A stretch of 54,514 bases of DNA. Source: Elusimicrobiota bacterium. GTDB taxonomy: Bacteria; Elusimicrobiota; Elusimicrobia; UBA1565. The stretch spans positions 1 to 54,514 of the forward strand of contig JBDREN010000105.1 in assembly GCA_043819795.1 (NCBI GenBank), in the 5' to 3' direction. Position 1 is the first letter of the stretch. The number at the start of each line of letters is the position of its first letter. Below the pieces are notes generated by a model. That model saw nothing but the letters and a program-made list of their open reading frames with translations, was not told the DNA's origin and did no database searches. Both the position numbers and the translations under genes were made by a program. Positions 1 to 54,514 of this stretch are shown one piece after another.

Positions 1-950
1 TTTGATGCTCACCCCGTTCGTCGAGGCGGTGTTGTTCGCGTCCTGGTCGTCATCGTCGGCCGAAGCGCTCAGGTCCGCGCCCTCCCCGTCCACGGCCACG
101 GCCACGGGGCACGGCCCGGCCAGGCCGGAGAGTCCGTCCGCGCACTCGAAGCGCACCTCCACGTCGACGTTGCTCCAGCCTTCCAGACCCGTGCCGGGAG
201 CGCTCGAGGCCGTGATGACCGGCGGGGTCCGGTCGATTTTGATCCCCTCCAGCGTCGCCGACGCGCTGTTCCCGGCCAGGTCCGCGACCTCGCCCGATGC
301 GCTAAGGTCCGCCCCCTCGCCCTCCACGGTCTCGGAGCCGGGACAGGCTCCCTCGGCCAGGCCCGAGCCGTTGTCGGAGCAGGCGAAGCTCACCGTCACG
401 TCGCCGCTGCTCCAGCCATCCTGCCCCGTCGCTGCGGAGCGCGAGGCCGTGATGCTGGGCGCCGTCCGGTCGATCTTGATCCCCTCAAGCGTCACCGACG
501 CGACGTTTCCGGCCAGGTCGGCCACCTCGCCCGACGCGCTCAGGTCCGCGCCCTCGCCCTCCACGGTCACGTCGCCGGGGCATGCGCCTTCGGCCAGGCC
601 CGAGCCGTCGTCGGAGCACACAAACGTCACCGTCACGTCCCCGTTGCTCCACCCATCCTGGCCCGTGGCCGCCGAGCTCGACGCCGCGATGGCGGGAAGC
701 ATCCGGTCGATTTTGATCCCCTCGAGCGTCACCGACGCGCTGTTGCCGGCCAGGTCGACGACCGTGGTCGAGAAGCTCAGCTCCGCGCCCTCGCCCGCGA
801 CCGGCTGCGGGTCCGCGCACGCGGGCTCGGGCAGGCCGTGGTTGTCGGAGCACTCCAACGTGATCGCCACGTCCCCGTTGCTCCAGCCATCCTGGCCCGT
901 GCCCGGCGCGCTGGAGACCACGACGGTGGGAGGCGTCATGTCGATCGTCA
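1..950 (-). repeat. At least 4 tandem ~237-bp (79-aa) Ig-like (OmpL47-type, DxAGN-containing) domain repeats at the C-terminal end of the visible giant ORF; the array may continue beyond the window
   Basis: Minus-frame translation gives repeated units ...TAPSITASRSAATGQDGWSSGDVTVSFACSDNGSGLAEGACPG..VEGEGADLSASGEVADLAGNSASATLEGIKIDR... The plus shadow ORF 2..1033 shows the same 79-aa periodicity. Confidence 0.7.
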
Positions 951-3900
951 CGCTCGCGGAGGCCGTCCCCTTGTTGCCCGTCCGGTCCGCCATCTCGAAG
1001 GCCGCAGCGCGCTCCCCCTCCGCCATCGCGTAGGTGGTCTCGGCCGTGGGCTCGCCCTCGATGCGCTGCCCCTCCTCGCCCAGCCCGAAGAGAAGCGTCA
1101 TGCTCCCCGCGCCTTCCGCCAGCACGAAGTAGTCCCGCGGGCTCCCGTCCAGGCTCGCCGTCAAGGTGGCCGGGGCCGCCCCCGAGCCCGTATCCGAGAA
1201 GGCCAAAGCGAACTGGGGGCTGGCGACGTTCTGCAGGGCCCCGGCCGGTACCATCGCGGCCACGGCCGGCGACGTGCGGTCCACAGCGAAGAGCCCGAAG
1301 ATCGAGGCGAGCTCGCTCAGCTCGGCCGACAGGCAGCCGCTCTCCTCGTCTAAGGCCGCGCTCAGTTCCTGCCAGGCGGGCTCGGCGTAGTGGTACAAGA
1401 AAACCTCGCCCGCCGCGACGCCGTTGTCCGCCAGCACCTGCGGGTCGTAGCACATCCTCAGCGCGCCCGCCGGGTCCAAGCTCGCCCCGTGCGGCCCCAC
1501 ATCGTAGAGGCGTCCGACCGGGAACAGGTCCTGGCTGTGGCTGGCCGCCAGCAGATAGGCCCCGTCGCCCGCCGTGTCCACCGCGGAGATGGCGATCTCG
1601 AGCGCGGCGGTGAGGCTCAGCTCCGGCTTGCCGTTGACCTCGTCGGCGCTCTCGAAGGTCCCCAGCGCGTGGATCAGCGCCGTATCCGAGGCATCCTCCT
1701 TGCCGTCCGAGGCGGCCAGCTCGGCCGTGTAGGTGTCGGCCTTCTGCGGCGTGAAGCTCGGCGTCAACGTATCGGCGCCCTCGACGCTCACGGGGTCCCC
1801 GGCCGAGTCCTTGAGCGTCCAGCCGTAGCTGACCGCGTCCTCGGGGTCCTCGTCGAAGGCCGTGCCACTCAAGGCGACCAGATCCCCGACGTCGACGGTC
1901 TGGTCCGCCCCCGCGTCCACCGTGGGCGGCCTGTTCGGAGGCAGGGTGGTCGCGCCGCCCAGGTCCGTGTAAGGCGTCTCGATCCCGTCCTGGTTCCTGG
2001 CCTTCACCCGGGCGTAGTACCCCGTTTCCGGGTCGAGCCCCGTGAACGTGTGGCTCAGATCCGTGATCCAGCCGCTCTCCATCGGGCTCGCGAAGCCCGG
2101 ATCGGCCGCGAGCTGGGCGGAGTACTCCGTCCCGGGCGGGTTCCTGTTGCCGCCCCATGCCGCCGTGACGCGCTGGGAGCGGGCGTCCCGGAAGGAGTCC
2201 GGGGTCCCCTCGAAGGAGAGGACCCTCCGGTTCGAGTGGTCCGCGAACCACAGCGCCCCGCTGCCGTCGAAGGCCATCTCTCGGGGAGCGTCCAGCCTGT
2301 TTTGCGCGGTGGTGTAGATCTCGGACTGGAAGTCCGGCTGGCCCAGGACCGTCGAGGCCGGCATCCCGTTCGAGAAGGGCGGCTCGAAAACCAGGACGCG
2401 GTGATGCCCCGCGTCCACGACATACGCCTTCCCGGAGGCGTCGAAGGCCAGCGAATGGGTGTAGTACGTGTTGGTCTGTGTGGGCGCTGTTGGGAAGGGG
2501 GACGTGAAGGTCTCCTTGCCCAGCACGAGGTTCGGCTCCTCGTAGTTCCCGGATGGCGGGCTGAAGCGCAGCACCCGGAGGTGGCTTCCGTCAGCGACCC
2601 ATATGTTGCCGTCCGCGTCCACGCTCACGCCGCGGGGCTGGTAGAGGTCCTTGCCCAGATGGCGGACTCCGCTGGAGGTGAAGTCCGGCTGGCCCAGGAC
2701 CAGGTCCGCGGCCTGGTGGTCGCTGAAGGGGGGGCTGAAGCGCAGCACCCGGTTGTTCATCATGTCCGCGACCCACATTCTTCCCGAAGCGTCCACAGCG
2801 ACGCCGATCGGTCGGTTGAAGCCGCTCTGCGTGGTGGCCGCTCCGGTCGTCGTGAAGTCCGCCTGGCCCAGGACCAGCGAGGCCTCCATGTGGGTCGAGA
2901 AGGGGCGGTCGAACCGGAGCACGCGATGGTTCTCGGAGTCCGCGACCCACAGATTGCCGGCATTGTCCAGGGCGATGCCGTAGGGATTGCGGAAGGTGCG
3001 CCGATCCGTGCCCCTGCCGGTCGAGGTGAAGTCCGGCTGGCCCAGCACCAGAGAGGCGCTCTGGAGTCCTCCGGCTTGGAGCGGGTCGTAGCGCATCACC
3101 CGGTTCGAGAAGTAGTCGGACACCCAGAGGTTTCCGGATGTGTCGAAGGCCACGCCGATGGGGCCGCACATGCTCGTCTGGGTCGCCGGCTGGCCGTTGC
3201 TCACGTTGCAGTATTCCTTGGTGTTGAAATCGACCTGGCCCAGGACGAGGTCCGCGTTCTGCCCCGTCTCAAAAGACCTCGCCGGCACCGGCCGGCTGGC
3301 GAGGGTGCGCGCGCTCGCCGGGCCGGCGAAGGCGCCAGCCCCCATGGAGTTGACAGCTTGCACACGCGCGCTGTACAGCGTATCGGGGATGAAGCCGCCG
3401 TCGTCGACGCTTGTCGCATCCGTCCGGAACGTATGGACTTCACCGGTGAAGTCGGCGGAGGCCGAAACCTCGAGCGTATAAGACTGGGCGCTCGCGACCG
3501 CGTTCCAATGGAAGCCGAGCCCCCCGGCGCCCGAGGCGGAGGCGGACAGCCCGGTCGGCGCGGGGGGCGGCCCCTCGTAGATCGTGATATCGAAGGTCCT
3601 GGTGAAGATGCTGTCCTGGGCCTGGCCGTCGTCCGCCGTCACCGTGATCGTGACTGTGCCGCTGCGGCCCGCAGCCGGCTGGTAGCTCAAGGTGCGCGTG
3701 TCGCCCGAGCTCGTGATGGCCGGGTCGGGGACGATCAAGGGGTCGCTGGAAACCGCGCTGAAGCTCACCGTCTCGGGGTCGTTGTATCCCGCGAACACCC
3801 CCGTGATCGCGACCGTCGCCTCAGGGCCGTCCATGGGCGCCGCCTGGTCCGCGATCTCGTCGAAGAACGGCGGGTTGTTCACGTTCAGCACGACGATCGA

Positions 3901-6900
3901 CGCCAACGCCGTGTCGGACTCCAGGCCGCCGTCGCTGACCTTGAATCGGACATAGTCGAAGCCGTAGTATCCGGTTTCCGGCGTGTAGGTCAGGTTCGGC
4001 GGCGTGCCCGAGAGGCTCCCGTGGTCCGGTCCGGACACCACGGAGTAGACGGGAGCCTGGCCCGTGCCCCTCAGCGTGAGGGCCACGGCGGTGTTCTCCT
4101 GCGTCTGGACGGACAACGCCTCGGCGGCCGGGAAGCTGACGCCGGAGCCGAAGATCTGGACGCGGTTGTTGCCCGCGTCCGCCACGCAGATCCTGCCGCC
4201 CGCCCCGCTCGCCACGTCGAGGGGATCGATGAACTGGCCTTGGCCCGAGCCGTAGCCTCCCCACTCGGTGAGGTGGCTCCCCGAGGCGTCGAACTTCTGG
4301 ACCCGGGCGTTGTTGTCCGACGGGTTGTAGGGGTTCCTGGGCTCCGTGATGAACACGTTCCCGGAAGAATCCGTCCCGACGCCGTAGGGATACTTGATCT
4401 GGCCCTTTCTGCTGCCGTAGCTGTCCCATTTCCCCAGGAAGGTCCCGTTGGGGTCGAACATCTGCACGCGGTTATTGCGGGGGTCGCTCACCACGATATT
4501 GCCGGAGGCGTTCACCGCGATGCGCTTCGGCTCGTTGAACTGCCCGTCGCCGGTCCCGGAGCTCCCCCACTTCAGCAGGAATGTCCCGTTGGAGTCGAAC
4601 TTCTGCACCCGGTTGTTCCTGTCCGCCACATAGACGTTGTTGGCCGAGTCGACGGCGAGGCCGCTCGGGAGGGAGAACTGGCCGTCGCCGCTCCCGTTGT
4701 TGCCCCACTTCGTGATGAACTCCCCCGTCGGCCCGAGTTTCTGGATCCGGTAGTTGTAGAAGTCGGCCACATAGATGTTCCCCGCCGCGTCGACCGCCAC
4801 GTCGATGGGCCTGTAGAACTCGCCGTCTCCGCTGCCGTGGCCGCCCCCGGCCTTGCCCCATTTGGCCAGAAACCGCCCCATGGGGTCGAACTTCTGTATC
4901 CGGTCGTTGTTGGTGTCGGCCACGTAGATGTTGCCCGAGGAGTCCATCGCCACCGCGTTCGGGGCGTTGAGGCTCCCGTCGACGCCTCCGCCCCAATCCT
5001 CGATGAAGCCGCCCTCGGTATCCCACTGCCGCACCGTGTTCAACGAGTAGTTGGGGACGTACACGATGCCCGACGGGCCGACATGGATGTCCGCGGTGGC
5101 GTCATTGACGGTCGTGGCCGGGTCGTTGAACGCGTCCCACTCCTTGAGCAGCTGCCCCGTCGAGGAGTATTTCTTGACGCCCGAGTAATACGGCCATTCG
5201 CCCTGGCGGGCCACGACATACACCCTGCTGAAGCGGTCCACCGCCAGATCGGGGTAGCCGCCCGGGGCCGCCCACGACGCGAGCAGGTTCCCCTCGGAGT
5301 CGAACCGATTGATGCCCATGCTCACTCCCGTGGCGTAGACGTCGTTCCGGGAGTCCACGGCCACGCTCTGGATGTAGTTGCCCCCTGCCCAGGACTTCAA
5401 GAACTGGCCCTGCGCGTCGAACTTCTGGATGCGGGCACCTCCCGCATACTCCCCGACGTAGACGTTGCCGTCGGCGCCCACGTCGATGCCGAAGGGACCG
5501 CCGTTGAACTGGCCGTTGCCGGTGCCAGCGCTCCCCCACGTCAGCAGCTGGTTCCCCTCCGAGTCGTACTTGATGATCCGGTTGTTGTCCCGGTCCGACA
5601 CGTATACGTAATCGCCGGAAGAATCCACGCCGACGCCGCCCAAGTACCGGAAGCTTCCGAAGGTCTTGAGGTGGTTGCCCGCCGGGTCATGCTTGTGGAC
5701 GCAGCAATAGTTCTGGCCCACGTAGATGTTGCCGGCGTTGTCCGTCGCGATCTTGAACGCGGAGAACTTGACCGCCTTTCGGGGGATCTGCGCCAGGAAC
5801 GGCGGCGGGCTCTCCGGGGGGGGCACCACCGAGATGTTCACAGCGGCCGGCACGGAGTCCACGACCCCGTCGTTGACCGTGAAGGTGAAGCCGTCCCCTC
5901 CCAGATAGCCCAGAGCGGGCAGGTAGGTCACACCGGGCGGCGTCCCCTCCAGCGTCCCGTTGGAGGGCTGGGTGACGACGGCGAAGGCGAGCGCGGCTCC
6001 CTCGTTGTCCGATCCGGTCAGGGTGATCTGCCGGGCCCCGTTCTGGACCGCCTGCGCCGTCTGCGGATCGGCCACCGGCCGGTCGTTGCGGACCGCGGTC
6101 ACGAGGGCCGTGTCGTCGGTGCTGAGCCACCCGTCGCTCACCGTCAGCCGCACCTCGTACGTCCCGTATGCGTCGGCCTGGAACTGAGCCTTGTCGACGG
6201 GGGGTGACACCGTGATCTCCAAACGCGGGCGCTGCGCAGCGTCGCCTTCCGCGGGCACGATATAGACGAGTTCTTGCGTGGGTATGGAGACTTCGTTGGT
6301 CGCCCGGATGCGGAACTGGGGCGCCAAACCGCGGCTCAAAGCCTCCCGCACGGCCGCGGTCACGTCCAGAGACGTGTACCCTCCCCGGACGGCGCTCCCC
6401 AAGAACGTCGCCACACCGGCGAGCACCGGCGGCTGGGCGTCGTCCGTGAGCTCGAGCGTGTCCCCGAAATCGACCAGGTCCACGATGACCGGTCCGATGT
6501 CCACGTCATACGCTGAGGACACGTAGAGCTTCAAAATGGCGCGTTCGACGGTGGCGCCCGGCGGCATGAAGGAAACGTCGAACCCCATGAACGAGCGGAC
6601 GGGGCGGTTCCCGCCGAAGTCCCCGGCGAACAGGGTGTAGCCGGTGTTGACACCGTCGGGCGTCGCTCCCGCGAACTGGATATAGCCGTCAAGGTACGGC
6701 CCGCTCGCTCCCGGCGTCGAGATCACGTTTTCGGTCTGCGTGAAGCCGCTGACCGCGCTTCCGGCCGGTTTCGTCAGAATGCTCCACGTATAGCTGATGG
6801 GACGTTCCTCCGCGTCGTAGCTCCCGCTGCCGTCCACCATGGCCACGGCCCACTGCGGCAGCTCCAGGTCCGGGCCCGCGTCCGCCACCGGGGCGATGTT

Positions 6901-9900
6901 GGGCGGGCGGACGAAATACATCACGCGGTAATTCCCGGTGTCCGCCACGGCCAGGTTCCCAAGGCGGTCGAAGGCCACTCCGTAGACCTCGCATATCCGG
7001 CTTTGAGACCGTCCGCACCCCGTCGTGTTGAATTCGGTCCGTCCCAGGACACGCGAGGCGGCCATGCCGGTCTCGAACGGCGGCCTGAACCCGAACACGC
7101 GGCTGTGGTCGGAGCCGGCGACCCACAGGCTGCCTTCGGCGTCGAAGGCGATGGCGTCGGGATAGGAGAGCCTGGTCGGGCCGTAGGGATACCTGGTGTT
7201 GGACGTGAATCCGTCCTGGCCGATGACGAGGTCCGCGCTCATCCCGGTGCTGAACCCGTTGACGGGATCGGGCCTGAAGCGCAGGATCCGGTGGTTGTCC
7301 CTCTCCGAGACCCACAGGTCGCCCGAGGCGTCGAAAGCCACCGCGCGCGGCGAGTTCATGGCGCCGGCGGTGGTGCCGGCCCCGCTCAGCCCGAAATCGC
7401 TCTGCCCGATGACGAGTTCCGCGCTCATCGCGCTGGAGAAGCCCTGGAGGGGGTCCGGCGAGAAGCGAAGGACCCTGTGGTTGCGCGTGTCCGCGAGCCA
7501 GAGTCTGCCGTTCCCGTCGAAGCCCACGTCCCGAGGCCCATCCAGCTCGCCGGCTCCCGAGCCCGCGGCGTTGGCCTCGAAACCGGCCTGGCCGAGCACC
7601 AGGTCCGCGTCCATCCCGTCGCCGAACGGCGGGGTGAAGCGCAGAACGCGGTTGTTTCCGCTGTCGGCCACCCAGAGCCTCCCGGCGGGGTCGAACGCCA
7701 TTCCGTTGGGAGAGTTGAGCCTGTCCGCCGCGAGGCCGGAGCCGCCGTCCGCGAGGTTCTCCTGGCCCAGGACCAGGGACGGCTCCGCGCCCGTGCCGAG
7801 CGGGGCATCGTAGCGCAGCACGCGGTGCTTGCTCCCGTCGCTCATCCAGACGTTGCCCGATCCGTCGAAGAGCGTCCGCAGCGCGTTGACGCTTCCGAAT
7901 GCCGCGTAATCCGGAGCGCCTAGCACCACGCTCGCGTCCTGGCCGTTCTGGAAGGCGCCATGCGAGGCGGCCGGCGGAGCGTGCGCGGTGATCTCCACGG
8001 TGTCCTGGTCCGTGCCCCCTTCGCGGCCGTCGGACACGGTCAGCCGCAGCGTGTAGACGCCCAGGGAATCCGCCACGAAAGCGGCCGCGGTCTCGCCCGC
8101 CCGGTGATGGAGGACCGGGCCGCCGCCGGGAGAGGACACGATCTCCCAGCCCGCGATGCTCACCGGATCGCCGTCCGGGTCGCTGCCGCCGCCCTCCACC
8201 ACGACCAGCTCCCCCTGGTCCACAGTCCGGTCCGGTCCCGCGTCGGCCGCGGGGGGCGCGTTGTCGGACCGGGTCGTCGTGCCGCCCAGGAGCGTGTACG
8301 TGGTCTCCACGCCCATCTGGCCCTTGGCCTTGACCCGCGCGTGATAGGCCGTCTCCTTCCGCAGGCCGGGGAAAGTGTGGCTGGTATCGGTGATCCAGCC
8401 GCTCTGGAGCGGCGCCGGGAAGCCCGGATCGTCCGAGAGCTCGACGAGGTACTGCGTGCCCGGCGGATTGCCGGGCGCGGCCCAGCGCACGACGAGCGAG
8501 AACGTGTTCACATAAGGGAAGTTGTCGAGGGTCCCGGCGAAGGCGAGGAGCCTCCTGTTGTTGTAGTCCGCCACCCACAGCGTGCCGTCATGGAAGGCGG
8601 CCCCGCGGGGGTCGTCCAGCCTGTCCGGGCCGAGACCGGAGGCGCCCGAGGTGAAATCCGCCTGCCCGAGCGCCGCGGCCGCCGGCATCCCGTCGGACAG
8701 AGGCGGGTCGAACACCATGACGCGATGGTTGGTCTCGTCGCCCACGAAGACCTTGCCGGTCGGGTCGATAGCGATCCCCCACGTCTTTTTCGTGGCCGTC
8801 CGGGTGGTCTGATAGTCGCTCGCGTAGAGGTCCGGGTTGCCGAGCACGAGGTCCGCGCTCATGCCGTCCTCGAAAGGCGGGCTGAACCGGACCGCCCTGT
8901 TGTGATTGTAGTCCGCCACCCACAGCCTGCCCAGGCGGTCCACGGCCACGTGGTTGGGGTAGTACAGGCTGGCCGGACGGGCGACGTACTCGTAATGCGC
9001 GATGATGCGCGTGGCCGCCATCCCGTTGGAGAATGGCGGGCTGAATAGGAGCACCCGGCTGTTGTGCCGGTCGGCCACGAAGACGTTGCCCGCGCCGTCG
9101 GCGGCCACGCCGGCGGGCTGGTACATCCGGCTCAGATCGTTCCCATAGACGTAGCTGCGGGTCGTGAAGCTGTCCTGGCCGAGCACCAGCGAGGCGGCCA
9201 TGTCCGTGCCGAAGGGCGGCTTGAACATCAGCACGCGGTTGTTCTGCCGGTCCGCGACCCACAGGTTGCCGTGGGGGTCGAAGGCGATGGATTCCGGATA
9301 CCAGAACCTCCTCTCGCTCACCCCGGCGTCTATGAAGTCGAAGCCGGCCTGGCCCAAGACCAGGGTCGCGTCCCGCAGGCCGGTGTGCGGCGGCTCGAAC
9401 ATGAGGATGCGGTGGTTCTCCATCTCCACCACCCACAGGTTGCCCGACGCGTCGAAAGCCATGTCGACAGGGCTGTTGATGCTAGCCCGGCTCGGCCCGA
9501 ACGCCGCGTTCGAGCTCGCATCGGCCTGTCCCAGCACCGCCTGCGCCGCCTGGCCGGTCTGGAAGCTATAGTAAGGCGCGGGGGCATAGACGGATGTGGT
9601 GCCGCTCGCCGCGGCGCAGAACGAGCTCTCCCCTCCGGAGTTCGCGGCCTTGACCCGGACGTAGTACAGCGTGTCGGGCGAAAGCCCTATGACCGAGGCC
9701 CTGTTCGTCTCCACGAGCTGGGAGAGCACCTCCCCCGTGAACCCGGCGGCGACCGAGGCCTCGACCGTGTAGGTCTCCGCCCCGGCCGAGGTGGCCCACT
9801 CCGCCTCCAGCGAGGTCGCCGTCGCGCCCGCGATCCCCAGACCGGAAGGCGCGGCCGGAGCGGCCTCGTAGACCGTGATGGCGAAGCTGCGCGAGAAGGT

Positions 9901-12900
9901 GTCGCCCGGCGGCCGGCCGTCGTCCGCCGTGACCGTCACCGTGACCGTCCCGCTCCGCCCCGGCGCCGGCTGGTAGCTCAGGCTGCGCACAGCGCCCGCC
10001 CCCGTGATCACCGGGTGCGGCACGACCGAGGGATCGCTGGACACCGCGCTCATGCCGACGGACTCCGGATCGTTGTAGCCCGCCGACACCCCCCCGATCG
10101 GGACCGTCTCCGCAGGGCCGTCCATGGGCGACGCCTGGTCCGCGATCGCGTCGAAGGAGGGGGGATCGTCCGCGTTGCGCACCACGATCGCCGCCGCCGC
10201 CGGAGCCGACTCCACGCCGCCCGCGCTCACCTTGAAGACGACGGCGTCGAAGCCGTAATACCCGCTCTGCGGCGTGTAGCTCAGGTTCGGCGCCGCTCCC
10301 GACAAGCTCCCGTGCTCCGGCCCCGACACCACCGTGTACGCCAGCCCCTGCCCCGTGCCCGTCAGCGTGATCGCCACGGCGGCGTCCTCCTGCGTCTCGA
10401 CGGCCTGCGCGTGGGCCACCGGCGGCGGGGCGCCCGCGCCGAAGACCTGAACCCGGTTGTTCTCGTTGTCCGCCACGTAGACCCTGCCGTCCGGACCCAC
10501 GGCCGCGTCCCTGGCGTACCGGAACTCCCCGGCGTCCGTACCCAGCGTCCCCCACGTCGTGAGCAAGCCGCCGGCCGCGTCGAACTTCTGCACCCGCGAG
10601 TTGTTCTGCCCCGGATCCAGGGGATTGCCGGCGTCGGTCAGATAGACGTTCCCCGAGGAATCCAGCGCCAGGCCGGCGGGATACTCCAGCTGGCCGTTCC
10701 GGTCCCCCGGGACTCCCCACTTGCTCAGGAACACCCCGTTGGGATCGAACACCTGCACGCGATGGTTGCGCGTGTCCGCCACCACGATGTTGCCCGACGC
10801 GTCCACCGCCACGCGCTCCGGCCTGTCGAACTCGCCGTTGCCCGCGCCCGGGGCGCCCCAGGAGGCGAGCAGGTTCCCGTTGGGGTCGAATTTCTTGACC
10901 TTATTGTTGTATTGGTCCATCACGTAGACGTTCCCGCCGGCGTCCACGGCGATGCCGGAGGGGAGGTAGAACTGGGTGTCCCCGCTCCCGCAGCCCCCTC
11001 CCCATTTCGTCGCGAAATTCCCGCCCGCGTCGAATTTCTGGACCCGGCAGTTATAGAAGTCCACCACGTACATGTTGCCGCTCCCGTCGACCGCCACGTC
11101 CATGGGCCTGTTGAACTGGCCGTCCCCGCCGCCCGAGTAGCCCTCCTCCCTGCCCCACCTGGCCACGAACCGCCCCGCCGGGTCGAACTTCTGCACCTGG
11201 TTGTGGTTCGTGTCGGCCACGTACACGTTCCCGGATGCGTCCACCGCCACGCCCGAAGGTCCCGCAAGGCTGCCGGGGCTCGTCCCGCCGAACTCGTCTA
11301 TGAGCCCGCCCTCCGCCGTGTAGCGCACCACCTTCCCCTCCCCGTGCCAATGGCCCGCGTATACGATCCCCGACGCGTCCACCGCCAGGTTCCCGACGTA
11401 GTCGCTGTCCGTGCGCCACTCCGCGCTCAGCAGCCCGTCCGAGGTGAACCGCTTGATCTTGCGCACCACCGGATCCTCGGCCGGCACCGGACGATACGCG
11501 GCGTACACCCGGTCGAAGCGGTCCACCGCCAGGCCGTTGGCGTCCTCCCCGTGCAGGCTCCACGCCGCCAGCTGGTTGCCGCTCGAATCATATTTCAGCA
11601 GGCTCCCCCCGCCCAGAACGAAGACGCCGCCGGTGGAGTCCACCCCCAGCGCCTGCATCCCCGCCCCCACGCTCCACTTCCCGAGAAAGCCGCCGCCCGA
11701 GCTGAACTTCTGCACCCGCTGGCCCGCGTTCTCCAGCACGTACACGTTGCCGGCCGCGTCCACCCCGATGCCGGTCGGCGTCTCGAACTGGCCGTCTCCC
11801 GAGCCCTGAGCGCCCCACTGCATGAGGAAGTTCCCGCCCGCGTCGAACTTCTGCACCCGGTGGTTGCTCGCCCCCGCCACGTACACGTTGCCCGCCGAGT
11901 CGAACGCCATGCCCCCGATCGTCCCGAACTGACCCGCCCCGCCCCCGCCCGCGCCCCACTTCAGCAGCAGGTCGCCCCGGATGTCGTACTTCATGATGCA
12001 GCAGCTGTGCTGCCCCACGTACCAGTTGCCGGACCTGTCCGCCGCCAGCTCGTAGCTCCCGTGCATGCCGGCGGCGCCGGACGGCGGGAGCTGCGCCAGC
12101 AAGGCCGGAGGGGCCTCGGGCAGCGGCACGACCGAGATGCCGACCGCCGCCTCATCGGAGTCCACCACCCCGTCGTTCACCTTGAAGCTGAAGCCGTCCG
12201 CTCCCAGGTAGCCCGGCGCGGGCAGGTAGGTCACGTTGGGAGGCGTCCCCTCCAGCGTCCCGTGCGACGGCGGGCTCACGATGGCGAAGCCGAGCTCCGC
12301 GCCCTCCCGGTCCGAGGCCGTCAGGGTGATGGGCAGGGCCCCGTCACGCACCGCCTGCGCCGTCTGCGCATCGGCCACCGGACGGTCGTTGCGCACCGCG
12401 GTCACCACCGCCGTGTCCACCGAGCTGAGACTCCCGTCGCTCACCGTCAGTTGCAGCTCATACGCCCCGTACGCGTCGGCCTGGAACTGCGCCCTATTCC
12501 ACGCCGGCGAGATCGTGATCTCCAGAAGCGGTCGCTCCGCGGCGGAGCGCTCGCTGGGGCTGAAATAGACCAGGCGTTGAGCGCCGACGGCGTATTCATT
12601 GGCGGCCCGGATCCGGAATTGCGGGACCAACCCGCTGCTCAAGGCCTCCCGCACCGCTTCGGTCACATCCACGGGATGGTATCCCGCCGCCGGATAGTCT
12701 TCCGACAAAAACGTCGCCGCATTCGAGACCAGGGCCGGCTCGGAGTCGTCCTCGAATTCCAGCGCCTCCCCGAAATCCACCAGGTCCACGATCGCGGGCC
12801 CGATCTCGGCGAGGTATCCGCCCCACACGTACATCTTCAGAGTGGCCTTCACGATGCTCGCGCCCGGGGATATGAAGGAAGCGTCGAAGCCCACATAAAC

Positions 12901-15900
12901 GTGGCTGACCATCTGCCCGCCGAAATTACCCAAACGGAGGCTGGAGGCGTCCCCTATGTCGACGCGATAGGACGTTTCCGACTCGGACCGGATGTAGCCG
13001 TCGGTGTACGGCCCGCTGTCGCCCGACGTGGACGGCGAGGAGACCGTGACCTCCGTCTGCGTGAAGCCCTCCACCGCGCTCCCGGCCGGCTTCGCCGCCA
13101 GCGTCCACGTGTAGCTCAGGGGCTGGCCGTCCGCGTCGGTGCTCCCGCTCCCGTCCATCGTGGCCACGGCCCACTGCGGCAGCTCCACGTCCGGCCCCGC
13201 GTCCGCCACCGGCGCGTTGTTGGCCGGCCGCAGGAAGTAGCTCACGCGCCTGGAGTTCGTGTCCGCGATGGCCATGTTCCCCTGGGGGTCGAAGGCCACG
13301 CCATGGCACCCGTTCAAGCTGGCCGCGGTCGGGGGCCAGGTTTCCCCGGTGGAGGTGAAATCGGCCTTTCCGACCACGCGCGAGGCGGACATGCCGTTCG
13401 AGAACGGCGGCCTGAACTCGAGGGCGCGGCCCACGTTCTCGGCCTCCACGACCCAGAGGCTGCCTTGCGCGTCGAACCCCACGTCCCGCGGATAGCGGAA
13501 CCGGCTCGCTTTGGTGTCGGCGACACTGGAGGTGAAGTTGTCCTGGCCGATGACCAGGTCCGCGCTCATCCCGCTGGCGAAAGGCGGGGAGAAGCGCATG
13601 ACGCGCCGGTTGTCGTTCTCGGCGACCCATAGGTTCCCCTCGGAGTCGAACGCCAGGCCGCGGGGCGAGTAGAGCGTGCTCGCGGTGGTGCCGTAGCCGC
13701 CTATGATGACGTCGGCGCTCATGCCGGTGCTCAGGGGCGCCTTGAAGCGGACCACGCGGTAGTTGCCCGTATCCGCCACCCACAGGTTCCCGTCCGGGTC
13801 GACGGCCACGCCCCAGGGGCCGGAGAGCTGGTCCGGGGCCCCGCCGGCGCCCCCCCAGCCGAAGTCCGCCCTGCCGATGACCATGTCCGCGTCCATCCTG
13901 TCCGTGAAGGGGGGGGTGAACCGCAGGACGCGGTGGTCCCTGTTGTCCACCACCCAGAGCCTTCCCGTGGAGTCGAACGCCATGCCCCTCGGCCAGAAGA
14001 ACCTGTTCGCCCCGCCGTAGCCGAAGCCGCCCAGAACGAGCGAGGCGTCCATGCCCCCGGCGAGCGGAGCGTCGTAGCGCAGCACCTCGCTCTTGCCCCA
14101 GTCGCTGACCCAGAGGTTTCCGGCGCTGTCGAACGCGACGGAATACGGATTGGACGAGCCCGCGTAGCTGGCGAAGTCCGGCTGGCCCACCACCAGCCCG
14201 GCCTCCTGGCCGTTCTGGAAAGCCCCGTCCGCGGCCGGAGGCAGGGCGTTCACGGTGAGCTCCAACGTATCCTCGACCGTGCCTCCCTCCCGGCCGTCCG
14301 AGACGGTCAGCCGCACCATGTAGATGCCCGCGGAATCCGCCACGAAGGCCGCCGTGGTTTCGCCCGGCCGCTGATGGACGACCGGAGCGCTGCCCTGGGG
14401 CGCGGACGCGACCCCCCATGTCAGCGTGACGGGGTCTCCATCGGCGTCGGCGCCGCTGCCGTCGACGACCACGAGCGCTCCCCGCGTCACCGTCTGGTCC
14501 GCGCCGGCCTCCGCCGTGGGCGGAGTGTTCGGAGGCAGCGTCGTCGCGCCCCCGAGGTCCGTGAAGGGCGTCTCCTCGGCGGTCTGGCCCTTGGCTTTGA
14601 CCCGGGCGTAATAAGCCGTATCCGAATCGAGCCCCGCGAAGGCGTGGCCGGCGTCCGTGATCCATCCGCTCTCCATCGGCGCCCCCGCGAAGCCGGGGTC
14701 GGCGGAGAGCTGCGCGAGGTACTGCACGCCCGCGGGATTCCCCGCCGCCGCCCACCTCACGGTGAGGGCATGGGCATCCAGGTGCGGGAAATCGTCAAGC
14801 GCCCCGGCGAAGGCCACCAGCCGCGCGTTGTTCCAATCGGCGACCCACAGGAGCCCCTCGTGGAAGGCGATCCCTATGGGGCTGGTCATACTGGCCGGAC
14901 CGCTGCCCCAGGCCCCGGAGACGAAATCGGTCTGCCCCAGCACCGAGGTGGCCGGCATGCCGTTGAAAAGGGGCGGGTCGAAGACGAGGACGCGGTGGGT
15001 GATGTTGTCGGACAAGAATACCTTGCCGGAGGGGTCGAACGCGATCCCGAGCGGGCAGCGCATGGTCGTCTGGTTGTCGTAGTAGTTGCTGACGACGAAA
15101 TCCCCCTGCCCCAGGACCAGAGCGGCGTCCATGCCGTCGGCGAAAGGCGGGCTGAACATGAGCGCCCGGTAGTTGCCGTTGTCCGCCACCCACACGTTGC
15201 CCGACGCGTCCACCGCGACCTGGAAGGCCCAGCGCATCCTGTTTCCGGCGCGGGCCTCGCCGCCCGAGGTGAAGTCCGCCTGGCCCAGGACCAAAGAAGC
15301 GTCCATCCCGTCCGAGAAGGGGGGGGTGAACTCGAGCACCCGGTTGTTGTAGGCGTCGGCCACCCACACGTTGCCGGAGGCGTCGGCCGCCACGTCGAAG
15401 GGCTGGTTCATCCCGCTCCGGGTCGTGGCCTCGCAGCAGGCGGTGAAGTCGGGCTGGCCGAGGACGACCGACGCGTCCATGCCGGACTCGAAGGGAGGGC
15501 TGAACATGAGCACCCGATGGTTGGATCTGTCCGCGACCCATAGGTTGCCGGAGGGGTCGAAGGCGAGGCCCATGGGCATCGAAAGCCTGTCGCGGTCCCG
15601 GCCGGCGGTGGAGGACGTGAGGTCCTCCTGCCCCAGGACGATCGTGGCGGCCCGGAGGCCGTCGTGCGGCGGCGGGAACATGGTCACGCGGTTGTGCTGT
15701 CCGTCCGCCACCCAGAGGTTGCCGGAGGAATCGAACGCGATGTCGGCGGGAGTGTAGACGCTGGTCGCGCTCGGCCCGAAACGGCTGACCGTGTCCAGGC
15801 CGGCTTGCCCCAGCACGGCCGCCTCCTCCTGCCCGTCCTCGAAGCGATAGAAAGGCGCGGGGGCTTGCGCCGGCGTGTATCCGCTCGTCGGGGCGGAAAA

Positions 15901-18900
15901 GCCGCTCTGCCCGAAGGGATTGGAGGCGATGACCCGGAGGTGATACTGGGTGTCGGGGGAGAGGTAGGTGGCCTTCGCGGCGTTCGTCCGCGAAGCGTAC
16001 GACAGGACCTCTCCCGAGAACGCCGGCGAGACCGAAGCCTGGAGCGTGTAGGACTCCGCGCCGGAGGAGGCGTCCCATCGGGCCTCGAGCGACGTCGCCG
16101 AGGCGCCGACGATCTGCAGCCCGGCGGGCGTCTGCGGAGGCACGGGCGTCGCCCCGACGGCGGTGGCGAAGGCGGTGGGGACCCCGGCCGAGGACTGCGC
16201 CCGCGGATCGGTCTCGGCGCCCTCCCCGTTGACGGCCCGGACGCGGACGGAGTATTCGGTCTCTGGCTCCAATCCGTCGATCGTGGCGCTGGCGGCGGTG
16301 TGGGCGTCGTCGAAGGATATCGCCACCACGTCGTGCGCCGCGAAGCCGTCCTTCGAATAGCTCACCTCGTAGCGGGTATGGCCCGGGTTGGACGCGTCGC
16401 CCCACGAAACGGAGAGGCTGGTCAATCCGGCCGGGGCGACCGTCAAATCCGCGGGGGGGTTGGCGTGGGTGTAGGCGTGCGGGTCATCCGAGAACGGCCC
16501 GGGGACGCCGGACTGGTCGAAGCTCACCACGGACCAGTGGTAGTGGGTGTTGGGCGCGAGGCCCGGGCCCGCGTCGTTCGAGGAGCTCCCCGGGTGGGGC
16601 ACGTCCGGCTCGACGCGGGTCAGCTCGGGGTCGGTCAACGAGGCGAAGGGATGGTCCCCGGCCGCCCGGTAGACGGCGTATTTGCCGACGTTCGGCTCGG
16701 TCCGCGGGGTCCAGCTCACCGTCGCCTCGCCGGGCCCCTGGACGCTCACGCTCACGGCGGTCACGGCCTCGGGCGGAGCGGCGGCCTTGAGCGCGAAGCT
16801 CTCGGTGGCCGTCTGGCCGTCGTTGTTGGTCGCGGTGAACTCGATCCGGTTGAGCGTCTCGGAAGGCGCCAGCCCCGTGATGCCCGCGACGGTCAGATAA
16901 TGCGGGTCCTTGTCCGTCGTCCCGCCGGAGGCCGGCTCCATGCTGAGTCCGGAGTCCGGAACTTCGGCATAGTGCGCGCCCCCGTCGACGGTGTAGCGGG
17001 CCGAGAAGGCGCCGCCCGCCTCGATCGCGAAGTCCGCGAAGTCCGCGAAGTCCTGCGCGATCTCCGCGGGGCTTCGGGCCGCGCCCAGGATGCGGAAGCT
17101 GTCGACGATCCCCCAGTTCTGGGTTCCTCCCCCGGCGTTGCCGATGTAGTTCACGTCCTGCGTCAGCTTGACCGAAGAGGTGCCCACGTGGTCCGCGTCG
17201 ATGTAGAAGAGGGTCTGGCCGCCGGTGCCGACCGCCGTCAGAAGGTGCCAGCCGGACAACGGGTCGACGTCGTAGTTGCAGGAATAGAACGCCCCGCTAT
17301 AGACGCCGAGAAGGCCGTCGTTCCGGACGAGGACGTGATGGTAGTTCGGCCCGTACTGGGTCAAGGTCCGCCAGCTGCCGTGGCTGGCCAGCGGGAATCT
17401 GGTCCAGGCCTGAATGGTCCAGTCCGAGCCCATCGGGACATCGGGGACGGAGACGTAGTCGGAGGAACTGTCGAAATTCAGGGCCTTGCCGAAGAGCCCC
17501 TCGGTCCACGCCGGAGGCCCGTTGAGGCTGCCGTTCTCGCCGTTGCCGGACGCGTCCGAGACCGAGGTCCCCGTCCCTTCGTCGAACTGCCACAGGCCCC
17601 TCGTCTGCCCGGCGACGGCCCCGAGCGGAGCGCCCGTGGCGACCATGGTCTCGCTCGGACGGTCCGCGAAGTCCTCCGCGATCTCCTCGGGAGTCCGGGC
17701 CGCGTCCAGGATGCGCACGCTGTCGACGGAACCCCAATTCTGGGTTCCTCCCCCGGCGTTGCCGATGTAGTTCACGTCCTGCGTCAGCTTGACCGAAGAG
17801 GTGCCCACGTGGTCCGCGTCGATGTAGAAGAGCGTCTGGCTGCCGGTGCCCACCGCCGTCAGAAGGTGCCAGCCGGACAATGGGTCGACGTCGTAGTTGC
17901 AGGAATAGAACGCCGCGCTATAGACCCCGAGAAGGCCGTCGTTGCGCACGAGGATGTGATGATAGTTCGGCCCGTACTGGGTCAAGGTCCGCCAGCTGCC
18001 GTTGCTCGCCAGCGGGAATTTGGTCCAGGCCTGAATGGTCCATTCGGAGCCCATCGGGATGTCGGGGACGCTGACGTAGTCGGAGGAGCTGTCGAAATCC
18101 AGGGCCTTGCCGAAGAGCCCGTCCGTCCACGCCGGAGGCCCGCTGAGGCTTCCGTTCGCACCGTTGCCCGAGGAGTCCGCCGCCGAGGCCCCGCTTCCCT
18201 CGTCGAACTGCCACAGGCCTCTCGTGTGTTCGGCGACGGCCCCGAGCGGAGCGCCCGCGGCCCCCGGCGCGGTCACGGTCGCGCGCGCGTAGTCCTCGTG
18301 GATCTGCTCCGCGGTGGCGGAGTAGTTCAGGATGCGCATCTCGTCCAGGAGCCCTTCATAGTACCCGTAGTAGTAGCTGAAACCGGAGACGGCGGCCGAG
18401 GGATAGACATTCGCTCTGGGGCTGGTCAAGCCGGTCCGCACCAGGGCCCCGTTGACGTACAGGTGCGGCCGCTTGTCCGCGTAGACCACCGCGATGTGCG
18501 TCCAGCCCGAGATGGCGGCGTTGTACACGAGCAAAGAAGGGATGTATTGGTGCCCGTGCTCGAAGACGCTGATCCCGTCGGTCCCGACCGAGACCCCCGC
18601 TCCCGCGTCGGCTCCCACGAATCCTCCGTGCACCGGGGCGATCGCGTAGCGCTGTCCCGAGAGCCCGGCATAGCCGGAGGTGGATTCCGCGGTGGCGCTC
18701 CGGGTCGCGGCGGGATAGGCCCAGAACTCGATCGTGAAGTTGTTGGGGGCGCCGGTGAGCAGGCCCCCGGCTCCGGCGCAGTCGTCTATCCCGTCGAAGG
18801 AAAGGGCCTCTCCGACCTTGCCGGCGGCCCACCCCGTCCCGTTCTGGAGGGTGAAGGCCGCTCCGTTTCCGGAGGCCTCCGAGGCCGCGGTCCCGGAGCC

Positions 18901-19182
18901 CTCGTCGAAATGCCAGAGGCCCAGGGTCCCCGGGATGTTCCGGAGCCGCGCGTCCGAGAGCCTGAGCCCCACGGCGGGGTCATGGGCCGTGATCCGGGCG
19001 GAATGGCTGATTCCGGCCGGAGAAGACGGCAGCATGGCGGTGTCCGCGCTCGCCCATTGCCCATCGGAGCCCAGGACCTGGGGGGAGGAGAACTCCAGCG
19101 CGGACGCGCGCGCTCCCCAAAGCACGCTGGCCGCGACCAGGACGACCGTCGACTGCAGCTTCCAATGTCTTTCGGATTTCAT
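1..19182 (-). CDS. Giant secreted multidomain surface/adhesin-like protein, 5' end complete, 3' end runs off window start (>6,390 codons): signal peptide, 3x LamG (concanavalin A-like), FN3 domains, PKD domains, Big_9/cadherin-like domains, >=6 NHL-type beta-propellers, C-terminal tandem ~79-aa Ig-like domains
   Basis: ATG at 19182 gives MKSERHWKLQSTVVLVAASVLWGARASA (signal peptide) with an AGGGA SD-like motif upstream. No minus-strand ORF in this frame (first base = 0 mod 3) is reported anywhere between 1 and 19182, so there is no in-frame stop; the chance ORF length at this GC is ~50 codons. Spot translations at ~18780-19080, 15661-15720, 9541-9600, 7141-7200, 6421-6480, 3241-3420 and 781-1380 all give coherent domain sequence. 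Examples: LWHFDEGSGTAASEASGNG...ALSFDGIDD (LamG), NLWVADGQHNRVTMFPPP (NHL), DLAGNSASVTLEGIKID (Ig-like). The track omits it because it has no stop within the window. Confidence 0.85.
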   Translation of the reverse strand, partial: MKSERHWKLQSTVVLVAASVLWGARASALEFSSPQVLGSDGQWASADTAMLPSSPAGISHSARITAHDPAVGLRLSDARLRNIPGTLGLWHFDEGSGTAASEASGNGAAFTLQNGTGWAAGKVGEALSFDGIDDCAGAGGLLTGAPNNFTIEFWAYPAATRSATAESTSGYAGLSGQRYAIAPVHGGFVGADAGAGVSVGTDGISVFEHGHQYIPSLLVYNAAISGWTHIAVVYADKRPHLYVNGALVRTGLTSPRANVYPSAAVSGFSYYYGYYEGLLDEMRILNYSATAEQIHEDYARATVTAPGAAGAPLGAVAEHTRGLWQFDEGSGASAADSSGNGANGSLSGPPAWTDGLFGKALDFDSSSDYVSVPDIPMGSEWTIQAWTKFPLASNGSWRTLTQYGPNYHHILVRNDGLLGVYSAAFYSCNYDVDPLSGWHLLTAVGTGSQTLFYIDADHVGTSSVKLTQDVNYIGNAGGGTQNWGSVDSVRILDAARTPEEIAEDFADRPSETMVATGAPLGAVAGQTRGLWQFDEGTGTSVSDASGNGENGSLNGPPAWTEGLFGKALNFDSSSDYVSVPDVPMGSDWTIQAWTRFPLASHGSWRTLTQYGPNYHHVLVRNDGLLGVYSGAFYSCNYDVDPLSGWHLLTAVGTGGQTLFYIDADHVGTSSVKLTQDVNYIGNAGGGTQNWGIVDSFRILGAARSPAEIAQDFADFADFAIEAGGAFSARYTVDGGAHYAEVPDSGLSMEPASGGTTDKDPHYLTVAGITGLAPSETLNRIEFTATNNDGQTATESFALKAAAPPEAVTAVSVSVQGPGEATVSWTPRTEPNVGKYAVYRAAGDHPFASLTDPELTRVEPDVPHPGSSSNDAGPGLAPNTHYHWSVVSFDQSGVPGPFSDDPHAYTHANPPADLTVAPAGLTSLSVSWGDASNPGHTRYEVSYSKDGFAAHDVVAISFDDAHTAASATIDGLEPETEYSVRVRAVNGEGAETDPRAQSSAGVPTAFATAVGATPVPPQTPAGLQIVGASATSLEARWDASSGAESYTLQASVSPAFSGEVLSYASRTNAAKATYLSPDTQYHLRVIASNPFGQSGFSAPTSGYTPAQAPAPFYRFEDGQEEAAVLGQAGLDTVSRFGPSATSVYTPADIAFDSSGNLWVADGQHNRVTMFPPPHDGLRAATIVLGQEDLTSSTAGRDRDRLSMPMGLAFDPSGNLWVADRSNHRVLMFSPPFESGMDASVVLGQPDFTACCEATTRSGMNQPFDVAADASGNVWVADAYNNRVLEFTPPFSDGMDASLVLGQADFTSGGEARAGNRMRWAFQVAVDASGNVWVADNGNYRALMFSPPFADGMDAALVLGQGDFVVSNYYDNQTTMRCPLGIAFDPSGKVFLSDNITHRVLVFDPPLFNGMPATSVLGQTDFVSGAWGSGPASMTSPIGIAFHEGLLWVADWNNARLVAFAGALDDFPHLDAHALTVRWAAAGNPAGVQYLAQLSADPGFAGAPMESGWITDAGHAFAGLDSDTAYYARVKAKGQTAEETPFTDLGGATTLPPNTPPTAEAGADQTVTRGALVVVDGSGADADGDPVTLTWGVASAPQGSAPVVHQRPGETTAAFVADSAGIYMVRLTVSDGREGGTVEDTLELTVNALPPAADGAFQNGQEAGLVVGQPDFASYAGSSNPYSVAFDSAGNLWVSDWGKSEVLRYDAPLAGGMDASLVLGGFGYGGANRFFWPRGMAFDSTGRLWVVDNRDHRVLRFTPPFTDRMDADMVIGRADFGWGGAGGAPDQLSGPWGVAVDPDGNLWVADTGNYRVVRFKAPLSTGMSADVIIGGYGTTASTLYSPRGLAFDSEGNLWVAENDNRRVMRFSPPFASGMSADLVIGQDNFTSSVADTKASRFRYPRDVGFDAQGSLWVVEAENVGRALEFRPPFSNGMSASRVVGKADFTSTGETWPPTAASLNGCHGVAFDPQGNMAIADTNSRRVSYFLRPANNAPVADAGPDVELPQWAVATMDGSGSTDADGQPLSYTWTLAAKPAGSAVEGFTQTEVTVSSPSTSGDSGPYTDGYIRSESETSYRVDIGDASSLRLGNFGGQMVSHVYVGFDASFISPGASIVKATLKMYVWGGYLAEIGPAIVDLVDFGEALEFEDDSEPALVSNAATFLSEDYPAAGYHPVDVTEAVREALSSGLVPQFRIRAANEYAVGAQRLVYFSPSERSAAERPLLEITISPAWNRAQFQADAYGAYELQLTVSDGSLSSVDTAVVTAVRNDRPVADAQTAQAVRDGALPITLTASDREGAELGFAIVSPPSHGTLEGTPPNVTYLPAPGYLGADGFSFKVNDGVVDSDEAAVGISVVPLPEAPPALLAQLPPSGAAGMHGSYELAADRSGNWYVGQHSCCIMKYDIRGDLLLKWGAGGGGAGQFGTIGGMAFDSAGNVYVAGASNHRVQKFDAGGNFLMQWGAQGSGDGQFETPTGIGVDAAGNVYVLENAGQRVQKFSSGGGFLGKWSVGAGMQALGVDSTGGVFVLGGGSLLKYDSSGNQLAAWSLHGEDANGLAVDRFDRVYAAYRPVPAEDPVVRKIKRFTSDGLLSAEWRTDSDYVGNLAVDASGIVYAGHWHGEGKVVRYTAEGGLIDEFGGTSPGSLAGPSGVAVDASGNVYVADTNHNQVQKFDPAGRFVARWGREEGYSGGGDGQFNRPMDVAVDGSGNMYVVDFYNCRVQKFDAGGNFATKWGGGCGSGDTQFYLPSGIAVDAGGNVYVMDQYNNKVKKFDPNGNLLASWGAPGAGNGEFDRPERVAVDASGNIVVADTRNHRVQVFDPNGVFLSKWGVPGDRNGQLEYPAGLALDSSGNVYLTDAGNPLDPGQNNSRVQKFDAAGGLLTTWGTLGTDAGEFRYARDAAVGPDGRVYVADNENNRVQVFGAGAPPPVAHAQAVETQEDAAVAITLTGTGQGLAYTVVSGPEHGSLSGAAPNLSYTPQSGYYGFDAVVFKVSAGGVESAPAAAAIVVRNADDPPSFDAIADQASPMDGPAETVPIGGVSAGYNDPESVGMSAVSSDPSVVPHPVITGAGAVRSLSYQPAPGRSGTVTVTVTADDGRPPGDTFSRSFAITVYEAAPAAPSGLGIAGATATSLEAEWATSAGAETYTVEASVAAGFTGEVLSQLVETNRASVIGLSPDTLYYVRVKAANSGGESSFCAAASGTTSVYAPAPYYSFQTGQAAQAVLGQADASSNAAFGPSRASINSPVDMAFDASGNLWVVEMENHRILMFEPPHTGLRDATLVLGQAGFDFIDAGVSERRFWYPESIAFDPHGNLWVADRQNNRVLMFKPPFGTDMAASLVLGQDSFTTRSYVYGNDLSRMYQPAGVAADGAGNVFVADRHNSRVLLFSPPFSNGMAATRIIAHYEYVARPASLYYPNHVAVDRLGRLWVADYNHNRAVRFSPPFEDGMSADLVLGNPDLYASDYQTTRTATKKTWGIAIDPTGKVFVGDETNHRVMVFDPPLSDGMPAAAALGQADFTSGASGLGPDRLDDPRGAAFHDGTLWVADYNNRRLLAFAGTLDNFPYVNTFSLVVRWAAPGNPPGTQYLVELSDDPGFPAPLQSGWITDTSHTFPGLRKETAYHARVKAKGQMGVETTYTLLGGTTTRSDNAPPAADAGPDRTVDQGELVVVEGGGSDPDGDPVSIAGWEIVSSPGGGPVLHHRAGETAAAFVADSLGVYTLRLTVSDGREGGTDQDTVEITAHAPPAASHGAFQNGQDASVVLGAPDYAAFGSVNALRTLFDGSGNVWMSDGSKHRVLRYDAPLGTGAEPSLVLGQENLADGGSGLAADRLNSPNGMAFDPAGRLWVADSGNNRVLRFTPPFGDGMDADLVLGQAGFEANAAGSGAGELDGPRDVGFDGNGRLWLADTRNHRVLRFSPDPLQGFSSAMSAELVIGQSDFGLSGAGTTAGAMNSPRAVAFDASGDLWVSERDNHRILRFRPDPVNGFSTGMSADLVIGQDGFTSNTRYPYGPTRLSYPDAIAFDAEGSLWVAGSDHSRVFGFRPPFETGMAASRVLGRTEFNTTGCGRSQSRICEVYGVAFDRLGNLAVADTGNYRVMYFVRPPNIAPVADAGPDLELPQWAVAMVDGSGSYDAEERPISYTWSILTKPAGSAVSGFTQTENVISTPGASGPYLDGYIQFAGATPDGVNTGYTLFAGDFGGNRPVRSFMGFDVSFMPPGATVERAILKLYVSSAYDVDIGPVIVDLVDFGDTLELTDDAQPPVLAGVATFLGSAVRGGYTSLDVTAAVREALSRGLAPQFRIRATNEVSIPTQELVYIVPAEGDAAQRPRLEITVSPPVDKAQFQADAYGTYEVRLTVSDGWLSTDDTALVTAVRNDRPVADPQTAQAVQNGARQITLTGSDNEGAALAFAVVTQPSNGTLEGTPPGVTYLPALGYLGGDGFTFTVNDGVVDSVPAAVNISVVPPPESPPPFLAQIPRKAVKFSAFKIATDNAGNIYVGQNYCCVHKHDPAGNHLKTFGSFRYLGGVGVDSSGDYVYVSDRDNNRIIKYDSEGNQLLTWGSAGTGNGQFNGGPFGIDVGADGNVYVGEYAGGARIQKFDAQGQFLKSWAGGNYIQSVAVDSRNDVYATGVSMGINRFDSEGNLLASWAAPGGYPDLAVDRFSRVYVVARQGEWPYYSGVKKYSSTGQLLKEWDAFNDPATTVNDATADIHVGPSGIVYVPNYSLNTVRQWDTEGGFIEDWGGGVDGSLNAPNAVAMDSSGNIYVADTNNDRIQKFDPMGRFLAKWGKAGGGHGSGDGEFYRPIDVAVDAAGNIYVADFYNYRIQKLGPTGEFITKWGNNGSGDGQFSLPSGLAVDSANNVYVADRNNRVQKFDSNGTFLLKWGSSGTGDGQFNEPKRIAVNASGNIVVSDPRNNRVQMFDPNGTFLGKWDSYGSRKGQIKYPYGVGTDSSGNVFITEPRNPYNPSDNNARVQKFDASGSHLTEWGGYGSGQGQFIDPLDVASGAGGRICVADAGNNRVQIFGSGVSFPAAEALSVQTQENTAVALTLRGTGQAPVYSVVSGPDHGSLSGTPPNLTYTPETGYYGFDYVRFKVSDGGLESDTALASIVVLNVNNPPFFDEIADQAAPMDGPEATVAITGVFAGYNDPETVSFSAVSSDPLIVPDPAITSSGDTRTLSYQPAAGRSGTVTITVTADDGQAQDSIFTRTFDITIYEGPPPAPTGLSASASGAGGLGFHWNAVASAQSYTLEVSASADFTGEVHTFRTDATSVDDGGFIPDTLYSARVQAVNSMGAGAFAGPASARTLASRPVPARSFETGQNADLVLGQVDFNTKEYCNVSNGQPATQTSMCGPIGVAFDTSGNLWVSDYFSNRVMRYDPLQAGGLQSASLVLGQPDFTSTGRGTDRRTFRNPYGIALDNAGNLWVADSENHRVLRFDRPFSTHMEASLVLGQADFTTTGAATTQSGFNRPIGVAVDASGRMWVADMMNNRVLRFSPPFSDHQAADLVLGQPDFTSSGVRHLGKDLYQPRGVSVDADGNIWVADGSHLRVLRFSPPSGNYEEPNLVLGKETFTSPFPTAPTQTNTYYTHSLAFDASGKAYVVDAGHHRVLVFEPPFSNGMPASTVLGQPDFQSEIYTTAQNRLDAPREMAFDGSGALWFADHSNRRVLSFEGTPDSFRDARSQRVTAAWGGNRNPPGTEYSAQLAADPGFASPMESGWITDLSHTFTGLDPETGYYARVKARNQDGIETPYTDLGGATTLPPNRPPTVDAGADQTVDVGDLVALSGTAFDEDPEDAVSYGWTLKDSAGDPVSVEGADTLTPSFTPQKADTYTAELAASDGKEDASDTALIHALGTFESADEVNGKPELSLTAALEIAISAVDTAGDGAYLLAASHSQDLFPVGRLYDVGPHGASLDPAGALRMCYDPQVLADNGVAAGEVFLYHYAEPAWQELSAALDEESGCLSAELSELASIFGLFAVDRTSPAVAAMVPAGALQNVASPQFALAFSDTGSGAAPATLTASLDGSPRDYFVLAEGAGSMTLLFGLGEEGQRIEGEPTAETTYAMAEGERAAAFEMADRTGNKGTASASVTIDMTPPTVVVSSAPGTGQDGWSNGDVAITLECSDNHGLPEPACADPQPVAGEGAELSFSTTVVDLAGNSASVTLEGIKIDRMLPAIAASSSAATGQDGWSNGDVTVTFVCSDDGSGLAEGACPGDVTVEGEGADLSASGEVADLAGNVASVTLEGIKIDRTAPSITASRSAATGQDGWSSGDVTVSFACSDNGSGLAEGACPGSETVEGEGADLSASGEVADLAGNSASATLEGIKIDRTPPVITASSAPGTGLEGWSNVDVEVRFECADGLSGLAGPCPVAVAVDGEGADLSASADDDDQDANNTASTNGVSIK
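1400..16000 (-). repeat. Intragenic tandem super-repeat of the giant gene, ~6.3-kb period (~2,100 aa): two full copies (~9,700-16,000 and ~3,400-9,700) plus a partial copy (~1,400-3,400). Each unit reads FN3 - NHL propeller - FN3-like - PKD - NHL propeller - PKD - lectin-like 'DLVDFG' module - Big_9 - NHL propeller (NHRVQKFD type) - Big_9
   Basis: DNA/protein correspondences at constant offsets of ~6,280-6,360: 15860<->9575<->3290 (FN3/'APAP(F/Y)Y' junction), 14533<->8335<->1975, 14290<->8030, 12619<->6316, 12510<->6210 (~75% nt identity where compared). The antisense shadow ORFs 1390..6207 and 9064..13632 are visibly homologous. Confidence 0.75.
17027..17053 (-). repeat. 9-bp x3 perfect tandem repeat (gcgaagtcc)3 encoding DFADFADFA inside the giant gene
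   Basis: Read directly in sequence. The corresponding position in the preceding LamG copy has a single EDFAD. Confidence 0.9.
17090..18340 (-). repeat. Near-identical tandem duplication (period ~621 bp = 207 aa) giving LamG domains 2 and 3 of the giant protein
   Basis: 17111-17290 closely matches 17731-17910 (e.g. gttctgggttcctcccccggcgttgccgatgtagttcacgtcctgcgtcagcttgaccgaagaggtgcccacgtggtccgcgtcgatgtagaagag in both). The minus shadow ORFs 17297..17737 and 17918..18214 are homologous. Confidence 0.8.
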
Positions 19183-19299
19183 ATCCCTACCCCCACTGCG
19201 AATACTCCGCTTCGAACAGCGAAAGCGACCCACGCCGGCTTCGCCAGGACCTTTCCGTCCGTTGATACCGCATATCGGTTCTCCTCAATTAGGGTAGCC

Positions 19300-19390
19300 G
19301 ACATTCTGGTCCTGGTCAATGACAACGCGTTGACTAGAACGTAAGATTTAGGCTTATAAATAAGGAAGTTTTTTTATTTGTCAGCAGAAT
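19300..19390. promoter_or_regulatory. AT-rich island (ttgactagaacgtaagatttaggcttataaataaggaagtttttttatttgtcagcag) ~120-200 bp upstream of the giant gene start; candidate promoter/UP region
   Basis: The local AT-richness is striking in a ~70% GC background. TTGACT...TATAAA on plus and CTGACA...TATAAG on minus have non-ideal spacing, so no confident -35/-10 pair. Confidence 0.3.
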
Positions 19391-19585
19391 TCAGTGCTCA
19401 GCAGAGGCCGGATCCGCGGATCGGCCGACATCGCCGCAGGACCGGGCTTTCCTCGTCGGAAGACTCTTTAGGATGCGGCGCGACGCACATGCGCGCGTCT
19501 TCAGACGGACTGGAAAATGTCAGCAGCCCGCCCCAAAAGAGGAGCTCCGGGCGGGGGGAAGCACCTGGCCGCCGGGCCGGCTCAC

Positions 19586-20989
19586 CTATTCCCGGTCAAA
19601 GCCTTTGCCCGGGCGGACCTTGAGGACCATCCCCGGGCGGATGAGGCGGGGATCGCGGATATCGTTGAGGCGGGCGATGCTCTTCACTGTCGTCCGGTAG
19701 CGGCTCGCGATCTTGCCGAGATAGTCGCCTTTGCGAACCTGGTAGCGGACGAACTGCGGCCCGGGATTCCAATCCTTGACTTTCGCCAGCTCGGACAGGA
19801 AGGCGTCTTTCGTCCCCTTGGGGACGCGCAGCGGATAGCCCTTGCGTTTCTTCGGCGTGCACCAGGCCCTGAGCTCGGGATTGAGGCGCTGCAAGACCGC
19901 CTTTGTGGTCCCCGCGCACCTGGCGGCGATTTCGAGGTCGAGGTCTCTTTCGATGGCGACGATGTCGTAGGGCTCGGGCTTTTCGTACTCCACGTTCAGG
20001 CCGTAGCGCTCGGGATTCTCGCCGATGAGCACGCAGGCCATGAATTTCGGGACGTAGTGGTGGGTCTCTTGCGGGAGGGCGCCCCGTTCCGAAAGGGTGG
20101 CGAAGTCGGTGGCGCGGGAGAACTGGAGGTCCCGTCCGATGCCGTTCTCCCCGCGGTTGTAGGCGGCGATCGCCAGGTGCCAGTCCCCGAACCATTCGCG
20201 TAGCTCCGAGAGATAGCGGATGGCCGCCCGGGTCGCCTTCTCGGGGTCGTAGCGCTCGTCGACCCAGTAGGAGACCTCGAGGCCGTACCCCCGCCCCGTG
20301 AAGGGCATGAACTGCCACAGGCCCCCCGCGCCGGAGCGCGACAGGGCCTTGAGCTTGTACTCGCTCTCCGCCATCACGAGGTAGAAGAGCTCCTCGGGCA
20401 GGCGCGCCTTTCGCAAAGCCGATACGATCATGTCCCGGTAGCGGCCCGAGCGGGCGAGGGCCGCCGCCACATCGGCGGGCCGCTTGCTCGTGTAGAGATG
20501 GACGAACTTCTTGGTGGTCTCGTTGTCGGGGTCGATCTCGATGACGTGCGGCCGCGCGCGGGGCTCGGGGATGCCGTTCGCGGGCTCCGTTTGGAGCTCA
20601 TCGTCCCGGACGTCCAGGGTGGAGGGGCTCTCCGTGTTCTGCTGGGCGCCTTCCCAGGTCCGGACCTTCTCGAGCATGCCGAGAAAGTCCTCCCGAAGCT
20701 CGGTCGGGAGCCCGTCCTCCTCCAAGAGGGACGTCAGGATGGCGAAGGAGCGCTCCAGGCGGGCGCGGCCGTCGTGGATCCGGCCTTCGCGGAAGTCCTC
20801 GAGGCCCGCGTCGTAGTGCTGTCCGGCCTTGTGGAGACGATCGAGCAGCAGCACCTCGGGATCTTCGGGCTGCGCGACGACGGGCTCTTGCCGCGGGTCC
20901 GGGACGGGAGCTTCCTGGGCGGACACGCACCGGTGGGCGCGGCAGAAGAGGACCGCCAGCAGGATGGCCAGGACGCGGATCAGTTTCAT
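19586..20989 (-). CDS. mltD: Membrane-bound lytic murein transglycosylase (SLT domain) with C-terminal LysM domain, MltD-like; signal peptide
   Basis: ESEYKLKALSRSGAGGLWQFMPFTGRGYGL...AAYNRGENGIG (SLT catalytic core); YQVRKGDYLGKIASRYRTTVKSIARLNDIRDPRLIRPGMVLKV (LysM); N-terminal MKLIRVLAILLAVLF. Confidence 0.85.
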   Translation of the reverse strand: MKLIRVLAILLAVLFCRAHRCVSAQEAPVPDPRQEPVVAQPEDPEVLLLDRLHKAGQHYDAGLEDFREGRIHDGRARLERSFAILTSLLEEDGLPTELREDFLGMLEKVRTWEGAQQNTESPSTLDVRDDELQTEPANGIPEPRARPHVIEIDPDNETTKKFVHLYTSKRPADVAAALARSGRYRDMIVSALRKARLPEELFYLVMAESEYKLKALSRSGAGGLWQFMPFTGRGYGLEVSYWVDERYDPEKATRAAIRYLSELREWFGDWHLAIAAYNRGENGIGRDLQFSRATDFATLSERGALPQETHHYVPKFMACVLIGENPERYGLNVEYEKPEPYDIVAIERDLDLEIAARCAGTTKAVLQRLNPELRAWCTPKKRKGYPLRVPKGTKDAFLSELAKVKDWNPGPQFVRYQVRKGDYLGKIASRYRTTVKSIARLNDIRDPRLIRPGMVLKVRPGKGFDRE

Positions 20990-21198
20990 ATCGTCGCTTA
21001 TCTTATCAAACCTGCCGCGGGCCGCGGAAATGAGGGTGCGATGCGGGCGCCTCGTTTGAAGGGGTGCTCTGGCCCGGTCACCGACTGTATGCCACGGGCC
21101 GCTAAGCCCTGCCCGCCTCCGGCGGGCGATCCCTTGATAACTCAGCGGTGCGAGCGACCGGTCGGCGCTTCGCGCAACCGGCGCTGACCCCGCCGAAA

Positions 21199-21236
21199 GA
21201 AGAGCGCTCCCGGGCTTGGGCCCGGGAGCGCTCTTC
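21199..21236 (-). terminator. Rho-independent terminator candidate downstream of the SPFH gene: 17-bp perfect stem gaagagcgctcccgggc/gcccgggagcgctcttc, loop ttgg, then CUUCUUUCGG on the transcript
   Basis: Perfect inverted repeat read in sequence ~25 nt past the stop at 21260; U-rich tail on the minus strand. Confidence 0.6.
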
Positions 21237-21259
21237 GGAAGGCTTGGTGTCCGGTGGGC

Positions 21260-22390
21260 TCAGCCGAGCTTCTGGCCGCAGGAGCCGCAGAACTTGGCGG
21301 CTCCGGGGACCTGCGCGTTGCACTTCGGGCAGGCGTGCGAGCCGAGGCGCTTGCCGCAGTTCGCGCAGAACTTCGCTCCGGCGGCCACGTCGCCGTTGCA
21401 GCCGGGGCACTTGGCTGTGGGCGCGACGACCGGCCCGCCGCATTCCGGGCAGAACTTCGCCGTGGCCGGGACCTGCGCCTTGCAGGAGCCGCAGGCGACC
21501 ACCTGCCGGGGCGAGGCTGTCGCCACCTGCCCCATGACGCCGGCCATCATGCCGCCCATGCCCGCGCCGGCGCCGAGGCCCATGCCGAGGCCCATGCCCC
21601 CGCCCATGGCGCCGCCCTCGCTGCCCGCGGCCGTTTCCATGGTGTCGAAGGTGCGCTTCATCCGGTAGTTCTGGCCGCCGAGGATGTCGATCTCGGCCTT
21701 CTCGGAGAGCGCCTTCTTCAGGCGCTTGACGGTGTCGTCGTCCTCCGGGACGTTGACGGAGTTGAGGAAGAAGTTTACGAGGTGGATGCCGAAGGCGGCG
21801 AAGTCCTTGCCGATCTTCTTCTGCAGGTCCGCGGAGATCTCCTCGAGATAGGCGGTGATCTCGAGGAGATTGACCTTTTTCTTGATGATCGTCTCGGCGA
21901 TGTAGTCCTTGGCCTTGGTGAGGATGATCCCGCGGAAGTAGTTCGTCATCGTGGCGATGGTGAACTCGGTCATCGTGCCGGAGAGCTGCACGACGAACTT
22001 GCGCGAGTCCTGGACGCGCACGCCGAACTGTCCGAAGGCCCGGACCGGGAGGAAGATGTTGTATTTCGGGTCGAGGATCGGGATCGGCGACTTGGTCCCC
22101 CACTTGACGTCGAGGTTCGTGGCCTTGTTGACGTAGTAGATCTCGGCCGCGAAGGGCGTCTCTCCGCCGAACGGCATCTTGATGAAGCGCCTCAGGAGCG
22201 GGATGTTGGAGGTCCGCAGCGTATGGGTGCCCGGGCCGAGCACGTCGAGAGCCTGGCCGCCCTTGAAGAAGATGGCCTCCTGGGACTGGTGCACGATGAC
22301 CTGCGTGCCCCAGGTGAGGTCGTCCGGGGGATGCTTCCAGACGAGAACGTCCGCCGGGCCTTGGTACTTTACTCGATCGATGATCGCCAT
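21260..22390 (-). CDS. SPFH/band-7-like domain protein with C-terminal Gly/Met-rich linker and 3-4 tandem zinc ribbons
   Basis: The N-terminal MAIIDRVKYQGPADVLVWKHP... resembles SPFH (Band_7_1-type). The C-terminus ACGSCKAQVPATAKFCPECGGPVVAPTAKCPGCNGDVAAGAKFCANCGKRLGSHACPKCNAQVPGAAKFCGSCGQKLG has repeated CxxC...CxxCG. SD GAGGAGGA upstream. Confidence 0.6.
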   Translation of the reverse strand: MAIIDRVKYQGPADVLVWKHPPDDLTWGTQVIVHQSQEAIFFKGGQALDVLGPGTHTLRTSNIPLLRRFIKMPFGGETPFAAEIYYVNKATNLDVKWGTKSPIPILDPKYNIFLPVRAFGQFGVRVQDSRKFVVQLSGTMTEFTIATMTNYFRGIILTKAKDYIAETIIKKKVNLLEITAYLEEISADLQKKIGKDFAAFGIHLVNFFLNSVNVPEDDDTVKRLKKALSEKAEIDILGGQNYRMKRTFDTMETAAGSEGGAMGGGMGLGMGLGAGAGMGGMMAGVMGQVATASPRQVVACGSCKAQVPATAKFCPECGGPVVAPTAKCPGCNGDVAAGAKFCANCGKRLGSHACPKCNAQVPGAAKFCGSCGQKLG

Positions 22391-22457
22391 ATCCGATCCT
22401 CCTCGAAGATGCTGCCTCTATGTTGATACTTCGCGGCGCCGGTTGTCAAGGCGGATG

Positions 22458-23240
22458 TCACCCCATCCGGGCCTTCAGGGAGGCCAGCATCCTGGCGACG
22501 GCCCCGTTCGAGGGGTCGAGCTCGTGGGCCTTCTCCAGGTTCTGGCGGGCGAGCTTGAGCTGGCCGAGGTGCTTCAGGAGCAGCCCCAGGCGGATGTAGA
22601 CCTTCGGCTCCTGCAGGCCGAAGTCGCGGGCCGCGCGGTACATCTTGACGGCGTTCTCCGCCTGGCGGGCGCGCTCGAGGGTCTCGGCGGAGAGGAAGTA
22701 GATGTGCTTGAGGTGGTCCTTGACGGCGAGCTCCTTGGCCTTCTGGAGCGTGCGCAGGGCCTCGCGCAGATGGTCTTCGCCCCGGGCCGAACGGGAGCGC
22801 GCGGCCCCGTTGTAGATGTGAAGGAGGCTGAGGGCCTCCTTCATCTTCGGGTTGAGCTTAACGGCCCGCTCCGCGTGCTGCTTGACGCACATGTTCGTCC
22901 AGCCGCGCCAGAGGGCGTAGTTCATCGCCTGCAGGTACTGCACCTCCCCCGAGATCGGGGCGTGCTCCGCCGCCTTGCGCAGGTGCTCGGCGGCCTCCTT
23001 GTGGAGCTTGCGCTTCACGTAATAGGCGGCCATGCCGAAATGGGCGTCGGGGTCATCGGGGTCCTCCCGGAGCTTCTTCTTGAACTCCAAGAATGCGCGG
23101 TCGAGCTGCGGCTTGCCGGCGCGCAGCAGGCCGAGCCCGCCCAGCCCGTGGACGATGGCGGCCCCGCAGAACTCGCAATGATCGACGTCCGACGAGTTCG
23201 GAGCCCCGCAGGCCGTGCAGCGGTCGGGATGCGCGCTCAT
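22458..23240 (-). CDS. N-terminal zinc-ribbon + TPR-repeat protein; start ATG overlaps the stop of the upstream Tim44-like gene (ATGA)
   Basis: MSAHPDRCTACGAPNSSDVDHCEFCGAAIV... then TPR-like helical repeats (…AAYYVKRKLHKEAAEHLRKAAE…YIRLGLLLKHLGQLKLARQNLEKAHELDP). It is the 3' part of track ORF 22458..25259, whose upstream part is out-of-frame junk. Confidence 0.65.
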   Translation of the reverse strand: MSAHPDRCTACGAPNSSDVDHCEFCGAAIVHGLGGLGLLRAGKPQLDRAFLEFKKKLREDPDDPDAHFGMAAYYVKRKLHKEAAEHLRKAAEHAPISGEVQYLQAMNYALWRGWTNMCVKQHAERAVKLNPKMKEALSLLHIYNGAARSRSARGEDHLREALRTLQKAKELAVKDHLKHIYFLSAETLERARQAENAVKMYRAARDFGLQEPKVYIRLGLLLKHLGQLKLARQNLEKAHELDPSNGAVARMLASLKARMG

Positions 23241-25222
23241 GGTCGCTCCTCCGGGGCCGAGAGCGCCTGCTTGGCCTTCCGGTACATGGCCGTGCGCTCC
23301 TCGTCGACCAAGGCCTTCACCTGGGCCGGCTGGAGCCGCATCCGCTGCCCGAAGGCCAGCAGCGCCTTCATCTCGGCGCTCGATATGCTCCCGTCGGCGA
23401 GGCTCATCTGGATGAGTCCGCCGAGATAGGCCCGGGCCTGGCTCGCGTCTTTCGGGCGGGGGACCTCGAGCCGGCCGGCCTGGGCCGCCCGCACCAGGGA
23501 CTGGATCCTGTCGGGCGGGATCCGATGCTTCCGGGCGTAGGACTGGGCGAAGGAAAGCTCGCGCTTGTCTATCTGCCCGTCCATGACCATCGCGCCGACG
23601 AGGATCGCCAAGGCGTCCGTCGGTCCCAGGGCCGAGGCCCAGTCCCCGTCGCCGTCCCCGCCTCCGGCGGGACTGGGCGCCCCGGCGGCTCCGGCCGCCC
23701 CGGCGGCGACCGGACGGGGCACGGCGCGCGGCCGCCACATCATGCGCGGCACCACCGAGACGACGATCCACTGGCGGCTGCCGTCGTTGAACGGCGTGCT
23801 GCAGTACTCGCAGGCGGCCAGACGGCGGTCCGAAGGCGGAGCCCCGCAGTTGCCGCAGCGCAGCGAGCGCAGCCCGGCGCCCGGATTCGTCACGGCGCCG
23901 CTCTTGCGGCCCAGGACGAATACGTGGGCCCGCAGGACCTGGCCCTTGGAGACCGGCTTGCCGTCCGAGACCAGGAAGCGCTCGGCCGACCAGCGGACCT
24001 GCACGTGCGCCCGGTCGACGTCGCTCTTCGGCTCGCAGGCGAGCGTCTCCACTCCGCCCACGGCCGCGTTCTTGTAGAGGACCTGCTCCCCCTGCCGCTG
24101 CCGCACGAAGGAGTCGCGGAATTCGTCGGCGGCCACGCTGCGAAGAGACTCGCCGTGGGGCTCCCAGTGGGCGAGCTGCCAGCGCCAGAACGCCACCGAG
24201 GCGCGGTCCTCCAGGAACTGGACGTTCAGCTCGGGGTCCCGCCGCGCCATCTCGGCGAGGCCCGGCACCGCGCGTCCGGGGTCCCTGAGCTTCCACTCGC
24301 AGGATTGGGTGATCTCGGAGAGCACCCAGTCGTACTCCCCGGAGTTCACCAGGGACTCGCAGCTGCCGCACTTGGCCGCGTCCGCGATCCGCAGAGGCGC
24401 GCCGCAGTTCGGGCAGTGCCCCTCGATGAGGCCGGGCTTCTGGAGGGTCTTCGCGCCGGGCCGCCTCAGCAACGACCAGACTTCGACGAACTCCTCGGCC
24501 CGCTTGCCGCTGTTGCGCAGCACGCTCCCGTCCTTGAGCGAGACGTCGGTGTCCACGGCGGAGGCGCGGACGCCGACGTGGATCGTGTCGAAGTGCTTGT
24601 CCGATTCGACCTGGACGACCCGCGCCTCGATGATCCGCACCTGCTCCATGCTGTTGCGCAGGCCCAGGGCCTTCTGCATGTCGATCTGGATGGAGAAGCG
24701 TTCTATCACCCCGTCGGAGACGAAGGCCCGGGCCGGGGACATGTCCTGGCCGGACCAGGCCTGCTGGATCTTCAGGAAGGCCGCGCCGACCCGGGACAGG
24801 AACCCCGCCTCCTCGAACCCCGGATCCCGCTTCTTGAGGCCGGCGAGGTTGGCCCGCTTCCGGAGGTCGCGCTGGGCCGCGGCCCCGCGGACGATGGTAT
24901 GCCCGACGTAGGCGGACTTCCCCTTCGTGCCCGTGAAGTACATGAAGCCGAGGAAGACGGCCACCGCCGGGATGCCGAAGGCCGGGTAGCGGACGGCCAA
25001 GTAGACGAGGTCGATGATGAAGCCCCCGCCGCCCCCGCCCCCGTAGCCGCTCCCGCCGCTGTAGCCGCCCCCGCCGCTGTAGCCGCCCCCGGAGCCGCCG
25101 CCGGAGTAGCTGTGGCCGCCGCCCGCGCGGCCGTAGGCCAGGGGCGCGGCCAAGGCCAGGACCGCGGCCAATAGCCCGGCGCGGCAAACCCAGGGTGCGC
25201 GGAGGGCTCTCAGATATCTCAC
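23237..25222 (-). CDS. Membrane protein with Gly/Tyr-rich N-terminus, TM segment, two Tim44-like (NTF2-fold) domains each followed by a zinc ribbon, and C-terminal TerB-like domain
   Basis: Gly/Tyr-rich N-terminus followed by TM FIIDLVYLAVRYPAFGIPAVAVFLGFMYF. Zinc ribbons CPNCGAPLRIADAAKCGSCESLV and CGNCGAPPSDRRLAACEYCSTPF. C-terminal DGQIDKRELSFAQSYARKHRI...SLADGSISSAEMKALLAFG is TerB-like. Domain names assigned by eye. Confidence 0.5.
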   Translation of the reverse strand: MRYLRALRAPWVCRAGLLAAVLALAAPLAYGRAGGGHSYSGGGSGGGYSGGGGYSGGSGYGGGGGGGFIIDLVYLAVRYPAFGIPAVAVFLGFMYFTGTKGKSAYVGHTIVRGAAAQRDLRKRANLAGLKKRDPGFEEAGFLSRVGAAFLKIQQAWSGQDMSPARAFVSDGVIERFSIQIDMQKALGLRNSMEQVRIIEARVVQVESDKHFDTIHVGVRASAVDTDVSLKDGSVLRNSGKRAEEFVEVWSLLRRPGAKTLQKPGLIEGHCPNCGAPLRIADAAKCGSCESLVNSGEYDWVLSEITQSCEWKLRDPGRAVPGLAEMARRDPELNVQFLEDRASVAFWRWQLAHWEPHGESLRSVAADEFRDSFVRQRQGEQVLYKNAAVGGVETLACEPKSDVDRAHVQVRWSAERFLVSDGKPVSKGQVLRAHVFVLGRKSGAVTNPGAGLRSLRCGNCGAPPSDRRLAACEYCSTPFNDGSRQWIVVSVVPRMMWRPRAVPRPVAAGAAGAAGAPSPAGGGDGDGDWASALGPTDALAILVGAMVMDGQIDKRELSFAQSYARKHRIPPDRIQSLVRAAQAGRLEVPRPKDASQARAYLGGLIQMSLADGSISSAEMKALLAFGQRMRLQPAQVKALVDEERTAMYRKAKQALSAPEERP

Positions 25223-25293
25223 GATTCTTATTTATAGACCTCTGGCCGGGTCCTGTCAATAGCGCCGGAAGCGGACCGCCCGGATTTGCTTAA

Positions 25294-27378
25294 ATGGCGT
25301 GGATGCGCCGGCCGCTGCGCCTTTTCCTGAGCCTCATTTTGTCGGTCCCGCCCGGCGCGTTCGCGGACGAGGGGATGTGGACCTTCGACAACCCTCCCCG
25401 CGACCTGATCGCGCGGCGCTACGGCTTCTCGCCGGACCAGGCATGGCTCGAGCACGCCCGCCTGGCCTCGCTGCGCTTCAACGACGGGGGCTCCGGATCG
25501 TTCGTCTCCCCCGAAGGGCTCGTCCTCACCAACCACCACGTGGCGATGGGCCAGCTCCAGAAGATGTCGACGCCCCGGAAGGACTATGTCCGCGACGGCT
25601 TTTTCGCGCGCGCCCGCGCGGAAGAGATCCCCTGCCCGGACCTCGAGATCAACCAGCTGGTCTCCTTCGATGACGTCACGCGGCGCGTGCACTCGGCCAT
25701 CGAGCCCGGCGTCGACGAGAAGCGGGCCAACGAGCAGCGCAAGGCGGAGACCGCCCGCATCGAGAAGGAATGCGCGGACGCCACGGGGCTGCGCTGCGAC
25801 GTCGTGGAGTTCTATCAAGGCGGGGAATACTGGCTCTACCGGTACAAGAAGCGCACGGACGTCCGCCTCGTCATGGCGCCCGAGATCGACGCGGCCTTCT
25901 TCGGCGGCGACTACGACAACTTCACCTATCCGCGCTTCGCCCTGGACTTCGCGTTCTTCCGGGTCTACGAGGACGGCGAGCCTGTCCGGCCCGAGCGCCG
26001 CTTCGCGTGGCGCCCGGGCGGGGCCAAGGAGGGGGAGCTGACCTTCGTCTTCGGCCATCCCGGCTCCACCAAGCGCCTGCGCACCGTCGCCCAGCTCGCC
26101 TTCGAGCGGGACCACGGCGCGCCCGCCATGCTGAGCTCGTTCCTGCGCGAGCGGGCGGCCCTGCGGGAGTACGCCGGGAAGGGGGGCGAGCAGGCCCGAC
26201 GGGCCAAGAGCAGCCTGTTCGGCGTCGAGAACGCCATCAAGGCGCTCGCCGGGATGCGGGAGGGCCTTTCCGATCCGGAGACTTTCGAGAAGAAGAAAGA
26301 GGAGGAGCGCCTCCTGCGCGAGCGCGCGGCCGCGGACCCCCTGCCGGCCGGGAAGGCGGCCGGAGCCTGGGACCGCATCGCCGGCGCGCAGGCCGAGGTC
26401 GCTTCCGCGTTCCCGCGCCTCCGGCACTACATGGGTTCGTCGCGGCGGGGGCACGCATTGACGGGCATCGCGGAGACCATCGTGCGCTACGTGGTCGAGG
26501 TCGAGAAGCCGAACGAGGACCGCTACGAGGAGTTCCGGGATTCCGCGCTCGAGTCCCTGCGCTTCCGGCTCTTCTCGCCGGCGCCGGTCTACAAGGACCT
26601 GGACGAAGCTCTTTTGGCCAGCCGCCTGCGGGAGTACCTCGACGACCTGGGCCGCGACGACCCCTTCGTGGCCGACCTGCTGGGGTCCACGTCGCCGGCC
26701 AAGGCGGCCGAGGCCGCGCTCGCGGCGACCCGTCTCGAGGACGTGGAGTTTCGCAGGAGCCTGGTGGAGGGAGGCCCGGCCGCCGTCGAGCGGACGGACG
26801 ATTCCCTCATCGCGTTCGCCCGGCGCGTCGATCCCCACTACAGGAGGCTGCGGGACTGGTACGAGGACGAGATCCAGAGCGTCGTGACGCGCGCCGGGCG
26901 GCGGATCGCCAAGGCCCGCTTCGCCCTCTACGGGAAGAACACGTACCCCGACGCGACCTTCACCCTTCGCCTGAGCTACGGCAAGCCGGCCTCCTACGAA
27001 CTGGGGACGACCCGCGTGCCGTACAAGACCGTCTTCGGCGGGCTATACGCCCGGGCCGACAGCTTCGACAACGAGCCGCCGTTCCGCCTGAGCCCGCGCG
27101 TAGCCGCGGCGCGCGGCGAGGTGGACCTATCCGTCCCCCTCGACTTCGTCACCGACCATGACATCATCGGCGGCAACTCGGGGAGCCCGGTCGTCAACAA
27201 GGACCTCGAGGTAGTGGGGCTGATCTTCGACTCGAACATCCACGGCCTCGTGACGAAATACGCCTATACCGAAGCCCGGGCCCGGGCGGTCGCGGTCCAT
27301 TCGAGCGCGATCCTCGAGGCCCTGCGCGGCGTATACGGGATGGAGTATCTCGCGCGGGAGCTGACGGGAGAAGAGTAA
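25294..27378 (+). CDS. S46-family dipeptidyl-peptidase (DPP7/DPP11/DAP BII-like serine peptidase), secreted
   Basis: Hallmark N-terminal DEGMWTFDNPP, catalytic region HHVAMGQL and IIGGNSGSPVVN, signal peptide, 694 aa. Confidence 0.85.
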   Translation: MAWMRRPLRLFLSLILSVPPGAFADEGMWTFDNPPRDLIARRYGFSPDQAWLEHARLASLRFNDGGSGSFVSPEGLVLTNHHVAMGQLQKMSTPRKDYVRDGFFARARAEEIPCPDLEINQLVSFDDVTRRVHSAIEPGVDEKRANEQRKAETARIEKECADATGLRCDVVEFYQGGEYWLYRYKKRTDVRLVMAPEIDAAFFGGDYDNFTYPRFALDFAFFRVYEDGEPVRPERRFAWRPGGAKEGELTFVFGHPGSTKRLRTVAQLAFERDHGAPAMLSSFLRERAALREYAGKGGEQARRAKSSLFGVENAIKALAGMREGLSDPETFEKKKEEERLLRERAAADPLPAGKAAGAWDRIAGAQAEVASAFPRLRHYMGSSRRGHALTGIAETIVRYVVEVEKPNEDRYEEFRDSALESLRFRLFSPAPVYKDLDEALLASRLREYLDDLGRDDPFVADLLGSTSPAKAAEAALAATRLEDVEFRRSLVEGGPAAVERTDDSLIAFARRVDPHYRRLRDWYEDEIQSVVTRAGRRIAKARFALYGKNTYPDATFTLRLSYGKPASYELGTTRVPYKTVFGGLYARADSFDNEPPFRLSPRVAAARGEVDLSVPLDFVTDHDIIGGNSGSPVVNKDLEVVGLIFDSNIHGLVTKYAYTEARARAVAVHSSAILEALRGVYGMEYLARELTGEE

Positions 27379-27509
27379 GGCGGGCACTGGAAGGACAACG
27401 GCATTCTTGCGACGGAGTTCCCGATAACGAAGGGGACTGAGCGCCGCAAGGCGAGCTTGCGGCGCTTACTTGGGCTGCTCCTGGCTCTCCATCACCTGCT
27501 GCAGGAGCT
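27378..27509. repeat. Direct repeat copy 1 (132 bp, perfect) = att-like site; contains a 10-bp-stem hairpin gcgccgcaag-gcgag-cttgcggcgc
   Basis: Identical to 29061-29192 base for base. Confidence 0.95.
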
Positions 27510-27927
27510 TCTGGGCGGATGCGACGTTCGACGATGAGGGAAAGCGCGCTGGGATGAAGCAGCGGGCGATACGGAGCGCGGCAGGTGAGAAGGACGTGAG
27601 GGCTCGATGAACGCGAAAGAAGGTCCGCAAAGCCGATTGCATCGAGCGGCGCGCCGCTCGGCCCATCCGCTGGGCATACGCCAGGAAGAAGGCTTCTACT
27701 TGCTCGGCATCCAGCCGTTTTAAACCGGGGACCGAAGGGAGACGGCGCGCAGTCAGACGGGATGCATCGGCATCCAGAAATGGGAAGTTATTCTTGCGCG
27801 AACCCTCAGGAACGTCAGGTCCAAGCCCCGGAGAGGCGAAGATGGGACACGGTCTTCCCCGGCAAACCCCCGGGCCCTTGACAGCGCAAGGGTCGCCGCC
27901 TAGACTGATTATGCCTCGGCCGGCCAC
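27510..27927 (-). pseudogene. Truncated tyrosine-recombinase/integrase N-terminal (SAM-like) fragment fused in-frame to the duplicated Yip1 3' end (chimeric ORF 27466..27927)
   Basis: LKRLDAEQVEAFFLAYAQRMGRAARRSMQSALRTFFRVH resembles the integrase N-terminal core-binding motif (…Y..L..FF.fL), followed by non-integrase sequence and then …LLQQVMESQEQPK from the repeat. No catalytic domain is present. Confidence 0.35.
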
Positions 27928-28037
27928 CCGATGAAAGAACGGCCTGCCGGGAAAGGAACGCCGGAAAACATGCGGCTTTCACATAGGCTGGCGCGGGGGC
28001 GGGGAGTGCGGCGCTGGCATCCGAAAGGGGAGGCGCG

Positions 28038-28475
28038 TTGCTGCCTCGGGTTCAGCAGGAGGGGCTGAGGACGTCGAGTCCGCCGCCTCCTGAGTCCCGT
28101 CGTGTGTCAGATGCAGGCTCTCGTCCTGATGATGATGAACCGGGCATGGTCAGTCGAGCGGTTTCCTTGGTCGGATCAAAAACGCGGCGAGGAAGCAGTT
28201 CCGCCAAAGACGATGGGTCTGGCTCAGGCTCATCGGACTCGAAGGGATTGGGCGCAGCCAAACGGGCGGCGCTGCATGGGGTAATATTCGGGGGCATTGT
28301 CGGTCTAGTAGCTGGGGGGGTCAGTCTTGGCCCCCCGGGCGCTGTCGGTGGAGGTCTCCTGGGCGTCGTCGTCGGGGCGGCGGTGGGGTGGTATTATGGC
28401 CACCATCATGACGCGATTTGGAGTGGAATAGGCAGGGATCTGAACGAGTTCGAACGGGACCAATTCGGGAACTAG
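28038..28475 (+). CDS. Small protein with hydrophilic Ser/Gly/Asp-rich N-terminal region and C-terminal glycine-zipper transmembrane segment
   Basis: TTG start with strong SD AAAGGGGAGG 5 nt upstream. C-terminus GVIFGGIVGLVAGGVSLGPPGAVGGGLLGVVVGAAVGWYYGHHHD has repeated GxxxG. Lower GC than the host. Confidence 0.55.
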   Translation: MLPRVQQEGLRTSSPPPPESRRVSDAGSRPDDDEPGMVSRAVSLVGSKTRRGSSSAKDDGSGSGSSDSKGLGAAKRAALHGVIFGGIVGLVAGGVSLGPPGAVGGGLLGVVVGAAVGWYYGHHHDAIWSGIGRDLNEFERDQFGN

Positions 28476-28482
28476 AAGAAAC

Positions 28483-28980
28483 TTGGCCGCATGGGGAGAA
28501 AGCGTGAAGGAAAACGTGACTACTGAAGCGACGATTAGGCTTAAGCGATTGGCCCGTTCATTCGCGGCGTTTGGCTTCTTTCTTATGGTCCCATGGGCGT
28601 CATATCTTTCAACTCTCCTTCTGATCAGGAACCGGGTGATTATTGATACTGATTCGGCGGCGTTACTGATTAAGGTTATAACAGCAGTAGCGATGATGTC
28701 GTTTTTCATGCTTCCCCTGCTCGTTCTTGCTTCATCTGCACAATTCTATTGGGCCTTTCGAGATAACTTGGCTTGGTCCAAGGTGCTTCGATTCGGAATG
28801 CTTCGGGGGTTGCCTATAATGGCTGGCATACTCATGGTGTTTGTCTTGTCATTGAAGGCCAGCGGAGCGGGGTGGTTGGCGTATCTTTTCTCTTTTGGAA
28901 TCGGCGTGATTATTTACTCAGTTTGGCTTATACGCAAGGACCAGGCAGTATTGGCTACTGAGACCAAGCAGGGAATATAG
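28483..28980 (+). CDS. Small 4-TM integral membrane protein (hypothetical; possible GTG start at 28504 with GGGAGA SD)
   Basis: Hydrophobic segments AAFGFFLMVPWASYLSTLLLI, ITAVAMMSFFMLPLLVLASS, GLPIMAGILMVFVLSL, WLAYLFSFGIGVIIYSVWLI. ~45% GC against ~70% flanks. Confidence 0.55.
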   Translation: MAAWGESVKENVTTEATIRLKRLARSFAAFGFFLMVPWASYLSTLLLIRNRVIIDTDSAALLIKVITAVAMMSFFMLPLLVLASSAQFYWAFRDNLAWSKVLRFGMLRGLPIMAGILMVFVLSLKASGAGWLAYLFSFGIGVIIYSVWLIRKDQAVLATETKQGI

Positions 28981-28991
28981 AGGCGGGGTCA

Positions 28992-29050
28992 GGCTTGACT
29001 TTCGGGACAAACCCGGGCGGCCCCGGCGAATACTTCCCGAAAGTCAAGCC
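28992..29050. repeat. Perfect 16-bp inverted repeat ggcttgactttcggga / tcccgaaagtcaagcc with 27-nt GC-rich spacer, immediately 3' of the 4-TM gene and abutting the right direct repeat
   Basis: Read in sequence. Candidate terminator or recombinase-binding palindrome. Confidence 0.8.
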
Positions 29051-29060
29051 CGGCACCGTG

Positions 29061-29192
29061 AGGCGGGCACTGGAAGGACAACGGCATTCTTGCGACGGAG
29101 TTCCCGATAACGAAGGGGACTGAGCGCCGCAAGGCGAGCTTGCGGCGCTTACTTGGGCTGCTCCTGGCTCTCCATCACCTGCTGCAGGAGCT
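29061..29192. repeat. Direct repeat copy 2 (132 bp, perfect), contiguous with the intact Yip1 gene 3' end
   Basis: Identical to 27378-27509. Confidence 0.95.
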
Positions 29193-30360
29193 GCATGCTC
29201 TGGTCGAACGCTTTGTTCACGCTCTGCGAGGCCGTCGCGGTCCGTTCGATGAAGTCCCCGCGGCTCTCCCGGGGGATGCTTGGCAGGTTCTCGACGAGGG
29301 ACTGGCGGATCGGAGCGCCCATCCGCGGCCAGATCTCGAGAAGCCGGTCCGCCGTCTCGTCGTCGAGGAGCGCCAGCGTCTCCTCCGGCGGCTCCTCCAT
29401 GGCGCTGTAGCGGCCGAGCTTCTGGAGGACCGCCCCCGGGTCCTGCATCGCCTGGTCCATCATCCGCCGCATCTTGTCGGCGGCCGCGGGATCGCCCAGA
29501 CCCGGCATGCCGCCTCCCGCCGGACTAGCCGTGGGAGCGCCCATCATCCCCGGGAACTGCCCGGAGCTCGCCATCTGCTGCAATTTGCGGGCCTGCATGG
29601 TGAATGTGATCGAGCCGATGATGCCGAGGGCCGTGAGGATGCCGAATACGATCCAGGCCTTCTTCTTGGCGATCTTGTGCACTCCGGCCGCGGACTGGAC
29701 GCTGAGATAGAGGCCGTAGAGCTGCACGGGGATGTTCCCGAACGGGATGACGCCGATCACGGAGCTCACGGGGAACAGGGCCGAAAGCCCGCTGATGACC
29801 TGGTAGCTGCCCCTGAAGGGAGCCTTGCCGCCGAGGATCAGGCAGACGACGTGATAGACCGCGGCGCCGATGAAGCTGAAGATCACGGCCATGACGGGAA
29901 AGACGATGATCTGGGCCAGCGCCGCCGCCTTGCCGAACATCCCCGCGGGGACCAGGAAGCCGATGAGGCCGAGGATGAAGCCGCTGATCACGGCCCACAG
30001 CAGGAGGTTGACTACCGCGGGCCCCATCGGGCCCTTCGGGTCGATCCTCGAGAAGAACGCCTCCGGCTCCTGGAAAAGGGCCTTGGCGTTCGCGATGAGG
30101 TTCTGGGGAGAGAAGACGACGTACCCCTCCTGGGGCACGGTCTCGGGCGTCGCCGTCCCGCCGCCGGCGGGCATGCCGGACTGCGGCGCTTCCGGGGCCG
30201 CGGGCGCCGGCGGAGGGGGAGCCTGTCCCGTGGCGATGCCGGCCGCCTCCTCGACGTCCTGGGAAGAGAAGCCCTGCTTGACCAAGGCCTGCTTCAGCGA
30301 TTCGATGGGATACTTCCCCGCGTTCTGGCGGATGTAGTCGATTATTCTGGGATCGGGCAT
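29149..30360 (-). CDS. Yip1-domain family integral membrane protein with Pro-rich linker and C-terminal cytoplasmic domain
   Basis: Multi-TM core GPAVVNLLLWAVISGFILGLIGFLV...IVFPVMAVIFSFIGAAVYHVVCLILG...; 403 aa; its 3' end is duplicated at 27466-27509. Confidence 0.6.
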   Translation of the reverse strand: MPDPRIIDYIRQNAGKYPIESLKQALVKQGFSSQDVEEAAGIATGQAPPPPAPAAPEAPQSGMPAGGGTATPETVPQEGYVVFSPQNLIANAKALFQEPEAFFSRIDPKGPMGPAVVNLLLWAVISGFILGLIGFLVPAGMFGKAAALAQIIVFPVMAVIFSFIGAAVYHVVCLILGGKAPFRGSYQVISGLSALFPVSSVIGVIPFGNIPVQLYGLYLSVQSAAGVHKIAKKKAWIVFGILTALGIIGSITFTMQARKLQQMASSGQFPGMMGAPTASPAGGGMPGLGDPAAADKMRRMMDQAMQDPGAVLQKLGRYSAMEEPPEETLALLDDETADRLLEIWPRMGAPIRQSLVENLPSIPRESRGDFIERTATASQSVNKAFDQSMQLLQQVMESQEQPK

Positions 30361-30409
30361 GGCGCGACTATAGCATAAATCGCCCCGGACGATTTAATAG
30401 AATAGCCGA

Positions 30410-31804
30410 ATGAAGATGCGCCTCTACAACACGCTGGCCCGCTCGATCGAGGACCTGGAGCCCGTCCGCGACGACGGAGTCATCGGCCTCTACACCTGCG
30501 GCCCGACGGTCTACGACTATCTCCATATCGGCAACTACCGGACCTACGTCTTCGAGGACGTCCTGCGCCGCGCGCTCACGTGTCTCGGCCATAAGGTCCG
30601 GCACGTGATGAACATCACCGACGTCGGCCACCTGACCAGCCAGGCCGACGAGGGAGAGGACAAGATGGAGGTCGGGGCCCAGCGTGAGGGCAAGACCGCC
30701 TGGGAGATCGCCAAGTTCTACGAGAAGAGCTTCCTGGAGGACATCGGCAAGCTCAACATCCAGAAGGCCGACGTCCTCTGCCGCGCGACCGACCATATCC
30801 CCGAGCAGATCGGCCTGGTCCGGCGTCTCGAGGAGAAGGGCTTCACCTACAGGACCTCCGACGGGGTGTATTTCGACACCTCGAAGTTCCCGGGCTACGG
30901 GAGGCTGGCGGGCGGCGCGCACATGGCCGGCCTCCAGGAGGGCGCGCGCGTCCAGGCGAATCCGGAAAAGCGCGGGCGCTGCGACTTCGCGCTGTGGAAG
31001 TTCTCCCCCGAGGGCCAGAAGCGCCAGATGGAGTGGGACTCCCCGTGGGGCACGGGCTTCCCGGGATGGCACATAGAATGCTCGGCCATGGCCATGCGCT
31101 ATCTGGGCGAGAGCTTCGACATCCATTGCGGAGGCGTGGACCATATCCCGATCCACCACACCAACGAGATCGCCCAGGCGGAGGCGGCCACCGGCAAGCC
31201 GTTCGTGCGGTTCTGGCTGCACGGCGAGTTCCTCGTGATGAACAAGGCCAAGATGGCCAAATCGGCCGGAGGCTTCATCAAGCTCTCGGACATCGTCGAG
31301 AAGGGCTTCGATCCGCTCGATTACCGCTATTTCTGCTACTCGGCGCATTACCGCAAGCAGCTCGAGTTCTCCTGGGACGCCCTCGAGGCGGCGAGGAGCG
31401 CGCGCTTGCGGCTCGGCGAGCGGGCGCTGGACCTCGGGCGGGAGGGCGGAAAGCCCGACCCCGACGGAGTCCGCCGGGCGCTGGACCGCTTCCGGGAGCG
31501 GATCGCCGACGACCTCGATGTGCCGGGGGCTTTGGCCGCTCTTTGGGATGAGCTCAAGGGAGGGACGATGTCGGCCGCCAGCCGGCTCGCCTTCCTGAAG
31601 CAGGCCGACCAGGTGCTCGCGCTGGGCCTCTGCGGCGCGGGCGACGACTGCCTCCCCGCGGACCTGCAGGCGGTCTTCGACCGGTACGTGGCGGCCCGCG
31701 CTAAGAAGGACTTCGCGGCCTCCGACGCCCTCCGGAGCGAGCTGGCCGGAAAGGGCGTGATCGTCAAGGACACCCCCGCCGGCTCGGTCTGGAAGCGCGC
31801 ATGA
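30410..31804 (+). CDS. cysS: Cysteinyl-tRNA synthetase
   Basis: GPTVYDYLHIGNYRTYVFEDVLRR (HIGH region), KMAKSAGGF (KMSKS), WHIECSAMA zinc site. Confidence 0.95.
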   Translation: MKMRLYNTLARSIEDLEPVRDDGVIGLYTCGPTVYDYLHIGNYRTYVFEDVLRRALTCLGHKVRHVMNITDVGHLTSQADEGEDKMEVGAQREGKTAWEIAKFYEKSFLEDIGKLNIQKADVLCRATDHIPEQIGLVRRLEEKGFTYRTSDGVYFDTSKFPGYGRLAGGAHMAGLQEGARVQANPEKRGRCDFALWKFSPEGQKRQMEWDSPWGTGFPGWHIECSAMAMRYLGESFDIHCGGVDHIPIHHTNEIAQAEAATGKPFVRFWLHGEFLVMNKAKMAKSAGGFIKLSDIVEKGFDPLDYRYFCYSAHYRKQLEFSWDALEAARSARLRLGERALDLGREGGKPDPDGVRRALDRFRERIADDLDVPGALAALWDELKGGTMSAASRLAFLKQADQVLALGLCGAGDDCLPADLQAVFDRYVAARAKKDFAASDALRSELAGKGVIVKDTPAGSVWKRA

Positions 31805-32592
31805 AGAGCCCCGGTCGGCGCGGGCGTGCGGGCGCCGGGGAGCGCAAGACCGGTTGGATCTGCGGCAGGCACGTCGTGGAGGAGTCCCTCGCCTCCCGCG
31901 AGTGCCGGGTGCTCGAGGTATGGCTTTCCAAGGAGGACCAGCGACGGCTGTCGCAGGTGGCGCGCGTCGCGGAGCGGGCCGGCGCCAGGGTTCGCTGGGT
32001 GGCGCGGGGCGACCTCGACCGGGTCGCGGGCGGAGCGGCCCACCAGGGCCTGTCGGCCCGCGTGGAGCGGAGGCCGGGCAAGGGTCTCGACGGCTTCTTG
32101 GCCGGGCTCACGGAGCGGGAGAAGGCCGAGAGCGTGCTCGTGGCGCTCGACCGCATCCAGGACCCCCGCAATCTCGGCGCGATCGTGCGGAGCGCGGCCT
32201 GCCTCGGCGCGCGCGCCGTGGTCGTCCCCGACCGGCACTCCGCGCCCATGAGCCAGACCGTGCTGCAATCCTCGGCCGGCGCCGCCGGGAAGATCCCCAC
32301 GTTCCGGGTCGGCAACCTGGCGGCGACCTTGCTCAGGCTCAAGGACGCGGGCTACTGGGTCTACGGGGCCGACCCGTCTGGCCGGCCCGCCTGGGGGCTG
32401 CGGCTGAACACGCCGCTGGTGCTGGTCGTCGGCTCCGAGGGCAAGGGCATGCGCTCGCTGGTCCGCTCCTACTGCGACGAGCTCGTGGCCATACCCCAGT
32501 CGGAAGCGGGGGTCGCGAGCCTCAACGCCTCCTGCGCCGCGAGCGTGCTGCTCTACGAGGTCATGAGGCAGGCCGGGTCCGGGGCGCGATGA
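31801..32592 (+). CDS. rlmB: 23S rRNA (guanosine-2'-O)-methyltransferase, SpoU/TrmH family (RlmB-like)
   Basis: LVALDRIQDPRNLGAIVRSAACLGARAVVVP...LVLVVGSEGKGMRSLV...AIPQSEAGVASLNASCAASVLLYE. ATGA overlap with the cysS stop. Confidence 0.8.
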   Translation: MKSPGRRGRAGAGERKTGWICGRHVVEESLASRECRVLEVWLSKEDQRRLSQVARVAERAGARVRWVARGDLDRVAGGAAHQGLSARVERRPGKGLDGFLAGLTEREKAESVLVALDRIQDPRNLGAIVRSAACLGARAVVVPDRHSAPMSQTVLQSSAGAAGKIPTFRVGNLAATLLRLKDAGYWVYGADPSGRPAWGLRLNTPLVLVVGSEGKGMRSLVRSYCDELVAIPQSEAGVASLNASCAASVLLYEVMRQAGSGAR

Positions 32593-33464
32593 GGGCGTAT
32601 GATGAGCGCAGCCACGGCCACGGCAAGGCTCACGCGGCCAAGCCGCTCGGCATCGCGTTCGGCCTGACCTTCTTCGTCTTCCTGATCGAGCTGGCGGGCG
32701 GCCTATGGGCCGGGTCTTTGGCCTTGCTCGCCGACGCGGCCCATATGGCGGTCGACCTCGCGGCTTTGGGGCTCGGGCTCTTCGCCTCCTGGGCCGCCGC
32801 GCGCCCCGCGGACGCCAAACGGAGCTTCGGCTATCACCGCGTCGAGGTGCTCGCGGCCCTCGGCAACGGCGTCGGGCTGTGGATCGTCGTCGGCGTCCTT
32901 CTGCACGAGGCGTGGGGACGCTTCTCGGCCCCGCCGGCCGTGCGCGTGCCGGAGATGCTGGGCATCGCGGCGCTGGGCCTTTTGTGCAACTTGGTCTCGG
33001 GGGCCGTCCTCTACCGGAGCGTCAAGTCCAACATCAATCTCCGGGCCGTCTTCCTGCACGTGGCCTCCGACGCGCTCGGCTCGGTCGGGGCCATCGCGGC
33101 CGGGCTGGTGATGTGGAGCACCGGCTGGATGCTCGCCGACCCGCTGGCCTCGGTGTTCATCTGCCTGGTGATCTCCGTCGCGTCGTTCAAGCTCGTGCGG
33201 GACTCGATCCACATCCTGCTCGAAGGGACGCCGGAGCATCTGGACCTGGAGGCCGTGCGAGAGGCGCTCGACGGGCTCGAAGGGGTCTCGGAGGTGCACG
33301 ACCTGCACCTGTGGTCGCTCTCCTCGGGCAACGAGTCGATGAGCGGGCATCTGGTGATCCGTCCCGGCAAGGACTCGCAGGAGGTGCTGCGGGCGGGGGC
33401 GGAGATCCTCGAGAGGCGCTTCGGGATCGCCCACGCGACGCTTCAGATCGAGGCGCCGCGCTGA
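32589..33464 (+). CDS. Cation diffusion facilitator (CDF) family divalent-metal efflux transporter (CzcD/ZitB-like)
   Basis: HGHG...LLADAAHMAVDLAALGLGLFA...SFGYHRVEVLAALGNG...HVASDALGSVGAIAAG. It is the C-terminal part of track ORF 31854..33464, whose N-terminus is an out-of-frame overlap with rlmB. The start ATG overlaps the rlmB stop (ATGA). Confidence 0.85.
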   Translation: MRAYDERSHGHGKAHAAKPLGIAFGLTFFVFLIELAGGLWAGSLALLADAAHMAVDLAALGLGLFASWAAARPADAKRSFGYHRVEVLAALGNGVGLWIVVGVLLHEAWGRFSAPPAVRVPEMLGIAALGLLCNLVSGAVLYRSVKSNINLRAVFLHVASDALGSVGAIAAGLVMWSTGWMLADPLASVFICLVISVASFKLVRDSIHILLEGTPEHLDLEAVREALDGLEGVSEVHDLHLWSLSSGNESMSGHLVIRPGKDSQEVLRAGAEILERRFGIAHATLQIEAPR

Positions 33465-33501
33465 CGCGCGCGAAGGGGAATGCGGCGTCTCCTTCAGCCT
33501 G

Positions 33502-34809
33502 TCAATCCTTCTTCAGCCAGTTTCTAATAGCCGGAAACGAAGTGATCCTATCTACCGAATCCTGCAGCGCTTGGTTCTGCTGCCGTAGCTGTCGGATCTC
33601 GTCCTGCATCGCGGCGACTTCTTCGGGCGTCATGCCCGGCTCTCCCTGCGGACCTTGAGGCCCGCCTGGCCCCGCTGGGCCAGTATCTCCAGTATCTCCT
33701 TTCAGACCGGCAGGACCTCGAGGGCCCGCCGGTCCTTCAGGACCGATCGGACCGGCGTCGCCCGTGTCTCCTTCGGGTCCGGCTGCGCCCGCGGGTCCCG
33801 CAGGGCCTTGGGTGCCCGGATTCGTAATGATCAGCGTATCTTTCGCTTTGGCCCCGAAATTGTCCATGACCGTGAGCTCGATCAGCTCTTCCGCATAACC
33901 GTGAGCGTTCATGGTGACAATGTCGCCTTCGGCGACAACGGGATTGTCCGCGTCGGAGAGGTTTCTCCACACCCAGTAGACGACCTCGCCATCCGGGTCA
34001 TAGGACAGACTCCCGTCCAGCGTTACCTCCTCGCCGGCGGAAGCTTTTACGTCCGGCCCCGCGTTTGCTATCGGCGGCTCGGTTTCCGCCACTTCATATC
34101 CTAGGCCCTGTAGACCATTTTGATAATACGCTTGGATCTCTTCCTGGGTCAAAGCCCGGTTGAAGATGGCCACTTCGTCGAGCAAGCCGTCGAAATAGCA
34201 TCCGGGAGATCCGCCTCTCCCGCCGATGAACAGCCTGCTTGTATGTGTTACTATCCTGGTCGAAAGCTCTGCTCCATAAAGAACCCCATCCAAATACAAT
34301 CTGATGTTGCTCCCGTCATATGTCCCGACGACGAAATGCCAGTTGCCGTCGTTGATATCCGCTCCTTCGGTGAATAGGATGTCGAAACCATTGGCATCGC
34401 CCACGAGCCAAGTCAATTCCGACGCGTCATTGTATTTAGTCCCAAGTCTATAACCATTTCGCCCATTATCATGAGCGGAAGAGACCATGTCATCATTGGC
34501 CCCGCCGTCGCTCTTGAACCAAACGGCGATGCTCGGATGCGCCACTCGGATAGGAGAGGCGGTCCCCAGGTCGACATAATCATTCGCGCCGTCGAAGCTC
34601 ATCGCTCCGCCGACTTGGCCATCGGCCCATATGGCGCCGTGGATCGTGCCATGGCTGTCGTAGCCGGAACTGTCAATCGCGACCGATCCAGAGCCCGCGT
34701 CAAGCCTCCAATACCCCATCATGCCTTCTTGTGCTTCGGCTGTCCCAGCCAGAGCTAGAAGCAGCATGACTCCAGCCGCCGACCCCAGTCTTTTCAGTGT
34801 TTTGGCCAT
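33502..34809 (-). CDS. Secreted LamG (concanavalin A-like) - PKD-like - collagen-like triple-helix (21 G-X-Y triplets) - C-terminal coiled-coil protein
   Basis: Start taken at the internal ATG 34809, with GGAG SD 8 nt upstream and signal peptide [26 protein letters not shown]. LamG: [22 protein letters not shown]...[17 protein letters not shown]-like: [29 protein letters not shown]. Collagen: [61 protein letters not shown]. Confidence 0.7.
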
Positions 34810-34866
34810 GGATGGGCTCCCTTCCAGCGATTCCGGTTTTCGCTTCCGAAAGTCTGCTGTCACCAG

Positions 34867-34895
34867 ATTATAGCCCCATGTCGCTGACAATTCAA
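34867..34895 (-). promoter_or_regulatory. Sigma-70-like promoter for the collagen-like gene: -35 TTGAAT, 17-nt spacer, -10 TATAAT (minus strand)
   Basis: Reverse complement of 34867-34895 reads TTGAATtgtcagcgacatggggcTATAAT, ~55 nt upstream of the ATG. Confidence 0.5.
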
Positions 34896-35101
34896 TGACA
34901 ACCCGGCGACACTGAATGAAAAATCCCTCTTGCTTTACAATCTCTTTTTCATCATGTCAGGGGCCAGGCCGGAAACTTTATCCGGAAGCCTGGCCCGATA
35001 TCCGGGGCAGCTTCGGTGGGGGGATGAAATCGCGCCCTTCGGGGGATCTTCGAGGCCGCGCGTGTCTGGAGACCTGCGGCGCGGATCGTCCGGCGTGCGG
35101 T

Positions 35102-35494
35102 TCAGCCCTGCCGCTTCTCGCGCAGCGTGAGCGCCCGCTCCAGCTTGTTCTTGAGGACTTCCAGGTCGATGGGCTTGACGATATAGTCGATGGCGCCGAA
35201 GAGGAGCGCGTCGTTGAGCGTGGCGGCGTCGCTCAGGCCGCTGACGACCAGGATGGGGATGTCCGAGGTCTTGGGGTCCGAGCGGATCTCCCGAGTGAGG
35301 CTGATGCCGTCCTGCTCGGACATCATGATGTCCATGAGGATGACGTCGGGCTTCTCCTTCTCGAGATAGGCTTTGGCCTGGGAGGCGCTGTAGGCGCAGG
35401 CGACGTCGTAGCCCAAGAGCGCGATGCCCCTCTCGTAGAGCTCGCAGACCGAGGCGTCGTCGTCGACCGCCAGGACCTTTTTCTTTTCAGCCAT
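35102..35494 (-). CDS. Single-domain CheY-like response regulator (receiver domain only)
   Basis: MAEKKKVLAVDDDASVCELYERGIALLGYDVACAYSASQAKAYLEKEKPDVILMDIMMSEQDGISLTREIRSDPKTSDIPILVVSGL. GGGAGGGA SD. The 5' extension in the track ORF is junk. Confidence 0.8.
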   Translation of the reverse strand: MAEKKKVLAVDDDASVCELYERGIALLGYDVACAYSASQAKAYLEKEKPDVILMDIMMSEQDGISLTREIRSDPKTSDIPILVVSGLSDAATLNDALLFGAIDYIVKPIDLEVLKNKLERALTLREKRQG

Positions 35495-36042
35495 CAGGCT
35501 TTCCCTCCCCCGATCCAGGCGTCCAGCGGGGCGTAGGCGCCGCCCCTTCGATAGGCCAGCAGCGCCAGGCATATCAGGACGCAGTCCACGCCGATCGCCT
35601 GGCCCGCCGTGAGGTGGATGCCGCCGGCGAAGCATCCGCAGTTCTCGAGAGGGATGCCGCGCAGGACCGTCGAGCCCAGCGCGCCGATGAACGTCAGGAA
35701 AAGGACGATCCCCGCCGCGGACGCGGCGCGCGCGAGATAGCCGGCCACGAGAGCGAGCCCGAGGACGATCTGGGCCGCCGGAAGCGCGATAGCCGCCGAC
35801 AGGAGCTGTTTCGGCGGCAGGATATGGTAGGCCTCGATGACGGCCGCGAACTCCTCGGGCGGAGCCCAGACCTTGGGCAGCCCGGAGGCCAGCAGCACGA
35901 TCCCGATGAGGACCCGGGCGGCGGCGCCGGCCACGGGGCTGTTCCATCCGGGCATCCCCGGCAGCCGCGGGAGCGTCGCCGTCCGGGACGCGCGCGGGAT
36001 ATCCTCGTCGGGGGAGCGTTTCGGGCGCTTTTTCTTGCTCAT
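35494..36042 (-). CDS. MauE/DoxX-family integral membrane protein (CGCFG motif)
   Basis: MSKKKRPKRS...VLIGIVLLASGLPKVW...ENCGCFAGGIHLTAGQAIGVDCVLICLALLA. Start ATG overlaps the dsbA-like stop and its own stop overlaps the response-regulator start (ATGA x2). Confidence 0.6.
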   Translation of the reverse strand: MSKKKRPKRSPDEDIPRASRTATLPRLPGMPGWNSPVAGAAARVLIGIVLLASGLPKVWAPPEEFAAVIEAYHILPPKQLLSAAIALPAAQIVLGLALVAGYLARAASAAGIVLFLTFIGALGSTVLRGIPLENCGCFAGGIHLTAGQAIGVDCVLICLALLAYRRGGAYAPLDAWIGGGKA

Positions 36043-36692
36043 CCCTTCAGGATATCCTCGATGCGGTTGAGCCCGTGGGTCCGAAGCTGCAGCGCTCCCA
36101 CGAAGCGCTTCCCGTTGATGAAGAAAGTCGGCGTGGACCGGACCCAGTGGGCTTCGGCCTCCTTGCGGTCGGCCTCGATCGCGGCGAGGGCGGCCGGATC
36201 GTCGAGGCACGCGGCGAAGGCCTTCCGGTCGACCCCCAGCTCCGCCGCGTACTCCATGAAGCGCTTCCGGGCTTCGGCGGCCTGCTTCGCGCCGGCCCAG
36301 GCGTATTGCTTGGCGAACATGGCGTCGTGGAACTCCCAGAAGCGTCCGGCCCGGCCCGCGCACTCGGCGGCCACGGCCGCGTCCTTGGACAGCGTATGGA
36401 AATCCCACGGCAGGTGCTTGAATACGACCCGGACCTTGCCCGGGAAGAGGGTCGTGATCTGCTTCAGGGGCTTGGAGGCCGCGGCGCAGGCCGAGCACTG
36501 GAAATCGGAGAACTCGGCGATCACCACGGGCGCGTCGGCCGCCCCTTTGCTCCGGTAGTCCGGCGCGTCCGGGGCGTACGGCTTGGTGAAGCCGCGTCCC
36601 GCGGCGGCGAGAGCCGCGGCGGCCAGCAGGATCGCCAGGCCGCCGATGACCCGGCGCGCGAGGCGGGTTTCCGGTTTCATCGGGCTCATCAT
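36039..36692 (-). CDS. DsbA-like thioredoxin-fold thiol:disulfide oxidoreductase (CxxC = CSAC), secreted
   Basis: Signal/TM RLARRVIGGLAILLAAAALAAA; APVVIAEFSDFQCSACAAASKPL...STPTFFINGKRFVGA. Confidence 0.75.
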   Translation of the reverse strand: MMSPMKPETRLARRVIGGLAILLAAAALAAAGRGFTKPYAPDAPDYRSKGAADAPVVIAEFSDFQCSACAAASKPLKQITTLFPGKVRVVFKHLPWDFHTLSKDAAVAAECAGRAGRFWEFHDAMFAKQYAWAGAKQAAEARKRFMEYAAELGVDRKAFAACLDDPAALAAIEADRKEAEAHWVRSTPTFFINGKRFVGALQLRTHGLNRIEDILKG

Positions 36693-36737
36693 ATCAAAAA
36701 GAAACGCCGCCCGGCATCATGTCGGCCGGGCGGCGTT
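36691..36737 (-). terminator. Rho-independent terminator of the S8 protease gene: 13-bp stem aacgccgcccggc/gccgggcggcgtt, 9-nt loop, then UUUCUUUUUGAUAU running into the dsbA-like start codon
   Basis: Perfect inverted repeat plus U-tract on the minus-strand transcript, read in sequence. Confidence 0.75.
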
Positions 36738-36758
36738 GTCGTCCCGACGAGGGGACGG

Positions 36759-38066
36759 TTACCGCGAAACCAGCTTGAGGGCGTCGATCATCCCGGAGCC
36801 CTGCTGAACGTCGGGCACGTCCGGGATCTTCGTCGCCGCGCTCGTCAGAGCCGCGCGGATCTCCTCGACGCCGTGCGCTCCCTGCGCGGCCACCGCCAGC
36901 GCGGCGAGCCCGGCCACATGCGGCGTGGCCATCGAGGTGCCGGAGATGCTCCGGTAGCCGCCGCCCATCCAAGTCGAGTTCACGGACACCCCGGGGGCGA
37001 TCAGCTCGACCTCCGGTCCGCGGCTCGAGAAGTAGGCGACCCTGTCACTGGAGTCCGAGGCCGCGATGGCGATCGCCTCGGGGTAGGCGGCCGGGAAGCC
37101 GACGCTCCTGCCCGAGTTGCCGGCTGCCGCGATGATGGCGACGCCGGCCTCGGCGGCCGCCTTCACCGCGTCGGCGAGCGACTGGTTGCCCCGCGAGGCC
37201 CCCAGGCTGAAGTTGGCGACGGCCATCCCGTTGGCGGCGCACCACTGGATGCCCTCGATGACGTCGGCGAATGTCCCGCTGCCGCTGGCGCTGAGGACCT
37301 TGACGCCGTAGAGCTGGACGTCGGGCGCTATCCCGACGACGCCCGCGTCGTTGTCGATCGCGGCGATCGTGCCGGCCACATGGCTCCCGTGGCCGTTGTC
37401 GTCCTTGAAGGAGACCGTGGGGTCGATCGCGTTGAATCCGCCGGTGACGTTCAGTTCGGGATGCTCGAAGTCGATGCCGGTGTCCACGACGGCCACCTTG
37501 ACGCCCGCTCCCCGCGTGACCCCCCATGCCTGGGAAGCGTTGACGCGGGAGATGCCCCAGGGGGTGGTCTGTCCCTGCTCTTCCTGGGGAAGGATGTCCG
37601 GGCCGGCGGCCGCGGGGGGCGCCTCGGCGACGAGCCAGTTCTGGATGAAATCCTCGTCGATGCGCTTGACCTCGGCGGCGGCCAGGAGGCTCGCCTCGAA
37701 GCTCTGCATCCGAGTCTGGGGAGCCATGATCGCCACGGCGTTGATGATCCAAAGGTTGTCGGTGACCAGGGCGCCCGCTTTCCGCACGAGGCTGAGCTGG
37801 CGGACCTTCGACGTGCCCTTATGGAAAACGACGATCCGGCGCGCGACGCTGTTGGGCGTCACGATCGGCCACGAGGTCTCGAGGGTCCCGGCCTCCAGGT
37901 CCGACCCCTCCATCGATCCGGCGGTGTCCCGGGCCTGGTCGACGATCTCCTGGACGCTGAAGTCCAGCTGGTCGAAGTCCGGCTTGCCGTCCTCGGCCGA
38001 GGCCGTCAGAGCGACGCCCACGAGCAGCGCCGCGCACGCCAACCACGTGAACTTATTCTTAAGCAT
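36759..38066 (-). CDS. Secreted subtilisin-like serine protease (S8 family) with N-terminal propeptide
   Basis: Catalytic triad contexts VAVVDTGID, HGSHVAGTIAA, GTSMATPHVAGLAAL. Start chosen at ATG 38066 (MLKNKFTWLACAALLVGVALTASA) with GAGGTG SD; the track uses GTG 38072. Confidence 0.9.
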   Translation of the reverse strand: MLKNKFTWLACAALLVGVALTASAEDGKPDFDQLDFSVQEIVDQARDTAGSMEGSDLEAGTLETSWPIVTPNSVARRIVVFHKGTSKVRQLSLVRKAGALVTDNLWIINAVAIMAPQTRMQSFEASLLAAAEVKRIDEDFIQNWLVAEAPPAAAGPDILPQEEQGQTTPWGISRVNASQAWGVTRGAGVKVAVVDTGIDFEHPELNVTGGFNAIDPTVSFKDDNGHGSHVAGTIAAIDNDAGVVGIAPDVQLYGVKVLSASGSGTFADVIEGIQWCAANGMAVANFSLGASRGNQSLADAVKAAAEAGVAIIAAAGNSGRSVGFPAAYPEAIAIAASDSSDRVAYFSSRGPEVELIAPGVSVNSTWMGGGYRSISGTSMATPHVAGLAALAVAAQGAHGVEEIRAALTSAATKIPDVPDVQQGSGMIDALKLVSR

Positions 38067-38183
38067 ACCCACCTCTGCGTTTTCTGCGCTTCCGGCGACA
38101 TCCGGGCCGGTTCCCGGTCACTATAACATATTTTCGGCGCGAAAATCCGGCTCGGGGCGTCGCGCACGGGATCGAACGACGCG

Positions 38184-38723
38184 TTACTGGATCGGGGCGA
38201 GCAGGTCCTGCTCCGCCGGCGCGCAGCCGGGGTCGGGGGGCTGGAGCAGCGACGGGGCAAAGGCCGGCCCGGAGGACGGCGCGTTGCCGCAGGGCTTGGG
38301 GCTCCCGGCGTGCTCCACGGCTTCCTGGAAGCCGGGCAGACGCGCGTGCTTCCGGACCAGGGTCTGGAAACGCCGCATGGCGGCCGGCCCCGGCGTCCCC
38401 TCGAGCTCCGAGCGGAGGCTTGGGTCTTGCCCGAGCTCTTCGAGGAACGGGGCCGCCTCCGCTTCGCCATCGAGCGACGAGAGGGCCAGCAGGACCTGCT
38501 TCTCGAAGAGCGTGAACTCCACGACGTCCCCGCTTTCGCCCGGAGCGGGCGCCGTGCCCGCGACCTCGCGCGCTTCCCGGTCCGCGGCGACGACCGGGCG
38601 ACCGTCCTCTTTCTGGCCCCCGCCGGGGGCGGCCTGGCCGGGGTCCTTCAAGTACCACGCCGCCAGTGCTGCGGCGGTCCCGGCCGTCAGCGCCAGGTAA
38701 GCGATGGGGCGTTTCCAAGTCAC
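38184..38723 (-). CDS. Hypothetical N-terminally membrane-anchored protein (GTG start overlapping upstream stop, GTGA)
   Basis: VTWKRPIAYLALTAGTAAALAAWYLKD... The track ORF 38184..38987 has a junk 5' extension. The start assignment is tentative. Confidence 0.4.
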   Translation of the reverse strand: MTWKRPIAYLALTAGTAAALAAWYLKDPGQAAPGGGQKEDGRPVVAADREAREVAGTAPAPGESGDVVEFTLFEKQVLLALSSLDGEAEAAPFLEELGQDPSLRSELEGTPGPAAMRRFQTLVRKHARLPGFQEAVEHAGSPKPCGNAPSSGPAFAPSLLQPPDPGCAPAEQDLLAPIQ

Positions 38724-39403
38724 CGGTAGAGAGCGAGGAAGCGGTCCTCGTATTCCTCGAAGAGGCCGTATCGCCGGAGCGTCACCGCGAGCGATTTCCG
38801 GGTTCCGGAGTCGCTTCCCGCTCTTTCGAAGAGGCGCTCGATCTCGTTGCGGCGGCGGCGCGCTTCGTTCGAGCCGGGCTCGAACATGCCGTGGAGGTCG
38901 AGGTCGTTGACGTTGGTCGGAAACGAGCGGGCCGACTCTTCGAGCGTGAACCGCATCAGGGCCAGGGACCAGGCCGCGTCCGGGCATTCGATGACGGCCG
39001 CCTGCGCGATGTCGCGGGCGTCCACGTCGTCGCGGATGAGCAGGGCCGTGCGGTGCGCGTTCTCGGCGAGCACGCTCGTCTGGAGGTCCCGGTTCCGGAA
39101 GGAATACTCGAGGCCCCGCAGGAAGTCTTGGTACTGTCCGGCAAGCCAGTCGGCGAACTCCCCGGCATCCTCCCCGAAGTCCTTGAAGCGGTCCCGCAGG
39201 GCTTGAGGCGTCAGTATCTTGGGACGCTCGGAGACCACCCAGCCCTTGCGCAGGCGGGTCCTCTCCGGAAGGTCGTCGAGCGGCGAGACGAGGTGGTACT
39301 GGATGCGGGTTATCCCGAAGGTCGACAGGAGCTTCTTCGGCTTGCGCAGCAGATGGGTGCTTTCCAGGAGCTTCCGGATCTTCGCGGGGTCCATACCGCC
39401 CAT
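38720..39403 (-). CDS. Hypothetical cytoplasmic protein
   Basis: ORF MGGMDPAKIRKLLESTHLLRKPKK...; GGAGG ~12 nt upstream of ATG 39403; no recognisable motif. Confidence 0.4.
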   Translation of the reverse strand: MGGMDPAKIRKLLESTHLLRKPKKLLSTFGITRIQYHLVSPLDDLPERTRLRKGWVVSERPKILTPQALRDRFKDFGEDAGEFADWLAGQYQDFLRGLEYSFRNRDLQTSVLAENAHRTALLIRDDVDARDIAQAAVIECPDAAWSLALMRFTLEESARSFPTNVNDLDLHGMFEPGSNEARRRRNEIERLFERAGSDSGTRKSLAVTLRRYGLFEEYEDRFLALYR

Positions 39404-39548
39404 ATGATAACAGCGCCTCCGGGGTGCGTCAATGTTTCGCGCCTGGCCCACCCGGCGCTCCGTTCTTTATTAGGGTCACGGCCGCGGATTTTTTGCTACA
39501 ATGCCCCGGAGTTGATCCGGGTGCGTACGGCCCCGGAGGAGGCAGCCC

Positions 39549-40445
39549 ATGAGAGCACGGTACTTTGGATGGATGGCCCTGGCCGCGGTCGTGACGGCCC
39601 TTGCGTCGCCGGCCCGCGCGAGCGGCCCAGCCTTGGATTCCGACCAGATGGATGTCGACGTGAAGGCGATCGTCGCCCAGGCCCGGGAGGCCGCTCGCGA
39701 GGACTCCGCCGAGGACCAGGGGGCGCGGGTCGCCTACCGCTCGACGCGGGACTGCGCGTACTTCCGCTTCGAGCCCAACGGGCCCGCAGTCTCGGAGTCG
39801 GTGGTCCTGACGAGCACCGAGTACGTCGAGGAGTGTTTCGGGGACCGCGAGCATCGGCACTGCCACGAGGTTCCGCGCTATACGAACCGCGAGCGGGTGC
39901 AGATCGAGCTCCGCGACAGGAAGGAGCTTTATCCCTGGGAGCGCGAGACCTTCGAGGCGTGCCTCGACGGGCACTGGCTGAGCGTCTACACCGTCTCCGT
40001 GGCCCATGAGTATTCGGAGAGCCGGGTCGGCGGGTACTTCACCCTCACGGCCGGCAAAAAGGTCCCGATGAATCCGGACCGCGATGGGATCGCGGCCGGG
40101 GCTCCGAAGGTCTCCGGAGCGGGCTTCGTGGCCGAGTTCCAGGACCGCTGGGCGTCGTATTACGAGGGAGAGGATGTCGTCATCAAGGCCGCTCTCTACG
40201 AGGTTGTCCCGGGATGGTTCGACCGCAAGGTCGCCGAGGCTGAGATCTCGTTCCCCGCGGCCGGCCGGTACGCGATCGACTTTTCCGGCGAGACGGGCGA
40301 CAAGCTGAAGGCCGGCAAGAAGTACTACGTGTACTGGGGCTTCAAGCGGATCGGAGAGATCTCGAAGCCGACGTACGTCAAGCGCGGAAAGACCGAGCAG
40401 GCCGTTTATTCCCCGGCGGACGCGTCGCTCGCCGCGGCGTACTGA
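39549..40445 (+). CDS. Hypothetical secreted protein (signal peptide, Cys-containing)
   Basis: GGAGGAGG SD; MRARYFGWMALAAVVTALASPARA signal peptide; no recognisable motif. Confidence 0.55.
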   Translation: MRARYFGWMALAAVVTALASPARASGPALDSDQMDVDVKAIVAQAREAAREDSAEDQGARVAYRSTRDCAYFRFEPNGPAVSESVVLTSTEYVEECFGDREHRHCHEVPRYTNRERVQIELRDRKELYPWERETFEACLDGHWLSVYTVSVAHEYSESRVGGYFTLTAGKKVPMNPDRDGIAAGAPKVSGAGFVAEFQDRWASYYEGEDVVIKAALYEVVPGWFDRKVAEAEISFPAAGRYAIDFSGETGDKLKAGKKYYVYWGFKRIGEISKPTYVKRGKTEQAVYSPADASLAAAY

Positions 40446-40465
40446 GCCGGACGGTCGTTCACGCG

Positions 40466-40500
40466 AGAGGGGCCCCGTAAGGGGCCCTTCCCTATTTATG
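40466..40500 (+). terminator. Terminator candidate after the secreted hypothetical gene: GC hairpin gaggggcccc-gtaa-ggggccc followed by ttccctatttatg
   Basis: Read in sequence 21 nt past the stop. Confidence 0.45.
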
Positions 40501-40515
40501 TCCGGCTCTCGCCGG

Positions 40516-40545
40516 TTGACATGGCGGGAAAGGGTAGGATATAAT
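40516..40545 (+). promoter_or_regulatory. Consensus sigma-70 promoter of the hrcA-grpE-dnaK-dnaJ operon: TTGACA (40516-40521), 18-nt spacer, TATAAT (40540-40545)
   Basis: Both hexamers are a perfect match to consensus, read directly. Confidence 0.8.
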
Positions 40546-40546
40546 A

Positions 40547-40573
40547 TTAGCACTCCGCTTGACCGATTGCTAA
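40547..40573 (+). promoter_or_regulatory. CIRCE operator (HrcA binding site) TTAGCACTC-N9-GATTGCTAA
   Basis: Left half perfect, 9-nt spacer, right half 8/9 match to GAGTGCTAA; it lies directly between the -10 and the hrcA start. Confidence 0.85.
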
Positions 40574-40594
40574 TTTTGTCTCATACTCTTCACG

Positions 40595-41701
40595 ATGCGC
40601 CAGCTCGATCCCAAAGTCGTCTCGGAGCGTAAGAGGAGCGTCCTGCAGTGGGTCGTGCACCGCTACATCGAGACCTCCCATCCGATCGCGTCCTCCAACG
40701 TCGCCGAGGACGCCGGTATGGACCTCTCTAGCGCCACGATCCGGAGCATCCTGAAGGAGCTCGAAGACGACGGGTTCCTCACGCAGCCGCACACCTCCTC
40801 GGGGCGCGTCCCGACCGACCGGGGGTACCGCTGCTACGTGGACTATCTCCATGACGTTCAGCGGCTGGCCTCCAACGAGAAGGCCCGGATCGAGCGGCAG
40901 GTCGGCAACCGGATCGAGGAGCTCGACAACCTTCTTTCCCAGACATCGAGACTCCTCTCCCACATATCCCACAAGACCGGGCTCGTCCTCTCGCCCGAGA
41001 TCGAGCAGCAGACCCTCAGGCGTCTCGAGCTCATCCCGCTCGGGGGCCAGCAGGTGCTGGCGATCGTCGTCACGCAGACCGGCCTCGTGCGTCATTGGCC
41101 GTTCCGCCTCTCGTTCGCTCCGTCGGCGAACCGGATCAACGTCCTGAACCGCTTCCTGAACGAGCACGTGCGCGGGAGGTCGATCCGCGAGGTCCGCGCG
41201 ACGGTCGCCTCCCAGCTCGAGCAGGCCGACAGTGAACTCCGTGAGCTTCACGGGCTGGCGAACCAGCTCCTCGACGAGATCGACGCGATCGAGGGGCCCG
41301 AGCAGCTGTTCATGGACGGGACCGTGAGCCTCGTCGAGGGGGCCGAGAGCCTGGGGGACCTCAACGAGATCCGGTCGCTGATGAGGGTGATGGAGGAGCG
41401 GCGCTCTCTGGCGCGGATGCTGAAGGAGGAGATGCGCGAGGCGTTGCCGTCCGGCCGGGCGCTCGGCCGGAAGGGAGTGCAGGTCCGCATAGGAGAGGAA
41501 AACAGTCTTCCGGAGCTGCGGAACCTGAGCCTCATCACGACGACGTACCGCGTGGGCGAGCGGGCCGTGGGCGTGCTCGGCATCCTGGGCACGAAGCGCA
41601 TGGAGTACTCGCGCATGATGTCCTTGGTGGACTATATGGGGCGTCTGGTCAGCAAGACGCTCGAGTTTTGGGACGAGGACGAGCGCTGCGGTGATGACTA
41701 A
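40595..41701 (+). CDS. hrcA: Heat-inducible transcription repressor HrcA
   Basis: …VLQWVVHRYIETSHPIASSNVAEDAGMDLSSATIRSILKELEDDGFLTQPHTSSGRVPTDRGYR…; followed by grpE. Confidence 0.9.
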   Translation: MRQLDPKVVSERKRSVLQWVVHRYIETSHPIASSNVAEDAGMDLSSATIRSILKELEDDGFLTQPHTSSGRVPTDRGYRCYVDYLHDVQRLASNEKARIERQVGNRIEELDNLLSQTSRLLSHISHKTGLVLSPEIEQQTLRRLELIPLGGQQVLAIVVTQTGLVRHWPFRLSFAPSANRINVLNRFLNEHVRGRSIREVRATVASQLEQADSELRELHGLANQLLDEIDAIEGPEQLFMDGTVSLVEGAESLGDLNEIRSLMRVMEERRSLARMLKEEMREALPSGRALGRKGVQVRIGEENSLPELRNLSLITTTYRVGERAVGVLGILGTKRMEYSRMMSLVDYMGRLVSKTLEFWDEDERCGDD

Positions 41702-42281
41702 GGAAGAGGCGAAGAGCGACTCTCCCGAGCCCGCGGCGGGGACGCCCCCGGCCGGCGCCGGCGCTCCGGGCGAGGCCGCGAAAAAGGAAGAGGAGGAGAA
41801 GAAGAATCTTTTCGACCAGATCGTCCGGCTCAGGGCGGAGTTCGAGAACTACCGCAAGCGGGTCGACCGGGAGAAACGGGAGCTCGTCCTTTACGGCAAG
41901 CGCGAGCTCCTCGAGCGGCTCATCCCGCTCCACGACGTGCTGCTGGCCGCGCACGAGCACGTGCTTCGGCACGCCGGGGCCGGGCTGCCGAAGGCGAAGG
42001 GCGGCGCGTCCTCGGACGCGCCCCAGGCCGAGCTGGTGAGGGGCCTGGAGCTCATCTTCGCGGAGTTCACGAAGCTCTTCGAGGCGGAGGGCGTCACCGT
42101 CATCAAGACCGTGGGAGTGCCCTGCGACTTCGACAAGCACGAGGTCCTCGGACAGGTTGAGACCGACGAGTATCCGGAGGGGACCGTGGTCGAGGAGCTG
42201 CAGCGCGGCTACCTGCTGGGCGGCCGGACGCTGCGGGCGGCGAGGGTGCGCATCGCCAAGGCCGGGACGGGGAAGAAATGA
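41694..42281 (+). CDS. grpE: Nucleotide exchange factor GrpE
   Basis: …LRAEFENYRKRVDREKRE…GVTVIKTVGVPCDFDKHEVLGQVET…; overlaps the hrcA end; possible GTG start at 41691. Confidence 0.9.
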   Translation: MTKEEAKSDSPEPAAGTPPAGAGAPGEAAKKEEEEKKNLFDQIVRLRAEFENYRKRVDREKRELVLYGKRELLERLIPLHDVLLAAHEHVLRHAGAGLPKAKGGASSDAPQAELVRGLELIFAEFTKLFEAEGVTVIKTVGVPCDFDKHEVLGQVETDEYPEGTVVEELQRGYLLGGRTLRAARVRIAKAGTGKK

Positions 42282-42309
42282 GTTTTTCGACACCTGAACG
42301 GAGGATATC

Positions 42310-44205
<1,896 letters not shown>

Positions 44206-44210
44206 GCGCC

Positions 44211-44390
44211 TTGCCCCTAACGCATCCCAAGAGCATCCGCCTCAAGCGCTCGAAGTGTCCCGAGTGCCGCGGGCCGCTCGCGCCTCCGCGGCTCGAGTCG
44301 GTGGGCGGGACCGTCGTGGCGGGCTGCCGTGACGACTCCTGCGGCTACCGCTTCGAGTTGTTCTTCCTGGGGGACGCCGCGCTGAACTAG
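44211..44390 (+). CDS. Small (59-aa) zinc-ribbon protein encoded in the dnaK-dnaJ spacer (TTG start; below the 60-aa track cutoff)
   Basis: AAGGAG (44197-44202, inside the dnaK C-terminus) sits 8 nt before TTG 44211. Translation (L/M)PLTHPKSIRLKRSKCPECRGPLAPPRLESVGGTVVAGCRDDSCGYRFELFFLGDAALN* has CxxC…Cx4C. It ends 1 nt before the dnaJ ATG. Confidence 0.45.
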   Translation: MPLTHPKSIRLKRSKCPECRGPLAPPRLESVGGTVVAGCRDDSCGYRFELFFLGDAALN

Positions 44391-45543
44391 ATGGCCGACT
44401 ATTACGAGCTCCTGGGCGTCCCGCGCAACGCGACGGAGGCCGAGATGAAGAAGGCCTACCGGAAGCTGGCGCTGAAGTACCACCCGGACCGCAATCCCGG
44501 CGACAAGAAGTCCGAGCAGCGCTTCAAGGAGATCAACGCGGCCTACGAGGTCCTTTCCGACTCGAAAAAGCGCCGGGTCTACGAGCAGTTCGGCGAGGCG
44601 GGGCTTTCGGGGGCGGGCGGCGGCGCGCGGGGCGGGACCGGCTTCGGCGACGTCGGGGACATCTTCGGCGACATCTTCGAGAGTTTCTTCTCCGGCGGCG
44701 GGGGGGGGCGCCAACGCGCGCGGGCGCGGCGCGGCCACGACCTGCGCTACGAGGTCGAGGTCACCCTCGAGCAGGCCTGCGAGGGCACGCACCTTCCCCT
44801 GAAATACGACCGCGTCGAGGCCTGCGCCGCCTGCGACGGGCTCGGCGCCAAGCCCGGTTCGGGGCTGAAGCGCTGCGCGAGCTGCCGCGGGTCGGGGCGC
44901 GTGCAGTTCTCCCAAGGTTTCTTCTCGATGACCCAGACCTGCTCCTCCTGCGGCGGAGAGGGGCGGATCATCGAAACTCCCTGCCAGTCCTGCAAGGGAG
45001 CGGGGCGTCAGCGCCTGCGCCATAAGCTCACGATACGCGTCCCGGCGGGCGTCTACGACGGCGCGACCCTGCGCATCGCGGGCGAGGGCGAGGCCGGCTC
45101 GCGCGGCGGCCCGGCCGGAGACCTCTATGTCCATGTCCGGCTCATGCCGCATCCCTGGTTCGCCCGCGAGGACGACGATCTCATCTACGAGCGACGCATC
45201 ACCTATCCGGAGGCCGCCCTCGGGACCAAGCTCTCGGTGCCCACGATCTCCGGCGAGAAGGCGCGCATCAAGATCCCGCCGGGCACGCGCGACGGCATGA
45301 CGTTCCGCATCAAGGACAAGGGGGTGCCCCCGCCTGCACGGCCGCGGCTACGGCGACCTGCTCGTGCGGGTCCGGATCGACGTCCCGGCGGACCTCAACG
45401 ACCGCCAGCGCAAGCTCCTCGAGGAGTTCGCCGGGACGCTCGATGAGCCGGGGCAGAGCGACGGCGGCGGCGCGAAGGACACGGCCTCGTCGCAGACGAA
45501 GGAGGGCGGCGGGATCTTCAAGAGGATCTTCGGAGGAGAGTGA
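44391..45543 (+). CDS. dnaJ: Chaperone DnaJ (interrupted by a +1 frameshift in a C5 homopolymer at 45327-45331; the true C-terminus resumes in the +1 frame and ends at TGA 45541-45543)
   Basis: J-domain [10 protein letters not shown]…[16 protein letters not shown]; four CxxCxGxG repeats. After KDKGVP the reported frame gives junk ([15 protein letters not shown]…). The +1 frame gives canonical …[41 protein letters not shown]…IFKRIFGGE*. rsmE starts 4 nt after this corrected stop. Confidence 0.85.
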
Positions 45544-45546
45544 GCC

Positions 45547-46311
45547 ATGCCTCAGTTCCTTCTTTCGCCGGAGGACATATCGGGAAAGACGTTCTCCCTG
45601 CGCGGCCCCGAGGCCTTCCACGTGACGCGCGTGCTGCGCCGCCGGGAGGGCTCGACGATCGAGCTTTTCGACGGGCGCGGCGGGCGCTATACGGGCGTCA
45701 TCCGCGCCATCCACCCCGACGGGAGCGTCTCGGGGGAGATCACCGGCACCGCGCACGTTCCCCAGAAGGAGTACCCGGTGACGATCAACCTCTTCCTGAG
45801 CCTGCTCAAGCCCTCTCATTGGGAATGGGCGCTCGAGAAGTGCACCGAGATCGGCGTCGCGCGCTTCGTGCCGGTGATCACTCCCCGGACCGTCATGCAG
45901 ATGCGCGAGGCCGGCGAGACGAAGCGGGCCCGCTGGAACAAGATCATGGCGGCCGCGGCGAAGCAGAGCCGCCGCGGCGAGCTGCCGCAGCTGGGCGAGA
46001 CGGTGCACTTCCGCGACGCCATCCTCCAGGCCTCCAAGAGCGGCCTGACTCTGCTCGCCTGGGAGAAGCACGCCGGCGCGACGACCTACGCGGGCCTGCG
46101 CGAGGTCCTGCGCGAGGCCAAGTCCAGTCACAAGACGGGCCTCACCGTGAACCTCTTCATCGGCCCCGAGGGGGGCTTCTCCGACGAGGAGGTGGAGATC
46201 GCCGAGTACGACGGGGCCTCGTTCTTCAGCCTCGGGCCGAGCACGCTGCGCTCTGAGACCGCGGCGGTGGCGGCCTGCTCCATCATTTTTTACGAGCTGG
46301 GCGCGCTCTAA
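45547..46311 (+). CDS. rsmE: 16S rRNA (uracil1498-N3)-methyltransferase RsmE
   Basis: …FHVTRVLRRREGSTIELFDGRG…NLFLSLLKPSHWEWALEKCTEIGV…IGPEGGFSDEEVE…; conserved position after dnaJ. Confidence 0.85.
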   Translation: MPQFLLSPEDISGKTFSLRGPEAFHVTRVLRRREGSTIELFDGRGGRYTGVIRAIHPDGSVSGEITGTAHVPQKEYPVTINLFLSLLKPSHWEWALEKCTEIGVARFVPVITPRTVMQMREAGETKRARWNKIMAAAAKQSRRGELPQLGETVHFRDAILQASKSGLTLLAWEKHAGATTYAGLREVLREAKSSHKTGLTVNLFIGPEGGFSDEEVEIAEYDGASFFSLGPSTLRSETAAVAACSIIFYELGAL

Positions 46312-46323
46312 CGGATGTATCTT

Positions 46324-46362
46324 GGATCTCGCGGGAAATCCGCGGGATTTCCCGCGAGATCC
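46324..46362. repeat. 39-nt perfect palindrome ggatctcgcgggaaatc-cgcggg-atttcccgcgagatcc
   Basis: Read in sequence in the rsmE-mtaB intergenic region. Confidence 0.9.
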
Positions 46363-46380
46363 GCTTCGGGAAACAGTCTT

Positions 46381-46420
46381 GGGATTTAAAAGGAATCCCA
46401 CGGGATTCCTTTTAAATCCC
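46381..46420. repeat. 40-nt near-perfect palindrome gggatttaaaaggaatccc-ac-gggattccttttaaatccc, followed by degenerate motif copies (cgattcccgttttgagaac; ggatcccgtttccaggg)
   Basis: Read in sequence. 19-bp arms with a 2-nt centre; shares the GGGA(A/T)TYCC core with the first palindrome. Confidence 0.9.
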
Positions 46421-46528
46421 GCTTTGAGAACAGCAAAAGACCAGAGGTCCGTCGCGATTCCCGTTTTGAGAACGACATAACGCCTGGAGGCGTGGCGCGG
46501 ATCCCGTTTCCAGGGAAGACGATACGCT

Positions 46529-47787
46529 TTGAAGATCTACTTTAAGACGTTCGGGTGCCGCGTCAACCAGTACGAAACGCAGGGTCTGCGCGAGAGGCTG
46601 CTCGCGGACGGGACCTCGCGCGCCGTCTCGGACTTCGGGACGGCCGACGTATGCGTGGTCAACACCTGCACGGTGACGCGCCGGGCGGACAAGGACGCGC
46701 TGCAGCTCGCCCGGCGCATCGCCCGGCGCAACCCGGGCGCCCGCCTCCTCGTCACGGGCTGCCTCGCGACGCGCGCGCCCGAGGAGGTCCTCGGCGCGGC
46801 CCCGTCGGCCATCCTCTTCCCGAACGAGCGCAAGGGGGAGATCCCCGCGCTCTTGGGCTCCGGCGACGCCGCGGCCGCGATTTGCGGCTTCAGCGGCGCT
46901 CGCGGGCGTTCGTCAAGGCGCAGGACGGCTGCGACATGCGCTGCGCCTACTGCGTCGTCCCCTCGGTCCGGTCCCGGCTCTCCTGCAAGCCCTTCGCGAC
47001 GCTCGAGGCGGAGGTCCGCTCCCTGGTCGCGGCCGGCTACCGGGAGATCGTCCTCTGCGGCATCCGCCTGGGGCGCTACCTGGTCGAAGTCCCGGGCGGC
47101 CGGCGGATGGATTTCCTCGGGATGCTGGAGCGGCTCCTGACGCCGCCGGGCGATTTCCGCATCCGGCTTTCCTCGCTCGAGATCACCGACATCACGGGCC
47201 GCTTCGTGGACCTCTTCGAGGGCTCGGGCGGCCGGCTCTGTCCGTCGTTCCATCTGCCGCTGCAGAGCGGCTCGGAGACGGTGCTCCGGCGCATGAATCG
47301 GTGGTACTCCGTGGAGTTCTACGCACGTCGTCTGTCGGCCCTCAAGAGCCGGCTCCCGGAGGCGGGCGTCTTCACGGACGTCATGGTCGGCTACCCGGGC
47401 GAGACCGAGCGGGAGGCGGCCGACAGCTTCGAGTTCGTCCGCGGCTGCGGTTTCTCGGGCCTGCACGTGTTCCGCTATTCGCGGCGCGCCGGCACGCCCG
47501 CCGCGGAGCGTTCGGACCATCTTCCGGACGGGACCGTACTGGAGCGGGCCGAGCGCATGCGGGCTCTCGACCGCGGGCTGCGCCGGGACTTCGCGGCGGC
47601 CGCGGTGGGGAGCCGGCGCCGGGTCCTGGTGGAGACGCGCGGCTCCCGCCCCGTGGGCATGACCGACCATTTCCTGCGCGTCGTTCTCGACCGCGATCCC
47701 GGCCCGGGGCTTCATTGGGCGCGCATCGTGTCGGCCGAGGGCGCGGCCGCCCAGGCTGAAGTTATGGCGTCAGGCTGCAACTTATGA
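46529..47787 (+). CDS. mtaB: Radical-SAM tRNA methylthiotransferase, MtaB/MiaB-like (interrupted by a -1 frameshift in a G-run near 46904-46906)
   Basis: Frame A (TTG 46529) gives MKIYFKTFGCRVNQYETQGL…VVNTCTVT…LVTGCLA…ICGFSGARG. Frame B (track ORF 46555..47787) gives RAFVKAQDGCDMRCAYCVVP…radical-SAM core and a TRAM-like C-terminus. Inserting one G (GGG->GGGG) restores …FSGARGAFVKAQDGCDMRCAYC. Confidence 0.8.
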
Positions 47788-47840
47788 AACTTATGGTCTC
47801 GGTAAGTCGGAGTTCGTCCAATAAGTTGCAGCCTGACGCC
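47766..47840 (+). repeat. Long hairpin spanning the mtaB stop codon: 20-bp perfect stem ggcgtcaggctgcaacttat / ataagttgcagcctgacgcc with 35-nt loop
   Basis: Read in sequence. The stop TGA 47785-47787 lies at the stem end. A T5 run at ~47876-47881 follows downstream. Confidence 0.75.
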
Positions 47841-47918
47841 GGTCCGCCGGTCGGCCTGACGCCGGTCGCGGTTGCTGTTTTTGGAGGGAATTAGATATAG
47901 TTGCATCGAGGAGTTTTA

Positions 47919-48266
47919 ATGGCTGACATGGGAAACTGCCTGTTCTGTAAGATCGTCGCCGGAGAGGTCTCGTCGAACAAGGTCTACGAGGATGATCAGG
48001 CCATCGCGTTCAAGGACCTCAATCCCGCCGCGCCGACGCATTTCCTGATCATCCCCAAGAAGCACATCGATGGCCTCTCCGCGTCGACCGACGACGACAG
48101 GGGCATCCTGGGGCATCTGCAGGGCGTGATCCGGAAGCTCGCGGTCGAGAACGGCCTCGAGAGTTTCCGCGTCGTGGCGAACAACGGTCGCGGGGCCGGG
48201 CAGTCCGTGTTTCATCTGCATTATCACTTGTTGTCCGGCCGCCGCATGAACTGGCCGCCCGGCTGA
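47919..48266 (+). CDS. HIT-family (histidine triad) nucleotide hydrolase
   Basis: MADMGNCLFCKIVAGEV…AFKDLNPAAPTHFLIIPKKHI…SVFHLHYHLLSG; GAGGAG SD before ATG 47919. Confidence 0.85.
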   Translation: MADMGNCLFCKIVAGEVSSNKVYEDDQAIAFKDLNPAAPTHFLIIPKKHIDGLSASTDDDRGILGHLQGVIRKLAVENGLESFRVVANNGRGAGQSVFHLHYHLLSGRRMNWPPG

Positions 48267-48354
48267 CGGCTTCCTAAGTCGGTGCTGCCGGTAAGTCCGT
48301 AGGTCGGGGGGGATCGAGGCGGGCCCGTTCTCGGAGTGGGCCCGGTTGCCGTCT

Positions 48355-50151
48355 ATGGCGAGGATCGCCGAAGCTTCCGTCGAAGATATACGCGACCGGA
48401 CCGACATCGTCGAGCTGGTCCGGGAATACGTCCCGGGCCTGAAGGCGGCCGGCCGCAACCACAAGGCTTGCTGCCCGTTCCATCAAGAGAAGACCCCTTC
48501 GTTCATGGTCAACCCCGAGCGGCAGATCTTCCACTGCTTCGGCTGCCAGACCGGAGGGGACGTCTTCGCCTTCGTCATGAAGCTGGAGGGGCTTTCCTTC
48601 CCCGAGGCCGTCACGAAGCTCGGCGAGCGCGTGGGCGTGCGCGTGGCTCCGGTCGAACGCGCGCTGAGCCCGGCGGACAAGGATCGGCTGAGGGTCCGCA
48701 AGGTCCTCGAGTCGGCCCGGGAGTACTACCACGGCCTGCTCAAGAAGCTCCCCGAGGCCGCCGCCGCCCGCCGATACCTGGCCGAGCGAGGCCTGGACGA
48801 GGAGACGATCGGCCGGTTCCGGCTCGGGTTCGCCCCGCGCGCGGGGGGCCTCCTGGCCGCGGCCGGGCGCAAGGGCTATGAGCCCGAGACCCTGCAGAAG
48901 GCCGGCTTGGCGGCCCAGCGGGAAGGGCAGGGGAGCTACCGGGACTACTTCTGGGCGCGAGTCCTGTTCCCGATCCTGAACGCCAAGGGGGAGACCGTGG
49001 GGTTCGGGGCCCGGCTGATGGGCGACGGCGAGCCGAAATACCTGAACTCTCCCGACACGGCCGTCTTCTCCAAGGGGCGGGTCCTCTACGGGCTCCATGA
49101 CGCCTTACCCACGTTGCGCAAGCGGCGGGAGTGCCTGCTCCTGGAGGGCTACATGGACGTGCTGGCCGCGTATCAGTTCGGCTTCACCAACGCGTGCGCG
49201 CCGCTGGGCACGGCGGTGACCGAGGACCACGTGGCGCTGCTCAAGCGCTACGTGGACCGGATCACGATCGTTTTCGACCCGGACGCGGCCGGGGCGGCGG
49301 CCGCGCTGCGGGGCGCGGAGCTCGCCTTGGAAAAGGGACTGGCCGTGGCGATCGCGACGCTGCCGGAGGGGCTCGATCCGGACGAACTGTTGCATAAACG
49401 CGGTGTCGAGGCGTTCAAGGCCGCGTTGGAGGCGGCGGAGGACCTGGCGGCGTTCAAGACGGGGCTCTTGCTCAAGGGGAGGAGGAAGCCCCTGCCGTCC
49501 GACGTGAAGTCCCGGATCGCCTCGCAGGTCCTCGAGACCATACGGAGATGCCCGGACGAGGTGCTCAAGAGCGAATGGATCCGGGGGTTGGCGGAGCGGC
49601 TCGGGGTGGACGAGCAGTCCCTGCGCCTGCAGCTGCAGAAAGGCGCCGAAGCCTCGCCCGCCCGGCGCTGGACGCGCAAGCCCGCGCCGGGCCGCGCGCC
49701 GGAGAGCCCTCTGCCGGTCGTGGAGCGCGACATCCTTCTTTACGTGCTGAAGGAGCCGGCGCTCGCGACCGCGGACGAGCGGTCCATCGGCGACGCGCTG
49801 GTGACGGAGTCCGATTTCACCGATGAGAGGGCGCGCCGGATATTCGCCCGGCTGCGCGAAGCCCTCGGCGGTCCGGAAAAAGGAGGCGACTGGTCGACGC
49901 GCCTGCTGGACGCTCTCGATGTGCGGGACGCGGCGCTGGTCCGGGAGCTTCTGCTCGACGAGCGCGAGGCGCTCGAGCCTGAGCGTGTCGTCGCGGAGCT
50001 GGTGGGCCGCATGCGTAAGAAGCGCCGGCTCGCCGAGATCGAGCCCGTCGTGCTCAAGATGGTCGGGGGGGAGACGCCCCTGGACCCGGATATCCAGCGC
50101 GAGTACAATCGCTTACTGGCGGAGCTGAGCGGAGGACGGAGAGGAGCGTAG
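48355..50151 (+). CDS. dnaG: DNA primase DnaG
   Basis: [43 protein letters not shown] (CHC2 zinc finger); TOPRIM region …[24 protein letters not shown]…. Confidence 0.93.
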
Positions 50152-50156
50152 AGCGA

Positions 50157-51869
50157 ATGGCCAGCATTTCCAAGCAGGCGTTGGGCGACCTTATCGAGAT
50201 GGGGAAAGAGCACGGCTTCCTGACGCTCGAGGAGATCAACCGCTCCCTGACGGCGGGGCACATGTCCTCCGATGAGATCGACGGCCTCATGTCGACCCTC
50301 GAGGACCTGGGCATCGAGGTGGTCAGCCGCAAGAAGTTCAAGTCCCATCAGGCCGAGAAGGAGGCCTATACCGAGGAATGGGAGTCCACGCCCGACGTGT
50401 CGAACTCCATCCGGATGTACCTCTCCGAGATGGGCAAGGTACCCCTTCTCAACCGCGAGGAGGAGGTGATGCTCGCCCGGAACGTCCGCGAGCGCGAGAA
50501 GGAGCTGCGGCTTTTGGTCCTGGAGTCGCCGATCACGATGCGCGAGGTCCGCAACTGGGAGACCCTCATCGCCCTGCAGGAGATGACGCCGAAGGAGCTC
50601 ATGCCCCGCGGCCGCAAGACGAACTACGAGCTGGCGGCCATGCGCCGGAAGATGAGGGCGGTCTCGCAGTTCATCACGAAGTCCGAGAAGAAGATAAACG
50701 CCCTTCGGGACAAGCTCGCGAAGAAGAACCTGCGCGACAAGCAGCGCCAGAAGCTCACGAGGTCGATCGAGGCCCATAACAAGGAGATCGTCAAGAAGAT
50801 CATCGGCCTCAACCTCAACCAGGACAAGATCAAGCGCCTCACCAACAAGATCAAGAGCGCGGCCGCGAAGATCAAGGAGTGCCTCCACGAGATCGAGGGC
50901 TATCAGAGGCGCTACGGAGCCTCCTACCGTCAGCTCAACACCTACGCGAGCCGGGTAGCGAAGCGGAAGATGACCGCCGGGGCTTTCAAGGCGAAGACCG
51001 GCTACGCGCCCTCCGCCCTCGACGCGGCTCTGGCCAACATGAAGGCCGTCTCGGAGCGCCTGCAGCGCCTCTTGCACACGATCCCGGTCCCGACCGAGCA
51101 GTTCCTCCAGCTCGATCGCAAGATCCGGACGCTGGAGGAGCAGATCCTCAAGGACAAGCTCAAGCTCATCAAGGCCAACCTGCGGCTGGTGGTGTCGATC
51201 GCGAAGAAGCACGTCAACTCGAACCTCGAGCTCTCCGACCTCATCCAGGAGGGGGGGCTGGGGCTCATGAAGGCCGTCGAGAAGTTCGAGTACAAGCGCG
51301 GTTTCAAGTTCTCGACCTACGCGACCTGGTGGATCCGGCAGTCGATCAACCGGGCGATCGCCGACCAGGCGCGCACGATCCGCATCCCGGTCCACATGAA
51401 GGAGCTCATCTCGAAGCTGATGAAGGTGACGCGCCGCCACCGCCAGGAGCACGGCCGCGAGCCCACGCTCGAGGAGTACACGCGCCGCCTGCATATCACG
51501 GTGGAGAAGGTGAAGACCGTCCTCAAGATCATGCAGGAGCCGATATCGCTCGCGACGCCGATCGGCGAGGACGAGGACTCCTACCTGGAGGACTTCATCG
51601 AGGACAAGGCCGGGCCCGCCCCCTCGAGCGCGGCGCAGTCCTTCCTGCGGAGCAAGGAAGTGGACAAGGTCCTCGCCACGCTGACCGACAGGGAGTCCAG
51701 GATCATCAAGCTGCGCTTCGGCATCGGCACCGGCTACCCCAGGACGCTCGAGGAGGTCGGGAAGATCTTCAAGGTGACGCGCGAGCGCGTGCGCCAGATC
51801 GAGTCGAAGGCCGTGCGCAAGCTGCGCCACCCGTCGAGGTCCCGCGGGCTGCGCGACTACATGGAATGA
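50157..51869 (+). CDS. rpoD: RNA polymerase primary sigma factor RpoD (sigma-70)
   Basis: …[54 protein letters not shown]…[41 protein letters not shown]. Confidence 0.95.
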
Positions 51870-52162
51870 GAGGAAGAAACGAAGCCGGGCTGCAGCGCGC
51901 CGTGCTGACGGCGGCCGTCGTGCTGGTCCTGCTGATCGCTTATCACGGGGTCCGCAAGGCGGCGCGCCGCTGGGCGGCCCCGAGACCGCCGGCGACCCGC
52001 ACGGTAGAGCGTCCCCGAGACGCCGGCCGGACCGAGACGCCGCCGACCTATATCCCCCCGATCCGGGTGATCCGGGAGGCGGGCGCGCGGAGGAAGGCCC
52101 CCGAGGAGGCTCCTCCTCCGGTCCCGATGCCGCCGATCGCCCCGGACCGCGCGGCGCCGTGA
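51866..52162 (+). CDS. Small Pro-rich membrane-anchored hypothetical protein; start ATG overlaps the rpoD stop (ATGA)
   Basis: [29 protein letters not shown]…[16 protein letters not shown]. It is the 3' part of track ORF 50879..52162, whose upstream part is junk inside rpoD. Confidence 0.45.
52119..52159 (+). repeat. Imperfect ~41-50-bp direct repeat copy A (gtcccgatgccgccgatcgccccggaccgcgcggcgcc) flanking the Wzy-like gene; encodes …[13 protein letters not shown]
   Basis: Matches 53999-54039 with 2 mismatches in the 38-nt core (both repeats are 41 nt including the stop). Confidence 0.8.
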
Positions 52163-52163
52163 C

Positions 52164-53942
52164 GTGACGCCCCTTCTCATCCTCGAGGGGGGGCTCTGGC
52201 TGGCCGTCCTCGGGACGTCCCTCGCCTGGACGGACGCGCTCCTGGCGGAATACGTCCTGCCGAAACTCCTGCTTCTGTCGTTGGCCGTGCTCGTATGCGC
52301 CGTCGGCACGGCGCTCTCCCGGCGATCAGGGCCCCGGTTCGTCCGGCCGACGGCCTTGGACCCCCCCTTGCTTTGCGTCGGTGCTGCCCTGCTTCTGTCT
52401 ACGGCTTTCTCTCAAGATCGTCTTCTCAGCGTCCTGGGCCACTATAATTCCCACGTCCTCGGGGTCTGGCCGCTGCTTCTGTGTGCGGCCGTCTATTATT
52501 CCACGGCTTGGCGCGCGGGAGTCGGCGGCGTCAAGCGGGTTCTGCGGGTATGCCTCGTCGCCGGGGCCGTGGTGGGGGCCTATGCGCTTCTGCAGGCGGC
52601 CGGGTTGGAGGTCTTCCCGCGTGTAGCGAAGCTGCCTCAAGGACGGGCGATTTCAACGATCGGAGGCCCCGTATTCCTAGGCGCTTACCTCGCTGTTCTG
52701 CTGCCGTTGGCTCTGCATTGGTTCTTGTCTGGCGGTCGTGAGCGGGTCTTTGGAGGCGTCTGCGTCGCGTTGATGGCGGGAGGCCTGTGGGCCACGGCGT
52801 CCCGTGGTTCTTGGCTGGGGGCCGCCGCCGGATGCGTCGCGTATGGGGCGTTGCGCCACGGCTTCCGCCAGCCGCGTTGGAGCGGGAAGGAGTGGCTGTT
52901 CGCCGCTTGTCTGGTGGCGGTCCTGGGCGGCCTCGCCGTCCTCGGGCTCTCGACGCGGGATATCCGTTGGCATGAGGCTCCGCGACTGGAGATATGGAAG
53001 GCCGCAGTCCAGACCTTCCAGGGTGCGCCCCTTCTTGGTTCCGGACCGGACACCTTCGAGCTGGGTTTCCGGCGTTTTAGGACAGACCAGTTCATCAGAT
53101 GGGTCAATGTGCTCGTGTTTCAGATCCACGCTCACAACGACATCCTGCAGGCTCTTGCGACGACGGGGATCGTCGGATTCTCCTGCTGGCTTTTTCTGCT
53201 TGTCGGCTTGGTCCGGGCGGCGTTGCGGGGTCTCAGGGCGTCCGAGGGGAGGCTCCTGGCCGCGGCGCTCTCGGCAGGCCTCCTGAGCCTGTTCGTCCAC
53301 ATGAAGTTCAATCCCGCCGGGATCGGGGCTATCGTCGTGGCGGCGGTATTCGCCGGGCATTTGTGCCGCCCGACCGGGGAGGGAGCGTCGCCGCAGCCGG
53401 CCTTCTGGCTCGTTGGGGCGGTGCTGGCGTTGGGGATACTGTCGGTGAGCCTAGCCTCGCGCATGGTCTGGGCCGACCGCCAGATGAAGCGGGGCCTCGC
53501 GCATCAAAAGGTGGGAAACGAAGGGGTCGCGTACGCGTATTTCAAGTCCGCGGTCCGGTTGAACCGCTGCGAGCTGGAGTACCGCAGGCAGATCGTGAAC
53601 CACCTGATCGAATGGGCTTACGGGGGACCGGGCGGGGAAGTGCGCGCCGAACTGTTCGACGTCGCGGCCGGGCATGCCGCCACGGCCATGGACTGCCATC
53701 CGAACGACATGTATGCCCACTACATCCTCGGGGTGTCGTTGCTCATGCAGGCGCAGGCGGGCCGGAGCGAGCGGCTCGAGCCGGCTGAGAACGCGCTGGA
53801 CGAAGCTCTCCAGCGCGACTCTTTGTATCTGCCGCTCATCGAGGCCCGCCTGAGGGCCGCGCGCCTGCGCGGGGACCAAGCCTTGGCAGAGCGGCTTTCC
53901 TCGAGGGTCGAGTACGTCGAGTCCTTGATGCGTCCGGAGTAG
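52164..53942 (+). CDS. O-antigen ligase/polymerase (Wzy_C) family polytopic membrane protein with C-terminal TPR-like soluble domain
   Basis: GTG start; >=10 TM segments; Wzy_C-like motif …FQIHAHNDILQALATTGIVGF…; C-terminal helical repeats. Confidence 0.65.
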   Translation: MTPLLILEGGLWLAVLGTSLAWTDALLAEYVLPKLLLLSLAVLVCAVGTALSRRSGPRFVRPTALDPPLLCVGAALLLSTAFSQDRLLSVLGHYNSHVLGVWPLLLCAAVYYSTAWRAGVGGVKRVLRVCLVAGAVVGAYALLQAAGLEVFPRVAKLPQGRAISTIGGPVFLGAYLAVLLPLALHWFLSGGRERVFGGVCVALMAGGLWATASRGSWLGAAAGCVAYGALRHGFRQPRWSGKEWLFAACLVAVLGGLAVLGLSTRDIRWHEAPRLEIWKAAVQTFQGAPLLGSGPDTFELGFRRFRTDQFIRWVNVLVFQIHAHNDILQALATTGIVGFSCWLFLLVGLVRAALRGLRASEGRLLAAALSAGLLSLFVHMKFNPAGIGAIVVAAVFAGHLCRPTGEGASPQPAFWLVGAVLALGILSVSLASRMVWADRQMKRGLAHQKVGNEGVAYAYFKSAVRLNRCELEYRRQIVNHLIEWAYGGPGGEVRAELFDVAAGHAATAMDCHPNDMYAHYILGVSLLMQAQAGRSERLEPAENALDEALQRDSLYLPLIEARLRAARLRGDQALAERLSSRVEYVESLMRPE

Positions 53943-53998
53943 GGGACCCAACGGTGGGCCTACGGACGGCCGGTTCCTCATAGGAAAGGCCCTCCCGC

Positions 53999-54039
53999 CG
54001 TCCCGATGCCTCCGATCACCCCGGACCGCGCGGCGCCAT
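53999..54039 (+). repeat. Direct repeat copy B (gtcccgatgcctccgatcaccccggaccgcgcggcgcc); in frame with the Wzy-like gene's stop, it would encode …VPMPPITPDRAAP* then TAG
   Basis: Same as copy A, read in sequence. Confidence 0.8.
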
Positions 54040-54151
54040 AGAAGCTTCTGCCGCGGTCTTGGACCGCGCATGCGAGCGCTCGCGGCGCGGAAGCCTTCCA
54101 CGTCTGGGTCCCGCGGGCAAGGGGCCGCGGGACGGAAGCCTTCGACGGGAG

Positions 54152-54246
54152 GGTGTGACTTTAGTCACACAAAATCGGGGACACACACAAAATCGGTTGA
54201 CAACACAAAATCGGGCCTTGACAGTGTTCGACGGTACTGCTAGACT
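54152..54246 (+). promoter_or_regulatory. Iteron-like regulatory region: inverted repeat GTGTGACT-tt-AGTCACAC (54152-54169), three direct repeats CACAAAATCGG at 54167/54186/54204 (18-19 bp period), then promoter TTGACA (54218-54223)-N17-TAGACT (54241-54246)
   Basis: All elements read directly. Located ~25 nt upstream of ATG 54271 of a secreted-protein gene. Confidence 0.6.
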
Positions 54247-54270
54247 TTGATTTGTCGCAATCTGAAACAT

Positions 54271-54514
54271 ATGCTTGTGCCTGCGTTTAACGCCGAGAAT
54301 GCAGGAGGCCGGTCCGCATATCGGGCCGCGCCTTTCATCCTTTTTTCCCTTTTTCTAGCGCTTCCGGCCGGGACGGCCGGCGCGGCGGTAACGATCACCT
54401 CGCTGACGGGTAAGGCGGAAGTCCGCGACCCCGCCGTCTCTCCCCTCATCTGGAACGGGGTGACGGTCAACTACATGATGAAGGACGGCGAGGAGATCCG
54501 CACCTCCCGCCGCT
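54271..54514 (+). CDS. Hypothetical secreted protein, 5' end (runs off window end)
   Basis: MLVPAFNAENAGGRSAYRAAPFILFSLFLALPAGTAGAAVTITSLTGKAEVRDPAVSPLIWNGVTVNYMMKDGEEIRTSRR…; signal-peptide-like h-region; not in the track because it has no stop inside the window. Confidence 0.45.
   Translation, partial: MLVPAFNAENAGGRSAYRAAPFILFSLFLALPAGTAGAAVTITSLTGKAEVRDPAVSPLIWNGVTVNYMMKDGEEIRTSRR

Follow-up and report, generated by a model that had tools for sequence, protein, structure and literature searches.

A conserved palindromic operator and a probable tandem triplication at the promoter of a FecR-domain protein gene in an uncultured Elusimicrobiota bacterium

The question raised by this locus is which of the repeated elements crowded in front of a single gene takes part in the control of its promoter, and how those that do not came to be there. 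The window, by which we mean the whole stretch of 54,514 nucleotides that was analyzed, constitutes one complete contig from the chromosome of an Elusimicrobiota MAG, and the repeats are found approximately 300 bp from its end. The original prediction, which was made from the letters of the DNA, described an inverted repeat followed by three direct repeats that run into a promoter, called the arrangement iteron-like, and attributed it to a multimeric factor that binds the direct repeats.

Regarding the promoter, the predicted TTGACA-N17-TAGACT was present, agreed with the consensus at 10/12 positions, and was the sole match in 53000-54514 (shuffles 0.2), while both strands of the whole window held seven sites with at least 10/12 positions, this promoter among them (shuffles 0-1). 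We fetched 80 metagenome loci encoding the FecR family and located the best promoter before the gene in each. In approximately 35 orthologous loci, TTGACA-N17-TA(n)ACT, often with TGn, was found at positions ranging from 8 nt inside to 62 nt before the estimated start of the gene, and mostly not more than 30 nt upstream of it. In the window, transcription is predicted to start at approximately 54253 (54252-54254). The open reading frame that follows is annotated by NCBI as the partial protein ABII00_08380, has a GC3 of 0.77, and its 81 codons align to residues 1-80 of the FecR family PF04773, which identifies it as an orthologue in a family with 193 matches throughout Elusimicrobiota. The N-terminus of the protein carries an AEN motif and then a signal peptide, and the gene had been correctly described as one for a secreted protein. 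These comparisons support the assignment of the locus as a genuine sigma-70-type promoter of the gene for a secreted FecR-domain protein; its dependence on an activator is uncertain, given the consensus -35 and the extended -10. The features of the region are collected in Table 1.

Table 1. Coordinates of the features at and upstream of the FecR-domain protein gene, numbered from the first nucleotide of the window.
Feature	Position	Strand	Remarks
Wzy_C O-antigen-ligase-like membrane protein with TPR tail	52164..53942	+	Pfam PF04932, E 2e-17; 100% identical to a protein of an NCBI Elusimicrobiota MAG
15-mer copy 1, CGGAAGCCTTCCACG	54088..54102	+	
GC-rich hairpin, GTCCCGCGG-gcaagggg-CCGCGGGAC	54108..54133	+	9-bp stem, 8-nt loop, no T-tract after it
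15-mer copy 2, CGGAAGCCTTCGACG	54133..54147	+	14/15 identical to copy 1, 45 bp apart
Perfect 8+8 palindrome, GTGTGACT-tt-AGTCACAC	54153..54170	.	core TGTGA-N6-TCACA at 54154-54169, centre 54161.5
Repeat core 1, ACACAAAATCGG	54167..54178	+	overlaps right arm of palindrome; GGACAC next
Repeat core 2, ACACAAAATCGG	54185..54196	+	
TTGACA inside unit 2	54197..54202	+	no usable -10 at 16-18 nt (GACAGT at 17); not reported by promoter scans
Repeat core 3, ACACAAAATCGG	54203..54214	+	A-tract at about -46 to -43; GCC between core 3 and -35
-35, TTGACA	54218..54223	+	kept in orthologues
Extended -10, TGc-TAGACT	54238..54246	+	TG at 54238-39, TAGACT at 54241-46; TGc and TAnnCT kept in L062 and L063
FecR-domain secreted protein gene, 5' part	54271..54514	+	ATG at 54271; cut by contig end; alternative start GTG at 54277 (NCBI)

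The contig carries hrcA-grpE-dnaK-dnaJ, rsmE, genes for a radical-SAM enzyme and a HIT protein, dnaG, rpoD, a 96-aa open reading frame, the Wzy_C/TPR gene, which is the upstream neighbor of the FecR gene on the same strand, and the truncated gene last. In the closest relative, locus L062, a Wzy gene (51% identical) is followed by a divergent MS-channel-like gene, a 569-aa FecR-domain protein (PF04773), a 416-aa protein, and a giant protein of 9,301 aa, while the closest syntenic relative is locus L063 (JBDRPD010000096 of GCA_043827405.1). No closer relatives were found in the databases searched, with Wzy homologues of at most 51% identity and the 81-aa FecR N-terminus retrieving itself alone. 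No regulator gene was found beside the locus within the window, and cNMP-binding and HTH_Crp domains were absent from the 20 window proteins that were scanned. The upstream neighbors in relatives were either rpoD with a small open reading frame or the divergent MS-channel-like gene, and no regulator recurred across the loci; a divergent receiver-domain-like open reading frame upstream in L089 was not recurrent in the others. Two independent MAG contigs, namely, the window (at 54514) and that of L063 (at L063:8073), end 150-240 nt into the 5' part of the orthologous FecR gene, and paralogous FecR-domain copies or strain variation may have disrupted assembly at this point.

The palindrome, which was present as predicted, was conserved together with the promoter. 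A site resembling TGTGAC-N4-GTCACA lies just upstream of the promoter in the same set of approximately 35 orthologous loci, and a position weight matrix (PWM) was built from 25 of these orthologous sites, the TGTGAC left half of which exceeded 0.9 at each position. The palindrome was by far the top match to this matrix in the window, with 23-26 bits against 14.4 for the next. When sites with a PWM score of at least 10 were considered, the gap between the end of the operator and the -35 was 0 bp in 13 loci, 10-11 bp in seven, and 1, 4, 15, 21, 23 (L062), 25 (L063), and 57 bp in one locus each, and these classes mostly correspond to zero, one, or two helical turns. A gap of 48 bp was found in the window only. 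Expressed relative to predicted transcription starts, the sites in relatives are centred at approximately -43.5, approximately -54.5, and -66 to -68, versus approximately -91.5 for the palindrome of the window, which is 4.6 turns from -43.5. The direct repeats were not conserved in these loci, and in the window the array occupies an insertion of approximately 36 bp. Thus, the part of the original prediction that placed a regulator site at this promoter was upheld, while the assignment of that site to the direct repeats was not; as judged from the orthologous sequences, the operator that has been conserved at this locus is the palindrome.

The same element stands before a second gene of the cluster. 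Sites with at most two mismatches to the operator consensus were found 36 times in 458 kb of related loci (shuffles 10-17 in total), 18 of them not more than 160 nt upstream of the FecR start, 13 at 2.8-3.3 kb downstream, immediately ahead of the giant gene, and five elsewhere. The recurrence of the operator at giant-gene promoters, with 31 of the 36 near-consensus sites at FecR and giant-gene promoters, argues for a real regulatory element. In 12 of 27 loci, the operator site of the giant-gene promoter is followed at 22-24 nt, mostly 23, by a -10-like hexamer, with a poor -35 after the operator (TGGCAA, TAGCGC, and similar). This geometry equals that of the gap-0 FecR promoters (6 + 17 nt), with the site centred at approximately -43.5, and the giant-gene promoter looks activator-dependent, with a putative regulator in common with the FecR promoter. 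Individual sites of the form TGTGACnnnn[G/A]TCAC[A/C] precede the giant gene at L062:6449-6464 and also in L066, L067, L070, L072, L073, L080, L083, L086, L087, L089, and L092. A dyad operator of fixed geometry that is common to the promoters of the FecR gene and the adjacent giant gene (approximately 9,000 aa) in uncultured Elusimicrobiota represents a more useful lead than the repeat array, and provides a testable handle on the regulation of the giant-gene locus.

The operator resembles those of CRP/FNR promoters. The consensus of E. coli CRP is TGTGA-N6-TCACA, and its sites are centred at -41.5 in class II promoters and at -61.5 to -92.5 in class I promoters. The window contains a perfect TGTGA-N6-TCACA dyad, and the site of some relatives directly adjoins the -35 or takes its place, ending 23 nt before the -10, while in others it is found one or two helical turns further upstream. 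Promoters of class II activators of the CRP/FNR type have a dyad in such a position next to or instead of the -35, and we infer that the operator would be bound by a dimeric factor of this family. In contrast to the known promoters, C rather than T follows TGTGA, the centre in relatives is at approximately -43.5 rather than -41.5, and the site in the window, at approximately -91.5, is out of phase with the usual positions of the family.

Considering the direct repeats themselves, three exact copies of CACAAAATCGG were confirmed at 54168, 54186, and 54204, and the core that is identical among the units is the 12-nt ACACAAAATCGG. Successive units are spaced by exactly 18 and 18 bp, instead of the 18-19 bp given in the original prediction, and the last core, which had been described as touching the -35, stops three nucleotides (GCC) short of it, and is thus close only. 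The 36 core positions are identical, whereas the tails of 6-9 nt differ by approximately 4-5 substitution or indel events, and the indels have left the 18-bp period intact. Each tail resembles a -35: core 1 is followed by GGACA, core 2 by TTGACA, and core 3 by GCC-TTGACA, in which TTGACA is the real -35. Two other origins for the array were rejected. A coding repeat, which the length of the unit (18 nt, six codons; RFCV / TQNR / TKSG) brings to mind, was ruled out by the GC content at codon positions, since the reading frames through the repeats have a GC3 of 0.53-0.62 versus 0.8-0.95 for genes, and by the lack of a Pfam match. An RNA element was rejected at the locus because Rfam matches were all sub-threshold, the fold was not significant, and there were no tRNAs. 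A similarity of 16/22 positions between 54141-62 and 54227-48 is, by our estimate, expected by chance.

The explanation that we prefer, with a probability of approximately 0.58, is that the array arose when the stretch reaching from the regulator site as far as the -35 was triplicated in tandem in this lineage. In a MAFFT alignment, the relatives are gapped by 33-37 nt exactly beneath units 1 and 2. If two 18-bp units are taken out, what remains is TCACA-CAAAATCGGGCC-TTGACA with a gap of 12 bp (48 minus 36), and the reduced promoter matches the common gap class of 10-11 bp. The TTGACA inside unit 2 (54197) may be interpreted as the leftover of a duplicated -35.

The triplication would have proceeded from an ancestral layout in which the TGTGAC-N4-GTCACA dyad occupied a fixed helical face at 0, approximately 11, or approximately 21-25 bp before a near-consensus -35 and -10. 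A segment of 18 bp, starting with the ACA at the outer end of the operator's right arm and extending to the ACA of the -35, would then have been multiplied to three tandem units, each of which may be approximated as ACACAAAATCGG, 0-3 further nt, and TTGACA. A -35 with a matching -10 would have been retained in the 3'-most unit alone, while the copy in unit 2 was left without a -10 and the copy in unit 1 decayed to GGACA. A unit that extends from ACA to ACA and carries -35-like tails suggests microhomology-mediated tandem duplication, a mechanism that we infer, together with its effect on expression, from the present-day arrangement. As a consequence, the operator would have been displaced from approximately -55 to approximately -91.5, i.e., by 36 bp or approximately 3.4 helical turns, with a rotation of approximately 150 degrees, and the duplication probably weakened or re-tuned the coupling between the regulator and RNA polymerase, while transcription would still be driven by a strong core promoter with an extended -10 and a proximal A-tract. 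If so, the repeat array itself represents a minor lineage-specific promoter rearrangement, and the window may be regarded as a natural spacing mutant in which the operator is shifted by 36 bp.

In other loci, the same upstream zone carries independent tandem duplications, namely, in L129 (two operators, period 17), L079 (period 15), L104 (period 21), L114, and L115. In the first four of these loci, it is the operator that is tandemly duplicated, in two or three copies with periods of 15-21 bp directly upstream of the FecR -35 (L129:~2770-2805, L079:~2745-2780, L104:760-796, and L114:~2850-2895), whereas the window has a single operator and has duplicated the spacer and the flank of the -35.

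Some features argue against a triplication. The cores are identical and evenly spaced while the tails have diverged, which hints, although weakly, at selection of the kind expected for protein-binding sites (rough p of approximately 0.01-0.02, with the core defined post hoc). In addition, the gap of 48 bp and those of the common classes differ in helical phase, which would be odd if the operator still has to function. A functional role of the cores as a module, either as the operator of a direct-repeat regulator or as a spacer of variable copy number that switches the expression of the FecR and giant-surface-protein locus, is accordingly to be kept in mind as a possibility with the odds clearly against it; if true, it would place a second, lineage-specific layer of control above the phylum-wide CRP/FNR-like operator.

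The first form of this idea, which we hold to be unlikely, is that a lineage-specific regulator uses the three ACACAAAATCGG cores as its operator, assembling as an oligomer on direct repeats, perhaps in concert with the palindrome-binding factor, and controls the promoter by covering the DNA up to the -35. Besides the perfect cores at an exact period between diverged spacers, and the proximity of core 3 to the -35, it may be noted that the CACA with which every core starts is also the outer part of the half-site TCACA of the operator, and that the spacer of L063 carries AAAATCC and ATTTCGGC at the equivalent place; such remnants could mean that the motif predates a recent duplication. On the other side, there is no second array and no lone exact copy of CACAAAATCGG in the 54.5 kb of the contig, and when two mismatches were allowed, the window held 10 matches, the three exact copies included and seven elsewhere, versus a shuffle mean of 8.7, which is the chance level. 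The 10-mers of the core were absent from the rest of the window and from 458 kb of related loci; in orthologous promoters, the core with at most two mismatches gave 18 matches versus 7 in shuffles, but these were scattered and driven by A-tracts. A GTDB-wide scan (596 Gb) for two cores within 30 nt retrieved 61 loci, none of which was from Elusimicrobiota. Furthermore, the array coincides with the insertion relative to the relatives and bears remnants of the -35, and no regulator gene is located nearby.

The 61 GTDB loci were rejected as evidence of a shared motif because they are unrelated tandem repeats with other periods and tails from unrelated phyla, and, by our estimate, any 11-mer would gather a similar number of tandem-repeat matches in 596 Gb. 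A subgroup with ACAAAATCGGGGTCAGGTCTT, which resembles core 1 and its tail at 15/16 positions, was likewise judged coincidental, as its periods and tails differ and it comes from proteobacteria, Sumerlaeota, and an unclassified 'uncultured bacterium' MAG. Arrays of a (C)ACAAAATCGGGGT unit that end in GGGGTCAGGTCTT(G)C were observed in L003, L016, L017, L047, L056, and L058, from the same three sources; the terminal motif GGGGTCAGGTCTT(G)C is present in the inverted orientation too in L058, and the array of L047 comes after a 35-aa peptide, MSRPLRIQYAGALYHVTSRGNER. We take this peptide to be the N-terminus of an IS200-like or REP-associated tyrosine transposase; the fragment had no Pfam or NCBIfam match. 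In Bacteroidales (L002, L024, L026-L029, L037, L041, and L055), arrays of (aa)ctgCACAAAATCGGca... with a period of 32 or 33 lie in AT-rich intergenic DNA and are unrelated to the window; a short inverted repeat often encloses their motif.

The second form, to which we give little credence, is a contingency spacer, in which the number of units varies within the population by slippage or recombination and alters the distance and helical face between the activator site and the promoter, thereby switching or tuning the expression of the locus of the FecR and giant surface proteins. A precedent exists in Neisseria nadA, in which a tract of TAAA repeats upstream of the promoter changes the spacing between regulator and promoter. 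As in nadA, the tandem repeats of the window are placed exactly between a regulator site, here a conserved one of the activator type, and the core promoter of a gene or locus for a secreted or surface protein; their copy number sets the distance and helical phase, one unit corresponding to a shift of approximately 0.7 turn, and other lineages show repeated duplication of this zone. However, the unit of the window is 18 bp long versus 1-7 bp in such tracts, and there are only three units, the tails of which are not identical, a combination that disfavors frequent slippage; moreover, the databases hold no close relative with another copy number.

An effect of the A-tracts in the cores, through UP-element-like contacts with the alpha subunit or as promoter boosters acting by DNA shape, with the repetition being incidental, also appears improbable. 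In E. coli, the proximal UP subsite lies at approximately -46 to -43, which is the position of the AAAA of the proximal core, and the gap-0 relatives have GAAA at about the same place. However, the alpha-CTD can reach the proximal copy alone; the 18-bp period puts the A-tracts on different helical faces, from which no coherent bend is expected, and the motif is not conserved in orthologues.

Replication-origin iterons, or alternatively the terminus of a mobile element or a dispersed repeat, are extremely improbable: although an inverted repeat with three direct repeats at even intervals behind it has the geometry of a Rep operator with iterons, the array is approximately 300 bp from a contig end, and arrays such as ACAAAATCGGGGTCA exist in other phyla, the array is bounded by an operator and a -35/-10 that are conserved in orthologues and by the FecR gene, it stands on a housekeeping chromosome with no rep or transposase gene, no DnaA box (TTWTNCACA, whole window), and a lowest local GC of only 46-47%, similarity to plasmids or phages and a second copy in the window were both lacking, and the GTDB arrays differ in period and tails and come from unrelated phyla. 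The term iteron-like is hence retained as a geometric resemblance only. As in plasmids with a RepA of the pPS10, pSC101, F, or R6K type, the inverted repeat shares a few bases with the first of the evenly spaced repeats of 17-22 bp and the whole overlaps a promoter, and three units with an 18-bp period fall within the definition of iterons as at least three regular direct repeats of 17-22 bp; the differences are that the window is chromosomal, without an AT-rich unwinding element, and that its palindrome is conserved and its repeats are not. A dispersed repetitive element, which had been named as the finding that would overturn the first interpretation, is not indicated either, since neither the window nor the 458 kb of relatives contained another copy, and the array is flanked by the conserved operator and the conserved -35.

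Upstream of the palindrome, the hairpin with a 9-bp stem was present as described, and the pair of 15-mers, CGGAAGCCTTC[C/G]ACG, was recovered with the first copy at its predicted position, 54088, and the second at 54133 instead of 54131. The hairpin and the 15-mers are each unique in the window, the 15-mers flank the hairpin, and we estimate a chance expectation of approximately 0.04 for such a pair in a region of 615 nt. These elements were absent in the relatives, among them L063, in which the palindrome follows the Wzy stop codon after just 27 nt, and the fold of 53935-54160 was not significantly better than those of shuffles (z -1.7). The hairpin may be a factor-independent stop or a stabilizer for the Wzy mRNA, which we offer as a guess. 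An origin of this region as a remnant of the MS-channel gene of L062 was dismissed because tblastn found no trace of it.

Several other observations were made in the window. A giant open reading frame of at least 6,410 codons (GC3 0.91) occupies 4-19233 on the minus strand, with its start near 19181-19233, and runs past the left contig end; an AT-rich stretch lies upstream of it at 19300-19400. It showed no similarity to the giant protein of L062 (first approximately 700 aa) or to the 416-aa neighbor of that protein. Very large genes are frequent in Elusimicrobiota (bioRxiv 10.1101/2023.11.21.568195). A perfect consensus promoter, TTGACA-N18-TATAAT, was found at 40516-40545, approximately 50 nt before hrcA (40595), and presumably drives the heat-shock operon; its perfect match implies that the organism uses the canonical sigma-70 consensus. 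The segments 28001-29000 and 34001-35000 have a GC content of approximately 55% versus approximately 68% overall and contain no open reading frame with a strong coding signature, and three promoter-like sites are located on the minus strand at 34152-34895.

At the extreme 5' end of the FecR orthologues, the sequence (A)CGCCGAG(A/G)A is conserved, at 54289-54300 in the window and 28-49 nt past the -10 in L062-L119. It encodes an N-terminal T/N-A-E-N(-R) motif before the signal peptide, and the called frame of L062 reads it differently; a role at the nucleotide level is conceivable. The starts of the giant genes carry a similar sequence, ACCGAGAAC, which encodes T-T-E-N-R-R.
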